The position numbers were made by a program, and so were the translations under genes. The notes under the pieces were generated by a model. It was not told the DNA's origin. It was given only the letters and a program-made list of their open reading frames with translations, and ran no database searches. From positions 892,347-956,346 of the forward strand of contig OZ253450.1 of the NCBI GenBank assembly GCA_965261335.1: 64,000 nt of DNA, given 5' to 3'. Below, in pieces: positions 1 through 64,000 of this stretch. The DNA is from Candidatus Spongiihabitans sp. (lineage in GTDB: Bacteria; Pseudomonadota; Gammaproteobacteria; Arenicellales; Poriferihabitantaceae). Each line of letters begins with the position of its first letter. Positions within the stretch are counted from its first letter, which is position 1.

Positions 1-3000
1 CATATGGAGAAGTACCACCATTGGGGGAGGTAATCTCGGGGGTCGGATTAACGACAAGGGTCAAATCGCGTTGATGGTTTTTTAAATATAAATAATCACT
101 CGTCAGTGATATGCGAATACTATATGAAGTTCTTCCAGCAGGCAGTGCTTCTCTTACGGTCAGAACCCCGTTATTTAGACTAAAGAAACGAGCATCATCT
201 CCGATCAGCACATAAGACAGGGATTGAGCGTTAAGAACCGTGTTTTGAGCGGCAATGGTTGCTATCTTATCACCTACTGCAGCCACACTACTGCCCACCT
301 GAAATGTGAGACTTTCTGGTAATGCCTCATCTGCGGGTAATGCCGCATCGACAATATACCAAGCACCTAGGTTTTGGTTAAAGGCAGTGGCACCCTCAAA
401 CATATCCTCCATATCCGTTACTTTCCTAACATCCCAACGGCTTATGTCTTGGTTAAAGGCAGTGGCTCCAGAAAACATTTCCTCCATAATTTCAACATTG
501 CTGACATCCCAATCGCCGATATCTTGGTTAAAGTCGTTAGCATACTCAAACATCTCACCCATACTGGTGACCCCGCTGACATCCCAGTCGCCAATGTCTT
601 GGTTAAAGGCTCTGGCACGCTTAAACATTTCCGACATATCCGTTACCCGAGACAAATCAGGTCGGTCGGTTGCTTTTCCAATCAGTCCGTTCAGACTTCC
701 AAAAGCAGCTGCCATTGAAGTCCATTGCTGACTTCCCCATTGGTTGATGGCGATGACACTGAGCGAATTTATGGTGAACATAGCAAAGGTGCTATGAAAA
801 TCTAGCCGTGGGAAGGTGCCACTGATACGGACTTCATAATCATCTTCACGGGCATAAGTATGCTTGGCATTGCCAGAATAGGTCGTCGCTGTATCTGTGC
901 TGCCATCGCCCCAATCAACGGTGTAATTGTACGTTTCATCAACCTCGCCTGCTATATTCGTGAAGGTTGGAATGGTAATAGTCTGACCTGCCGTTACCCG
1001 CCAAGTGGTAACGAAGTCGTCTGTTGATAGCGGGTTATCACTAACGGTAATGGTAAATGTTTTGGAAAAATCAACTTCACCGTCATTAACATTGATTCTG
1101 ATGCTGTAGCTTGATTTATCTGCGGCGGGTGTGTCCTTTATTCTTAAACTGGCACCATCAATTGTGAACGCTGAGTTGTCGGCATCACCCGTTCCAGCAA
1201 CCAATGTGTATGTGTATATTTCACCCGCATCTACACCATTACTAGACAATAACCCAACCCGCCTGTTAGCTGGTGCATCACGCACCACTTTTGTTGAAGA
1301 AAGTACAATGCCGGTGGGCGGCTCGTTGACTGGCGTGATTGTTACGATAATGGTTTGCGTGGCAGTCGATACTCCGTCCGATACGGAGACCAGAACGCTA
1401 TATTCTTGGTCTGAATTCTGGTCAATATTACCTTGTGCATCCCTTGGGCTTTCATAATTTGGAATATATTCGTCTTTGAATCTTAGTGTTCTTGTGCTTC
1501 CTGTTCCAGTTATCTCAAACAAATCAGAATCATACCTAGAAATAGAATAGGTCAAAGTATCATTGGTATCCCTATCCGTCGCGACGATGGTGGTTACTGT
1601 CTGTATGTTTTCAGGGAGTGTTATTAAACCACCATTGGGGGCGGTAATCTCGGGGGACGGATTAACGACAAGGGTCAAGTCTCGGTGATTGTTTGTTCCG
1701 AATAAACCAGTAGCCGCCGCTGATATTCGAATGCTATATGAAGTTCTTCCAGCAGGCAGTGCTTCTCTTACGGTCAGAACCCCGTTATTTAGACTAAAGA
1801 AACGAGCATCATCTCCGCTCAGCGTATAAGCAGGAGATTGACCATTAAGAACTGTGTTTTGAGCGGCAATGGTTGCTATCTTATCACCTGCTACACCCAC
1901 ACTGCCCACCTGAAATGTGAGACTTTCTGGCAATGCCTCATCTGCGGGTAATGCCGCATCGACAATATACCAAGCACCTAGGTTTTGGTTTTGGTTAAAG
2001 GCAGTGGCATCCTCAAACACACCCCCCATTTCCGTTACTTTCCTAACATCCCAATCGCCAATGTCTTGGTTAAAGTCGGCGGCATCACGAAACATAAGTG
2101 ACATATTGATCACATTGCTGACATCCCAACGGCTAATGTCTTGGTTAAAGTCGGCGGCATCACGAAACATATGTGACATATTGGTCACATTGCTGACATC
2201 CCAACCGCCAATGTCTTGGTTAAAGGCAGCGGCATGCTGAAACAGAGCACTCATATCAGTTACACCACTAACATCCCAGTCGCCAATGTCTTGGTTAAAG
2301 ACAACGGCATTCTCAAACATTCCCCTCATATCCGTTACCAAAGATAAATCAGGCTCATCGGTTGCTTGTCCTGCTAGGTTGGTCGCTCCTTCAAAAGCAG
2401 ATCGCATTGAACTCCATTGCCCCGTTCCCCATTGGTTGATGGCGATGATACTGTTGGAATCATAATTGCCAGAACCAGCATTAAAATGAATACGCGGGAA
2501 GGTGCCGCTGATGCGAACGGTATAAGTCCCTGCATCGTCATACTCATGCATGGTGTTGCCGGTATATGTCGTTGCATCCATGCCTCCATCACCCCAGTTG
2601 ACGGTGTAACTATAGCCACTGCCTGTTGTTGGAATGACAACAATCTTTCTACTGTCCGTTACCCGCCAAGTGGTAACAAAGTCATCTGTTGATAGCGGGT
2701 TATCACTAACGGTAATGGTAAATGTTTTGGAAAAATCATGTACTCCATCATTAACATTGATTCTGATGTTGTAGTCTTGTTTATCTGCGGCAGGCGTGTT
2801 CTTTATTCTTAAACTGGTGCCATCAATCGTGAATAATGCGTTGTCGGCATCACCCGTTCCAGCAACCAATGTGTATGTGTATATTTCACCCGCATCTACA
2901 TCGTTATTAGACAATAGACCAACCCGTCTGTTAGCCGTTGCATCACGCGACACGGCTGTTGAATAAATCTCAATATCCGTAGGCGGCTCGTTGACTGGTG

Positions 3001-6000
3001 CGATTGTTACGATGATGGTTTGCGTGTCGGTCGATATTCCGTCCGATACGGAGACCAATACCCTATATTCTTGGTCTGCGTTTTGGTCAATATTACCTTG
3101 CGCGTCCCTTGGGTTCTCATAATCTGGAATATATTCGTCTTTGAAACTTAATGCTCTTGTATTCCCTGTTTCAGTTATCTCAAACAAATCAGAATCATAC
3201 CTAGAAATAGAATAGGTCAAAGTATCATTTGTATCCGCATCCGTCGCGGTGATGACGATTCCTATCTGTGTGTTTTCGGGGAGCGTTATTTCATATGGAG
3301 AAGCACCACCATTGGGGGAGGTAATCTCGGGGGACGGATTAACGACAAGGGTCAAGTCTCGGTGATTGTTTGTTCCGAATAAACCAGTAGCCGCCACTGA
3401 TATTCGAATGCTATATGAAGTTCTTCCAGCAGGTAGCGCTTCTCTTACGGTCAGAACCCCGTTATTTAGACTAAAGAAACGAGCATCATCTCCGCTCAGC
3501 GTATAAGCAGGAGATTGACCGTTAAGAGCCGTGTTTTGAGCGGCAATGGTTACTATCTCATCACCTGCTACACCCACACTGCCCACCTGAAATGTGAGAC
3601 TTTCTGGCAATGCCTCATCTGCGGGTAATGCCGCATCGACAATATACCAAGCACCTAGGTTTTGGTTAAAGGCAGTGGCACCCGAAAACATATTGTTCAT
3701 ATACGTTACGCCACGCACATCCCAACGGCTTATGTCTTGGTTAAAGGCAGTGGCACCCTCAAACATATTGTTCATATTGGTCACATTGCTGACATCCCAA
3801 TCACCAATATCTTGGTTAAATTTGCTAGCATCACTAAACATACCATACATATGCATATCATACATATCCGTTCCCCGAGACAAATCAGGTCGGTCGGTTG
3901 CTTGTCCCATCAGGTTGGTCGCTCCAGAAAAAGCAGATCCCATTGAACTCCATACCCCCGTTCCCCATTGGTTGATGGCGATGATGCTGTTGGAATTAGC
4001 ATTGCCAGGATAAGCATTAAAATAAATACTCGGGAAGTCGCCACTAATACGGACTTTATAATCACCTGCCTCAGCGTAAGTATGCGTGGCGTTGCCGTCA
4101 TATACGTTGTTGTCTTCTGCTTCACTATCGCCCCAATCAACGGTGTAATTATAGTCACTACCACTTGTTGGAATGGTGATCGTCTGACCTGCTGTTACGC
4201 GCCAAGTGGTAACGAAGTCATCGTCTGTAACGGTAATGGTGAATTTTTCTGCAAAATCATGTACTCCATCACTGACTTGGATTCTGATGTTGTAATCTAA
4301 TTTATCTGTGGGGGGTGTGGCTTTTATTCTTAAACTGGTGCCATCAATCGTGAAGAATGCGTTGTCGGCATCACCATCTCCGTCAACCAATGTATATGTG
4401 TATATTTCACCTTCATCTACATCGTTATTAGACAATAGACCAACCCGCCTATTAGCCATTGCATCACTAGCCACTACTGTTGAAGTAAGCCTAATCTCGG
4501 TCGTGGCTGTTTCGTCGACTGGCGTGATTGTTACGATAATGGTTTGCGTGGCGGTCGATACTCCGTCCGATACGGAGACCAATACCCTATATTCTTGGTC
4601 TTCATTGTGATCTATATTACCTTGTGCGTCCCTTGGGCTTTCATAATCTGGAATATACTCGTCTTTGAATATTAATTCTCCTGCGTTATTTATCTCAAAC
4701 AGTTCGGCATCGTCATTTGAAATCGTATAGGTCAAAGTATTCATATCCGTATCCATCGCGGTGATGACGATTCCTATCTGTGTGTTTTCGGTGAGCGTTA
4801 TTGCATATGGAGAAGTACCACCATTGGGGGAGGTAATCTCGGGGGACGGATTAACGACAAGGGTCAAGTCTCGGTGATTGTTTGTTCCGAATAAACCAGT
4901 AGCCGCCGCTGATATTCGAATGCTATATGAAGTTCTTCCAGCAGGTAGCGCTTCTCTTACGGTCAGAACCCCGTTATTTAGACTAAAGAAACGAGCATCA
5001 TCTCCGCTCAGCGTATAAGCAGGAGATTGACCGTTAAGAGCCGTGTTTTGAGCGGCAATGGTTACTATCTCATCACCTGCTACACCCACACTGCCCACCT
5101 GAAATGTGAGACTTTCTGGCAATGCCTCATCTGCGGGTAATGCCGCATCGACAATATACCAAGCACCTAGGTTTTGGTTAAAGGCAGTGGCACCCGAAAA
5201 CATATTGTTCATATACGTTACGCCACGCACATCCCAACGGCTTATGTCTTGGTTAAAGGCAGTGGCACCCTCAAACATATTGTTCATATTGGTCACATTG
5301 CTGACATCCCAATCACCAATATCTTGGTTAAATTTGCTAGCATCACTAAACATACCATACATACGCATATCATACATATCCGTTCCCCGAGACAAATCAG
5401 GTCGGTCGGCTGCTTGTCCCATCAGGTTGGTCGCTCCAGAAAAAGCAGATCCCATTGAACTCCATACCCCCGTTCCCCATTGGTTGATGGCGATGATGCT
5501 GTTGGAATTAGCATTGCCAGGATAAGCATTAAAATAAATACTCGGGAAGTCGCCGCTGATACGGACTTTATAATCACCTGCCTCAGCGTAAGTATGCGTG
5601 GCGTTGCCGTCATATACGTTGTTGTCTTCTGCTTCACTATCGCCCCAATCAACGGTGTAATTATAGTCACTACCACTTGTTGGAATGGTGATCGTCTGAC
5701 CTGCTGTTACGCGCCAAGTGGTAACGAAGTCGTCTGTTGATAGTGGGCTATCGCTAACGGTAATGGTGAATCTTTTGGAAAAATCATGTACTCCATCACT
5801 GACTTGGATTCTGATGTTGTAGCTTAATCTATCTGCGGCAGGCGTGTTCTGTATTCTTAAACTGGTGCCATCAATTGTGAACGCTGAGTTGTCGGTATCA
5901 CCATCTCCGTCAATCAATGTATATGTATATACGAATGTTTCACCTTCATCTACACCATTATTAGACAATAACCCAACCCGCCTGTTAGCCGTTGCATCAC

Positions 6001-7345
6001 GCGCCACTGCTACCGCAGAAAGTGCAATATCCGTAGTCGCTTCGTTGACTGGTGCGATTGTTACGATAATGGTTTGCGTGTCGGTCGATATTCCGTCCGA
6101 TACGGAGACTAGAACGCTATATTCTTGGTCTGCGTTTTGGTCAATATTACCTTGCGCGTCCCTTGGGTTCTCATAATCTGGAATATGCTCGGCTTTGAAG
6201 CTTAATTCTCCTGCGTTATTTATCTCAAACAGTTCGGCATCGTCATTTGAAATCGTATAGGTCAAAGTATCCGTATCCATCGCGGCGATGGTGGTTACTG
6301 TCTGTATGTTTTCTGCCAGCGTTATTTCATATGGAGAAGCACCACCATTGGGGGAGGTAATCACGGGGGACGGATTAACGACAAGGGTCAAATCTCGGTG
6401 ATTGTTTGTTCCGAATAAACCAGTAGCCGCCGCTGATATTCGAATGCTATATGAAGTTCTTCCAGCAGGCAGTGCTTCTCTCACGGTCAGAACCCCGTTA
6501 TTTAGACTAAAGAAACGAGCATCATCTCCGCTCAGCGTATAAGCAGGAGATTGACCGTTAAGAACCGTGTTTTGAGCGGCAATGGTTGCTATCTCATCAC
6601 CTGCTACACCCACACTGCCCACCTGAAATGTGAGACTTTCTGGTAATGCCTCATCTGCGGGTAATGCCGCATCGACAATATACCAAGCACCTAGATTTTG
6701 GTTTTGGTTAAAGGCAGTGGCACCCACAAACATTATGAACATATTGGTCACATTACGAACATCCCAGCCACTGATGTCTTGGTCAAAGTCAGCTGCCCCA
6801 TTAAACATATTCTCCATATTGGTCACATTGCTGACATCCCAATCACCAATATCTTGGTTAAAGTTTCTAGCATTACTAAACATACCCCACATATCTGTTA
6901 CCCGAGACAAATTAGGTCGATCGGTTGCTTGTCCTTCTAGGTTGGTCGCTCCGGCAAAAGCATTTCGCATTGAAGTCCATTGCTGACTCCCCCATTGGTT
7001 GATGGCGATAATGCTGTTGGAATTATCATTGCCAGAACCAGCACCAAAATAAATACGCGGGAAGTTGCCGCTGATGCGAACGGTATAAGTCCCTGCAGCG
7101 TCATACTCATGCGTGGCGTCGCCGGTCTGGCTAGTACTGGTCTCTTCATCGCCCCAATTAACACGGTAATCGTAGCCCATACCTCCTGTTGGAATGACAA
7201 CAATCTTCCTACTGTCCGTTACCCGCCAAGTGGTAACGAAGTCGTCTGTATCGTCAGCCTGTATCGGATTGGTGATAACCAACAGCACGAAAAAGGTGAC
7301 GTGCCCAATGAGAAAAACCAATCGTACCAATTCAATCAACTGCAC
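1..7345 (-). CDS. Secreted DUF285 (BspA-like) / cadherin-like repeat surface protein, 3' end outside the window; paralog of 29506..41793
   Basis: Not in the ORF track, presumably because no stop lies in the window. A GTG at 7345 aligns with the ATG of the paralog at 41793 and gives the same signal peptide ([40 protein letters not shown]). Five FVTTW+DUF285 modules recur every ~1.5-1.7 kb, and the antisense shadow ORFs at 306/1917/3594/5106/6630 share one frame, consistent with an uninterrupted reading frame. Confidence 0.9.
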   Translation of the reverse strand, partial: MQLIELVRLVFLIGHVTFFVLLVITNPIQADDTDDFVTTWRVTDSRKIVVIPTGGMGYDYRVNWGDEETSTSQTGDATHEYDAAGTYTVRISGNFPRIYFGAGSGNDNSNSIIAINQWGSQQWTSMRNAFAGATNLEGQATDRPNLSRVTDMWGMFSNARNFNQDIGDWDVSNVTNMENMFNGAADFDQDISGWDVRNVTNMFIMFVGATAFNQNQNLGAWYIVDAALPADEALPESLTFQVGSVGVAGDEIATIAAQNTVLNGQSPAYTLSGDDARFFSLNNGVLTVREALPAGRTSYSIRISAAATGLFGTNNHRDLTLVVNPSPVITSPNGGASPYEITLAENIQTVTTIAAMDTDTLTYTISNDDAELFEINNAGELSFKAEHIPDYENPRDAQGNIDQNADQEYSVLVSVSDGISTDTQTIIVTIAPVNEATTDIALSAVAVARDATANRRVGLLSNNGVDEGETFVYTYTLIDGDGDTDNSAFTIDGTSLRIQNTPAADRLSYNIRIQVSDGVHDFSKRFTITVSDSPLSTDDFVTTWRVTAGQTITIPTSGSDYNYTVDWGDSEAEDNNVYDGNATHTYAEAGDYKVRISGDFPSIYFNAYPGNANSNSIIAINQWGTGVWSSMGSAFSGATNLMGQAADRPDLSRGTDMYDMRMYGMFSDASKFNQDIGDWDVSNVTNMNNMFEGATAFNQDISRWDVRGVTYMNNMFSGATAFNQNLGAWYIVDAALPADEALPESLTFQVGSVGVAGDEIVTIAAQNTALNGQSPAYTLSGDDARFFSLNNGVLTVREALPAGRTSYSIRISAAATGLFGTNNHRDLTLVVNPSPEITSPNGGTSPYAITLTENTQIGIVITAMDTDMNTLTYTISNDDAELFEINNAGELIFKDEYIPDYESPRDAQGNIDHNEDQEYRVLVSVSDGVSTATQTIIVTITPVDETATTEIRLTSTVVASDAMANRRVGLLSNNDVDEGEIYTYTLVDGDGDADNAFFTIDGTSLRIKATPPTDKLDYNIRIQVSDGVHDFAEKFTITVTDDDFVTTWRVTAGQTITIPTSGSDYNYTVDWGDSEAEDNNVYDGNATHTYAEAGDYKVRISGDFPSIYFNAYPGNANSNSIIAINQWGTGVWSSMGSAFSGATNLMGQATDRPDLSRGTDMYDMHMYGMFSDASKFNQDIGDWDVSNVTNMNNMFEGATAFNQDISRWDVRGVTYMNNMFSGATAFNQNLGAWYIVDAALPADEALPESLTFQVGSVGVAGDEIVTIAAQNTALNGQSPAYTLSGDDARFFSLNNGVLTVREALPAGRTSYSIRISVAATGLFGTNNHRDLTLVVNPSPEITSPNGGASPYEITLPENTQIGIVITATDADTNDTLTYSISRYDSDLFEITETGNTRALSFKDEYIPDYENPRDAQGNIDQNADQEYRVLVSVSDGISTDTQTIIVTIAPVNEPPTDIEIYSTAVSRDATANRRVGLLSNNDVDAGEIYTYTLVAGTGDADNALFTIDGTSLRIKNTPAADKQDYNIRINVNDGVHDFSKTFTITVSDNPLSTDDFVTTWRVTDSRKIVVIPTTGSGYSYTVNWGDGGMDATTYTGNTMHEYDDAGTYTVRISGTFPRIHFNAGSGNYDSNSIIAINQWGTGQWSSMRSAFEGATNLAGQATDEPDLSLVTDMRGMFENAVVFNQDIGDWDVSGVTDMSALFQHAAAFNQDIGGWDVSNVTNMSHMFRDAADFNQDISRWDVSNVINMSLMFRDAADFNQDIGDWDVRKVTEMGGVFEDATAFNQNQNLGAWYIVDAALPADEALPESLTFQVGSVGVAGDKIATIAAQNTVLNGQSPAYTLSGDDARFFSLNNGVLTVREALPAGRTSYSIRISAAATGLFGTNNHRDLTLVVNPSPEITAPNGGLITLPENIQTVTTIVATDRDTNDTLTYSISRYDSDLFEITGTGSTRTLRFKDEYIPNYESPRDAQGNIDQNSDQEYSVLVSVSDGVSTATQTIIVTITPVNEPPTGIVLSSTKVVRDAPANRRVGLLSSNGVDAGEIYTYTLVAGTGDADNSAFTIDGASLRIKDTPAADKSSYSIRINVNDGEVDFSKTFTITVSDNPLSTDDFVTTWRVTAGQTITIPTFTNIAGEVDETYNYTVDWGDGSTDTATTYSGNAKHTYAREDDYEVRISGTFPRLDFHSTFAMFTINSLSVIAINQWGSQQWTSMAAAFGSLNGLIGKATDRPDLSRVTDMSEMFKRARAFNQDIGDWDVSGVTSMGEMFEYANDFNQDIGDWDVSNVEIMEEMFSGATAFNQDISRWDVRKVTDMEDMFEGATAFNQNLGAWYIVDAALPADEALPESLTFQVGSSVAAVGDKIATIAAQNTVLNAQSLSYVLIGDDARFFSLNNGVLTVREALPAGRTSYSIRISLTSDYLYLKNHQRDLTLVVNPTPEITSPNGGTSPY

Positions 7346-7388
7346 TTGGATGCCTTACAAGAGTCGAGTACAAATTAGACCGCACACA

Positions 7389-8537
7389 ATAGCCTCTGTC
7401 GCAGACCGCCTGTTTGATGGGTTTTGTTCTGTTGCTATTGGCTTGTTTTATCGTATCGGGTAGGGTTTTTGCATCATGCTGGTTTTTCTTATGGCTGACA
7501 ACGCCGACAATGATGTTACTGTCTTTGCCCGAGACGATGGATACTTTGTTGCCGTATTCATAGCGTTTGTGGTCTTTGCCTTTAGAAATCACATAAGCAT
7601 GGGGGTCGTGCAGGGAATAAATTTTATTTTTGTCTTTGGGTTGTTGTGCCCCACGCCTGCTTATAAAAGGCCGCTGATAAAACAAGAAGTCTGGTTGATA
7701 GGTTTCAAGCAGTCCGTGTTGGGGTAGTTTTCTTTGTAGTTCTCGGATTAAAATATGAGCAATGGTTCGCAATCGTTTCAATGCCTTTTTAGCGGATGCG
7801 CACTTTTTAACATGGCGGAAGTGGCGAATGCGTAAGCGGCAGTTTTTAACTTCTTTTACAAAGGTTCTGCGTTGTTTGATGCCCTGTTTTTTCGCCAATT
7901 TGTTGAGACGGTTGATAATTTTGATGGCTAGTTTAGAATCAGTCGGATAGGTGATGTTTTTTTCCTGTACGGTGGTGTCAATCAAAACAGTGTTTTCATT
8001 GGCTTTTTTGCCGTGCAACATCACACTCATCTTAAAAATGAGTTCAAAACCGGCGACACCGATTCTGTTTCTTGCAATGCACCAGTTCGGTTGCATTGCA
8101 AGGCACGTTTGGGGTGTAGGTTGGATAACCGCAGAAGTATTGATAATACGGATTACGCTTGAACTGTAAGACCACATTCTCATCGGACAGGTTTTCCAGT
8201 TGTTTGAGCATCAGCAACCCGACCATTAAGCGTATTGGTTTTGAGGGTCTGCCGTTATCGTGGCAATAGTGTTTGCTAAATGCATCCTCGAAGACCTTCC
8301 AGTCGATGACGTTGGCTAATTGGATTAAAGGGTCTCGTGGGTCTAATTGAGAGAACAATTCGGTGTGAAACAGATTTTGTTGCCCTGTGTTTGGGGTAGA
8401 TGGAGTCAGCATAATTTTTTAACTAAAACGACCAAAAAACAACGGTTATTCTAACATAAAGCGGTTGATTTGGTTAATGGTTTTGTTTGTTTTATTGATA
8501 TAAATCAAACTCTTTAGATGTTTTTAAGGGCTGACTA
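7389..8537 (-). mobile_element. IS5-family element, frameshifted and 3'-truncated transposase pseudogene
   Basis: ORFs 8044..8412 (GRPSKPIRLMVGLLMLKQLENLSDE) and 7332..8183 (IDTTVQEKNITYPTD, YEYGNKVSI, AVCDRGY) are two halves of an IS5-type DDE transposase. Homology stops right after DRGY. Terminal sequence TAGTCAGCCCTTAAAAAC at 8537-8520. Confidence 0.88.
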
Positions 8538-8557
8538 AGTAGTCAGCCCTTAAAAAC
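8520..8557. repeat. Perfect 18-bp inverted repeat formed by two head-to-head IS5-type ends
   Basis: GTTTTTAAGGGCTGACTA-AG-TAGTCAGCCCTTAAAAAC. Confidence 0.85.
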
Positions 8558-9590
8558 CGGCGAATTGCAACCCATAAGTGCAACACTCAGGTTTATATTA
8601 TGATCTTAACCATTGCGTGGGAAAAGACCTCCCAAGGGGTTTTATACTCCAAACATTTTCTAGATCGGTTGTTCATTAAATCGGTCGCTTTGAACCGCTC
8701 TTTTTCGGTGACTTTATGCAAAGGCATTTTCTTTGGAAAAAATTGCCTGAGTAAAAAATATGAGCAAGCCATTGTGCCAGATGATTATTTGGCATTCAAG
8801 CCACGCTCCCAAGAGTGATACGGTTTAGCAAAATAAGTTTCACACTCGAGTTGTTTGGCAAGCTCACTATGCCAACAAAATTCCCTGCCGTTATCAAAGG
8901 TTAGTGTCATTACATGTTGTTTCATATGCTTTAACAACCTGAGTATAGCCGCGTTGGTTTCTTTTGCGGTTTTGTTCTTAGTCCGAAGTGCGAGATAAAG
9001 CCTACTTTTGCGTTCAGCAAGGGTGGCAAACACCCCTTGACGACCCTTACCGATAACACAATCAGCCTCCCAATCGCCTATACGCGAACGATTGCCCACT
9101 ATACTGGGTCTATCCGCAATATCAACCCGATTGAGGATGCGTCCGCGGTAATCGTTCTGTCCATAACGCTTGCGATATTTCTTACCCTGATGGCGCAAGT
9201 ATCGATATAACGACCCATCCGCTACTTTGTCTTTCAAAATGAGACGATAGATGGATGGTGCTAATACTGATGTTTTCCTCCATTCTCAAACGACCGCTAA
9301 TTTGTTCAGGACTCCAATACAGCGCGATCTTTTGTTGAATATGAAGATTTAACTCGTCATTGAGTTTGATGTGCTTGGGCTTTTGCTGATGCCGCGTTTG
9401 GGCAAAGCGGTGGGCTTGTTTGTAGCGATAGCCGTTGCCCCCGGTATTGCGTTTAATTTCACTGCTGATGGTTGACTTAACTTCTGCCCATGGTTTTAGC
9501 GATTCCTGTCAGTGTACAGTTTTGCTTATTCATGAGGTAAATGTGGTATCTTTCGTGTTCAGTCAAATGGGTACACTCGTACTCTTTTAA
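8558..9590 (-). mobile_element. IS30-family element copy A, transposase pseudogene
   Basis: N-terminus YTHLTEHERYHIY near 9575; core motifs GDWEADCVIG, TLTFDNGREF, PYHSWERGLN; split over several frames; end sequence GGCGAATTGCAACCCATAAGTGCAACA at ~8559. Confidence 0.9.
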
Positions 9591-9600
9591 CTGAACGGAA

Positions 9601-10455
9601 AAAATGGAGGAAAACATCAGTATTAGCACCGAATCCATCTATCGTCTCATTTTGAAAGACAAAGTAGCGGATGGGTCGTTGCATCGATACTTGCGCCATA
9701 ATGGGCTTGTCGGAAAATGGGTTTTTTAGCTTGTTGTAAATACTTAAGTCATTGTTATTAAAGATTTTATTTTCTTAAAATTGAACTGATTTTGAATTAA
9801 CCGACAAGTCCATAAGGGTAAGAAATATCGCAAGCGTTATGGACAGAACGATTACCGTGGACGCATCCCCAATCGGGTTGATATTGCTGATAGACCCAGT
9901 ATAGTGGACAATCGTTCGCGTATAGGCGTAGTGATAGAGGGGGGAGGCTGATTGTGTTATCGGTAAGGGTCGTCAAGGGGTGTTTGCCACCCTTGCTGAA
10001 CGCAAAAGTAGGCTTTATCTCGCACTTCGGACTAAGAACAAAACCGCAAAAGAAACCAACGCGGCTATACTCAGGTTGTTAAAGCATATGAAACAACATG
10101 TAATGACACTAACCTTTGATAACGGCAGGGAATTTTGTTGGCATAGTGAGCTTGCCAAACAACTCGAGTGTGAAACTTATTTTGCTAAACCGTACCACTC
10201 TTGGGAGCGTGGCTTGAATGCCAAATAATCATCTGGCACAATGGCTTGCTCATACTTTTTGCTCCGGCAGTTTTTTCCAAAGAGAATGCCTTTGCATAAA
10301 GTCACCGAAAAAGAGCGGTTCAAAGCGACCGATTTAATGAATAACCGACCTAGAAAATGTTTGGGATATAAAACCCTTATGGAGGTCTTTTCCCACGCAA
10401 TGGGAATAGATCATAATATAAACCCGAGTGTTGCACTTATGGGTTGAATTCGCCA
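9601..10455 (+). mobile_element. IS30-family element copy B, 5'-truncated pseudogene, inverted relative to copy A
   Basis: ORFs 9980..10228 and 10241..10447 (LLRQFFPK, NNRPRKCLGYKT) match copy A; ends in TGTTGCACTTATGGGTTGAATTCGCCA. Confidence 0.9.
9702..9812. mobile_element. 111-bp MITE inserted in IS30 copy B
   Basis: 12-bp terminal inverted repeats TGGGCTTGTCGG / CCGACAAGTCCA (1 mismatch), flanked by TAA direct repeats (9699-9701, 9813-9815); AT-rich non-coding interior; absent at the equivalent site in copy A. Confidence 0.85.
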
Positions 10456-10475
10456 CCGTCATTTTCAATTATCCA

Positions 10476-10552
10476 TTGTTCCTCGCCTACGGGGTAATCG
10501 GAGCGAATGAAGCCACACTCCCGAGCGGTGACTACCCAGAAGCGAGGAATAA
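10476..10552 (-). other. Structured 3'-UTR element downstream of the autotransporter (second copy ~46559..46637)
   Basis: Outer stem TTGTTCCTCGC / GCGAGGAATAA with inner pairing GGGTAATC / GACTACCC; retained behind both autotransporter genes. Confidence 0.45.
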
Positions 10553-10571
10553 CAGCACACTCGATAGGCGA

Positions 10572-13500
10572 TTAAAACTGAACTTTGCTTTCCAACAGAA
10601 TCCTGTGCTTGGAAGTGTCTCTAGTTTCGCGTTCAACCGATAAATTGATGTTGAATGCTGAATGACGTTTCCAGTTTATGCCTAACTCATAGTCCTTAGA
10701 TTGTCCGCCTAGGGTGGCTTTGCTGTATGGAATCAACATGCCCCTGATACCCGAGACAGACAAACCATAATCCATTCGTGCATTTAAGTGCATAGCGTAG
10801 TCATTACTTGTGCCGTTATTGCTCACGGATGTTTGATCCCGACCATACACTTGTTGCATTCTTATGTCAGTCGCACCGTAGGACGGATTAACACTAAACG
10901 ACAAGCCTTGTTGATTGACATTCGGGGCTTTCTCAATCGTGCCGTGAATACCCCATTCTTGGTAATTATTCTGACCGACTACAGCATGTACCTTACCTTT
11001 AACGACCCAGCCATCGAGATTATGGCGTATTCCAGCACCCAGTACCGCACCCAATCCAGACTCATCATCACCGCTGTCATAGCGTAAGCCCGCTTCTAAT
11101 ACAGGTGTAATCGTGCCGCCTGATGCGAGCGTCCGTTGTCGCTCCGATTCTAAAACCAAACGCAGTCTTTGCTTATTGTCAACTTTGATTGTGTTCTCAA
11201 CATCAGTACGCGCCAGCGAGATGTCGCCTTTCAGGCTCAGCCCAGTCTGTGATAATTTACCCTTTGCACCGCCTGATAAGGAGAGCATGGAGACCTTGCT
11301 GGTCACATTCCCAGTGGACACCTCAGCCCGTCCCTGCCCATAACCGACACTACCCCATAATGACATATCGCCACTTGTCCATGCCATATAAGGGTGAACA
11401 CCGGTCATGTTTTTGAGCTTATAGGCACCATCGGTTCTATTATCGGTGTAATCCGCCTTACCATTACCTAATGACACCAAACCACCGACCAATAAATCAT
11501 CGCGTATGCGACTATCAATACCGACCTGAAAGCCAACTAAACTGCCATTCCAATCAAGACCATCACTCTTACCGCTGAGTTTAGTGTAATCGCCACGACC
11601 CCAGAGGGTCATTCCTGATTGTTCTGAATCAGGGTTGCCAGCCGTATTCAGCGGCAATACAAAAGATGAACGAGACAACATGGCTTTCCAGTCCATGCCG
11701 CCGTCTTTCAATGCTTTCGCATAATGCGGCAGTTTGTTCATCATCGAATCTTGCAGATTATCGCTACCATTCAATTGCACCGTCTGACCATCTAATTGGT
11801 AGCTGGCTAATTGCCGAGCATCCGAGAAAGCAGCGCCTACCCGACCTTCCACCGTACGAGCAACATTGGCAACAAGTGCCTGTGTGAAACGAGCGATAAC
11901 TTGTCGGTGAAACTGTGTGCTATATCGGTCGACCCTGCCTAGAACAAAGGGTGAGAAACTGGTGGTTTCGCCAACAATGGTGTTCGGCGAATCTGGGTCA
12001 ACAAAGCTTTTAAGCTCTGTCCACTTGTCGTTCGTGTAGTGGAATACGACAAGTTCCTCTGCCGATATATCACCTAATTCTACTAGGTCACCACCCGTAT
12101 AGGACAGGCTTACTTTACATGGACTATCGACAGAACAGGCATCGGAGACAGGGTAACCAAAGGCATCTGTAATCACTATATCAACAATCGCATTTTCCAG
12201 CAGATCGACTTTGACGACAGATAGCAAGTGCGAAATAAACTCAAAATCGTCCTTTGCCGTTTCAATATTCAGGGTATTGGAGGCTTTAGTTATAACATCA
12301 TCCGCACTCGCACTCGTAGTAGTCGTGAATGCTCTAATAGTCACCGTAACGGCTTGCGGTACACCAAACTCCACTGTCACAGTTCTCGTTTGATTATCAT
12401 TCGTTGTGATCTGTTTTTGATATTGACCGATGAGCATCGTGATGATAACGGCATCGGATAAGGGGGATGTGTTACCAGCGACATCGGTTGAGCTTGCCGT
12501 GAATGTGTTAGCTCCTTCATCCAGCGTTACAAGTAACGTCCAAGTGCCATTCGTTGCGGTTGTGGTGCCAATAGTGCTTCCATCTTTGAGTACCTCAACA
12601 ATAGAACCCGCATCAGCGGTTCCAGTCAGCGTGAATGATTCTGTGTTGACCGTTTGTGGTGTGCTGGTAGTGATGCTTACTGTAGGTGCAGTCCTGTTAA
12701 TCGTCAATGTGAGCCCGTTAGAAGCGGTGTTGCCATTGCCAGCAATATCCTGAGCAACATCCGCATCAATAGACACTCTGACGTTTCCGTCAGAGGTCGC
12801 TACTACATTAAAGGTGTATGTTCTGCTATCAATTACAGAAAAGATGGTTACAGAAGGACTACCCAAGTTTGCCGTGCCTGTTACCGTAATATCGTTTGTA
12901 TCAAAGCCACTAACCGCCTCTTCAAAGGTGGCTGTGTAGCTCATAGCTCGGTCGCTTATTGTGGCGCCATTACTTCCAGAAGTAGATGTGATGGTTACTC
13001 CGGGTCGGTCAGTGTCCAGCGTGATGATAACGGCTCCAGATGTTCCTTTGTTGCCGATGGTATCGGTTGAGCTTGCCGTGAATGTGTTAGCTCCTTCATC
13101 CAGCGTTACAAGTAACGTCCAAGTGCCATTCGTTGCGGTTTCGGTGCCAATAGGAATTCCGTTTTGGCGTACCGTAACAAGGGAACCCGCATCAGCGGTT
13201 CCAGTCAGCGTGAATGATTCTGTGTTGACCGTTTGTGGTGTGCTGGTAGTGATGCTTACTGTAGGTGCAGTCCTGTTAATCGTCAATGTGAGCCCGTTAG
13301 AAGCGGTGTTGCCATTGCCAGCAATATCCTGAGCAACATCCGCATCAATAGACACTCTGACGTTTCCGTCAGAGGTCGCTACTACATTAAAGGTGTATGT
13401 TCTGCTATCAATTACAGAAAAGATGGTTACAGAAGGACTACCCAAGTTTGCCGTGCCTGTTACCGTAATATCGTTTGTATCAAAGCCACTAACCGCCTCT

Positions 13501-16500
13501 TCAAAGGTGGCTGTGTAGCTCATAGCTCGGTCGCTTATTGTGTCACCATTACTTCCAGAAGTAGATGTGATGGTTACTCCGGGTCGGTCAGTGTCCAGCG
13601 TGATGATAACGGCTCCAGATGTTCCTTTGTTGCCGATGGTATCGGTTGAGCTTGCCGTGAATGTGTTAGCTCCTTCATCCAGCGTTACAAGTAACGTCCA
13701 AGTGCCATTCGTTGCGGTTGTGGTGCCAATAGGAATTCCGTTTTGGCGTACCGTAACAAGGGAACCCGCATCAGCGGTTCCAGTCAGCGTGAATGATTCT
13801 GTGTTGACCGTTTGTGGTGTGCTGGTAGTGATGCTTACTGTAGGTGCAATCCTGTTAATCGTCAATGTGAGCCCGTTAGAAGCGGTGTTGCCATTGCCAG
13901 CAATATCCTGAGCAACATCCGCATCAATAGACACTCTGACGTTTCCGTCAGAGGTCGCTACTACATTAAAGGTGTATGTTCTGCTATCAATTACAGAAAA
14001 GATGGTTACAGAAGGACTACCCAAGTTTGCCGTGCCTGTTACCGTAATATCGTTTGTATCAAAGCCACTAACCGCCTCTTCAAAGGTGGCTGTGTAGCTC
14101 ATAGCTCGGTCGCTTATTGTGTCACCATTACTTCCAGAAGTAGATGTGATGGTTACTCCGGGTCGGTCAGTGTCCAGCGTGATGATAACGGCTCCAGATG
14201 TTCCTTTGTTGCCGATGGTATCGGTTGAGCTTGCCGTGAATGTGTTAGCTCCTTCATCCAGCGTTACAAGTAACGTCCAAGTGCCATTCGTTGCGGTTGT
14301 GGTGCCAATAGTGCTTCCATCTTTGAGTACCTCAACAATAGAACCCGCATCAGCGGTTCCAGTCAGCGTGAATGATTCTGTGTTGACCGTTTGTGGTGTG
14401 CTGGTAGTGATGCTTACTGTAGGTGCAGTCCTGTTAATCGTCAATGTGAGCCCGTTAGAAGCGGTGTTGCCATTGCCAGCAATATCCTGAGCAACATCCG
14501 CATCAATAGACACTCTGACGTTTCCGTCAGAGGTCGCTACTACATTAAAGGTGTATGTTCTGCTATCAATTACAGAAAAGATGGTTACAGAAGGACTACC
14601 CAAGTTTGCCGTGCCTGTTACCGTAATATCGTTTGTATCAAAGCCACTAACCGCCTCTTCAAAGGTGGCTGTGTAGCTCATAGCTCGGTCGCTTATTGTG
14701 GCGCCATTACTTCCAGAAGTAGATGTGATGGTTACTCCGGGTCGGTCAGTGTCCAGCGTGATGATAACGGCTCCAGATGTTCCTTTGTTGCCGATGGTAT
14801 CGGTTGAGCTTGCCGTGAATGTGTTAGCTCCTTCATCCAGCGTTACAAGTAACGTCCAAGTGCCATTCGTTGCGGTTGTGGTGCCAATAGTGCTTCCATC
14901 TTTGAGTACATCAACAGTGGAACCCGCATCAGCGGTTCCAGTCAGCGTGAATGAGCCTGCGTTAACCGTTTGTGGTGTGCTGGTAATGGATACACTCGGT
15001 GCGGTGCCGTCAATCGTCAATGTGAACCCGTTAGAAGCGGTGTTGCCATTGCCAGCAATATCCTGAGCAACATCCGCACCAATAGACACGATGACGTTTC
15101 CGTCAGAGGAGGCTTCTACATTAAAGGTGTATGTTCTGCTATCAGCACTTGCGGAAAAGATGGTTACAGAAGGACTATCCAAGCTTGCCGTGCCTGTTAC
15201 CGTAATATCGTTTGTATCAAAGCCACTAACCGCCTCTTCAAAGGTGGCTGTGTAGCTCATAGCTCGGTCGCTTATTGTGGCGCCATTACTTCCAGAAGTA
15301 GATGTGATGGTTACTCCGGGTCGGTCAGTGTCCAGCGTGATGATAACGGCTCCAGATGTTCCTTTGTTGCCGATGGTATCGGTTGAGCTTGCCGTGAATG
15401 TGTTAGCTCCTTCATCCAGCGTTACAAGTAACGTCCAAGTGCCATTCGTTGCGGTTGTGGTGCCAATAGTGCTTCCATCTTTGAGTACATCAACAGTGGA
15501 ACCCGCATCAGCGGTTCCAGTCAGCGTGAATGAGCCTGCGTTAACCGTTTGTGGTGTGCTGGTAATGGATACACTCGGTGCGGTGCCGTCAATCGTCAAT
15601 GTGAACCCGTTAGAAGCGGTGTTGCCATTGCCAGCAATATCCTGAGCAACATCCGCACCAATAGACACGATGACGTTTCCGTCAGAGGAGGCTTCTACAT
15701 TAAAGGTGTATGTTCTGCTATCAGCACTTGCGGAAAAGATGGTTACAGAAGGACTATCCAAGCTTGCCGTGCCTGTTACCGTAATATCGTTTGTATCAAA
15801 GCCACTAACCGCCTCTTCAAAGGTGGCTGTGTAGCTCATAGCTCGGTCGCTTATTGTGGCGCCATTACTTCCAGAAGTAGATGTGATGGTTACTCCGGGT
15901 CGGTCAGTGTCCAGCGTGATGATAACGGCTCCAGATGTTCCTTTGTTGCCGATGGTATCGGTTGAGCTTGCCGTGAATGTGTTAGCTCCTTCATCCAGCG
16001 TTACAAGTAACGTCCAAGTGCCATTCGTTGCGGTTGTGGTGCCAATAGTACCTCCGTTTTGGAATACCTCAACAGTGGAACCCGCATCAGCGGTTCCAGT
16101 CAGCGTGAATGAGCCTGTGTTGACCGATTGTGGTGTGCGGGTAGTGATGATTACTGTAGGTGCAGTCCTGTCAATCGTCAATGAGTGGTTACTAGAAGCG
16201 GTGTTGCCATTGCCAGCAATATCCTGAGCAACATCCGCATCAATAGACACGATGACGTTTCCGTCAGAGGTGGCTTCTACATTAAAGGTGTATGTTCTGC
16301 TATCAGTTGCGGAAAAGCCGGATATAACAGTAGCAGTAGCACTACCCGAGATCGCCGTGCCTGTTACCGTAATATCGCCTTCATCAAAGCCATTAACTGC
16401 CTCAGTAAAGATGGCTGTGTAGCTCAGAGCTCGGTCGCTTATTGTGGCGCCATTACTTCCAGAAGTAGATGTGATGGTTACTCCGGGTCGGTCAGTGTCC

Positions 16501-19500
16501 AGCGTGATGATAACGGCTCCAGATGTTCCTTTGTTGCCGATGGTATCGGTTGAGCTTGCCGTGAATGTGTTAGCTCCTTCATCCAGCGTTACAAGTAACG
16601 TCCAAGTGCCATTCGTTGCGGTTGTGGTGCCAATAGTACCTCCGTTTTGGAATACCTCAACAGTGGAACCCGCATCAGCGGTTCCAGTCAGCGTGAATGA
16701 GCCTGTGTTGACCGATTGTGGTGTGCGGGTAGTGATGATTACTGTAGGTGCAGTCCTGTCAATCGTCAATGCGTAGTTGCTGGAAGCGGTGTTGCCATTG
16801 CCAGCAATATCATGAGCAACATCCGCACCAATGGATACGGTGACGCTTCCGTCAACGGTGGTTACTACATTAAAGGTGAATGTGCTGTTATCAGCACTTG
16901 CGGAAAAGCCGGATATAACAGTAGCAGTAGCACTACCCGAGATCGCCGTGCCTGTTACCGTAATATCGCCTTCATTAAAGCCACTAACTGCCTCAGTAAA
17001 GATGGCTGTGTAGCTCAGAGCTCGGTCGCTTATTGTGGCGCCATTACTTCCAGAAGTAGATGTGATGGTTACTCCGGGTCGGCCAGTGTCCAGCGTGATG
17101 ATAACGGCTTCGGTTGCCTCTGATGTGTTGCCAGTGCTATCGGTTGCGGTTGCCGTGAATGTGTTGGCTCCATCAGTCAGCCTTACCAGTAACGTCCAAT
17201 CACGAGTCGTTGTTGCGGTTGTGGTGCCAATAGTACCTCCGTTTTGGAATACCTCAACAGTGGAATCCGCATCAGCGGTTCCAGTCAGCGTGAATGATTC
17301 TGTGTTGACCGATTGTGGTGTGTTGGTAATGGATACACTCGGTGCGGTGCGGTCAATCGTCAATGTGAACCCGTTAGAAGCGGTGTTGCCATTGCCAGCA
17401 ATATCCTGAGCAACATCCGCATCAATAGACACTCTGACGTTTCCGTCAGTGGTCGCTACTACATTAAAGGTGTATGTTCTGCTATCAATTACAGAAAAGA
17501 TGGTTACAGCAGGACTACCCAAGTTTGCCGTGCCTGTTACCGTAATATCGTTTGTATCAAAGCCATTAACTGCCTCATCAAAGATGGCTGTGTAGCTCAG
17601 AGTGCGGGTGTTTATTGTGGCGCCATTACTTCCAGAAGCAGATGAGATGGTTACTCCGGGTCGGACAGTGTCCAGCGTGATGATAACGGCATCGGTTGCC
17701 TCTGATGTGTTGCCATTGTTATCGGTTGCCGTTGCCGTGAATGTGTTGGCTCCATCAGTCAGCGTTACCAGTAACGTCCAAGTACCACCCGTTGCGGTTG
17801 TGGTGCCAATAGAACCTCCGTTTTGGAATACCTCAACAGTGGAACCCGCCTCATCAGCGGTTCCAGTCAGCGTGAATGATTCTGTGTTGACCGTTTGTGG
17901 TGTGTTGGTAGTGATGCTTACTGTAGGTGCAGTGCTGTCAATCGTCAATGAGTGGTTGTTAGAAGCGGTGTTGCCATTGCCAGCACTATCTTGTGCAACC
18001 CCTGCGGCAATGGATACGGTGACGTTTCCGTCAGTGGTGGCTTCTACATTAAAGGTGTATGTTCTGCTATCAGTTGCGGAAAAGCCGGATATAACAGTAG
18101 CAGTAGCACTACCCGAGATCGCCGTGCCTGTTACCGTAATATCGCCTTCATCAAAGCCATTAACTGCCTCATCAAAGATGGCTGTGTAGCTCAGAGTGCG
18201 GGTGTTTGCTGTGCCACCATCACCTCCAGAAGTAGATGTGATGGTTACTCCAGGTCGGCCAGTGTCCAGCGTGATGATAACGGCATCGGTTGCGTCTGAT
18301 GTGTTGCCATTGTTATCGGTTGCCGTTGCCGTGAATGTGTTGGCTCCATCAGTCAGCGTTACCAGTAACGTCCAAGTACCACCCGTTGCGGTTTCGGTGC
18401 CAATAGGAATTCCGTTTTGGCGTACCTTAACAAGGGAACCCGCCTCAGCGGTTCCAGTCAGCGTGAATGAGCCTGCGTTGACCGATTGTGGTGTGTTGGT
18501 AATGGATACACTCGGTGCGGTGCGGTCAATCGTCAATGTGAACCCGTTAGAAGCGGTGTTGCCATTGCCAGCAATATCCTGAGCAACATCCGCATCAATA
18601 GACACGATGACGTTTCCGTCAGAGGAGGCTTCTACATTAAAGGTGTATGTTCTGCTATCAGCACTTGCGGAAAAGATGGTTACAGAAGGACTATCCAAGC
18701 TTGCCGTGCCTGTTACCGTAATATCGCCTTCATCAAAGCCATTAACTGCCTCATCAAAGATGGCTGTGTAGCTCAGAGCCCGGTCGCTTGTTATGGCACC
18801 ATTACCTCCAGAAGCAGATGTGATGGCTACTCCGGGTCCGTCAGTGTCCAACGTGATGATAACCTCACCAGATGTTCCTGTGTTGCCAGCGCCATTGGTT
18901 GAGCTTGCCGTGAATGTGTTGACTCCATCAGTCAGCGTTACAAGTAACGTCCAAGTACCATTTGTTGCGGTTGTGGTGCCAATAGTGCTTCCATCTTTGA
19001 GTACATCAACAGTGGAACCCGCCTCAGCGGTTCCAGTCAGCGTGAATGAGCCTGTGTTGACCGATTGTGGTGTGCGGGTAGTGATGATTACTGTAGGTGC
19101 AGTCCTGTCAATCGTCAATGAGTGGTTACTAGAAGCGGTGTTGCCATTGCCAGCAAGATCCTGAGCAAGATCCGCACCAATAGACACGATGACGTTTCCG
19201 TCAGAGGTGGCTTCTACATTAAAGGTGTATGTTCTGCTATCAATTACAGAAAAGCTGGTTACAGAAGGACTACCCAAGATTGCCGTGCCTGTTACCGTAA
19301 TATCGCCTTCATCAAAGCCATTAACTGCCTCAGTAAAGATGGCTGTGTAGCTCAGAGTGCGGGTGTTTGTTGTGGCACCATTACCTCCAGAAGCAGATGT
19401 GATGGTTACTCCGGGTCGGCCAGTGTCCAGCGTGATGATAACGGCTTCGGTTGCCTCTGATGTGTTGCCAGTGCTATCGGTTGCGGTTGCCGTGAATGTG

Positions 19501-22500
19501 TTGGCTCCATCAGTCAGCCTTACCAGTAACGTCCAATCACGAGTCGTTGTTGCGGTTGTGGTGCCAATAGTACCTCCGTTTTGGAATACCTCAACAGTGG
19601 AATCCGCATCAGCGGTTCCAGTCAGCGTGAATGATTCTGTGTTGACCGATTGTGGTGTGTTGGTAATGGATACACTCGGTGCGGTGCGGTCAATCGTCAA
19701 TGTGAACCCGTTAGAAGCGGTGTTGCCATTGCCAGCAATATCCTGAGCAACATCCGCATCAATAGACACTCTGACGTTTCCGTCAGTGGTCGCTACTACA
19801 TTAAAGGTGTATGTTCTGCTATCAATTACAGAAAAGATGGTTACAGCAGGACTACCCAAGTTTGCCGTGCCTGTTACCGTAATATCGTTTGTATCAAAGC
19901 CATTAACTGCCTCATCAAAGATGGCTGTGTAGCTCAGAGTGCGGGTGTTTATTGTGGCGCCATTACTTCCAGAAGCAGATGAGATGGTTACTCCGGGTCG
20001 GACAGTGTCCAGCGTGATGATAACGGCATCGGTTGCCTCTGATGTGTTGCCATTGTTATCGGTTGCCGTTGCCGTGAATGTGTTGGCTCCATCAGTCAGC
20101 GTTACCAGTAACGTCCAAGTACCACCCGTTGCGGTTGTGGTGCCAATAGAACCTCCGTTTTGGAATACCTCAACAGTGGAACCCGCCTCATCAGCGGTTC
20201 CAGTCAGCGTGAATGATTCTGTGTTGACCGTTTGTGGTGTGTTGGTAGTGATGCTTACTGTAGGTGCAGTGCTGTCAATCGTCAATGAGTGGTTGTTAGA
20301 AGCGGTGTTGCCATTGCCAGCACTATCTTGTGCAACCCCTGCGGCAATGGATACGGTGACGTTTCCGTCAGTGGTGGCTTCTACATTAAAGGTGTATGTT
20401 CTGCTATCAGTTGCGGAAAAGCCGGATATAACAGTAGCAGTAGCACTACCCGAGATCGCCGTGCCTGTTACCGTAATATCGCCTTCATTAAAGCCATTAA
20501 CTGCCTCATCAAAGATGGCTGTGTAGCTCAGAGTGCGGGTGTTTATTGTGGCGCCATCACCTCCAGAAGTAGATGTGATGGTTACTCCAGGTCGGCCAGT
20601 GTCCAGCGTGATGATAACGGCTTCGGTTGCCTTTGATGTGTTGCCATTGTTATCGGTTGCCGTTGCCGTGAATGTGTTGGCTCCATCAGTCAGCGTTACC
20701 AGTAACGTCCAAGTACCACCCGTTGCGGTTTCGGTGCCAATAGGAATTCCGTTTTGGCGTACCTTAACAAGGGAACCCGCCTCAGCGGTTCCAGTCAGCG
20801 TGAATGAGGCTGCGTTGACCGTTTGTGGTGTGCTGGTGGTAATGAGTACACCCGGTGCCATGCTGTCAATCGTCAATGCGTAGTTGCTGGAAGCGGTGTT
20901 GCCATTGCCAGCAATATCCTGAGCAACATCCGCATCAATAGACACGATGACGTTTCCGTCAGAGGTGGCTTCTACATTAAAGGTGTATGTTCTGCTATCA
21001 GTTGCGGAAAAGCCGGATATAACAGTAGCAGTAGCACTACCCGAGATCGCCGTGCCTGTTACCGTAATATCGCCTTCATTAAAGCCACTAACTGCCTCAC
21101 TAAAGATGGCTGTGTAGCTCAGAGTGCGGGTGTTTATTGTGGCGCCATTACTTCCAGAAGTAGATGTGATGGTTACTCCGGGTCGGACAGTGTCCAGCGT
21201 GATGATAACGGCATCGGTTGCGTCTGATGTGTTGCCATTGCTATCGGTTGCCGTTGCCGTGAATGTGTTGGCTCCATCAGTCAGCGTTACCAGTAACGTC
21301 CAAGTACCACCCGTTGCGGTTTCGGTGCCAATAGAATTTCCGTTTTGTGATACCTCAACAGTGGAACCCGCCTCAGCGTTTCCAGTCAGCGTGAATGAGC
21401 CTGCGTTAACCGTTTGTGGTGTGCTGGTAATGATTACACTCGGTGCAGTGCTGTCAATCGTCAATGAGTGGTTCCCAGAAGCGGTGTTGCCATTGCCAGC
21501 AATATCCTGAGCAACATCCGCATCAATAGACACGATGACGTTTCCGTCAGAGGTGGCTTCTACATTAAAGGTGTATGTTCTGCTATCAGTTGCGGAAAAG
21601 CCGGATATAACAGTAGCAGTAGCACTACCCGAGATCGCCGTGCCTGTTACCGTAATATCGCCTTCATCAAAGCCATTAACTGCCTCACTAAAGATGGCTG
21701 TGTAGCTCAGAGTGCGGGTGTTTATTGTGGCGCCATTACTTCCAGAAGTAGATGTGATGGTTACTCCGGGTCGGTCAGTGTCCAGCGTGATGATAACGGC
21801 ATCGGTTGCGTCTGATGTGTTGCCAGTGCTATCGGTTGCGGTTGCGGTGAATGTATTCGCTCCCTCCTCTAGCGTGACGGTGATTGTCCAAGTGCCATTC
21901 GTTGCGGTGACAGTGCCAAGAGAACTTCCATCTTTGAGTACATCAACAGTGGAACCCGCATCAGCGGTTCCAGTCAGCGTGAATGAGCCTGCGTTAACCG
22001 TTTGTGGTGTGCTGGTAATGATTACACTCGGTGCAGTGCTGTCAATCGTCAATGAGTGGTTCCCAGAAGCGGTGTTGCCATTGCCAGCAATATCCTGAGC
22101 AACATCCGCATCAATAGACACGATGACGTTTCCGTCAGAGGTGGCTTCTACATTAAAGGTGTATGTTCTGCTATCAGTTGCGGAAAAGCCGGATATAACA
22201 GTAGCAGTAGCACTACCCGAGATCGCCGTGCCTGTTACCGTAATATCGCCTTCATCAAAGCCACTAACTGCCTCACTAAAGATGGCTGTGTAGCTCAGAG
22301 TGCGGGTGTTTGCTGTGCCACCATCATCTCCAGAAGTAGATGAGATGGTTACGCTCGGTGCAACACTGTCCAGTGTGATGATAACCGGATCAGATGGGTT
22401 TGATGGTCCGTTTCCAACGACATCGGTTGCCGTTGCCGTAATTGTGTTGGCACCCGCTTCTAGCGTGACGCTGATTGTCCAAGAGCCATTCGTTGCGGTT

Positions 22501-25500
22501 GTAGTTGCACCAGCAATTTCAATACCGCTACGCAATAGTTGTACGATGGAATCCGACTCAGCAGAGCCTTCAAGCGTAACTGATACTGTGTTAGTGGCTT
22601 GTGTTACAGTGCTAATGGCTGGTTTGCCCGGTTTGGTACTGTCCAGTGTGATGATAGTGCTAAGGGATGGGAGGCTTGGTGGTCTGTTTCCAGCGGCATC
22701 GGTTGCGATTGCAGTGAATGTATTCGCTCCCTCCTCTAGCGTGACGGTGATTGTCCAAGTGCCATTCGTTGCGGTGACAGTGCCAAGAGAACTTCCATCT
22801 TTGCGTACCTCAACAGTGGAACCCGCATCAGCGTTTCCAGTCAGCGTGAATGATTCTGTGGTGACCGTTTGTGGTGTGGTGCTGATAATCGGGGTGGTTA
22901 GTGGTACCCCATTGACGGTGATGGTGATCATGGCGGCAGCCGAACCATGAGTATTGGTCGCAGTGATGGTGTAGGTGGTTAAAGTTGCAATCGCCGTTGG
23001 TGTACCTGAGATAGTGCCAGTGGCGGTGTCCAGTGTCAGTCCATCGGGGAGTGTTGAATCGATACTGTAGCTCTCAACCACACCGCCTGATGAGGCGATG
23101 GTTATATCCGCAATAGCAGTACCCACCGTGGCAACCAGCGTATTGGTGCTGATGCTGATGCTCGGGGGGACTTGTGGTGCCGCATTGACGGTGATGGCTA
23201 CCGTCGCTGTAGCCGAACCAGCACCATTGGTTGCAGTGATGACGTAGGTAGTTGAACCTGCCTCCGCCAATGGCGTACCCGAGATGGTGCCAGTGTCTGT
23301 GCCAAATGATAGTCCATTACCAATCTCTGGTTCGATGCCGTAGCTGGAAACCATACCGCCTGCTGTCTCATCAATGGTTATAGGCGTGATAGTAGTACCC
23401 GCTGTGGCAACCAGCGTATTGGTGCTGATACTGATAATCGGGGCGACATCATTGACGGTGACCGTGAAGGTCTGCGTAGCCGTTAGACCGCCACCATCGC
23501 GGGCAATCACGGTGATGATGGCTGTCCCTGATGTGACCGAGGTAACGGTAACAGAACCACCCGTAGCGGTAGCGGTGGCAATGTTCGGGTTATCGGACGT
23601 GGCACTGTAGAACAGGTCATCACCATCAATGTCATTGAAGTTATTGCGAACCGTAATCGTCTTACTTTCATCAACACTTAACGTTAAGGTGATGGAATCA
23701 ATGGTACCTTCTTTGACTGGAGCCCTGTTGTTCAGTGTGATGATAACCGGATCAGATGGGTTTGATGGTCCGTTTCCAACGGCATCGGTTGCGGTTGCCG
23801 TAATTGTGTTGGCACCCGCTTCTAGCGTGACGGTAATTGTCCAAGAGCCATTCGTTGCGGTTGTAGTTGCACCAGCAATTTCAATACCGCTACGCAATAG
23901 TTGTACGATGGAACCCATCTCAGCAACGCCTTCAAGCGTAACGGATACCGTGTTAGTGGCTTGTGTTGCAGTGCTAATGGCTGGTTTGATCGGATCTGTG
24001 TTGTCCAGTGTGATGACAGTGGCAAGGGATGGGAGGCTTGGTGGTCTGTTTTCAGTGGCATCGGTTGCGATTGCCGAGAATATGTTGGGTCCCGCTATCA
24101 GCGTGACGGTGATTGTCCAAGAGCCATTCGTTGTTGCGGTTGTGCTATCAAGAATATCCGTCTCCAGATCCCCTCTGTATAGATTCACAATAGAACCCGC
24201 ATCAGCGGTGCCACTAACAAGAAATGATGCCGCCTCTGCCGGTCCGACCGTTTTGCTTGTGGTGCTGATACTCGGGGTGGTTAGTGGTACCCCATTGACG
24301 GTGATGGTGATGGTTCCACTATCCGTACCACTACGATTAGTGGCTGTGATAGTGTAGGTGGTTAAAGTTGCAATCGCCGTTGGTGTACCTGATATAGTGC
24401 CAGTGGCGGTGTCAAATAACAAGTCATTCTCAATGGGCGGAACGATGCTATAGCTGTCAACCACGCGACCGTTTTTGGCGATGGTTATCGGTGTGATAGC
24501 GATACCCACTGTGGCAATTAGCGTATTGGTGCTGATACTGATACTTGGTACTAATAATTCAACGATGGTTACTCTAATTTGCTGTGTACTGACTGGCGAT
24601 ATTCCGTCCGATACGGTTACCAGAACGCTATATTCTTGGTCTGCATTCGGGTCAAATTCTCCCATAGCGTTTCTTGGGTTGTCATAATCTGGAATATAGC
24701 CGGCTTTGAAGCTTAATGTTCTTGTGTTTCCTGTTCCAGTTATCTCAAACAGTATGGCATCGTCATCTGAAAGCGTATAGGTCAAAGTATCACTTGTATC
24801 CCCATCCGTCGCGGTGATGGTGGTTACTTGCTGTGTGTTTTCGTATATTGTTAGTTCATACGGAGAAACACCATTGTTAGAGGTAATCTTGGGTTTATGA
24901 TTGGCGACAAGGGTCAACTCTTGCTGATTGTTTGTTCCAAATGAGCCAGTAGCCGCTATGGTAATGTGATATGAAGTTTTTCCAGCGGGTGGTACGTCGT
25001 TTATGGTCAGAACACCTGCTGAAGTTAGGGTAAACAGACCGACATCCGCTCCGCCGACGAGCGTATAGGTCGGGTTGTGACCACTTAAAACACTATTTTG
25101 AGCCGTAAACCGAGTTATTTCGGCTCCGGCACCCAGTGTTGGGTCCACGGTTGCATCCTCAGTGGTGATATACCAAGCACCTAGGTTTTGACTAAAAGCA
25201 GGTGTGTTGTTATGAAGCATATTATTCATATCCGTTACACCGCGGACATCCCAACGGCTAATGTCTTGGTTAAAGGCAGTGGCACTAGCAAACATCCACG
25301 TCATATTGGTCACATTGCTGACATCCCAATCACCAATATCTTGGTTAAATTCGTCAGTATATTCAAACAGCGTGCCCATATTTTCAACATTGCTGACATC
25401 CCAATTACCAATGTCTTGATTAAAGCTTTCAGCATATCTAAACATACCCCACATATCTATTACCCGAGACAAATCAGGTCGGTCGGTTGCTTGTCCTTCT

Positions 25501-28500
25501 AGGTTGGTTGCTCCTTCAAAAGCAAGTCTCATTGAAGACCATTGCTGGTTTCCCCATTGGTTAATGGCGATGATACTGTTGGAATTATCATTGCCATTCC
25601 CCGCATTAAAATCAATACGCGGGAAGTCGCCACTGATACGGACTTCATAATCGCCTGGGTGGGTGTAAGTATGCATGGCATTGCCGTTATAGGTCTCTGT
25701 ATCTGTTTCGCCATCCTCCCAATCAACGGTGTAACTATACGTTCCGCTAGAGTGTGTTGGAATGGTAATTTCCTGACCGGCTGTTACGCGCCAAGTGGTA
25801 ACGAAGTTGGTTGTGTCTATTGAGAATGGGTTATCACCGCCAACGGTAATGGTGAATGTTTTAGAATAATCAAGTGTACCATCACTCACTTTGATTCTGA
25901 TGTTATAACTTAGACTACCTGCGGCAGGCGTGTTCTTTATTCTTAAACTGGTGCCATCAATCGTGAACAATGCGTTGTCGGCATCACCATCTCCGGCAAC
26001 CAATGTATATGTGTATATTTCACCCGCATCTACACCATTGCTAGACAATAACCCAACCCGCCTGTTAGCTGGTGCATCACGCGCCACTTTTGTTGAAGAA
26101 AGTACAATATTCGTAGTCGGCTCGTCGACTGGCGTGATGGTTACTCTAATTTGCTGCATGTCCTCCGATATTCCGTCGAATACGAATACATTAACCCGAT
26201 ATTCTTGGTCTTCACTTTGATCGATATTACCTTGCGAGTCCCTTGGGTTTTCATAATCTGGAATATAGGCGGCTTTGAAGCGTAATTCTCCTGCGTTATT
26301 TATCTCAAAGACAGCCGCATCGTGATCTGAAATCCTATAGCTAAAATCACTAGCCCCTTCCGTATCCGTCGCCATGATGGTGGTGACCGCCTGTGTGTTT
26401 TCGGGGAGCGTTATTGAATATGGAGTAACACCACCATTGGGGGAGGTAATCCGCGGTGGATTATGGGAGGGAAGGATAAAATCTCGATGATGATTGTTAC
26501 CTCCAAGTAAGTTATATAGAGCACCGGAGGCAACCGATATGGTAATGCGATATGAAGTTTTATCAGCAGACGGTGCATTGTTTATGGTCAGAACTAAAGC
26601 TGAATTTAGGGCAAACAAACCGGCATCATCACCAGAAAGACTATAAACAGGGTTGTGACCGCTTAGAACGGCATTCTGAGCCGTGAACCGTGTTACTTCG
26701 GCTCCGGCACTCAGTGTTGGATCCACGCCTAAATTCCGGGTGCTAATATACCAAAACCCCAGGTTTTGGTTTTGACGAAAAACATCTGCACCACTAAACA
26801 TATCAGTCATATTCGTTACACCGCGGACATCCCAACGGCTTATGTCTTGGTTAAAGGCAGTGGCACGTTTAAACATATACGCCATATTGGTCACATTGCT
26901 GACATCCCAATCACCAATATCTTGGTTAAAGTCGTCAGTATATTCAAACAGCGTGCCCATATTGGTCACATTGCTGACATCCCAATTGCCAATGTCTTGA
27001 TTAAAGCTTTCAGCATGCCTAAACATACTCCACATATCTGTTACCCGAGACAAATCAGGTCGGTCGGTTGCTGCTCCTTCTAGGTTGGTTGCTCCAGCAA
27101 AAGCCAGTTCCATTGATGTCCATTGCTGACTTCCCCATTGGTTGATGGCGATGATGCTGTTGGAATTAGGATTACCAGAATCCGCATTAAAGTGAATGCG
27201 TGGGAAGTCGCCGCTGATACGGACTTCATAATTACCTGCATCGGCGTAAGTATGCATGGCATCGCCGGTATAGTCCATTGTATCTGTGCCACCATCACCC
27301 CAATTTACGGTGTAATCATAGCCACTACCTGCTGTTGGAATGGTGATGATCTGACCTGCCGTTACTCTCCAAGTAGTTACGAAGTCGTCTGTTGATAATG
27401 GAGCATCGCTAACGGTGATGACAAATGCCTTGGAATGATCATTTGTTCCATCGCTTGCTTGGATTCTGATGTTATAACTTAAACTACCTGCGGCGGGTGT
27501 GTTCTTTATTCTCAAACTGTTGCCATCAATTATGAACAATGCGTTGTCGGTATCACCATCTCCTTCAACCAATGTATACATGTGTACATCCGTATCTATA
27601 TCAGTAGCGGACAATAGCCCAACTCTCCTGTTAGCCGTTGCACTACTCGCCACCGTTGTTGAAGAAAGTGCAATGTCGGTTGGTGCGGTATTCCGATTAA
27701 CGGTGACCGTGAAGGTCTGCGTAGCCGTTAGACCGCCACCATCGCGGGCAATCACGGCGATGATGGCTGTCCCTGATGTGACCGAGGTAACGGTAACAGA
27801 ACCACCCGTAGCGGTAGCGGTGGCAATGTCCGGGTTATCGGACGTGGCACTGTAGAACAGGTCATCACCATCAATGTCATTGAAGTTATTGCGAACCGTA
27901 ATCGTCTTACTTTCATCAACACCTAACGTTAAGGTGACGGAATCAATGGTACCTTCTTTGACTGGAGCCCGGTTGTTCAGTGTGATGATAACCGGATCAG
28001 ATGGGTTTGATGGTCCGTTTCCAACGGCATCGGTTGCGATTGCCGTAATCGTGTTGGCACCCGCTTCTAGCGTGACGGTGATTGTCCAAGAGCCATTCGT
28101 TGCGGTTGTAGTTGCACCAGCAATTTCAATACCGCTACGCAATAGTTGTACGATGGAACCCATCTCAGCAGAGCCTACAAGCGTAACTGATACTGTGTTA
28201 GTAGCTTGTGTTGCAGTGCTAATGGCTGGTTTGATCGGAGCTGTGTTGTCCAGTGTGATGATAAGTTCTCTGGATGGGAGGCTTGGTCGTCTGTTTTCAG
28301 TGGCATCGGTTGCGATTGCCGAGAATATGTTGGGTCCCGCTATCAGCATGACGGTGATTGTCCAAGAGCCATTCGTTGCGGTTGTGCTACCAAGAATATC
28401 CGTCCCCGCCCCTCTGTACAGATTCACAATAGAACCCACATCAGCGGTGCCAGTCAGCGTGAATGATTCTGTGTTGACCGTTTTTGCTGTGGTGCTGATA

Positions 28501-29480
28501 CTCGGGGCGGTTAGTGGTGCCGCAACGGTAACCGTGAAGGTCTGGCTTGCAGGAAGGCTGTTACCCTGCCGAGCAAATACCGTGATTGTAGCAGTACCTG
28601 TTCCCAGCGCATCGAGCAACACCTCATTGTTTATCGTAATCGTAGCCGTGACCTTTTCAGGGGAACTAGAAGCCACAGTGTAGTCTAACGCAGAGGTATC
28701 CGCATCGAAAAAGTTGACATTGCCTGTCATTGTGCCTGCCGTTAGCACGACTGTCTTCGTATCCCCCAATTCTAGAGTCTGGTCAGCAATTGGTTCGTCT
28801 CCTGACATGGTCGGACTATCGAGGGCTGGACCGTTGATGATTACTGGGTCTCTGATTATAAAAGTAGAACCAATCGGAGCATTAGTCGCACCTTTTCGTC
28901 TAATAGCCATCCTAGTAGTGCTTGTATGAGTGCCAATCCATTTAAACTCTACGGTTGCCATCCGTATTGGCAATCCAGGTTTTGCGAAAGTAGGATGAGT
29001 AAATAAGCCACCACTAGAAAGGACCCACGCTATGGTATAGTATCGATCTGTAGTTGGATCGTCATCAAGATCATTGTACATTGGTCTGGTATCTGAGTCC
29101 GGTTGTAATTCACCCGATCCCTCCTCGTACGGATCCATTCTTGGCCAAAGCAATTCAGGAAATGCAAAAACCCAATCATCTGCGTACCCCTTATGTATAT
29201 TCGTCATCCCCACTGGTTCTAATACAGAACCATCATAATGCATTCGTATAGCCAGAGCGGCTATATCTCCCGTGCCCTCATAACGCTGGTATAAATCAAA
29301 GGTGAATGTACCGCCTTGGGTAATTCCAGGCGGACTTAGCGTCATAATCGCGGTAGTGCTACCAACCTCTACTATCTCTACTCGATGTTGATGTTCTAGA
29401 GGAACAGAAATCTCTGCCACAGCAATACTAACAAGCATTGATGCCACTAAAAAAACAATACACTGTAACAACCTGTTCAT
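10572..29480 (-). CDS. Giant autotransporter adhesin (6302 aa): signal peptide, cohesin-like N-terminal domain, cadherin-like/Ig domains, 2 DUF285 modules, He_PIG-like Ig domains, ~17 two-domain Ig repeat units, ZU5-like domain, C-terminal beta-barrel
   Basis: Sec signal MNRLLQCIVFLVASMLVSIAVA; repeats [21 protein letters not shown]...DIAGNGNTAS and [13 protein letters not shown]...GTWTLLVTLxxGANTF; barrel region LWGRGD...GFQVGID...LEAGLRYD ending ESKVQF with terminal Phe; RBS AGGAG upstream. Confidence 0.93.
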   Translation of the reverse strand: MNRLLQCIVFLVASMLVSIAVAEISVPLEHQHRVEIVEVGSTTAIMTLSPPGITQGGTFTFDLYQRYEGTGDIAALAIRMHYDGSVLEPVGMTNIHKGYADDWVFAFPELLWPRMDPYEEGSGELQPDSDTRPMYNDLDDDPTTDRYYTIAWVLSSGGLFTHPTFAKPGLPIRMATVEFKWIGTHTSTTRMAIRRKGATNAPIGSTFIIRDPVIINGPALDSPTMSGDEPIADQTLELGDTKTVVLTAGTMTGNVNFFDADTSALDYTVASSSPEKVTATITINNEVLLDALGTGTATITVFARQGNSLPASQTFTVTVAAPLTAPSISTTAKTVNTESFTLTGTADVGSIVNLYRGAGTDILGSTTATNGSWTITVMLIAGPNIFSAIATDATENRRPSLPSRELIITLDNTAPIKPAISTATQATNTVSVTLVGSAEMGSIVQLLRSGIEIAGATTTATNGSWTITVTLEAGANTITAIATDAVGNGPSNPSDPVIITLNNRAPVKEGTIDSVTLTLGVDESKTITVRNNFNDIDGDDLFYSATSDNPDIATATATGGSVTVTSVTSGTAIIAVIARDGGGLTATQTFTVTVNRNTAPTDIALSSTTVASSATANRRVGLLSATDIDTDVHMYTLVEGDGDTDNALFIIDGNSLRIKNTPAAGSLSYNIRIQASDGTNDHSKAFVITVSDAPLSTDDFVTTWRVTAGQIITIPTAGSGYDYTVNWGDGGTDTMDYTGDAMHTYADAGNYEVRISGDFPRIHFNADSGNPNSNSIIAINQWGSQQWTSMELAFAGATNLEGAATDRPDLSRVTDMWSMFRHAESFNQDIGNWDVSNVTNMGTLFEYTDDFNQDIGDWDVSNVTNMAYMFKRATAFNQDISRWDVRGVTNMTDMFSGADVFRQNQNLGFWYISTRNLGVDPTLSAGAEVTRFTAQNAVLSGHNPVYSLSGDDAGLFALNSALVLTINNAPSADKTSYRITISVASGALYNLLGGNNHHRDFILPSHNPPRITSPNGGVTPYSITLPENTQAVTTIMATDTEGASDFSYRISDHDAAVFEINNAGELRFKAAYIPDYENPRDSQGNIDQSEDQEYRVNVFVFDGISEDMQQIRVTITPVDEPTTNIVLSSTKVARDAPANRRVGLLSSNGVDAGEIYTYTLVAGDGDADNALFTIDGTSLRIKNTPAAGSLSYNIRIKVSDGTLDYSKTFTITVGGDNPFSIDTTNFVTTWRVTAGQEITIPTHSSGTYSYTVDWEDGETDTETYNGNAMHTYTHPGDYEVRISGDFPRIDFNAGNGNDNSNSIIAINQWGNQQWSSMRLAFEGATNLEGQATDRPDLSRVIDMWGMFRYAESFNQDIGNWDVSNVENMGTLFEYTDEFNQDIGDWDVSNVTNMTWMFASATAFNQDISRWDVRGVTDMNNMLHNNTPAFSQNLGAWYITTEDATVDPTLGAGAEITRFTAQNSVLSGHNPTYTLVGGADVGLFTLTSAGVLTINDVPPAGKTSYHITIAATGSFGTNNQQELTLVANHKPKITSNNGVSPYELTIYENTQQVTTITATDGDTSDTLTYTLSDDDAILFEITGTGNTRTLSFKAGYIPDYDNPRNAMGEFDPNADQEYSVLVTVSDGISPVSTQQIRVTIVELLVPSISISTNTLIATVGIAITPITIAKNGRVVDSYSIVPPIENDLLFDTATGTISGTPTAIATLTTYTITATNRSGTDSGTITITVNGVPLTTPSISTTSKTVGPAEAASFLVSGTADAGSIVNLYRGDLETDILDSTTATTNGSWTITVTLIAGPNIFSAIATDATENRPPSLPSLATVITLDNTDPIKPAISTATQATNTVSVTLEGVAEMGSIVQLLRSGIEIAGATTTATNGSWTITVTLEAGANTITATATDAVGNGPSNPSDPVIITLNNRAPVKEGTIDSITLTLSVDESKTITVRNNFNDIDGDDLFYSATSDNPNIATATATGGSVTVTSVTSGTAIITVIARDGGGLTATQTFTVTVNDVAPIISISTNTLVATAGTTITPITIDETAGGMVSSYGIEPEIGNGLSFGTDTGTISGTPLAEAGSTTYVITATNGAGSATATVAITVNAAPQVPPSISISTNTLVATVGTAIADITIASSGGVVESYSIDSTLPDGLTLDTATGTISGTPTAIATLTTYTITATNTHGSAAAMITITVNGVPLTTPIISTTPQTVTTESFTLTGNADAGSTVEVRKDGSSLGTVTATNGTWTITVTLEEGANTFTAIATDAAGNRPPSLPSLSTIITLDSTKPGKPAISTVTQATNTVSVTLEGSAESDSIVQLLRSGIEIAGATTTATNGSWTISVTLEAGANTITATATDVVGNGPSNPSDPVIITLDSVAPSVTISSTSGDDGGTANTRTLSYTAIFSEAVSGFDEGDITVTGTAISGSATATVISGFSATDSRTYTFNVEATSDGNVIVSIDADVAQDIAGNGNTASGNHSLTIDSTAPSVIITSTPQTVNAGSFTLTGTADAGSTVDVLKDGSSLGTVTATNGTWTITVTLEEGANTFTATATDSTGNTSDATDAVIITLDTDRPGVTITSTSGSNGATINTRTLSYTAIFSEAVNGFDEGDITVTGTAISGSATATVISGFSATDSRTYTFNVEATSDGNVIVSIDADVAQDIAGNGNTASGNHSLTIDSTAPSVIITSTPQTVNAGSFTLTGNAEAGSTVEVSQNGNSIGTETATGGTWTLLVTLTDGANTFTATATDSNGNTSDATDAVIITLDTVRPGVTITSTSGSNGATINTRTLSYTAIFSEAVSGFNEGDITVTGTAISGSATATVISGFSATDSRTYTFNVEATSDGNVIVSIDADVAQDIAGNGNTASSNYALTIDSMAPGVLITTSTPQTVNAASFTLTGTAEAGSLVKVRQNGIPIGTETATGGTWTLLVTLTDGANTFTATATDNNGNTSKATEAVIITLDTGRPGVTITSTSGGDGATINTRTLSYTAIFDEAVNGFNEGDITVTGTAISGSATATVISGFSATDSRTYTFNVEATTDGNVTVSIAAGVAQDSAGNGNTASNNHSLTIDSTAPTVSITTNTPQTVNTESFTLTGTADEAGSTVEVFQNGGSIGTTTATGGTWTLLVTLTDGANTFTATATDNNGNTSEATDAVIITLDTVRPGVTISSASGSNGATINTRTLSYTAIFDEAVNGFDTNDITVTGTANLGSPAVTIFSVIDSRTYTFNVVATTDGNVRVSIDADVAQDIAGNGNTASNGFTLTIDRTAPSVSITNTPQSVNTESFTLTGTADADSTVEVFQNGGTIGTTTATTTRDWTLLVRLTDGANTFTATATDSTGNTSEATEAVIITLDTGRPGVTITSASGGNGATTNTRTLSYTAIFTEAVNGFDEGDITVTGTAILGSPSVTSFSVIDSRTYTFNVEATSDGNVIVSIGADLAQDLAGNGNTASSNHSLTIDRTAPTVIITTRTPQSVNTGSFTLTGTAEAGSTVDVLKDGSTIGTTTATNGTWTLLVTLTDGVNTFTASSTNGAGNTGTSGEVIITLDTDGPGVAITSASGGNGAITSDRALSYTAIFDEAVNGFDEGDITVTGTASLDSPSVTIFSASADSRTYTFNVEASSDGNVIVSIDADVAQDIAGNGNTASNGFTLTIDRTAPSVSITNTPQSVNAGSFTLTGTAEAGSLVKVRQNGIPIGTETATGGTWTLLVTLTDGANTFTATATDNNGNTSDATDAVIITLDTGRPGVTITSTSGGDGGTANTRTLSYTAIFDEAVNGFDEGDITVTGTAISGSATATVISGFSATDSRTYTFNVEATTDGNVTVSIAAGVAQDSAGNGNTASNNHSLTIDSTAPTVSITTNTPQTVNTESFTLTGTADEAGSTVEVFQNGGSIGTTTATGGTWTLLVTLTDGANTFTATATDNNGNTSEATDAVIITLDTVRPGVTISSASGSNGATINTRTLSYTAIFDEAVNGFDTNDITVTGTANLGSPAVTIFSVIDSRTYTFNVVATTDGNVRVSIDADVAQDIAGNGNTASNGFTLTIDRTAPSVSITNTPQSVNTESFTLTGTADADSTVEVFQNGGTIGTTTATTTRDWTLLVRLTDGANTFTATATDSTGNTSEATEAVIITLDTGRPGVTITSTSGSNGATISDRALSYTAIFTEAVSGFNEGDITVTGTAISGSATATVISGFSASADNSTFTFNVVTTVDGSVTVSIGADVAHDIAGNGNTASSNYALTIDRTAPTVIITTRTPQSVNTGSFTLTGTADAGSTVEVFQNGGTIGTTTATNGTWTLLVTLDEGANTFTASSTDTIGNKGTSGAVIITLDTDRPGVTITSTSGSNGATISDRALSYTAIFTEAVNGFDEGDITVTGTAISGSATATVISGFSATDSRTYTFNVEATSDGNVIVSIDADVAQDIAGNGNTASSNHSLTIDRTAPTVIITTRTPQSVNTGSFTLTGTADAGSTVEVFQNGGTIGTTTATNGTWTLLVTLDEGANTFTASSTDTIGNKGTSGAVIITLDTDRPGVTITSTSGSNGATISDRAMSYTATFEEAVSGFDTNDITVTGTASLDSPSVTIFSASADSRTYTFNVEASSDGNVIVSIGADVAQDIAGNGNTASNGFTLTIDGTAPSVSITSTPQTVNAGSFTLTGTADAGSTVDVLKDGSTIGTTTATNGTWTLLVTLDEGANTFTASSTDTIGNKGTSGAVIITLDTDRPGVTITSTSGSNGATISDRAMSYTATFEEAVSGFDTNDITVTGTASLDSPSVTIFSASADSRTYTFNVEASSDGNVIVSIGADVAQDIAGNGNTASNGFTLTIDGTAPSVSITSTPQTVNAGSFTLTGTADAGSTVDVLKDGSTIGTTTATNGTWTLLVTLDEGANTFTASSTDTIGNKGTSGAVIITLDTDRPGVTITSTSGSNGATISDRAMSYTATFEEAVSGFDTNDITVTGTANLGSPSVTIFSVIDSRTYTFNVVATSDGNVRVSIDADVAQDIAGNGNTASNGLTLTINRTAPTVSITTSTPQTVNTESFTLTGTADAGSIVEVLKDGSTIGTTTATNGTWTLLVTLDEGANTFTASSTDTIGNKGTSGAVIITLDTDRPGVTITSTSGSNGDTISDRAMSYTATFEEAVSGFDTNDITVTGTANLGSPSVTIFSVIDSRTYTFNVVATSDGNVRVSIDADVAQDIAGNGNTASNGLTLTINRIAPTVSITTSTPQTVNTESFTLTGTADAGSLVTVRQNGIPIGTTTATNGTWTLLVTLDEGANTFTASSTDTIGNKGTSGAVIITLDTDRPGVTITSTSGSNGDTISDRAMSYTATFEEAVSGFDTNDITVTGTANLGSPSVTIFSVIDSRTYTFNVVATSDGNVRVSIDADVAQDIAGNGNTASNGLTLTINRTAPTVSITTSTPQTVNTESFTLTGTADAGSLVTVRQNGIPIGTETATNGTWTLLVTLDEGANTFTASSTDTIGNKGTSGAVIITLDTDRPGVTITSTSGSNGATISDRAMSYTATFEEAVSGFDTNDITVTGTANLGSPSVTIFSVIDSRTYTFNVVATSDGNVRVSIDADVAQDIAGNGNTASNGLTLTINRTAPTVSITTSTPQTVNTESFTLTGTADAGSIVEVLKDGSTIGTTTATNGTWTLLVTLDEGANTFTASSTDVAGNTSPLSDAVIITMLIGQYQKQITTNDNQTRTVTVEFGVPQAVTVTIRAFTTTTSASADDVITKASNTLNIETAKDDFEFISHLLSVVKVDLLENAIVDIVITDAFGYPVSDACSVDSPCKVSLSYTGGDLVELGDISAEELVVFHYTNDKWTELKSFVDPDSPNTIVGETTSFSPFVLGRVDRYSTQFHRQVIARFTQALVANVARTVEGRVGAAFSDARQLASYQLDGQTVQLNGSDNLQDSMMNKLPHYAKALKDGGMDWKAMLSRSSFVLPLNTAGNPDSEQSGMTLWGRGDYTKLSGKSDGLDWNGSLVGFQVGIDSRIRDDLLVGGLVSLGNGKADYTDNRTDGAYKLKNMTGVHPYMAWTSGDMSLWGSVGYGQGRAEVSTGNVTSKVSMLSLSGGAKGKLSQTGLSLKGDISLARTDVENTIKVDNKQRLRLVLESERQRTLASGGTITPVLEAGLRYDSGDDESGLGAVLGAGIRHNLDGWVVKGKVHAVVGQNNYQEWGIHGTIEKAPNVNQQGLSFSVNPSYGATDIRMQQVYGRDQTSVSNNGTSNDYAMHLNARMDYGLSVSGIRGMLIPYSKATLGGQSKDYELGINWKRHSAFNINLSVERETRDTSKHRILLESKVQF
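12430..22380 (-). repeat. Intragenic tandem array of ~17 units of ~579-594 bp (paired bacterial Ig-like domains)
   Basis: Shadow ORFs recur at exact 579-bp steps (12961, 13540, 14119, 14698, 15277, 15856), then at ~585-594 bp; higher-order 2337-bp duplication (17313 vs 19650, 17602 vs 19939). Confidence 0.95.
28830..29360 (-). other. Cohesin-like domain at the mature N-terminus of the autotransporter
   Basis: GGTFTFDLY...DIAALAIRMHYDGSVLEP...DLDDDPTTDRYYTIAW...LPIRMATVEFK follows the cohesin pattern (hydrophobic strand, YD-x-x-x-L, terminal LxxxxF strand); recognised by eye. Confidence 0.65.
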
Positions 29481-29485
29481 AAATT

Positions 29486-29491
29486 CTCCTC
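29486..29491 (-). promoter_or_regulatory. Ribosome-binding site in the 25-bp gap linking the two giant genes as an operon
   Basis: Minus strand reads ...TAGTGAGGAGAATTT-ATG; no room for a terminator or promoter between stop (29506) and start (29480). Confidence 0.8.
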
Positions 29492-29505
29492 ACTATTCAA
29501 TTAGT

Positions 29506-32500
29506 TTAGTTATCACTGGACGGGGGTATTAAGGTTTCTATATGAGCACCTATCTCTTCTATAGTGTGATTAAGATTACCCAGACCACTTATCACCCCTG
29601 AGTTATCACCCAGCGATGCATATCTCAAAATTATAAGTCCATCGATATGAGTAAATACACCATCACCACTCACATCTAAAAGCCCACCACCTCGTTCTAT
29701 GATCTCTCCAATCTCTCCTATGGTGCGATCAAGATTACCCAGACCGCTTATCACCCCTGAGTTATCACCCAGCGATGCATATCTCAAAATTATAAGTCCA
29801 TCGATATGAGTAAATACACCATCACCACTTACATCCAAATTAAAGGTAGGAGCGGCAACATTGACGGTGATGCTAACCGTAGCGGTACCCGAACCAGCAC
29901 TATTTTCGGCAATGATGGTGTAGGTGATTGAGGTTGCACTCATCGATGGCACACCCGAAATAGTGCCAGTGGCTGTGCTAAATAACAGTCCATTAGCAAT
30001 AGGCGGGTCGATGTCATAGCGGGTAACCGTATCGCCACCTGTGGCGATGATTATCGGATCGATAGCGATACCCGCTGTTGCAATCACCGTATTGGTGCTG
30101 AGCATAATACTCGGAGGAGCGAGAATGTCAACCGTCAATGTGAGCCCGCTAAAAGCGGTGTTGCCATTGCCAGCAACATCATGAGCAACCTCTGCGGCAA
30201 TGGATACGGTAACGCTTCCGTCAGAGGTGGCTATTGCATTAAAGGTGTATGTTTTGCTATCAGTTGCAGAAAAGATGGTTACAGAAGGACTACCCAAGTT
30301 TGCCGTGCCTATTACCGTAATATCGCCTTCATCAAAGCCATTAACTGCCTCACTAAAGATGGCTGTGTAGCTCAGAGTGCGGGTGTTTGCTGTGCCACCA
30401 TTACCTCCAGAAGTAGATGTGATGGTTACGGTCGGTGCAACACTGTCCAGCGTGATGGTTACGCTAGCCGATGGGGTTGAGACATTGCCAGCGGCATCGG
30501 TTGCGGTTGCCGTGATTGTGTTGGCTCCCTCCTCTAGCGTGACGGTGATTGTCCAAGTGCCATTCGTTGCGGTGGCAGTGCCAAGAGACTCCGTTCCTTT
30601 GAGTAGCTCCACCGTAGAACCCGTCTCAGCGTCACCAGTCAGCGTGAATGAGCCTGCGTTGACCGATTGTGGTGTGTTGGTAGTGATGCTTACACTCGGT
30701 GCGGTGCTGTCAATCGTCAATGCGTAGGCGTTAGAAGCGTCGTTGCCATTGCCAGCAATATCCTGAGCAACCCCTGCGGCAATGGATACGGTAACGCTTC
30801 CGTCAGTGGTGGCTTCTACATTAAAGGTGTATGTTCTGCTATCAGTTGCAGAAAAGATGGTTACAGAAGGACTACCCAAGTTTGCCGTGCCTGTTACTGT
30901 AATATCGCCTGCATCAAAGCCATTAACTACCTCATCAAAGATGGCTGTGTAGCTCAGGGCTCGGTCGTTTATTGTGGCACTATTACTTCCAGAAGCAGAT
31001 GTGATGGTTACTCCGGGTCGGTCAGTGTCCAGCGTGATGATAACGGCTTCTGATTGAATTGATATATGCCCTGCCCTGTCTTTTGCGGTTACCGTAATCG
31101 TGTTGTTGCCTTCTTCCAGCGTAACGGGAATTGTCCAAGCACCATTTTTATCAGCCTTTGCACTCGCAGAGATTGTACCGCCACGCAATAGTTGTACGGT
31201 TGCCCTCGCATCAGCGGTTCCAGTCAGCGTAAATACTGCCGTGTTAATCGTCTGTGCTTGAGTGGTAATGATGGGTCTGGTTGGTTTATCTATATCTCGC
31301 TTGATGATAACCCTACGCCGGTTATCCATCCCAAACTCATTCATGACAGTGGATGCGATCTCAATCGTATAAGAGTCTGCAGTAAGTACTGTTTTGAGTA
31401 CCAGCTTATTCCCATCCAGCCTAAATGTTTCAGTCCCCGAAAGAAGCGTATAAACGGGGTTTTTACCGTTAAGAAATCTGTTTTGGGCGGTGATGGTTGC
31501 TATCTCATCATCTTCTACAGCCAGACTACTCACGGGTAATGTGAGACTCGCTGTTAATGTCTCATCTGCCGGGAATGCCGCATCGGTAATATACCAACGC
31601 CCTAGGTTTTGCTCAAAGGCGTTGGCAGAATGAAACATATAATCCATATTGATAACATTACGAACATCCCAAAGGTTCATATCTTGGTTAAAGACTGTGG
31701 CACTAAAAAACACACCCTCCATATTGGTAACACTGCTGACATCCCAGTGCCCTATGTCTTGATTAAAGACCAAGGCAGTAGAAAACATATAATACATGTT
31801 GTTAACATTGCTGACATCCCAATCGCCGATATCTTGATTAAAGGTGCGGGCTCCATAAAACATTTCACCCATGTTGTTAACATTGCTGACATCCCAATCG
31901 CCAATGTCTTGGTTAAAGGCAGTGGCTTCAGAAAACATTTCACCCATGTTGTTAACATTCCTGACATCCCAATCGCCAATGTCTTGGTTAAATATTCTAG
32001 CACTCCTAAACATAAACGACATATCCGTTACTCGAGACAAATCAGGTCGGTCGGTTGCTTGTCCTGCTAGGTCGATCGCTCCTTTAAAAGCAGATTCCAT
32101 CGAAGTCCATCGCCGATTTCCCCATTGATTGATAGCGATTAGACTATTCGCATTTATCACTTGCGGAGTTGGATTTCCGAATGAGCGGGAGGTGGTATTA
32201 AAATAAATGCGTGGAAAAGTGCCGCTGATACTGACTTTATACTTGCCCTCTGAGGTATATTGGTGGGTGGATCCGCTGGACTGGTTAGTGCTGGTGTTTC
32301 CATCGCCCCAATTTACGGTGTAACTATACGTTCCATCAGGGTGTGTTGGAATAGTAATTTCCTGACCTGCCTCTACCGCCCAAGTGGTAACGAAGTCGTC
32401 TGCACTTATTGATAACGGGTTATCAGTAACAGTAATCATAAATACTCTAGAAAAATCATGTAGCCTATCCTCTACACTGATTCTGATGCTGTAGGTTCCT

Positions 32501-35500
32501 CTGTTTGAATCAGGCGTTGCAAGTATCCTCAAACTGTTGCCATCAATCGTGAAGAATGCGTTGTCGGTATCACCCTCTCCAGTAGCCAATGTATATGTGA
32601 ATGTTTCACCCACATCTACACCATCATTAGACAATAGACCAACCCGCCTGTTAGCCGTTGCATCACGTGCCACTTTTGTTGAAGAAAGCCTAATATCCGT
32701 AGGCGGCTCGTTGACTGGTACGATTGTTACGATAATGGCTTGCGTGTCAATCGATACTCCGTCCGATACGGTAACCAGAACACTATATTTTTGGTCTGCG
32801 TTTTGATCAATCTTACCGAGCGAGTTTCTTGGATTTTCATAATCTGGAGTATACTCGTCTTTGAATCTTAATTCTCCTGCGTTATTTATCTCAAACAGTG
32901 CCGCATCGTCATTTGAAATCGTATAGGTCAAAGTATCCATATCCGTCACGGTGATGGTGACTACGTCATGTGTGTTTTCTAATAGCATTTTTTCATACGG
33001 AGAAACACCACCATCGGGGGAGGTAATCTCGGGAGTCGGATTAACGACAAGCGTCAAATCGTGCTCATTATCTGTTCCGAATAAATCAGTAGCCGCCGCT
33101 GATACTCGAATGCTATATGAAGTTCTTCCAGGAGGCAGTGCTTCTCTTATGGTCAGAACCCCGTCATTTAGACTAAAGAAACTGGCATCACCTCCGGAGG
33201 CAAGCATATAAGCTGGGGATTGACCATTAAGAAACGTGTTTTGAGCGGACATGGTTGCTATCGTATCATCTACTACAGCCGTGCTGCTCACCTGGAATAC
33301 GGGACTCGTGGATAATGTCTCATATTCTGGCAATGCCGCATTGATAATATACCAAGCACCTAGGTTTTGACTAAAAGCAGATGCATTAAACATACTATCC
33401 ATATTCGTTACACCGCGGACATCCCAACGGCTAATGTCTTGGTTAAAGGCAGTGGCACGAGCAAACATATACGTCATATTGGTCACATTGCTGACATCCC
33501 AATCACCAATATCTTGGTTAAATTCGTGAGCATATTCAAACATTGTGCCCATATTTTCAACATTGCTGACATCCCAATCGCCAATGTCTTGATTGAATTT
33601 TTCAGCATGCCTAAGCATACTCCACATATTTGTTACCTGAGACAAATCAGGTCGGTCGGTTGTTGTTTGTCCTGCTAGGTTGGTTGCTCCACTAAAAGCC
33701 CGTTCCATTGAAGTCCATTGCTGACTTCCCCATTGGTTAATGGCGATGATACTGTTGGAATTATCACTGCCATCCCCCGCATTAAAATAAATGCGCGGGA
33801 AGTCGCCACTAATACGGACGGTATGAGTCCCTGTATCGGCGTAAGTATGCGTGGCATTGCCGGTATAGGTCGTTGTATCTATGCCACCATCACCCCAATT
33901 TACGTTGTAATTATAGCCACTGCCTGTTGTTGGAATGGTGATGGTCTGACCTGCCGCTACGCTCCAAGTGGTAACAAAGTCATCTGTGCGTATTGATAAT
34001 GGGTCAGCGATAACAGTAATGGTAAATGTTCCTACAAGATCATGTACTCCATCACTGACATTGATTCTGATGTTGTAGCTTGATTTGCCTGCGGCGGGTG
34101 TGTTCTTTATTCTTAAACTGGGTCCATCAATTGTGAACAATGCGTTGTCGGTATCACCATCTCCGTCAACCAATGTATATACGAATGTTTCACCCGCATC
34201 TACATCGTTATTAGACAATAGACCAACCCGCCTATTATCCATTGCATCACTAGCCACTTTTGTTGAAGAAAGCCTAATATCCGTAGGCGGCTCGTTGACT
34301 GGTGCGATTGTTACGATAATGGTTTGCGTGTCGGTCGATACTCCGTCCGATACGGAGACCAATACCCTATATTCTTGGTCTTCGCTTTTATCTATATTAC
34401 CTTGTGCGTCCCTTGGGCTTTCATAATCTGGAATATACTCGTCTTTGAAACTTAATTCTCCTGCGTTATTTATCTCAAACAGTTCGGCATCGTCATTTAA
34501 AAGCGTATAGGTCAAAGTATCCGTATCCATCGCGGCGATGGTGGTGACCGTCTGTATGTTTTCTGCCAGCGTTATTTTATACGGAGAAACACCACCATTG
34601 GGGGAGGTAATCTCGGGGGTCGGATTAACGACAATGGTCAGATCGCGTTGATGGTTTTTTAAATATAAATAATCATTCATCAGTGATATGCGAATACTAT
34701 ATGAAGTTCTTCCAGCAGGCAGTGCTTCTCCTACGGTCAGAACCCCGTTATTTAGACTAAAGAAACGAGCATCATCTCCGATCAGCACATAAGACAGGGA
34801 TTGAGCGTTAAGAACCGTGTTTTGAGCGGCGATGGTTACTATCTCATCACCTGCTGCAGCCGCACTGCCCACCTGAAATGTGAGACTTTCTGGTAATGCC
34901 TCATCTGCGGGTAATGCCGCATCGACAATATACCAAGCACCTAGGTTTTGGTTAAAGGCAGTGGCACCCTCAAACATATCCTCCATATTCGTTACTTTCC
35001 TAACATCCCAACGGCTTATGTCTTGGTTAAAGGTAGCGGCTCCAGAAAACATTGCTCTCATAACTTCAACATTGCTGACATCCCAACCGCCAATGTCTTG
35101 GTTAAATTGGCTGGCATTCTCAAACATTCCCTTCATATCCGTTACCAAAGATAAATCAGGCTCATCGGTTGCTTGTCCTGCTAGGTTGGTCGCTCCTTCA
35201 AAAGCAGATCGCATTGAACTCCATTGCCCCGTTCCCCATTGGTTGATGGCGATGATGCTGTTGGAATTAGTATCGCCAGAACCCGCCCTAAAATAAATAT
35301 GCGGGAAGGTGCCGCTGATGTGGACGGTATAAGTCCCTGAATCGGCGTAAGTATGCCTTGCATGACGCGTGTGTACCGTGCTGCTACTGCTATCACCCCA
35401 ATTCACCGTATAGTTATAGCTTTCTAACAACCAGACTGGAATGGTAATTTCCTGATCTGCCGTTACCTGCCAAGTGGTCACGAAGTCGTCTGTTGATAGC

Positions 35501-38500
35501 AGGTCATTGCTAACGGTAATGGTAAATGTTTTGGAAAAATCATGTACTCCATCATTAACATTGATTCTGATGTTGTAGCTTGATTTATCTTCGGCAGGCG
35601 CGTTCTTTATTTTTAAACTGGTGCGATCAATTGTGAACAATGCGTTGTCGGTATCACCATCTCCGTCAACCAATGTATATACGAATGTTTCACCTTCATC
35701 TACATCGTTATTAGACAATAACCCAACCCGCCTGTTAGCCTCTGCAGTACGCTCCACTTCTGTTGAAGAAAGCCTAATCACGGTAGGCGGCTCGTTGACT
35801 GGCGTGATTGTTATTCTAATTTCCAGTGTATCGATCGATAACCCGTCCGATACAGTAACCAGAACGTGATATTCTTGGTCTGTGTTTTGGTCAATATTAC
35901 CTTGTGCGTCCCTTGGGTTCTCATAATCTGGAATATACTCGGCTTTGAATCTTAATTCTCCTGCGTTATTTATCTCAAACAGTTCGGCATCGGCATTTGA
36001 AAGCGTATAGGTCAAAGTATCCATATCCATCGTGGTGGTGATGGTGGTTACTGCCTGTGTGTTTTCTGCCAGCGTTATTTCATACGGAGAAACACCACCA
36101 TTGGGGGCGGTAATCTCGGTTCTATCATTAACGACAAAGCTCAAATCTCGATGATTATTTTTTCCAAATAAGTGACCAGTAACCTCTATGCGAATGCTAT
36201 ATGAAGTTTTTGCAGAAGTCGGGGCTTCCTTTATGCTCAGGACACCATCAGTGAGAGTAAAGAAGCTGGAATCACCTCCGGCGGCAAGCGTATAGCCCGA
36301 CCGATAACCCTTTAACTGCAAGTTTAAATAGGCATTCTGAGCCGTGAACCGTGTTACTTCGCCTCCTGCACTCAGTGTCGAGGAAATGACGAAGTCAGGC
36401 GCTGTGATATACCAAGCACCTAGATTTTGGTCAAAGGTGAACTTACCCTCGAATAGAGTGAACATACTACGCATTTCCGTTACTTTCCTAACATCCCAAC
36501 GCCCTATGTCTTGCTCAAAGGCAGTGGCTCCATCAAACATATAATCCATAGTGATCACATTGCTGACATCCCAATCGCCGATATCTTGGTTAAAGGCAGC
36601 GGCATACTGAAACAGAGCACTCATATCAGTTACACCACTAACATCCCAGTCGCCAATCTCTTGGTTAAATTTGCTAGCATTCTTAAACATTTCCGACATA
36701 TCCGTTACCCGAGATAAATAAGGTCGGTCGGTTGCTTTTCCAATCAGGTTGGTCGCCCCTTCAAAAGCAGATGCCATTGAAGTCCATTGCTGACTTCCCC
36801 ATTGGTTGATAGCGATGATACTGTTGGAATTGGTATTGCCAGAATCCGCATTAAAATAAATCTGTGGGAAGTCGCCGCCGATACGGACGGTATAAGTCCC
36901 TGACTCGGCGTAAGTATGCGTGGCATCGCCAGTTTGGGTAGTGCTGTGGTTTCCATCGCCCCAATTAACGGTGTAATTGTACGTTTCGGTAGAGTGTGTT
37001 GGAATGGTGATAGTCTGACCTGCCGTTACCTGCCAAGTGGTAACGAAGTTGTCCATGTTGCTCGGATCAACGACAATGGTCGCATCTCGGTGGTGGTTTG
37101 TTCCAAATAAGTCGCCAGCAGCCTCTATGCGAATATTATATGTTTTTGTCTCACCAGTGGTAGCAAGTACTGTTTTGGGGACAAGCTTATTCCCATCCAT
37201 CCTAAACGTTTCAGTCCCAGAAAGAAGCCTATAAACGGGGGATTGAGCGTTAAGAAACGTGTTTTGAGCAGTAAAGATTGCTATCTCTCCACCTGCATCC
37301 GTACTGTTCACATGGAATTCGAGGCTCGCTGTTAATGTTGCACCTGCTGCCGCATCGGTAATATACCAACGCCCTAGGTTTTGATTGCTGTTTTGATTGA
37401 AGGCATCGGCATTAGAAAACATACCATTCATATTGGTAACCTTTCGAACATCCCAGCGAAATAAGTTTTGGTTAAAGACAACGGCCCTTGAAAACATGCT
37501 AAACATAAAGGTAACCTTGCTAACATCCCAATCGCCGATGTCTTGGTTAAAGGCAGTGGCATTAGAAAACATAAACGCCATATTGGTCACATTGCTAACA
37601 TCCCAATCGCCGATGTCTTGGTTAAAAGCGGTGGCTTGAAAAAACATAGACGCCATATTGGTCGCATTGCTGACATCCCAATCACCAATATCTTGATTAA
37701 ATTTTCCAGTTCTAGAAAACATAGCAAACATATCCGTTACCCGAGACAAATCAGGTCGGTCGGTTGCTTGTCCTACTAGGTTAGTCGTTCCTGCAAAAGC
37801 TTCCTCCATTGAAGTCCATTGCTGACTTCCCCATTGGTTGATGGCGATAATACTGTTGGAATTGGTATTGCCATTCCCCGCACGAAAATAAATCTGTGGG
37901 AAACTGCCGCTGATGCGGACGGTATAAGTCCCTTTGTCATTGTAAGCATGCGTGGCACTGTCGGTCTGGTTAGTGCTGGTGTTTCCATCTCCCCAATTTA
38001 CGGTGTAACTATACGTTTCATCAGGGTGTGTTGGAATAGTAATTGCCTGACCTGCCTCTACCGCCCAAGTGGTAACAAATTCGTCTTCGGGATTCGGATT
38101 AACAACAATGGTCACATCTCGGTAATGGTTTGCTCCAAATAAATTGCCAGTAGCCCCTATGCGAATATTATATTCTTTTCTCTCAGCGGTAGCAGTAAGT
38201 GTCCCATTGAGGACATTCCCATCCATCCTAAACGTTTCAGTCCCAGAAAGAAGCCTATAAACGGGGGATTGACTATTAAGAAACGTGTTTTGAGCAGTGA
38301 AGGTTGCTATCTCATCACCTTCACCCGTACTGTTCGCATGGAATATGAGATCTTCTGGTAATGCCTCATTTGCGGGTAATGCCGCATCGACAATATACCA
38401 ACGCGCTAGGTTTTCGTAGTCTGGGTTAAAGTGGGTACCATCAAACATCTCCTCCATATAATCAACATTACGAACATCCCAGTCGCTAATGTCTTGATTA

Positions 38501-41500
38501 AAGGCAGCGGCACCCTTAAACATAGTTCTCATATCTGTTACTCCAGATAAATCAGGCGTATCGTCGGCTTCTCCAAAAAAACTATCCGCTCCTTCAAAAG
38601 CACCATTCATTGAAGTCCATTTCTGATTTCCCCATTGCTGGATGGAGGAGAATTTCCTGAATAAATCTTGATCAGTACCCTTAAAATAAATACGTGGGAA
38701 AGTGCCACTGATACGGACGGTATGATACCCCCCGTCATCATACTCATGTGTGGCAGTGGCAGTTTCGTTAGTGCTGATGTTTCCATCGCCCCAATCAACG
38801 GTGTAATTGTACGTTTCATCATCTTCGTCTGCTATATTCGTGAAGGTTGGAATGGTGATAGTCTGACCTGCCTCTGCCGTCCAATTGGTAACAAATTCGG
38901 TTTCGGGATTCGGATTAACAACAATGGTCACATCTCGGTAATTGTTTGTTCCAAATAAGCTGCCAGTAGCCTCTATGCGAATATTATATGATTTTCTCTC
39001 ATCAGTAGCGACTGTTTTGAGGACAAGCCTATTCCCGTCCAGCCTAAACGTTTCAGTCCCAGAAAGAAGCGTATAAGATGGGGATTGAGCGTTAAGAGCC
39101 CCGTTTTGAGCAGTGAAAGTTGTTATCTCATCACCCACTACAGCCGTACCGGGCACCAGAAATATGAGGCTTTCTGGTAATGCCTCATCTGCGGGTAATG
39201 CCGCATTGACAATATACCAAGCACCTAGATTTCGATTGCCGTTTTGGTTAAAGTCGGTGGTGCCATCAAACATATCCCTCATATTCATTGTTTTCCTAAC
39301 ATCCCAACGGCTCATGTCTTGGTCAAAAACGATGGCATTAGCAAACATCTGCCTCATAGTGATCGCATTGCTGACATCCCAATCGCCAATATCCTGGTTA
39401 AAGTCGTTCGCATGCTCAAACATAAACGCCATATTGGTCACATTGCTGACATCCCAACCGCCAATATCCTGGTTAAATTTACTAGCATACCTAAACATAG
39501 ATTTCATATTCGATACATGAGCCAAAACAGGTTGGTCGGTTGCTTGTCCTGCTAGGTTAGTCGCTCCTTCAAAAGCAGCATTCATTGAAGTCCATTGCTG
39601 ACTTCCCCATTGGTTGATGGCGATGATACTGTTGGAATTGGTATTGCCAGAACCCGCATTAAAATAAATCTGTGGGAAACTGCCGCTGATGCGGACGATA
39701 TAAGTATCTGCGGTATCATACTCATGTGTGGCATTGGCTAGCTGATCGGTGCTGAACTGTCCATCGCCCCAATTTACGGTGTAACTATACGTTTCATTAG
39801 GGTGTGTTGGAATAGTAATTGCCTGACCTGCCTCTACCGCCCAAGTGGTAACAAATTCGGTTTCGGGAATCGGATCAACAACAATGGTCACATCTCGGTG
39901 ATGGTTTGCTCCAAATAAATTGCCAGTAGCCTCTATGCGAATATTATGTTCTTTTCTCTCAGCGGTAGCAGTAAGTGTCTCATTGAGGACAAGCTTATTC
40001 CCATCTATCCTAAACGTTTCAGTCCCAGAAAGAAGCCTATAAACGGGGGATTGACCATTAAGAAACGTGTTTTGAGCAGTGAAGCTTGCTATCTTATCAC
40101 CTTCACCCGTACTGTTCGCATGGAATGTGATATCTTCTGGTAATGCCTCATCTGCGGGTAATGCCGCATCGACAATATACCAACGCGCTAGGTTATGGTT
40201 AAAGAAGGTACCATCAAACATCTGCTCCATATTATTAACATTACGAACATCCCAGTCGCTAATGTCTTGAGTAAAGGTAGTGGCACCTTTAAACATAGTT
40301 CTCATATCTGTTACTCCAGATAAATCAGGCGTATCGTCGGCTTCTCCAAAAAAACTATCCGCTCCTTCAAAAGCACCATTCATTGAAGTCCATTTCTGAT
40401 TTCCCCATTGCTGGATGGAGGAGAATCTCCTGAATAAATCTTGATCAGTACCCTTAAAATAAATACGTGGGAAAGTGCCACTGATACGGACTTCATGCAA
40501 CCCCGAATACTGCCCGTTATCATGCACAACATGTGTGGCATTGCCAGTTTGGTTAGTGCTGATGTTTCCATCGCCCCAATCCACGGTGTAACTATACGTT
40601 TCATCAGGGTGTGTTGGAATGGTAATTTCCTCACCTGCCCCTGCCACCCAAAGGGTAACAAATTCGGTTTCGGGATTCGGATTAACAACAATGGTCACAT
40701 CTCGGTAATTGTTTGTTCCAAATAAGCTGCCAGTAGCCTCTATGCGAATATTATATGATTCTGTCTCATCAGTAGCGACTGTTTTGAGGACAAGCCTATT
40801 CCCGTCCAGCCTAAACGTTTCAGTCCCAGAAAGAAGCGTATAAGATGGGGATTGAGCGTTAAGAGCCCCGTTTTGAGCAGTGAAAGTTGTTATCTCATCA
40901 CCCACTACAGCCGTACCGGGCACCAGAAATATGAGGCTTTCTGGTAATGCCTCATCTGCGGGTAATGCCTCATCGACAATATACCAAGCACCTAGGTTTT
41001 GGTTAAAGGCAGTGGCACCAGCAAGCATACCAACCATACTCACTTTCCTAACATCCCAATGGCTTATGTCTTGGTTAAAGTCGGTGGCATCACGAAACAT
41101 TTCCGTCATAGTGGTCACGCTACTGACATCCCAATCGCCAATGTCTTGGTTAAAGTCGGTGGCATCACGAAACATTTCCGTCATAGTGGTCACGCTACTG
41201 ACATCCCAATCGCCAATGTCTTGGTTAAAGTCGGTGGCATCACGAAACATTTCCGTCATAGTGGTCACGCTACTGACATCCCAATCGCCAATGTCTTGAT
41301 TAAATTTTTCAGCATCTCTAAACATACCCGACATACCTGTTACCCGAGATAAATCAGGTCTATCGGTTGCTTGTCCCTCTAGGTTGGTCGCTCCAGTAAA
41401 AGCATATTCCATTGAAGTCCATTGCCCCGTTCCCCATTGGTTGATGGCGATGATACTGCGGGAATTAGGATTGCCAGCACTCACATTAAAATAAATGCGC

Positions 41501-41793
41501 GGGAAGTCGCCGCTGATACGGACGGTATAAGTCCCTGTGGCATCATACACATGCTTGGCATCACCGTCATATACGTTGTTGTCTTCTGCTTCACTACCGC
41601 CCCAATTAACGGTGTAACTATACGTTCCACCAGCCTCTGTTGGAATGGTAATTTCCTGACCTGCCCCTGCCGCCCAAGTGGTAACAAAGTCGTCTGTATC
41701 GTCAGCCTGTATCGGATTGGTGATAACCAACAGCACGAAAAAGGTGACGTGCCCAATGAGAAAAACCAATCGTACCAATTCAATCAACTGCAT
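29506..41793 (-). CDS. Secreted 4095-aa surface protein: 9 DUF285 (BspA-like) modules, cadherin-like and Ig domains, C-terminal duplicated dockerin-like domain, no barrel
   Basis: Signal peptide ending NPIQA; nine FVT[T/L/N]W-initiated modules each followed by [20 protein letters not shown] repeats; cadherin-like motifs ([23 protein letters not shown]); C-terminus 2x [20 protein letters not shown]. Confidence 0.93.
29560..29845 (-). repeat. Dockerin-like duplicated calcium-binding loop-helix (159-bp period)
   Basis: [36 protein letters not shown] occurs twice, 53 aa apart (DNA copies start at 29572 and 29731); pattern D-x-S-x-D-G-x5-D followed by an amphipathic helix. Confidence 0.8.
41066..41298 (-). 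repeat. Three exact 75-bp tandem repeats (25-aa DUF285 unit)
   Basis: [25 protein letters not shown] x3; DNA copies start at 41066, 41141, 41216. Confidence 0.95.
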
Positions 41794-41849
41794 TTGGATG
41801 CCTTATTAAGAGTCGAGTACAAATTAGACCGCACACATTAGGATTTGAA

Positions 41850-41910
41850 GGGGGGGGGGGTAGTGTAAGTAGTAACTTAACTTTTATCATCTTTTTACTG
41901 ATTATGTCAA
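41850..41910 (-). promoter_or_regulatory. Putative sigma70 promoter and poly-C(11) tract upstream of the operon
   Basis: Minus strand: TTGACA (41910-41905), 18 bp, TAAAAG preceded by TG-A (weak -10 match); G11 on the plus strand at 41850-41860, 57 bp upstream of the ATG. Confidence 0.55.
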
Positions 41911-42317
41911 TACAAAAAAGCAACATATTTGTTCAAACCCCAGAACCGCAGATAGAAATCCCTAAAACGTAAGGAGCCTTGGTGATATAATGGTTCACAC
42001 TAAAACCTTCCATCATCCAGTGGGTGTACAATTCAAGGCTTATGGCTATGCTACCATACAAACTCGATACAAGGCATCGAGTATGCCATTCGAGCCAAGA
42101 CCAGCGCGGCTATGTGCACACAGATAGCGGTGGTAAGTGCTTCGGACTGGATACCCTTCCTCGATAAAAAAGGCGAAGCGGTCAGTAGTCAGGATACCTA
42201 CCGCACCAGCTTCTGTATCGGTATTATGCAAAAGCCTTCACCCTGATCATTCAGAGAACAGCCGTTATAGGTCGAACGAGTCTGGATTTAGGTTCACCCG
42301 ATAGTGCAGAGGAACTG

Positions 42318-42460
42318 AACGACCACCGTCTAAAGACGGTGGGTTGAAAGGACGGACTGAAAGTCCCGTTGATAGGCTAAAGCCGATTCGTCACGACTCA
42401 ACATCAAAGTGATCATTCGGGTTACGCTCGAAATGGTACTCCAAATATTCCTTAATCATT
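42318..42460 (-). mobile_element. tnpA: IS200/IS605-family remnant (tnpA C-terminus and end hairpin)
   Basis: Minus strand encodes MIKEYLEYHFERNPNDHFDVES*, like the Y1 transposase C-terminal helix with the catalytic Tyr; adjacent hairpin CCACCGTCT-AA-AGACGGTGG. Confidence 0.7.
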
Positions 42461-43095
42461 TATTCCTGACTTTCGACGATAGCATAGGGTAAACTCACCC
42501 CATAGTTCGTTCGAGTTAAATCTACACCCAATAGCCCAAGACAATCGGTTCAGATTGTGCAATCCGTTCGTGTCGGCGATAAGGTCAAACAAAAGATTGT
42601 GCGGCATGGACATGTGATGACGATGAGCTGGCGCACGTTGAAGGTTTTGGCCGAATGTCGTCAGGGCAAAATTGAATACAGGCATCAGCCCAGCATGAGA
42701 CGGTGCCAAACAGATGATTGAAGCGAAAGCAGCAAAAGACCAATCGTCCAAAGCCACCTTGAATGTTGATCTGATGCAGATGGTGGAGGAACAACGTGTG
42801 GTGCTGGGCATCCATAGAGGTATATGACGAGGTCTATCGCCAGTTGTCTTCGATACCCTGTTGCTGAAGAAGCGGTATCATGCCTCCCATGAAAGGCCAC
42901 TGGTCGGTTACGAAGTATTCCCGGGTGCCGCTTTCGAGGGACATAGCCTAATCAGAGTTTTGAGACTATGCAAGCACGCTATGATGTCCGGAAAATGATC
43001 TTTGTCGCTGATCGGGGCATGCTTAATGAAGACAATCTGCATGCCATGAGATGAGGCGAGTGCTTATTACATTGTCGGGGCGAAACTAAAACAAT

Positions 43096-43664
43096 GGCGA
43101 ATTCAACCCATAAGTGCAACACTCGGGTTTATATTATGATCTATTCCCATTGCGTGGGAAAAGACATCCCAAGGGGTTTTATACCCCAAACATTTTCTAG
43201 GTCGGTTATTCATTAAATCGGTCGCTTTGAACCGCTCTTTTTCGGTGACTTTATGCAAAGGCATTTTCTTTGGAAAAAACTGCCTGAACAAAAAGCATGA
43301 GCAAAAAATATGAGCAAGCCATTGTGCCAGATGATTATTTGGCACAATGGCTTGCTCCCAAGAGTGATACGGTTTAGCGTCGTTAAGTTTCACACTCGAG
43401 TTGTTTGGCAAGCTCACTATGCCAACAAAATTCTCTGCCGTTATCAAAGGTTAGTGTCATTACATGTTGTTTCATATGCTTTAACAACCTGAGTATAGCC
43501 ACGTTGGTTTCTTTTGCGGTTTTGTTCTTAGTCCGAAGTGCGAGATAAAGCCTACTTTTGCGTTCAGCAAGGGTGGCAAACACCCCTTGACGACCCTTAC
43601 CGATAACACAATCAGCCTCCCCCCTCTATCACTACGCCTATACGCGAACGATTGTCCACTATAC
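43096..43664 (-). mobile_element. IS30-family element copy C (3' half)
   Basis: End TGGCGAATTCAACCCATAAGTGCAACA; ORFs 43383..43583 and 43103..43447 nearly identical to copy B; cut off by an IS5 end. Confidence 0.9.
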
Positions 43665-43790
43665 TAGTCAGCCCTTAAAAACATCTAAACAGTTTGATTT
43701 ATATCAATAAAACAAACAAAACCATTAACCAAATCAACCGCTTTATGTTAGAATAACCGTTGTTTTCTGGTCGTTTTAGTTAAAACATTA
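43665..43790 (+). mobile_element. Isolated left end of the IS5-family element
   Basis: TAGTCAGCCCTTAAAAACATCTAAA... is the near-exact reverse complement of 8413-8537 and stops just before the transposase start. Confidence 0.85.
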
Positions 43791-44585
43791 CCTAATTACC
43801 ACCTAACATAAGCCTATATTCAGCAAGTTTTCCGGCATCGGTGGCGTTCTGAGTGCGGCACAAGCAAGCCTGGGAATGAGGTTGCTCAAATCAAAACGAT
43901 GATTGAAACGATACTGAAATTCTGCCAAGTATCGCTGAGCATATTTAGGTCGAATAGCATGATAGGTACTACATAAGAAGCACTTTAAGTTACCCAGAAT
44001 CGTATTGACCCACCTGATTATAGAACTCAAGAACTCGGGTTTTTCGACAGACGCTCTCCCGCCGCCGAGATAGGCATCATCCAATTCAATCAACCCGGAT
44101 AGTTTGTTATTGTGATCCCGCTCCATCATCACCTGCATAAGCTTGTGCTTCATCCGCCATGCGGCATTGTAGGAAATACCCAGGTGACGATGCAGTTTCA
44201 TGGCCGAGATGCCTTTCTTGTCCTGTGTGATCAGATAGATACCCTGGAACCATAGCGTGAGCGGTAGTTTGGTGGATTCAAAGATGGTTCCAGCCGTCAG
44301 TGATGTCTGGCGATTGCAGCGATTGCACTGCTGAAGTTTGCGATTGGTTAACTGGCAGAACTTGTCGTGACCACAGGCCGGACACTGGAACCCTTTGGTC
44401 CACCGCCAAGCATAAAGCACATCGAAGCATTGGGCTTCGGTACCGTACTGTTTGATAAAATCGTTCAAACTAACCCCTTTCTGGAATTGCACCTTATTAC
44501 GCACCATGACATACCCCTTATGAATTAAATAGATAGACTGTGATTATATACAGGTAAGAGCGACTTATCTATGGTGGTAATTAGG
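43791..44585 (-). mobile_element. IS1595-family element with internally deleted transposase (ORF 43803..44507)
   Basis: Zn-ribbon CPACG...CNRC, SLTAGTIF, IELDDAYLGG, YLAEFQYRFN; the segment between LGG and RWVNTILGNLK is much shorter than in intact members; perfect 13-bp inverted repeats CCTAATTACCACC / GGTGGTAATTAGG. Confidence 0.88.
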
Positions 44586-44968
44586 ACGGTTTTTGAGTAA
44601 AACTCTCGGCAATATCTGCTGTAATTGCCAGCCATAAGACTTGAAAGAGAGATTCACAGGCTCTTGAAGCACTAGTGCCACTCTATCTGGGGATTTGGGC
44701 TTGTCACCTGAAGTTATTCGTAATGCCTTGATTCATGTGCAACACAGTGTGTTCAAACACAAGTGCGCCCAGAAAAGCTATGTCATGCCTTCTCAAATCA
44801 ATCCAGAGGCAAAAAAATCTATTCCGTGATGGGATTAAAAGGACCACCACAGCTTACCCACTGTACTGATTGGTATAATTCCTCAATATTTGGGCATTTG
44901 TAGTGCCTAGGTATTTTTGTGTTTCTTTATAAATCAATGAATTATGAGGGTGAGCCGTCGAAGTCAGG

Positions 44969-45035
44969 AAAGAGACACTGCTTGATCTGTGGACTTACTG
45001 CGATGATAAATTAACCCGAGCGTTCTTTAAGAAAT
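44969..45035 (+). mobile_element. Short internal fragment of a diverged ISL3 copy
   Basis: AAGAGACACTGCTTGATCTGTGGACTTACTGCGATGATAA...TTCTTTAAGAAATGG matches 46027-46094 with several substitutions. Confidence 0.7.
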
Positions 45036-46344
45036 GGGTTCTCCTGAGTTTCCTATGGGCAAAAGCCAAACAATGCTCAAAAATGTGTACAAATATATTT
45101 TTTATGGAGATATTCAAATGAAAGATACCGCATTGGTTACGTATCTTTTAGGGGCTTAGCGATCCATGGCGAATCACGGCTATTACGCCGAATTTGACCG
45201 ACAAATCAATGATCATCCAGATAGATTGGCTAAAGGGAACGAAAGGTGCGTGTAGTACCTGCAATGCCCTTTGTTCGGTTTACGACCACCGTGAGCAACG
45301 CACATGGCGACATTGATACGATGCAATTCAAGACGCGCTCGGTGCTTATGTTCTGCGTATTCATTGTAAAGAGCATGGAATCAAAAGCCTGAAAGAACTT
45401 ATGGTAGATACGCAAGCACGCTTTACGCATTTATTTGAGTGCTATTGATGTTTTATCGGCTTGCAGCAACAAAACACAAGCCGCAAAACTACTTGGACTG
45501 TCGTGGGATGAGGTGCATCATATTCAATCCCGAGCGGTGAAAAGGGGATGGACAGACGCTCTGTTGAGGAAGTGAAACATTGGCATCGATGAAAAAAGTT
45601 TCCGCAAGGGGCAATCTTATGTCAGCTTGCTGTACGATTTGAATGCGTCCAGAGTGCTTGAGGTCGTGGCAGATAGAACGACGGAATCGGCAACCACATT
45701 GTTGTCCACGCTTCCCGAGCAAAGACGCAATGAAATAGCGGCGGTTGCCGTGGATATGTGGGTTCCCTTTATGACGGTAGCTGGAGCAACTTTACCGAAC
45801 GTCGCCATTGTTCACGACAAGTTTCATATCGTCAGCTATCTTACAAAAATGGTTGACGAAGTCAGGCGTAAAGAAAATAAAACATTAAGAGCCGCTGGTA
45901 TCGATGATTTGGTCGGGTCTCGCTATACATGGTTACGCAATCCCAACAACTGGAGTGAAAAAGATAAAGCCACTTTTTCTTGCCTTCAATCAAAAGGGTT
46001 GAAGGTCGCCCGAGATTGGGCAATCAAAGAGACGCTGCTTGAGCTGTGGACTTACTGCGATGATAAGCCAGCCCAAACGTTCTTTAAGAAATGGTACTGG
46101 TGGGCGACACATTCATGCCTAAATCCGGTCATATCAGTCGCCAAGATGCTAAAAACCATCTCGATAACATAATGACCTACTTGAAACATCGCATCACCAA
46201 TGCGACCTCAGAAGGATTTAATTCAAAGATTCAGTCCATAAAATCAGCTGCCAGAGGATTCAGAAACCTCGAAAACTATCGCGTTTCAATTCTGTTTCAT
46301 TGTGGAAAACTTAATCTATACCCATAGGGTTGACAGAATAACCC
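45036..46344 (+). mobile_element. ISL3-family element, frameshifted transposase pseudogene
   Basis: GIDEKSFRKGQSY, VAVDMWVPF, IVHDKFHIV, TNATSEGFNSKIQSIK...GFRN; imperfect inverted ends GGGTTCTCCTGAGTTTCCTATGGG / CCCATAGGGTTGACAGAATAACCC. Confidence 0.9.
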
Positions 46345-46358
46345 AAAAAACCAACATC

Positions 46359-46386
46359 CGTCGTTCCTGCGAAAGCAGTAACCCAG
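46359..46386. repeat. Degenerate REP/dRS3-like palindromic element
   Basis: CGTCGTTCCTGCGAAAGCAGTAACCCAG resembles the GTCATTCCYGCGAAAGCRGGAATCCAG class of small palindromic repeats. Confidence 0.4.
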
Positions 46387-46463
46387 AAAAACACTCAAAC
46401 CCGCAAGGGTTTTCCACATGTAACACAACCTAGCGAGGGTTTCTTGCACAGACTCGAATAATG

Positions 46464-46481
46464 TCCCCGCTCAAGCGGGGA
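46464..46481. terminator. GC-rich hairpin, possible terminator downstream of the autotransporter
   Basis: TCCCCGC-TCAA-GCGGGGA; no convincing U-tract. Confidence 0.3.
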
Positions 46482-46655
46482 GCAGACCATCCAGTCAAAC
46501 AAATGTCCCTATCAAAACCAACCATCATTGTCCATTTACCGTCATTTTCAATTACCCATTGTTCCTCGCCTACGGTGGTAATCGGCACGAATGAAGCCAC
46601 ACTCCCGAGCGGTGACTACCCAGAAGCGAGGAATAACAGCACACTCGATAGGCGA

Positions 46656-49600
46656 TTAAAACTGAACCTTGCTTTCCAACAGAATTCTGTTGGAAGTGCC
46701 TCTAGTTTCGCGTTCAACCGATAAATTGATGTTGAATGCTGAATGACGTTTCCAGTTTATGCCTAACTCATAGTCCTTAGATTGTCCGCCTAGGGTGGCT
46801 TTGCTGTATGGAATCAACATGCCCCTGATACCCGAGACAGACAAACCATAATCCATTCGTGCATTTAAGCGCATAGCGTAGTCATTACTTGTGCCGTTAT
46901 TGCTCACGGATGTTTGATCCCGACCATACACTTGTTGCATTCTTATGTCAGTCGCACCGTAGGACGGATTAACACTAAACGACAAGCCTTGTTGATTGAC
47001 ATTCGGGGCTTTCTCAATCGTGCCGTGAATACCCCATTCTTGGTAATTATTCTGACCGACTACAGCATGTACCTTACCTTTAACGACCCAGCCATCAAGA
47101 TTATGGCGTATTCCAGCACCCAGTACCGCACCCAACCCAGACTCACCATCGCCGCTGTCATAGCGTAAGCCCGCTTCTAATACAGGTGTAATCGTGCCGC
47201 CTGATGCGAGCGTCCGTTGTCGCTCCGATTCTAAAACTAAACGTAGTCTTTGATTGTTGTCAACTTTGATTGTGTTCTCAACATCAGTACGCACCAGCGA
47301 GATGTCGCCTTTCAGGCTCAGCCCAGTCTGTGATAATTTACCCTTTACTCCGCCTGATAAGGAGAGCATGGAGACCTTGCTGGTCACATTCCCAGTGGAC
47401 ACCTCAGCCCGTCCCTGCCCATAACCGACACTACCCCATAATGACATATCGCCATTTGTCCATGCCATATAAGGGTGAACACCGGTCATGTTTTTGAGCT
47501 TATAGGCACCATCGGTTCTATTATCGGTGTAATCCGTCTTACCATTACCGAATGACACCAAACCACCGACCAATAAATCATCACGTATGCGACTATCAAT
47601 ACCGACCTGAAAGCCAACTAAACTGCCATTCCAATCAAGACCACCACTCTTACCGCTGAGTTTAGTGTAATCGCCACGACCCCAGAGGGTCATTCCTGAT
47701 TGTTCTGAATCAAGGTTGCCAGCCGTATTCAGTGGCAATACAAAAGATGAACGAGACAACATGGCTTTCCAGTCCATGCCGCCGTCTTTCAATGCTTTCG
47801 CATAATGCGGCAGTTTGTTCATCATCGAATCTTGCAGATTATCGCTACCATTCAATTGCACCGTCTGACCATCTAATTGGTAGCTGGCTAATTGCCGAGC
47901 ATCCGAGAAAGCAGCACCTACCCGACCTTCCACCGTACGAGCAACATTGGCAACAAGTGCCTGTGTGAAACGAGCGATAATTTGTCGGTGAAACTGTGTG
48001 CTATATCGGTCGACCCTGCCTAGAACAAAGGGTGAGAAACTGGTGGTTTCGCCAACAATGGTGTTCGGCGAATCTGGGTCAACAAAGCTTTTAAGCTCTG
48101 TCCACTTGTCGTTCGTGTAGTGGAATACGACAAGTTCCTCTGCCGATATATCACCTAATCTCTCTAGGTCAGCATCCGTATAGGACAGGCTTACTTTACA
48201 TGGACTATCGACAGAACAGGCATCGGGGACAGGGTAACCAAAGGCATCTGTAATCACTATATCAACAATCGCATTTTCCAGCAGATCGACTTTGACGACA
48301 GATGGCAAGTGCGAAATAAACTCAAAATAGTCCTTTGCCGTTTCAATATTCAGGGTATTGGAGGCTTTAGTTATAACATCATCCGCACTCGCACTCGTAG
48401 TAGTCGTGAATGCTCTAATAGTCACCGTAACGGTTTTCGATTCACCAAACGTCACACCCACACTTGTCGTACTACCATCACTCCTTTTAATCTTTCGTTT
48501 CACTGTATTGGTGAACTCCGGTATTTCCAGCGTGATGATAACGGCATCGGATAGGGGTGATGTGTTGCCATCGGCATCGGTTGCGGTTGCCGTGAATGTG
48601 TTGGCTCCTCCATCTAGCGTTACGATGATCGTCCAAGTACCACCCGTTGCGGTTTCGGTGCCAACAGAACTTCCGTTTTGGAGTACCTCAACAACGGAAC
48701 CCGCATCAGCGGTTCCAGTCAGCGTGAATGATGCTGTGTTGACCGTTTGTGGTGTGGTAATGATGCTTACACTCGGTGCGGTTGGTGTCGTTGGTGCCGC
48801 ATTAACGGTGATGGTGATGGTTCTACTATCCGTACCACCGCTATTAGTAGCGGTGATGACGTAGGTAATTAAATCTGCTTCCGCCGATGGCGTGCCCGAG
48901 ATGGCACCAGTGGCTGTGCTAAATGACAGTCCATTACCAATGGCTGGGGCGATACTGTAGCTCTCAACCGCACCGCCACTTGAAACGATGGTTATCTGCT
49001 GGATAGCAGTGCCCACGGTGGCAACCAGCGTATTGGGGCTGATACTGATACTCGGGACGGCTACGGGTCCAATACTGTCCAACGTGATGATAACGGCTCC
49101 AGATGTTCCTGTGTTGCCATTGCTATCGGTTGCCGTTGCCGTGAATGTGTTGGCTCCATCAGTCAGCCTTACAAGTAACGTCCAAGTGCCATTCGTTGTT
49201 GCGGTTTCGGTGCCAATAGAACCTCCGTTTTTGAATACCTCAACAGTGGAACCCGCCTCAGCGTTTCCAGTCAGCGTGAATGAGCCTGCGTTGACCGATT
49301 GTGGTGTGTTGGTAATGGATACACTCGGTGCGGTGCTGTCAATCGTCAATGTGAACCCGTTAGAAGCGGTGTTGCCATTGCCAGCAATATCCTGATCAAC
49401 ATCCGCACCAATAGACACGATGACGTTTCCGTCAGAGGTGGCTTCTACATTAAAGGTGTATGTTCTGCTATCAGCACTTGCGGAAAAGATGGTTACAGAA
49501 GGACTATCCAAGCTTGCCGTGCCTGTTACCGTAATATCGTTTGTATCAAAGCCACTAACCGCCTCTTCAAAGGTGGCTGTGTAGCTCAGAGCTCGGTCGC

Positions 49601-52600
49601 TTATTGTGTCACCATTACTTCCAGAAGTAGATGTGATGGTTACTCCGGGTCGGACAGTGTCCAGCGTGATGATAACGGCTCCAGATGTTCCTCTGTTGTC
49701 ATTGTCATCGGTTGCGGTTGCCGTTAATGTGTTGACTCCCTCCGTCAGCGTGACCGTGATTGTCCAAGAACCATTCGTTGCGGTTGTGGTGCCAATAGTA
49801 CCTCCGTTTTGGAATACCTCAACAGTGGAACCCGCATCAGCGCCACCAGTCAGCGTGAATGATTCTGTGTTGACCGATTGTGGTGTGTTGGTAGTGATGC
49901 TTACTGTAGGTGCAGTGCTGTCAATCGTCAATGAGTGGTTGTTAGAAGCGGTGTTACCATTGCCAGCACTATCTTGAGCAACCCCTGCGGCAATGGATAC
50001 GGTGACGCTTCCGTCAGAGATGGCTTCTACATTAAAGGTGTATGTTCTGCTATCAGTTGCGGAAAAGCCGGATATAACAGTAGCAGTAGCACTACCCGAG
50101 ATCGCCGTGCCTGTTACCGTAATATCGCCTTCATCAAAGCCATTAACTGCCTCAGTAAAGATGGCTGTGTAGCTCAGAGCTCGGTCGCTTATTGTGGCGC
50201 CATTACTTCCAGAAGTAGATGTGATGGTTACTCCGGGTCGGACAGTGTCCAGCGTGATGATAACGGCATCGGTTGCGTCTGATGTGTTGCCATTGTTATC
50301 GGTTGCCGTTGCCGTGAATGTGTTGGCTCCATCAGTCAGCGTTACCAGTAACGTCCAAGTACCACCCGTTGCGGTTTCGGTGCCAATAGAACCTCCGTTT
50401 TGGAATACCTCAACAGTGGAACCCGCCTCAGCGGTTCCAGTCAGCGTGAATGATTCTGTGTTGACCGTTTGTGGTGTGTTGGTAGTGATGCTTACTGTAG
50501 GTGCAGTGCTGTCAATCGTCAATGTGAACCCGTTAGAAGCGTCGTTGCCATTGCCAGCAATATCATGAGCAGCCTCTGCGGCAATGGATACGGTGACGCT
50601 TCCGTCAGTGGTGGCTTCTACATTAAAGGTGAATGTGCTGTTATCAGCACTTGCGGAAAAGCCGGATATAACAGTAGCAGTAGCACTACCCGAGATCGCC
50701 GTGCCTGTTACCGTAATATCGCCTTCATCAAAGCCATTAACTGCCTCAGTAAAGATGGCTGTGTAGCTCAGAGCTCGGTCGCTTATTGTGGCGCCATTAC
50801 TTCCAGAAGTAGATGTGATGGTTACTCCGGGTCGGTCAGTGTCCAGCGTGATGATAACGGCTCCAGATGTTCCTTTGTTGCCGATGGTATCGGTTGAGCT
50901 TGCCGTGAATGTGTTGACTCCTTCATCCAGCATGACGGGGAACGTCCAAGCAGTACTCGTTGCCGTTAGGGTGCCAATAGAACTTCCATCTTTGAGTACA
51001 TCAACAACGGAACCCGCATCAGCGGTTCCAGTCAGCGTGAATGAGGCTGCGTTGACCGTTTGTGGTGTGCTGGTGGTAATGAGTACACCCGGTGCCATGC
51101 TGTCAATCGTCAATGCGTAGTTGCTGGAAGCGATGTTACCATTGCCAGCACCATCATGAGCAACCCCTGCGGCAATGGATACGGTGACGTTTACGTCAGC
51201 GGGGGATATTGCATTAAAGGTGTATGTTCTGCTATCAGTTGCGTCAAAGCCTGATATAACAGTACCACTACCCGAGATCACCGTGTCTGTTACCGTAATA
51301 TCGCCTTCATCAAAGTCGCTAACTGCCTCACTAAAGATGGCTGTGTAGCTCAGAGTGCGGGTGTTTATTGTGGCGCCATTACTTCCAGAAGTAGATGTGA
51401 TGGTTACTCCGGGTCGGTCAGTGTCCAGCGTGATGATAACGGCTCCAGATGTTCCTTTGTTGCCGATGGTATCGGTTGAGCTTGCCGTGAATGTGTTAGC
51501 TCCTTCATCCAGCGTTACAAGTAACGTCCAAGTGCCATTCGTTGCGGTTGTGGTGCCAATAGTGCTTCCATCTTTGAGTACATCAACAGTGGAACCCGCA
51601 TCAGCGGTTCCAGTCAGCGTGAATGAGCCTGCGTTAACCGTTTGTGGTGTGCTGGTAATGATTACACTCGGTGCAGTCCTGTCAATCGTCAATGAGTGGT
51701 TCCCAGAAGCGGTGTTGCCATTGCCAGCAATATCCTGAGCAACATCCGCATCAATAGACACGATGACGTTTCCGTCAGAGGTGGCTTCTACATTAAAGGT
51801 GTATGTTCTGCTATCAGTTGCGGAAAAGCCGGATATAACAGTAGCAGTAGCACTACCCGAGATCGCCGTGCCTGTTACCGTAATATCGCCTTCATCAAAG
51901 CCATTAACTGCCTCAGTAAAGATGGCTGTGTAGCTCAGAGCTCGGTCGCTTATTGTGGCACCATCACCTCCAGAAGCAGATGAGATGGTTACTCCGGGTC
52001 GGACAGTGTCCAGCGTGATGATAACGGCTTCGGTTGCCTCTGATGTGTTGCCATTGTTATCGGTTGCCGTTGCCGTGAATGTGTTGGCTCCATCAGTCAG
52101 CGTTACCAGTAACGTCCAAGTACCACCCGTTGCGGTTGTGGTGCCAATAGTGCTTCCATCTTTGAGTACATCAACAGTGGAACCCGCCTCAGCGGTTCCA
52201 GTCAGCGTGAATGATTCTGTGTTGACCGTTTGTGGTGTGTTGGTAGTGATGCTTACTGTAGGTGCAGTGCTGTCAATCGTCAATGAGTGGTTGTTAGAAG
52301 CGGTGTTGCCATTGCCAGCACTATCTTGTGCAACCCCTGCGGCAATGGATACGATGACGTTTCCGTCAGTGGTGGCTTCTACATTAAAGGTGTATGTTCT
52401 GCTATCAGTTGCGGAAAAGCTGGATATAACAGTAGCAGTAGCACTACCCGAGATCGCCGTGCCTGTTACCGTAATATCGCCTTCATCAAAGCCACTAACT
52501 GCCTCACTAAAGATGGCTGTGTAGCTCAGAGTGCGGGTGTTTATTGTGGCGCCATTACTTCCAGAAGTAGATGTGATGGTTACTCCGGGTCGGTCAGTGT

Positions 52601-55600
52601 CCAGCGTGATGATAACGGCTCCAGATGTTCCTTTGTTGCCGATGGTATCGGTTGAGCTTGCCGTGAATGTGTTAGCTCCTTCATCCAGCGTTACAAGTAA
52701 CGTCCAAGTGCCATTCGTTGCGGTTGTGGTGCCAATAGTGCTTCCATCTTTGAGTACATCAACAGTGGAACCCGCATCAGCGGTTCCAGTCAGCGTGAAT
52801 GAGCCTGCGTTAACCGTTTGTGGTGTGCTGGTAATGATTACACTCGGTGCAGTGCTGTCAATCGTCAATGAGTGGTTCCCAGAAGCGGTGTTGCCATTGC
52901 CAGCAATATCCTGAGCAACATCCGCATCAATAGACACGATGACGTTTCCGTCAGAGGTGGCTTCTACATTAAAGGTGTATGTTCTGCTATCAGTTGCGGA
53001 AAAGCCGGATATAACAGTAGCAGTAGCACTACCCGAGATCGCCGTGCCTGTTACCGTAATATCGCCTTCATCAAAGCCACTAACTGCCTCACTAAAGATG
53101 GCTGTGTAGCTCAGAGTGCGGGTGTTTATTGTGGCGCCATTACTTCCAGAAGTAGATGTGATGGTTACTCCGGGTCGGTCAGTGTCCAGCGTGATGATAA
53201 CGGCTCCAGATGTTCCTTTGTTGCCGATGGTATCGGTTGAGCTTGCCGTGAATGTGTTAGCTCCTTCATCCAGCGTTACAAGTAACGTCCAAGTGCCATT
53301 CGTTGCGGTTATGGTGCCAATAGTGCTTCCATCTTTGAGTACATCAACAGTGGAACCCGCATCAGCGGTTCCAGTCAGCGTGAATAAGGCTGTGTTGACC
53401 GTTTGTGGTGTGCTGGTGGTAATCACTGGTCTGGGCGGTGGTGATGCTGCATTAACGGTGATGGTGATGGTTCTACTATCCGTACCACCGCTATTAGTAG
53501 CGGTGATGACGTAGGTAATTAAATCTGCTTCCGCCGATGGCGTGCCCGAGATGGCACCAGTGGCTGTGCTAAATGACAGTCCATTACCAATGGCTGGGGC
53601 GATACTGTAGCTCTCAACCGCACCGCCACTTGAAACGATGGTTATCTGCTGGATAGCAGTGCCCACGGTGGCAACCAGCGTATTGGGGCTGATACTGATA
53701 CTCGGGACGGCTACGGGTCCAATACTGTCCAGCGTGATGATAACGGCTCCAGATGCTCCTGTGTTACCATTGCTATCGGTTGCCGTTGCCGTGAATGTGT
53801 TGGCTCCATCAGTCAGCCTTACCAGTAACGTCCAAGTACCACCCGTTGCGGTTTCGGTGCCAATAGAACCTCCGTTTTTGAATACCTCAACAGTGGAACC
53901 CGCCTCAGCGTTTCCAGTCAGCGTGAATGAGCCTGCGTTGACCGATTGTGGTGTGTTGGTAATGGATACACTCGGTGCGGTGCTGTCAATCGTCAATGTG
54001 AACCCGTTAGAAGCGGTGTTGCCATTGCCAGCAATATCCTGAGCAACATCCGCATCAATAGACACTCTGACGTTTCCGTCAGAGGTGGCTTCTACATTAA
54101 AGGTGTATGTTCTGCTATCAGTTGCGGAAAAGCCGGATATAACAGTAGCAGTAGCACTACCCGAGATCGCCGTGCCTGTTACCGTAATATCGCCTTCATC
54201 AAAGCCATTAACTGCCTCAGTAAAGATGGCTGTGTAGCTCAGAGCTCGGTCGCTTATTGTGGCGCCATTACTTCCAGAAGTAGATGTGATGGTTACTCCG
54301 GGTCGGTCAGTGTCCAGCGTGATGATAACGGCTCCAGATGTTCCTTTGTTGCCGATGGTATCGGTTGAGCTTGCCGTGAATGTGTTGACTCCTTCATCCA
54401 GCATGACGGGGAACGTCCAAGCAGTACTCGTTGCCGTTAGGGTGCCAATAGAACTTCCATCTTTGAGTACATCAACAACGGAACCCGCATCAGCGGTTCC
54501 AGTCAGCGTGAATGAGGCTGCGTTGACCGTTTGTGGTGTGCTGGTGGTAATGAGTACACCCGGTGCCATGCTGTCAATCGTCAATGCGTAGTTGCTGGAA
54601 GCGATGTTACCATTGCCAGCACCATCATGAGCAACCCCTGCGGCAATGGATACGGTGACGTTTACGTCAGCGGGGGATATTGCATTAAAGGTGTATGTTC
54701 TGCTATCAGTTGCGTCAAAGCCTGATATAACAGTACCACTACCCGAGATCACCGTGTCTGTTACCGTAATATCGCCTTCATCAAAGTCGCTAACTGCCTC
54801 ACTAAAGATGGCTGTGTAGCTCAGAGTGCGGGTGTTTATTGTGGCGCCATTACTTCCAGAAGTAGATGTGATGGTTACTCCGGGTCGGTCAGTGTCCAGC
54901 GTGATGATAACGGCTCCAGATGTTCCTTTGTTGCCGATGGTATCGGTTGAGCTTGCCGTGAATGTGTTAGCTCCTTCATCCAGCGTTACAAGTAACGTCC
55001 AAGTGCCATTCGTTGCGGTTGTGGTGCCAATAGTGCTTCCATCTTTGAGTACATCAACAGTGGAACCCGCATCAGCGGTTCCAGTCAGCGTGAATGAGCC
55101 TGCGTTAACCGTTTGTGGTGTGCTGGTAATGATTACACTCGGTGCAGTCCTGTCAATCGTCAATGAGTGGTTCCCAGAAGCGGTGTTGCCATTGCCAGCA
55201 ATATCCTGAGCAACATCCGCATCAATAGACACGATGACGTTTCCGTCAGAGGTGGCTTCTACATTAAAGGTGTATGTTCTGCTATCAGTTGCGGAAAAGC
55301 CGGATATAACAGTAGCAGTAGCACTACCCGAGATCGCCGTGCCTGTTACCGTAATATCGCCTTCATCAAAGCCATTAACTGCCTCAGTAAAGATGGCTGT
55401 GTAGCTCAGAGCTCGGTCGCTTATTGTGGCACCATCACCTCCAGAAGCAGATGAGATGGTTACTCCGGGTCGGACAGTGTCCAGCGTGATGATAACGGCT
55501 TCGGTTGCCTCTGATGTGTTGCCATTGTTATCGGTTGCCGTTGCCGTGAATGTGTTGGCTCCATCAGTCAGCGTTACCAGTAACGTCCAAGTACCACCCG

Positions 55601-58600
55601 TTGCGGTTGTGGTGCCAATAGAACCTCCGTTTTGGAATACCTCAACAGTGGAACCCGCCTCAGCGGTTCCAGTCAGCGTGAATGATTCTGTGTTGACCGT
55701 TTGTGGTGTGTTGGTAGTGATGCTTACTGTAGGTGCAGTGCTGTCAATCGTCAATGAGTGGTTGTTAGAAGCGGTGTTGCCATTGCCAGCACTATCTTGT
55801 GCAACCCCTGCGGCAATGGATACGATGACGTTTCCGTCAGTGGTGGCTTCTACATTAAAGGTGTATGTTCTGCTATCAGTTGCGGAAAAGCTGGATATAA
55901 CAGTAGCAGTAGCACTACCCGAGATCGCCGTGCCTGTTACCGTAATATCGCCTTCATCAAAGCCACTAACTGCCTCACTAAAGATGGCTGTGTAGCTCAG
56001 AGTGCGGGTGTTTATTGTGGCGCCATTACTTCCAGAAGTAGATGTGATGGTTACTCCGGGTCGGTCAGTGTCCAGCGTGATGATAACGGCTCCAGATGTT
56101 CCTTTGTTGCCGATGGTATCGGTTGAGCTTGCCGTGAATGTGTTAGCTCCTTCATCCAGCGTTACAAGTAACGTCCAAGTGCCATTCGTTGCGGTTGTGG
56201 TGCCAATAGTGCTTCCATCTTTGAGTACATCAACAGTGGAACCCGCATCAGCGGTTCCAGTCAGCGTGAATGAGCCTGCGTTAACCGTTTGTGGTGTGCT
56301 GGTAATGATTACACTCGGTGCAGTGCTGTCAATCGTCAATGAGTGGTTCCCAGAAGCGGTGTTGCCATTGCCAGCAATATCCTGAGCAACATCCGCATCA
56401 ATAGACACGATGACGTTTCCGTCAGAGGTGGCTTCTACATTAAAGGTGTATGTTCTGCTATCAGTTGCGGAAAAGCCGGATATAACAGTAGCAGTAGCAC
56501 TACCCGAGATCGCCGTGCCTGTTACCGTAATATCGCCTTCATCAAAGCCACTAACTGCCTCACTAAAGATGGCTGTGTAGCTCAGAGTGCGGGTGTTTAT
56601 TGTGGCGCCATTACTTCCAGAAGTAGATGTGATGGTTACTCCGGGTCGGTCAGTGTCCAGCGTGATGATAACGGCTCCAGATGTTCCTTTGTTGCCGATG
56701 GTATCGGTTGAGCTTGCCGTGAATGTGTTAGCTCCTTCATCCAGCGTTACAAGTAACGTCCAAGTGCCATTCGTTGCGGTTGTGGTGCCAATAGTGCTTC
56801 CATCTTTGAGTACATCAACAGTGGAACCCGCATCAGCGGTTCCAGTCAGCGTGAATGAGCCTGCGTTAACCGTTTGTGGTGTGCTGGTAATGATTACACT
56901 CGGTGCAGTGCTGTCAATCGTCAATGAGTGGTTCCCAGAAGCGGTGTTGCCATTGCCAGCAATATCCTGAGCAACATCCGCATCAATAGACACGATGACG
57001 TTTCCGTCAGAGGTGGCTTCTACATTAAAGGTGTATGTTCTGCTATCAGTTGCGGAAAAGCCGGATATAACAGTAGCAGTAGCACTACCCGAGATCGCCG
57101 TGCCTGTTACCGTAATATCGCCTTCATCAAAGCCATTAACTGCCTCATCAAAGATGGCTGTGTAGCTCAGAGTGCGGGTGTTTGCTGTGCCACCATCACC
57201 TCCAGAAGTAGATGTGATGGTTACTCCGGGTCGGTCAGTGTCCAGCGTGATGATAACGGCATCGGTTGCGTCTGATGTGTTGCCATTGTTATCGGTTGCC
57301 GTTGCCGTGAATGTGTTAGCTCCTTCATCCAGCGTTACAAGTAACGTCCAAGTGCCATTCGTTGCGGTTGTGGTGCCAATAGTGCTTCCATCTTTGAGTA
57401 CATCAACAGTGGAACCCGCATCAGCGGTTCCAGTCAGCGTGAATGAGCCTGCGTTAACCGTTTGTGGTGTGCTGGTAATGATTACACTCGGTGCGGTGCG
57501 GTCAATCGTCAATGTGAACCCGTTAGAAGCGGTGTTGCCATTGCCAGCAATATCCTGAGCAACATCCGCATCAATAGACACTCTGACGTTTCCGTCAGTG
57601 GTGGCTTCTACATTAAAGGTGAATGTGCTGTTATCAGCACTTGCGGAAAAGCCGGATATAACAGTAGCAGTAGCACTACCCGAGATCGCCGTGCCTGTTA
57701 CCGTAATATCGCCTTCATCAAAGCCACTAACCGCCTCTTCAAAGGTGGCTGTGTAGCTCAGAGCTCGGTCGCTTATTGTGTCACCATTACTTCCAGAAGT
57801 AGATGTGATGGTTACTCCGGGTCGGACAGTGTCCAGCGTGATGATAACGGCTCCAGATGTTCCTCTGTTGTCATTGTCATCGGTTGCGGTTGCCGTTAAT
57901 GTGTTGACTCCCTCCGTCAGCGTGACCGTGATTGTCCAAGAACCATTCGTTGCGGTTGTGGTGCCAATAGTACCTCCGTTTTGGAATACCTCAACAGTGG
58001 AACCCGCATCAGCGCCACCAGTCAGCGTGAATGATTCTGTGTTGACCGATTGTGGTGTGTTGGTAGTGATGCTTACTGTAGGTGCAGTGCTGTCAATCGT
58101 CAATGAGTGGTTGTTAGAAGCGGTGTTACCATTGCCAGCAATATCATGAGCGGACTCTGCGGCAATGGATACGGTGACGCTTCCGTCAACGGTGGTTACT
58201 ACATTAAAGGTGAATGTGCTGTTATCAGCACTTGCGGAAAAGCCGGATATAACAGTAGCAGTAGCACTACCCGAGATCGCCGTGCCTGTTACCGTAATAT
58301 CGCCTTCATTAAAGCCACTAACTGCCTCAGTAAAGATGGCTGTGTAGCTCAGAGTGCGGGTGTTTGCTGTGCCACCATCATCTCCAGAAGCAGATGAGAT
58401 GAGTACGGTCGGTGGAGTACTGTCCAGCGTGATGATAACCTCACCAGATGTTCCTGTGTTGTCATTGTCATCGGTTGCGGTTGCCGTGAATGTGTTGACT
58501 CCCTCCGTCAGCGTGACGGTGATTGTCCAAGCACCATTCGCTGTTGCGGTTGTGGTGCCAATAGAACCTCCGTTTTGGAATACCTCAACAGTGGAACCCG

Positions 58601-61600
58601 CCTCAGCGGTTCCAGTCAGCGTGAATGATTCTGTGTTGACCGATTGTGGTGTGCTGGTAATGGATACACCCGGTGCAGTGCTGTCAATCGTCAATGTGTA
58701 GGCGTTAGAAGCGTCGTTGCCATTGCCAGCAATATCCTGAGCAACATCTGCGGCAATGGATACGGTGACGTTTCCGTCAGAGGTGGCTTCTACATTAAAG
58801 GTGTATGTTCTGCTATCAGTTGCAGAAAAGCTAGTTACAGCAGGACTATCCAAGCTTGCCGTGCCTGTTACCGTAATATCGCCTTCATCAAAGCCATTAA
58901 CTGCCTCAGTAAAGATGGCTGTGTAGCTCAGAGCTCGGTCGCTTATTGTGTCACCATTACTTCCAGAAGTAGATGTGATGGTTACTCCGGGTCGGACAGT
59001 GTCCAGCGTGATGATAACGGCTTCGGATGTTCCTGTGTTGCCGATGGTATCGGTTGAGCTTGCCGTGAATGTGTTGGCTCCTTCATCCAGCGTTACAAGT
59101 AACGTCCAAGTGCCATTCGTTGCGGTTGTGGTGCCAATAGAACCTCCGTTTTGGAATACCTCAACAGTGGAACCCGCCTCAGCGGTTCCAGTCAGCGTGA
59201 ATGATTCTGTGTTGACCGTTTGTGGTGTGTTGGTAGTGATGCTTACTGTAGGTGCAGTGCTGTCAATCGTCAATGAGTGGTTGTTAGAAGCGGTGTTGCC
59301 ATTGCCAGCACTATCTTGTGCAACCCCTGCGGCAATGGATACGATGACGTTTCCGTCAGTGGTGGCTTCTACATTAAAGGTGTATGTTCTGCTATCAGTT
59401 GCGGAAAAGCTGGATATAACAGTAGCAGTAGCACTACCCGAGATCGCCGTGCCTGTTACCGTAATATCGCCTTCATCAAAGCCACTAACTGCCTCACTAA
59501 AGATGGCTGTGTAGCTCAGAGTGCGGGTGTTTATTGTGGCGCCATTACTTCCAGAAGTAGATGTGATGGTTACTCCGGGTCGGTCAGTGTCCAGCGTGAT
59601 GATAACGGCTCCAGATGTTCCTTTGTTGCCGATGGTATCGGTTGAGCTTGCCGTGAATGTGTTAGCTCCTTCATCCAGCGTTACAAGTAACGTCCAAGTG
59701 CCATTCGTTGCGGTTGTGGTGCCAATAGTGCTTCCATCTTTGAGTACATCAACAGTGGAACCCGCATCAGCGGTTCCAGTCAGCGTGAATGAGCCTGCGT
59801 TAACCGTTTGTGGTGTGCTGGTAATGATTACACTCGGTGCAGTGCTGTCAATCGTCAATGAGTGGTTCCCAGAAGCGGTGTTGCCATTGCCAGCAATATC
59901 CTGAGCAACATCCGCATCAATAGACACGATGACGTTTCCGTCAGAGGTGGCTTCTACATTAAAGGTGTATGTTCTGCTATCAGTTGCGGAAAAGCCGGAT
60001 ATAACAGTAGCAGTAGCACTACCCGAGATCGCCGTGCCTGTTACCGTAATATCGCCTTCATCAAAGCCACTAACTGCCTCACTAAAGATGGCTGTGTAGC
60101 TCAGAGTGCGGGTGTTTATTGTGGCGCCATTACTTCCAGAAGTAGATGTGATGGTTACTCCGGGTCGGTCAGTGTCCAGCGTGATGATAACGGCTCCAGA
60201 TGTTCCTTTGTTGCCGATGGTATCGGTTGAGCTTGCCGTGAATGTGTTAGCTCCTTCATCCAGCGTTACAAGTAACGTCCAAGTGCCATTCGTTGCGGTT
60301 GTGGTGCCAATAGTGCTTCCATCTTTGAGTACATCAACAGTGGAACCCGCATCAGCGGTTCCAGTCAGCGTGAATGAGCCTGCGTTAACCGTTTGTGGTG
60401 TGCTGGTAATGATTACACTCGGTGCAGTGCTGTCAATCGTCAATGAGTGGTTCCCAGAAGCGGTGTTGCCATTGCCAGCAATATCCTGAGCAACATCCGC
60501 ATCAATAGACACGATGACGTTTCCGTCAGAGGTGGCTTCTACATTAAAGGTGTATGTTCTGCTATCAGTTGCGGAAAAGCCGGATATAACAGTAGCAGTA
60601 GCACTACCCGAGATCGCCGTGCCTGTTACCGTAATATCGCCTTCATCAAAGCCATTAACTGCCTCATCAAAGATGGCTGTGTAGCTCAGAGTGCGGGTGT
60701 TTGCTGTGCCACCATCACCTCCAGAAGTAGATGTGATGGTTACTCCGGGTCGGTCAGTGTCCAGCGTGATGATAACGGCATCGGTTGCGTCTGATGTGTT
60801 GCCATTGTTATCGGTTGCCGTTGCCGTGAATGTGTTAGCTCCTTCATCCAGCGTTACAAGTAACGTCCAAGTGCCATTCGTTGCGGTTGTGGTGCCAATA
60901 GTGCTTCCATCTTTGAGTACATCAACAGTGGAACCCGCATCAGCGGTTCCAGTCAGCGTGAATGAGCCTGCGTTAACCGTTTGTGGTGTGCTGGTAATGA
61001 TTACACTCGGTGCGGTGCGGTCAATCGTCAATGTGAACCCGTTAGAAGCGGTGTTGCCATTGCCAGCAATATCCTGAGCAACATCCGCATCAATAGACAC
61101 TCTGACGTTTCCGTCAGTGGTGGCTTCTACATTAAAGGTGAATGTGCTGTTATCAGCACTTGCGGAAAAGCCGGATATAACAGTAGCAGTAGCACTACCC
61201 GAGATCGCCGTGCCTGTTACCGTAATATCGCCTTCATCAAAGCCACTAACCGCCTCTTCAAAGGTGGCTGTGTAGCTCAGAGCTCGGTCGCTTATTGTGT
61301 CACCATTACTTCCAGAAGTAGATGTGATGGTTACTCCGGGTCGGACAGTGTCCAGCGTGATGATAACGGCTCCAGATGTTCCTCTGTTGTCATTGTCATC
61401 GGTTGCGGTTGCCGTTAATGTGTTGACTCCCTCCGTCAGCGTGACCGTGATTGTCCAAGAACCATTCGTTGCGGTTGTGGTGCCAATAGTACCTCCGTTT
61501 TGGAATACCTCAACAGTGGAACCCGCATCAGCGCCACCAGTCAGCGTGAATGATTCTGTGTTGACCGATTGTGGTGTGTTGGTAGTGATGCTTACTGTAG

Positions 61601-64000
61601 GTGCAGTGCTGTCAATCGTCAATGAGTGGTTGTTAGAAGCGGTGTTACCATTGCCAGCAATATCATGAGCGGACTCTGCGGCAATGGATACGGTGACGCT
61701 TCCGTCAACGGTGGTTACTACATTAAAGGTGAATGTGCTGTTATCAGCACTTGCGGAAAAGCCGGATATAACAGTAGCAGTAGCACTACCCGAGATCGCC
61801 GTGCCTGTTACCGTAATATCGCCTTCATTAAAGCCATTAACTGCCTCATCAAAGATGGCTGTGTAGCTCAGAGTGCGGGTGTTTGCTGTGCCACCATCAT
61901 CTCCAGAAGCAGATGAGATGAGTACGGTCGGTGGAGTACTGTCCAGCGTGATGATAACCTCACCAGATGTTCCTGTGTTGTCATTGTCATCGGTTGCGGT
62001 TGCCGTGAATGTGTTGACTCCCTCCGTCAGCGTGACGGTGATTGTCCAAGCACCATTCGCTGTTGCGGTTGTGGTGCCAATAGAGCTTCCATCTTTGAGT
62101 ACATCAACAAGGGAACCCGCATCAGCGGTTCCAGTCAGCGTGAATGATTCTGTGTTGACCGATTGTGGTGTGCTGGTAATGGATACACCCGGTGCAGTGC
62201 TGTCAATCGTCAATGAGTGGTTGTTAGAAGCGGTGTTACCATTGCCAGCACTATCTTGAGCAACCCCTGCGGCAATGGATACGGTGACGCTTCCGTCAGA
62301 GATGGCTTCCACATTAAAGGTGTATGTTCTGCTATCAATTACAGAAAAGCTGGTTACAGAAGGACTACCCAAGTTTACCGTGCCTGTTACCGTAATATCG
62401 CCTTCATTAAAGCCACTAACCGCCTCATCAAAGATGGCTGTGTAGCTCAGAGTGCGGGTGTTTGCTGTGCCACCATCACCGCCAGAAGTAGATGAGATGA
62501 CTACGCGCGGTGGGTCAGTGTCCAGCGTGATGATAACGGCATCGGTTGCGTCTGATATGTTGCCATTGCTATCGGTTGCCGTTGCCGTGAATGTGTTGGC
62601 TCCTGCACATAGAATAACCATTACCTCCCACTCGCCATTGGTGCCAGCCGTTGTGCTACCAATCATTCTAGTGCCACCTGTATTGGTGTCACTGCATACC
62701 AAACGATTACTCCAGAGATTGATGTTCACTGCCGCCTCAGCGGTGCCTCTAATAGTAAATGAGGCTGTGTTGACCGATTCTGCTTGAGTGCTAATGACTG
62801 GGGTGTCTGGTCGGGCGGGTAGCACGGGTACTTCCTGAAAGTTTGCCAACCTCTTGCCCAGCGAATTCCTGATGTTTCCTCTATAATTTGTGTAGGACAG
62901 GGTAACACTCTCTCCGTGGGGAATACTTTTTGACAGGTTAAGTTTTACGATAGGACTATCTGGCGTAAAACTAAAACTGCTTACCACCGCGAATGAACGA
63001 TCGCTCAATCTCGATAGTTCAAAGTTAGTATCTCTTGCCAACTCAGTATCACCAAAATTTAAGTTATTAGTAACCGGCTCAGAGAATGTTACAAACACAA
63101 CATTCCCTGACGCGTCTGATGCCGCAGATACCACATAAGGTATTGGCTCTTTGTTGATAATTGTCGCCGTTGCGGCAATAGGCGTACCGAGTTCACCACG
63201 GTCTGTGTCGGTTAATGTTACGGTAAAACTCTCGCTGCTCTCATCATTATCACTATCATGCCGCACGGGTATGCTGAAAGAGGCACTTCCTGCCAACGCT
63301 GAAATAGTGATGCTTCCGCTTGTTGCCGTATAGTCCGAGCCTGCGCTGGCAGTGCCATCGCTGGTTTCATAGCTGACTGTCAACGGCAAGGCGTTAGCTG
63401 GAATCAGTGTTATGGTGAATTCGGCATTGCCCGCATCCTCGTTCACATTCACGTTCATGCTGGTATCGGCAAACTGTACCTGCGTGGTGTCGTCATCAAC
63501 AATGGTAATCTCGATCGAAGTTTGATTACTAATCGTCCCATCAGTGGCGGTAATTGACGCGACTGTGGTTGTTAATCGAGGGTTGCGTAAGGTGATGGTG
63601 AATTGTTCATCGTCCTCATCCAGCATGTCGCCGAGTGCGGCGGGCAGTGTTAATGTATAGGTGCCACTACTGCCCACGGGTATCACCAGCGTGCCGCTGT
63701 GCTGAGTCGCAACATCCGCCGCAGTCGCCGTGTCGGGAAAGGAAAATTCGTAGTCCAGCGACAGTGGCTGTTGGATTACGCCATTAGTTACTCCGCCCCC
63801 TATTCCCGATTTGGATACATCGACTCTCACGTCGATACTCGCCTCAGTTGTACCTGTGTTTCCTTCTGTAACCTGTTGATGATGTGATAGTATGTTTACT
63901 GTGACATAAATATTGTCGGTTAGCGTGAAACTTGCCGAGCTTGGGGTAAGTCCTGAAGTGGGTGGTGTGGCGGTAACTGTGATGACCTCATCGCCATAGG
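46656..64000 (-). CDS. Second giant autotransporter adhesin (>5780 aa, 5' end outside the window): Calx-beta domains, SwmB-like domain, long Ig-repeat stalk, ZU5-like domain, barrel
   Basis: The frame stays open from 63830 to the window edge (YGDEVITVTATPPTSGL...VTEGNTGTTEASIDVRV), so the listed GTG is not the start. Calx-beta motifs (VNEDAGNAEFTITL, ETSDGTASAGSDY), SwmB-like VFVTFSEPV...GESVTLSYT; C-terminal ~600 aa nearly identical to 10572..12360. Confidence 0.93.
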   Translation of the reverse strand, partial: YGDEVITVTATPPTSGLTPSSASFTLTDNIYVTVNILSHHQQVTEGNTGTTEASIDVRVDVSKSGIGGGVTNGVIQQPLSLDYEFSFPDTATAADVATQHSGTLVIPVGSSGTYTLTLPAALGDMLDEDDEQFTITLRNPRLTTTVASITATDGTISNQTSIEITIVDDDTTQVQFADTSMNVNVNEDAGNAEFTITLIPANALPLTVSYETSDGTASAGSDYTATSGSITISALAGSASFSIPVRHDSDNDESSESFTVTLTDTDRGELGTPIAATATIINKEPIPYVVSAASDASGNVVFVTFSEPVTNNLNFGDTELARDTNFELSRLSDRSFAVVSSFSFTPDSPIVKLNLSKSIPHGESVTLSYTNYRGNIRNSLGKRLANFQEVPVLPARPDTPVISTQAESVNTASFTIRGTAEAAVNINLWSNRLVCSDTNTGGTRMIGSTTAGTNGEWEVMVILCAGANTFTATATDSNGNISDATDAVIITLDTDPPRVVISSTSGGDGGTANTRTLSYTAIFDEAVSGFNEGDITVTGTVNLGSPSVTSFSVIDSRTYTFNVEAISDGSVTVSIAAGVAQDSAGNGNTASNNHSLTIDSTAPGVSITSTPQSVNTESFTLTGTADAGSLVDVLKDGSSIGTTTATANGAWTITVTLTEGVNTFTATATDDNDNTGTSGEVIITLDSTPPTVLISSASGDDGGTANTRTLSYTAIFDEAVNGFNEGDITVTGTAISGSATATVISGFSASADNSTFTFNVVTTVDGSVTVSIAAESAHDIAGNGNTASNNHSLTIDSTAPTVSITTNTPQSVNTESFTLTGGADAGSTVEVFQNGGTIGTTTATNGSWTITVTLTEGVNTLTATATDDNDNRGTSGAVIITLDTVRPGVTITSTSGSNGDTISDRALSYTATFEEAVSGFDEGDITVTGTAISGSATATVISGFSASADNSTFTFNVEATTDGNVRVSIDADVAQDIAGNGNTASNGFTLTIDRTAPSVIITSTPQTVNAGSFTLTGTADAGSTVDVLKDGSTIGTTTATNGTWTLLVTLDEGANTFTATATDNNGNTSDATDAVIITLDTDRPGVTITSTSGGDGGTANTRTLSYTAIFDEAVNGFDEGDITVTGTAISGSATATVISGFSATDSRTYTFNVEATSDGNVIVSIDADVAQDIAGNGNTASGNHSLTIDSTAPSVIITSTPQTVNAGSFTLTGTADAGSTVDVLKDGSTIGTTTATNGTWTLLVTLDEGANTFTASSTDTIGNKGTSGAVIITLDTDRPGVTITSTSGSNGATINTRTLSYTAIFSEAVSGFDEGDITVTGTAISGSATATVISGFSATDSRTYTFNVEATSDGNVIVSIDADVAQDIAGNGNTASGNHSLTIDSTAPSVIITSTPQTVNAGSFTLTGTADAGSTVDVLKDGSTIGTTTATNGTWTLLVTLDEGANTFTASSTDTIGNKGTSGAVIITLDTDRPGVTITSTSGSNGATINTRTLSYTAIFSEAVSGFDEGDITVTGTAISGSATATVISSFSATDSRTYTFNVEATTDGNVIVSIAAGVAQDSAGNGNTASNNHSLTIDSTAPTVSITTNTPQTVNTESFTLTGTAEAGSTVEVFQNGGSIGTTTATNGTWTLLVTLDEGANTFTASSTDTIGNTGTSEAVIITLDTVRPGVTITSTSGSNGDTISDRALSYTAIFTEAVNGFDEGDITVTGTASLDSPAVTSFSATDSRTYTFNVEATSDGNVTVSIAADVAQDIAGNGNDASNAYTLTIDSTAPGVSITSTPQSVNTESFTLTGTAEAGSTVEVFQNGGSIGTTTATANGAWTITVTLTEGVNTFTATATDDNDNTGTSGEVIITLDSTPPTVLISSASGDDGGTANTRTLSYTAIFTEAVSGFNEGDITVTGTAISGSATATVISGFSASADNSTFTFNVVTTVDGSVTVSIAAESAHDIAGNGNTASNNHSLTIDSTAPTVSITTNTPQSVNTESFTLTGGADAGSTVEVFQNGGTIGTTTATNGSWTITVTLTEGVNTLTATATDDNDNRGTSGAVIITLDTVRPGVTITSTSGSNGDTISDRALSYTATFEEAVSGFDEGDITVTGTAISGSATATVISGFSASADNSTFTFNVEATTDGNVRVSIDADVAQDIAGNGNTASNGFTLTIDRTAPSVIITSTPQTVNAGSFTLTGTADAGSTVDVLKDGSTIGTTTATNGTWTLLVTLDEGANTFTATATDNNGNTSDATDAVIITLDTDRPGVTITSTSGGDGGTANTRTLSYTAIFDEAVNGFDEGDITVTGTAISGSATATVISGFSATDSRTYTFNVEATSDGNVIVSIDADVAQDIAGNGNTASGNHSLTIDSTAPSVIITSTPQTVNAGSFTLTGTADAGSTVDVLKDGSTIGTTTATNGTWTLLVTLDEGANTFTASSTDTIGNKGTSGAVIITLDTDRPGVTITSTSGSNGATINTRTLSYTAIFSEAVSGFDEGDITVTGTAISGSATATVISGFSATDSRTYTFNVEATSDGNVIVSIDADVAQDIAGNGNTASGNHSLTIDSTAPSVIITSTPQTVNAGSFTLTGTADAGSTVDVLKDGSTIGTTTATNGTWTLLVTLDEGANTFTASSTDTIGNKGTSGAVIITLDTDRPGVTITSTSGSNGATINTRTLSYTAIFSEAVSGFDEGDITVTGTAISGSATATVISSFSATDSRTYTFNVEATTDGNVIVSIAAGVAQDSAGNGNTASNNHSLTIDSTAPTVSITTNTPQTVNTESFTLTGTAEAGSTVEVFQNGGSIGTTTATGGTWTLLVTLTDGANTFTATATDNNGNTSEATEAVIITLDTVRPGVTISSASGGDGATISDRALSYTAIFTEAVNGFDEGDITVTGTAISGSATATVISGFSATDSRTYTFNVEATSDGNVIVSIDADVAQDIAGNGNTASGNHSLTIDRTAPSVIITSTPQTVNAGSFTLTGTADAGSTVDVLKDGSTIGTTTATNGTWTLLVTLDEGANTFTASSTDTIGNKGTSGAVIITLDTDRPGVTITSTSGSNGATINTRTLSYTAIFSEAVSDFDEGDITVTDTVISGSGTVISGFDATDSRTYTFNAISPADVNVTVSIAAGVAHDGAGNGNIASSNYALTIDSMAPGVLITTSTPQTVNAASFTLTGTADAGSVVDVLKDGSSIGTLTATSTAWTFPVMLDEGVNTFTASSTDTIGNKGTSGAVIITLDTDRPGVTITSTSGSNGATISDRALSYTAIFTEAVNGFDEGDITVTGTAISGSATATVISGFSATDSRTYTFNVEATSDGNVRVSIDADVAQDIAGNGNTASNGFTLTIDSTAPSVSITNTPQSVNAGSFTLTGNAEAGSTVEVFKNGGSIGTETATGGTWTLLVRLTDGANTFTATATDSNGNTGASGAVIITLDSIGPVAVPSISISPNTLVATVGTAIQQITIVSSGGAVESYSIAPAIGNGLSFSTATGAISGTPSAEADLITYVITATNSGGTDSRTITITVNAASPPPRPVITTSTPQTVNTALFTLTGTADAGSTVDVLKDGSTIGTITATNGTWTLLVTLDEGANTFTASSTDTIGNKGTSGAVIITLDTDRPGVTITSTSGSNGATINTRTLSYTAIFSEAVSGFDEGDITVTGTAISGSATATVISGFSATDSRTYTFNVEATSDGNVIVSIDADVAQDIAGNGNTASGNHSLTIDSTAPSVIITSTPQTVNAGSFTLTGTADAGSTVDVLKDGSTIGTTTATNGTWTLLVTLDEGANTFTASSTDTIGNKGTSGAVIITLDTDRPGVTITSTSGSNGATINTRTLSYTAIFSEAVSGFDEGDITVTGTAISGSATATVISSFSATDSRTYTFNVEATTDGNVIVSIAAGVAQDSAGNGNTASNNHSLTIDSTAPTVSITTNTPQTVNTESFTLTGTAEAGSTVDVLKDGSTIGTTTATGGTWTLLVTLTDGANTFTATATDNNGNTSEATEAVIITLDTVRPGVTISSASGGDGATISDRALSYTAIFTEAVNGFDEGDITVTGTAISGSATATVISGFSATDSRTYTFNVEATSDGNVIVSIDADVAQDIAGNGNTASGNHSLTIDRTAPSVIITSTPQTVNAGSFTLTGTADAGSTVDVLKDGSTIGTTTATNGTWTLLVTLDEGANTFTASSTDTIGNKGTSGAVIITLDTDRPGVTITSTSGSNGATINTRTLSYTAIFSEAVSDFDEGDITVTDTVISGSGTVISGFDATDSRTYTFNAISPADVNVTVSIAAGVAHDGAGNGNIASSNYALTIDSMAPGVLITTSTPQTVNAASFTLTGTADAGSVVDVLKDGSSIGTLTATSTAWTFPVMLDEGVNTFTASSTDTIGNKGTSGAVIITLDTDRPGVTITSTSGSNGATISDRALSYTAIFTEAVNGFDEGDITVTGTAISGSATATVISGFSASADNSTFTFNVEATTDGSVTVSIAAEAAHDIAGNGNDASNGFTLTIDSTAPTVSITTNTPQTVNTESFTLTGTAEAGSTVEVFQNGGSIGTETATGGTWTLLVTLTDGANTFTATATDNNGNTSDATDAVIITLDTVRPGVTITSTSGSNGATISDRALSYTAIFTEAVNGFDEGDITVTGTAISGSATATVISGFSATDSRTYTFNVEAISDGSVTVSIAAGVAQDSAGNGNTASNNHSLTIDSTAPTVSITTNTPQSVNTESFTLTGGADAGSTVEVFQNGGTIGTTTATNGSWTITVTLTEGVNTLTATATDDNDNRGTSGAVIITLDTVRPGVTITSTSGSNGDTISDRALSYTATFEEAVSGFDTNDITVTGTASLDSPSVTIFSASADSRTYTFNVEATSDGNVIVSIGADVDQDIAGNGNTASNGFTLTIDSTAPSVSITNTPQSVNAGSFTLTGNAEAGSTVEVFKNGGSIGTETATTNGTWTLLVRLTDGANTFTATATDSNGNTGTSGAVIITLDSIGPVAVPSISISPNTLVATVGTAIQQITIVSSGGAVESYSIAPAIGNGLSFSTATGAISGTPSAEADLITYVITATNSGGTDSRTITITVNAAPTTPTAPSVSIITTPQTVNTASFTLTGTADAGSVVEVLQNGSSVGTETATGGTWTIIVTLDGGANTFTATATDADGNTSPLSDAVIITLEIPEFTNTVKRKIKRSDGSTTSVGVTFGESKTVTVTIRAFTTTTSASADDVITKASNTLNIETAKDYFEFISHLPSVVKVDLLENAIVDIVITDAFGYPVPDACSVDSPCKVSLSYTDADLERLGDISAEELVVFHYTNDKWTELKSFVDPDSPNTIVGETTSFSPFVLGRVDRYSTQFHRQIIARFTQALVANVARTVEGRVGAAFSDARQLASYQLDGQTVQLNGSDNLQDSMMNKLPHYAKALKDGGMDWKAMLSRSSFVLPLNTAGNLDSEQSGMTLWGRGDYTKLSGKSGGLDWNGSLVGFQVGIDSRIRDDLLVGGLVSFGNGKTDYTDNRTDGAYKLKNMTGVHPYMAWTNGDMSLWGSVGYGQGRAEVSTGNVTSKVSMLSLSGGVKGKLSQTGLSLKGDISLVRTDVENTIKVDNNQRLRLVLESERQRTLASGGTITPVLEAGLRYDSGDGESGLGAVLGAGIRHNLDGWVVKGKVHAVVGQNNYQEWGIHGTIEKAPNVNQQGLSFSVNPSYGATDIRMQQVYGRDQTSVSNNGTSNDYAMRLNARMDYGLSVSGIRGMLIPYSKATLGGQSKDYELGINWKRHSAFNINLSVERETRGTSNRILLESKVQF
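48530..62620 (-). repeat. Intragenic Ig-unit array (more than 20 units of ~585 bp) with higher-order duplications
   Basis: Block duplications with offsets 3471 bp (50788/54259, 51355/54826, 51955/55426), 3519 bp (56587/60106, 57172/60691, 58354/61873) and 4650 bp (48988/53638). Confidence 0.95.

Follow-up and report, generated by a model that had tools for sequence, protein, structure and literature searches.

Two adjacent genes on the minus strand of the window, the whole 64,000-nt stretch of DNA analysed, appear to encode the two chains of a surface fibre joined by a cohesin-dockerin type joint, a reading that we consider moderately likely. The 4095-aa DUF285-repeat protein P0001 (29506..41793, minus strand) is the proposed cargo or 'head' and would probably hang on the tip of the 6302-aa autotransporter P0002 (10572..29480, minus strand), the proposed anchor or 'scaffoldin'. 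Together the two proteins span 10,397 aa. Cellulose-degrading bacteria assemble enzyme complexes by means of a dockerin 'plug' and a cohesin 'socket', and non-cellulosomal cohesin-dockerin pairs are also known. The geometry seen here is that of cellulosomes: the barrel-less protein bears its dockerin at the C-terminus, and the anchored one its cohesin-like domain at the N-terminus. The TAA stop of P0001 lies at 29506-29508 and the ATG of P0002 at 29480-29478, which leaves an intergenic spacer of 25 nt (29481..29505, minus strand), the same gap as given in the sequence-only reading. A GAGGAG Shine-Dalgarno motif was read from the sequence 5 nt before the P0002 ATG, and the two genes are likely co-transcribed. 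Fragments of IS elements occur on the flanks of the two genes, and the locus is highly repetitive.

Translation and Pfam searches agree that P0001 is a predicted secreted DUF285 protein with no C-terminal barrel or other anchor and a duplicated loop-helix at its end, as had been described before. DUF285 (PF03382) matches in 13 stretches with E = 0, and PKD and Big_13 domains are also present. P0001 is the sole ORF of at least 1500 aa in the genome to combine adhesin-type repeats with the lack of a C-terminal barrel. Its predicted signal peptide (aa 1-30; 41704..41793, minus strand), a hydrophobic Sec-type leader read by eye, is also found at the start of a single-chain autotransporter of 17,175 aa in the same genome, and P0001 shares its domain types with single-chain giant autotransporters of this genome. 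The C-terminus carries two tandem units of 53 aa each (aa 3986-4038 and 4039-4091; 29521..29838, minus strand), in which an EF-hand-like loop (D-V-S-G-D-G-x5-D) leads into a helix '...LRY' and a linker then connects to a second helix. The underlying DNA is a tandem repeat of 145 nt at a spacing of 159 nt and with 90% identity.

We firmly assign this C-terminus to the dockerins on the basis of profile matches. PF00404 (Dockerin_1) reaches 26.2 bits, above its cut-off of 22.9, which bears out the earlier dockerin call, and the genome search places the match at 29620-29835 of the window. A dockerin family profile built from eight sequences (A3) matches at 29524-29850. A regular expression for the dockerin loop finds P0001 as its only match in the genome. 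Searching the PDB with A3 retrieved 37 sequences at E<=10, and the best 25 of these are dockerins or dockerin-bearing cellulosomal and amylosomal proteins (e.g., 4fl4, 2ccl, 1ohz, 1daq) apart from a single serine protease represented by two structures (8x3a, 8x39). The solved dockerins 4fl4, 2ccl and 1ohz were matched at E values of 3e-7 to 2e-6. The P0001 dockerin is atypical in that the loop-helix segments are 53 aa apart and each unit holds an extra helix. Relative to what we take to be the canonical spacing, its linker is presumably about 17-20 residues longer than in the Pfam 57-position model.

P0002 ends in an outer-membrane beta-barrel ('...LLESKVQF'; 10575..11606, minus strand), which upholds its earlier description as an autotransporter. 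PF03797 (Autotransporter), whose cut-off is 26, reaches 28.3 bits on the protein, and 30.6 bits at 11223-11606 in the genome search. The first 1600 aa contain two DUF285 matches as well as Big_6, cadherin and Big_9 domains, and the remainder is read as an extended series of Ig-like repeats. The predicted signal peptide, read by eye (aa 1-22, MNRLLQCIVFLVASMLVSIAVA followed by E; 29415..29480, minus strand), is shared by the closest homologue P0003. Directly after it lies a cohesin-like domain of about 200 aa (aa 23-225, profile-matched core at about aa 36-197; 28806..29414, minus strand), which is supported by alignments A2 and A4 and by an environmental-only profile. The A4 profile match spans 28845-29387. 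Hallmark strings of the domain are 'HYDGSVLEP', DLDDDPTTDRYYTIAW and 'MATVEFKW', and the strings quoted previously (IAALAIRMHYDGSVLEP, TDRYYTIAW and MATVEFK) are all present in P0002.

The cohesin assignment draws support from homology to other family members but not from a direct Pfam match. The P0002 N-terminal domain has no Pfam match at E<=10, Cohesin included, a PF00963 search of 41 genomes (G000, G006 and G020 included) gave no match at E<=0.1, and PDB searches with the cohesin-like family profiles matched no cohesin structure. PF00963 does match three of the 13 aligned family members and exceeds its cut-off in one; any other Pfam family matches at most a single member. Over the same residues, the homologous domain of P0008 reaches 29.1 bits with PF00963, above the cut-off of 24.1. 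A profile made from six environmental sequences only retrieved the P0002 N-terminus as the single match among 21,059 ORFs (E 2.3e-8; next best E 0.91), and an 11-row profile with the window and P0003 rows left out matched the domain at E 9e-16. Comparison by hhalign with nine canonical cohesin domains gave P = 9e-4 at an hhalign probability of only 10-22%, and three unrelated repeat controls gave P = 0.39-0.9 with the same profile and 0.09-0.9 with all three query profiles. A cohesin-like identity is thus plausible by transitive homology within a sparse family.

The partnership of the two modules finds support in sequenced genomes, where their adjacency is conserved and they co-occur strictly. 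Both modules are single-copy in the 2.77-Mb genome (G000), where phmmer searches with each module against the 21,059 six-frame ORFs returned only the self-match, and the lone dockerin and the lone cohesin-like domain sit in genes 25 nt apart. The same adjacency was found in the congener G006. There, an autotransporter of 1835 aa shares the N-terminal domain, and 9 to 20 nt after its gene (depending on the start codon) comes the gene for an LRR protein of 3389 aa that ends in the same tandem dockerin. Gene order is reversed relative to the window and both the head (LRR) and the stalk are different, so the module pair appears to be the conserved unit. Searches of 69 genomes of the family gave matches to the cohesin-like profile A4 in G000, G005, G006 and G020, to the dockerin profile A3 in these same four, and to neither profile in the remaining 65. 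The co-occurrence of homologues is in line with the sequence-only reading, with the matches in G000, G006 and G020 given by construction because A3 and A4 were built from sequences of these three genomes, and with few independent lineages since G000, G005 and G006 belong to one genus. PF00404 exceeds its cut-off in three of 41 genomes (G000, G006 and G020). G005 has only remnants of the two modules: its autotransporter is truncated, and a dockerin fragment of 74 aa lies next to an IS element 880 kb away. G020 looks like a whole cohesin-dockerin system, with 75 dockerin matches and modules spread over tens of loci. The dockerin lies at most 11 residues from the C-terminus in all 25 G020 dockerin ORFs examined, most of which carry Sec-type signal peptides. 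G020 has only two autotransporter matches, one of them inside a cohesin/dockerin gene cluster, and the N-terminus of this autotransporter was reached by iterative search from the cohesin-like domain of the window.

The arrangement could also stem from one autotransporter gene that a mutation or a misassembly has split, in which case the resemblance to the two motifs would be accidental. The flanking IS fragments and the repetitive locus would fit such an artefact or decaying gene, yet the explanation is very improbable. Contigs X1 and X3 from runs of two other studies cover 28600-29617 in a single piece with 0 differences, and the variant strain X4 shows substitutions only and zero indels across the junction; the junction is therefore not an assembly artefact. 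P0002 carries a ribosome-binding site and signal peptide of its own, the dockerin exceeds curated thresholds, and the two-gene design recurs in G006, which together with the junction contigs contradicts a single broken gene. A less far-fetched, though still unlikely, explanation is that both modules are real without being partners. In that case an external ligand would be bound by the adhesive tip of the autotransporter, and the dockerin-like tandem would act as a calcium-dependent tail for folding or stability, or bind something else, with the two merely sharing a transferable locus. Across the class, dockerin modules are far commoner than the cohesin-like subfamily (62 of 400 genomes versus 6 of 401), and two of the six genomes with the cohesin-like domain (G185 and G367) have no PF00404 match and carry the domain on a protein of 452 aa whose C-terminus is a hydrophobic anchor. 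Against independence, the same four of 69 genomes retain both modules even where these are remnants far apart (G005) or dispersed (G020), both were kept in G006 while heads, stalks and order changed, and the geometry is as in cellulosomes.

No type II secretion system was detectable in G000, G006 and G020 by the three marker families searched (GspL, GspG and GspD). GspL and GspG were absent, GspD gave no match at cut-off, and G020 is without any secretin. The Sec-exported, barrel-less 4095-aa P0001 is hence left without a known way to the surface, a point missed by the sequence-only reading. No ShlB-type transporter was seen in a search whose control gave no match anywhere, and the distribution of Slam-like genes does not track the two-module system. 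The joint might be formed in the periplasm, where the cohesin-like tip would capture the Sec-exported dockerin partner before or during passenger export. The partner would then exit with the help of the autotransporter, as a non-covalent 'split passenger', or through an autotransporter-linked route across the outer membrane that is as yet undescribed. The missing secretion components in the three genomes with an intact system (with 75 dockerin matches in secretin-less G020), the Sec-type signal peptides on G020 dockerin ORFs and the single-chain autotransporter leader of P0001 would agree with this route. The C-terminus of the partner would also meet the N-terminus of the passenger, mimicking a continuous chain. 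We nevertheless regard a periplasmic joint as quite improbable. A folded cohesin-dockerin complex exceeds what autotransporter pores are known to pass, and we know of no precedent for cargo passing in trans with an autotransporter. It would be simpler for the partner to be released through vesicles or lysis and then captured outside the cell, and the secretion search covered only three marker families.

We suggest a two-chain fibre with a joint formed outside the cell as the preferred reading. P0002 would be a classical (type Va) autotransporter with its barrel in the outer membrane and a passenger of about 5,700 aa of Ig-like repeats projecting outward, which would place the N-terminal cohesin-like domain at the tip farthest from the cell. 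P0001, with its 13 DUF285 units and no barrel, would plug into this tip through the C-terminal tandem dockerin, whose units carry calcium loops. Two polypeptides would thereby reproduce the arrangement of head, stalk and barrel for which the other giant autotransporters of the genome use one chain. The cohesin fold and the binding of the pair are inferred from sequence, and the cargo would be adhesin-like rather than enzymatic, pointing to a putative adhesive function of the pair.

The earlier claim of novelty stands in part. The literature searched contained no natural autotransporter acting as a scaffold. Autotransporter-displayed cohesins exist as engineered systems (PMC9705933). A 2026 preprint describes an adjacent pair of giant Ig-repeat proteins with an N-terminal cohesin and a C-terminal dockerin in Chlorobium chlorochromatii (bioRxiv 10.64898/2026.03.19.712371), a precedent for the adjacency of the two modules on such proteins.

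The DUF285-repeat protein P0001 (4095 aa; window 29506-41793, minus strand) and the autotransporter P0002 (6302 aa; window 10572-29480, minus strand) are encoded by neighbouring genes. A real joint of the cohesin-dockerin type probably hangs P0001 on the tip of P0002. By translation, P0001 consists of a hydrophobic leader ending in '...NPIQA' before 'DD', DUF285 repeats and a C-terminal dockerin. DUF285 (PF03382) matches P0001 in 13 stretches (E = 0, 1093.8 bits), accompanied by PKD, cadherin-like and Big_13 domains in Pfam, and P0002 in two stretches. Neither the domain scan nor the translation of P0001 contains a barrel. The Pfam scan of P0001 found no enzyme domain, and thus none of the dockerin-bearing carbohydrate-active enzymes that mark a cellulosome. 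The sequence-only reading had foreseen a cargo of this sort, and the scan indeed shows adhesin-type repeats only. The translation of P0002 starts with the leader MNRLLQCIVFLVASMLVSIAVA, judged by eye to be a signal peptide, and a domain of ~200 aa. Ig-like domains, two DUF285 units and cadherin-like domains follow, with the remainder read as a long Ig-like repeat array before the C-terminal barrel. The barrel matches PF03797 with 28.3 bits against a cut-off of 26 (30.6 bits in the genome search) and ends in KVQF. P0002 thus combines a predicted signal peptide, a passenger and an aromatic-ended PF03797 barrel, as in classical (type Va) autotransporters.

The TAA stop of P0001 lies at 29506-29508 and the start of P0002 at 29480, with a GAGGAG ribosome-binding site in the 25-nt spacer. 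The proposed placement of a barrel-less DUF285 protein 25 nt from an autotransporter gene is borne out by the translation and the PF03797 match, and every string quoted for it occurs in the two translations. Contigs of runs from two other studies show 0 differences across window 28600-29617, and the junction is therefore real DNA. A variant strain in a further run carries 15 differences in window 29252-29688, all substitutions without an indel and some near contig ends. Ten of the 15 are non-synonymous, and these form clusters at two places, P0002 aa 68-77 and the second dockerin unit of P0001 (aa 4036-4045). These changes are too few for a call of co-variation. Assembled contigs break within the dockerin tandem repeat, as expected from short reads.

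The last 149 aa of P0001 match PF00404 (Dockerin_1) with 26.2 bits against a gathering cut-off of 22.9. The score depends on the query, with 22.8 bits alone and 32 bits with the in-frame neighbour in the genome search, and only 17.9 bits for the whole 4095-aa protein. The C-terminus consists of two 53-aa units, encoded by a tandem DNA repeat of 145 nt at 159-nt spacing with 90% identity. Each unit holds a 12-residue EF-hand-like loop with EF-hand spacing, followed by GLIILRY, which occurs twice in P0001. We take the 'LRY' after the loop to occupy the position of the conserved 'KRY' in clostridial dockerins. The duplicated segments carry acidic or polar residues at loop positions 1, 3, 5 and 12 and then a helix, as expected of putative calcium loops. 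In an alignment of 8 sequences, the P0001 tail and seven relatives of two further genomes, neither unit varies at the L, V, D and R of 'LxV...D.....R'. The profile of this alignment matched 37 PDB sequences at E<=10, each unit aligning to one loop-helix segment. Apart from a serine protease solved twice (8x3a/8x39), the best 25 of the 37 consist of dockerins and of cellulosomal or amylosomal proteins that bear one. Among them are 4fl4_A (E 2.9e-7) and the classical xylanase dockerins 2ccl_B (E 1.5e-6) and 1ohz_B (E 2.1e-6). The lone P0001 sequence, unlike the profile, found nothing meaningful in the PDB. A word-limited, and hence weak, search with the dockerin tail for longer homologous proteins returned none. 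The tail is larger than a compact short-linker dockerin of ~60-70 aa. With a repeat length of 53 aa the module spans about 106 aa, and its Pfam alignment needs 72 residues to cover 53 model positions. A linker and a helix are added to each unit ('...LGLRGxxLVxG......VxxNI...'), and we treat the tail as a long-linker variant. The dockerin assigned to this C-terminus by the sequence-only reading is confirmed by the PF00404 score above cut-off and the profile matches to solved dockerins.

The cohesin side of the joint is more divergent. P0002 aa 1-260 had no Pfam match at E<=1, and the domain alone had none at E<=10. The Cohesin model PF00963 matched in 0 of 41 genomes at E<=0.1, the window's own genome (G000) included. 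PDB searches with the domain sequence and with profiles returned no cohesin and chance matches only (glutaredoxin E 0.1, chitinase E 0.39). A HMMER scan of 1.84 billion representatives with the P0002 domain found just 4 proteins at E<=1e-3. P0003 is a close homologue with 49% identity and the same leader, and P0005 and P0006 hold repeated weaker copies. P0004, a Big_3_5 repeat protein, was left out of the alignments as a likely spurious multi-repeat match, judged from its alignment ranges. Profile search added P0007 to P0010, with the hallmarks 'hYDsskLe', 'nlDdDptTDkY..W' and 'lP.rL....F' in common. A profile of six environmental sequences only has the P0002 N-terminus as its sole match (E 2.3e-8) among 21,059 six-frame ORFs, the next reaching E 0.91. 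The 6305-aa ORF was found with --max and missed with default filters. Adding rows from the relatives G006 and G020 to the profile, with the window and P0003 left out, brings the P0002 N-terminus to E 9e-16.

The family in turn has a plausible link to cohesins. Family-profile residues 81-228 coincide in P0008 with PF00963 residues 97-212 (29.1 bits versus 24.1). PF00963 matches three of 13 family members with a best E of 5.7e-5, none of the three coming from G000, G006 or G020. With hhalign, the family against nine canonical cohesin domains gave P = 9e-4 (probability 22.5%), and the match of the environmental six was colinear over 102 columns (P = 2.6e-3). Controls with three unrelated repeat alignments gave P = 0.09-0.9. 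The PF00963 gathering score is reached by the homologue P0008 only and not by the P0002 domain. We conclude that the P0002 domain is a predicted divergent relative of cohesins, itself below the Pfam criterion. The original cohesin call is thus plausible by way of a homologous family that partly matches PF00963 and falls short as regards a direct match by the domain. A conserved acidic insert, DLDDDPTTDRYY, lies in P0002 aa 120-150 (window about 29030-29120). Its D117, D119 and T122 are invariant in 8 sequences. We know of no such insert in canonical cohesins, and it may form a metal site of its own.

G000 has a single copy of each module, with 25 nt between them. P0001 is the only barrel-less adhesin-type giant among ORFs of at least 1500 aa in this genome, which has 19 autotransporter matches. 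Its leader also starts a 17,175-aa single-chain autotransporter. Because P0001 alone lacks a barrel and shares this leader, P0001 and P0002 look like a head-stalk-barrel protein in two chains. The congener G006 has a 1835-aa autotransporter (PF03797, 46.6 bits) that starts with a cohesin-like domain of the P0002 type. A 3389-aa LRR protein with a C-terminal tandem dockerin of the P0001 type begins 9 to 20 nt after it, depending on a start codon that is not settled. Compared with G000, the gene order is reversed, the head consists of LRR instead of DUF285, and the stalk is different. The two modules are the conserved part of the design.

Among 41 genomes (G000 and 40 relatives), a profile of the cohesin-like domain matches in G000, G006 and G020, and PF00404 exceeds its cut-off in the same three, with one sub-threshold match of 18.3 bits in G003. 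Across 69 genomes of the family, the profiles of both modules match in G000, G006, G020 and a second congener, G005, and 65 genomes have neither. The anticipated co-occurrence of the modules therefore holds and, with the adjacency, speaks indirectly for their binding. G000, G006 and G020 supplied sequences to the profiles and so match them necessarily. The weight rests on G005, on the 65 genomes without a match and on the Pfam result, which is independent of these profiles. It is reduced by kinship, as the genomes concerned belong to just two genera of the family. In G005 the cohesin-like domain persists as a 321-aa frame fused to the last barrel strands (L041 8700-9877, minus strand). The dockerin is a 74-aa piece beside an IS30-like transposase (L042 8061-8282, minus strand), 880 kb from the cohesin-like remnant. 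These remnants suggest joint decay of both modules.

In a class-wide sample, the cohesin-like domain occurs in 6 of 401 genomes and dockerins (PF00404, E<=0.01) in 62 of 400, one genome being unscored. Four of the six also have a dockerin, once within the same ORF and once 9 kb away. The genomes G185 and G367, of one genus, have the cohesin-like domain and no PF00404 match. Both belong to a different family of the class and carry the domain on a 452-aa protein (L059 1414-2772 in G185, L058 1396-2751 in G367). The C-terminal hydrophobic stretch and basic tail of this protein resemble a sorting signal, which would be a different anchor for the cohesin-like domain.

G020 has the larger set of modules, with 75 dockerin-profile matches against 6 cohesin-like matches in 2.3 Mb. 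The dockerin lies at most 11 residues from the C-terminus in all 25 G020 ORFs of the fetched loci, most of which have Sec-type leaders. Ten of these ORFs were scanned, and the domains found in all ten were exclusively He_PIG, cadherin-like, fn3 or Calx-beta, with no enzyme. Examples of such loci are L022 (G020:C1:2140001-2156000) and L044 (963501-983500). Up to eight dockerin-ended genes follow one another in G020, and four small proteins combine a cohesin-like domain with a dockerin. Just two autotransporters were matched. One has a 329-aa cohesin-plus-dockerin gene immediately ahead of it and two dockerin-ended genes behind it, and iterative search from the P0002 domain reaches its N-terminus at E 1.2e-6. 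The gene content of G020 suggests a scaffold-and-cargo arrangement of adhesin-like proteins, with the autotransporter as putative membrane anchor. Lipoprotein-like leaders are also present in G020.

How the dockerin-tagged proteins cross the outer membrane is a testable question. They appear from their leaders and domains to be Sec-exported and barrel-less. GspL was not found in G000, nor GspG in G000, G006 or G020. For GspD, the cut-off of 351 bits was never reached; secretin matches in G000 and G006 stay at ~72 bits, and G020 has no secretin. A search for ShlB-type transporters (PF03865) had no match, its control likewise matching nowhere. Slam-like PF04575 is present in G000, G006, G003 and G004 and absent from G020, and does not track the modules. 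The puzzle is thus one of dozens of apparently Sec-exported, dockerin-tagged proteins in genomes in which a type II system was not detected, one of them without a secretin.

On the simple reading, P0001 is released in vesicles or by lysis and captured outside the cell. On the bold reading, the autotransporter captures it in the periplasm and aids its export. A wider version of the latter would have type V secretion anchor, and perhaps help to export, a modular, cellulosome-like surface system in a diderm family without a type II system. An autotransporter would bind Sec-exported barrel-less proteins with long-linker dockerins through its cohesin-like N-terminus, possibly in the periplasm already, and these proteins would reach the surface non-covalently joined to its passenger, which they extend. 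One protein of that kind is present in G000, to be set beside the many dockerin matches of G020. We regard this full scheme as unlikely. The joint between P0001 and the tip of P0002 is a separate and better-favoured claim.

The mechanistic model for such a joint is the cohesin-dockerin pair of cellulosomes. In type I cellulosomal pairs and in the present genes alike, the cargo ends in a dockerin made of two duplicated EF-hand-like loop-helix segments. The matching module sits on a cell-anchored scaffold, a beta-sandwich in cellulosomes and a domain of only cohesin-like homology here. Many cargoes per scaffold are a further likeness, as in the module counts of G020. Unlike cellulosomes, the present modules occur in a diderm host, and an autotransporter barrel takes the place of SLH or sortase anchoring. 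P0001 and the ten scanned G020 cargoes hold adhesin-type repeats in place of carbohydrate-active enzymes. The dockerin units lie 53 aa apart with an extra helix each, and the cohesin-like domain stays below the PF00963 cut-off and carries the D-rich insert. A survey of bacteria and archaea is said to have found cohesin- and dockerin-like modules outside cellulose degraders, mostly without tested function. To our knowledge, such non-cellulosomal modules have not been linked to type V secretion. Full-text literature searches, which did not extend to subscription journals, turned up no natural autotransporter that bears a cohesin.

A natural parallel comes from adjacent genes of Chlorobium chlorochromatii, described in a preprint (bioRxiv 10.64898/2026.03.19.712371). 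Cag_2038 has a C-terminal dockerin on an 18-BIg protein and Cag_2037 an N-terminal cohesin on an RTX/T1SS protein, with binding inferred by AlphaFold 3 modelling (10.64898/2026.03.19.712371). As here, an Ig-repeat protein ending in a dockerin neighbours one that begins with a cohesin in a non-cellulosomal, Gram-negative setting. The cohesin protein there is an RTX/T1SS substrate with an alginate-lyase-like domain and not an autotransporter (10.64898/2026.03.19.712371). The dockerin protein is proposed to be cell-side there, in contrast to the barrel-less partner here, and the phylum is another (10.64898/2026.03.19.712371).

If the modules bind, the pair would be a natural version of a hand-built synthetic design, in which an autotransporter-displayed cohesin docks tagged proteins. 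Engineered cohesin display of the same kind is reported for E. coli or P. putida, the latter in a preprint. In engineered autodisplay, an autotransporter-displayed cohesin docks dockerin-tagged proteins non-covalently at the cell surface (PMC9705933). That system, unlike the natural one that P0001 and P0002 would form, is synthetic and uses heterologous cohesin-dockerin pairs and, apparently, purified tagged proteins (PMC9705933). Binding would also carry the cohesin-dockerin principle beyond enzyme complexes, to giant adhesins of Gram-negative bacteria that are built from modules. It would show that a passenger can be divided into exchangeable head and stalk genes when it is too long or too variable for a single gene. 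The single-chain giant autotransporters of G000 share the leader, the DUF285, cadherin-like and Ig-like repeat types and a near-identical barrel with the pair. They differ in being one polypeptide and in having neither a dockerin nor a cohesin-like module.

The surrounding genome is rich in such giants. The 17 largest adhesin-type ORFs of G000 (1,590 to 17,175 aa, P0001 included) sum to ~96,900 aa, roughly 10% of the 2.77-Mb genome, and several of its barrels are nearly identical. No DNA-uptake-sequence-like 12-mer is over-represented in G000, and ammonia monooxygenase is absent too. In the window, giant genes also occupy 2-7345 and 46656-64000 besides 10572-29480. The gaps between giants (7332-10228 and 42452-46172) are filled by transposase-like ORFs and fragments, ISXO2-like and IS30-like by look. 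Window ~7200-7378 repeats ~41650-41841, which covers the P0001 leader and its upstream region, and the next giant gene therefore seems to have the 5' end of P0001.
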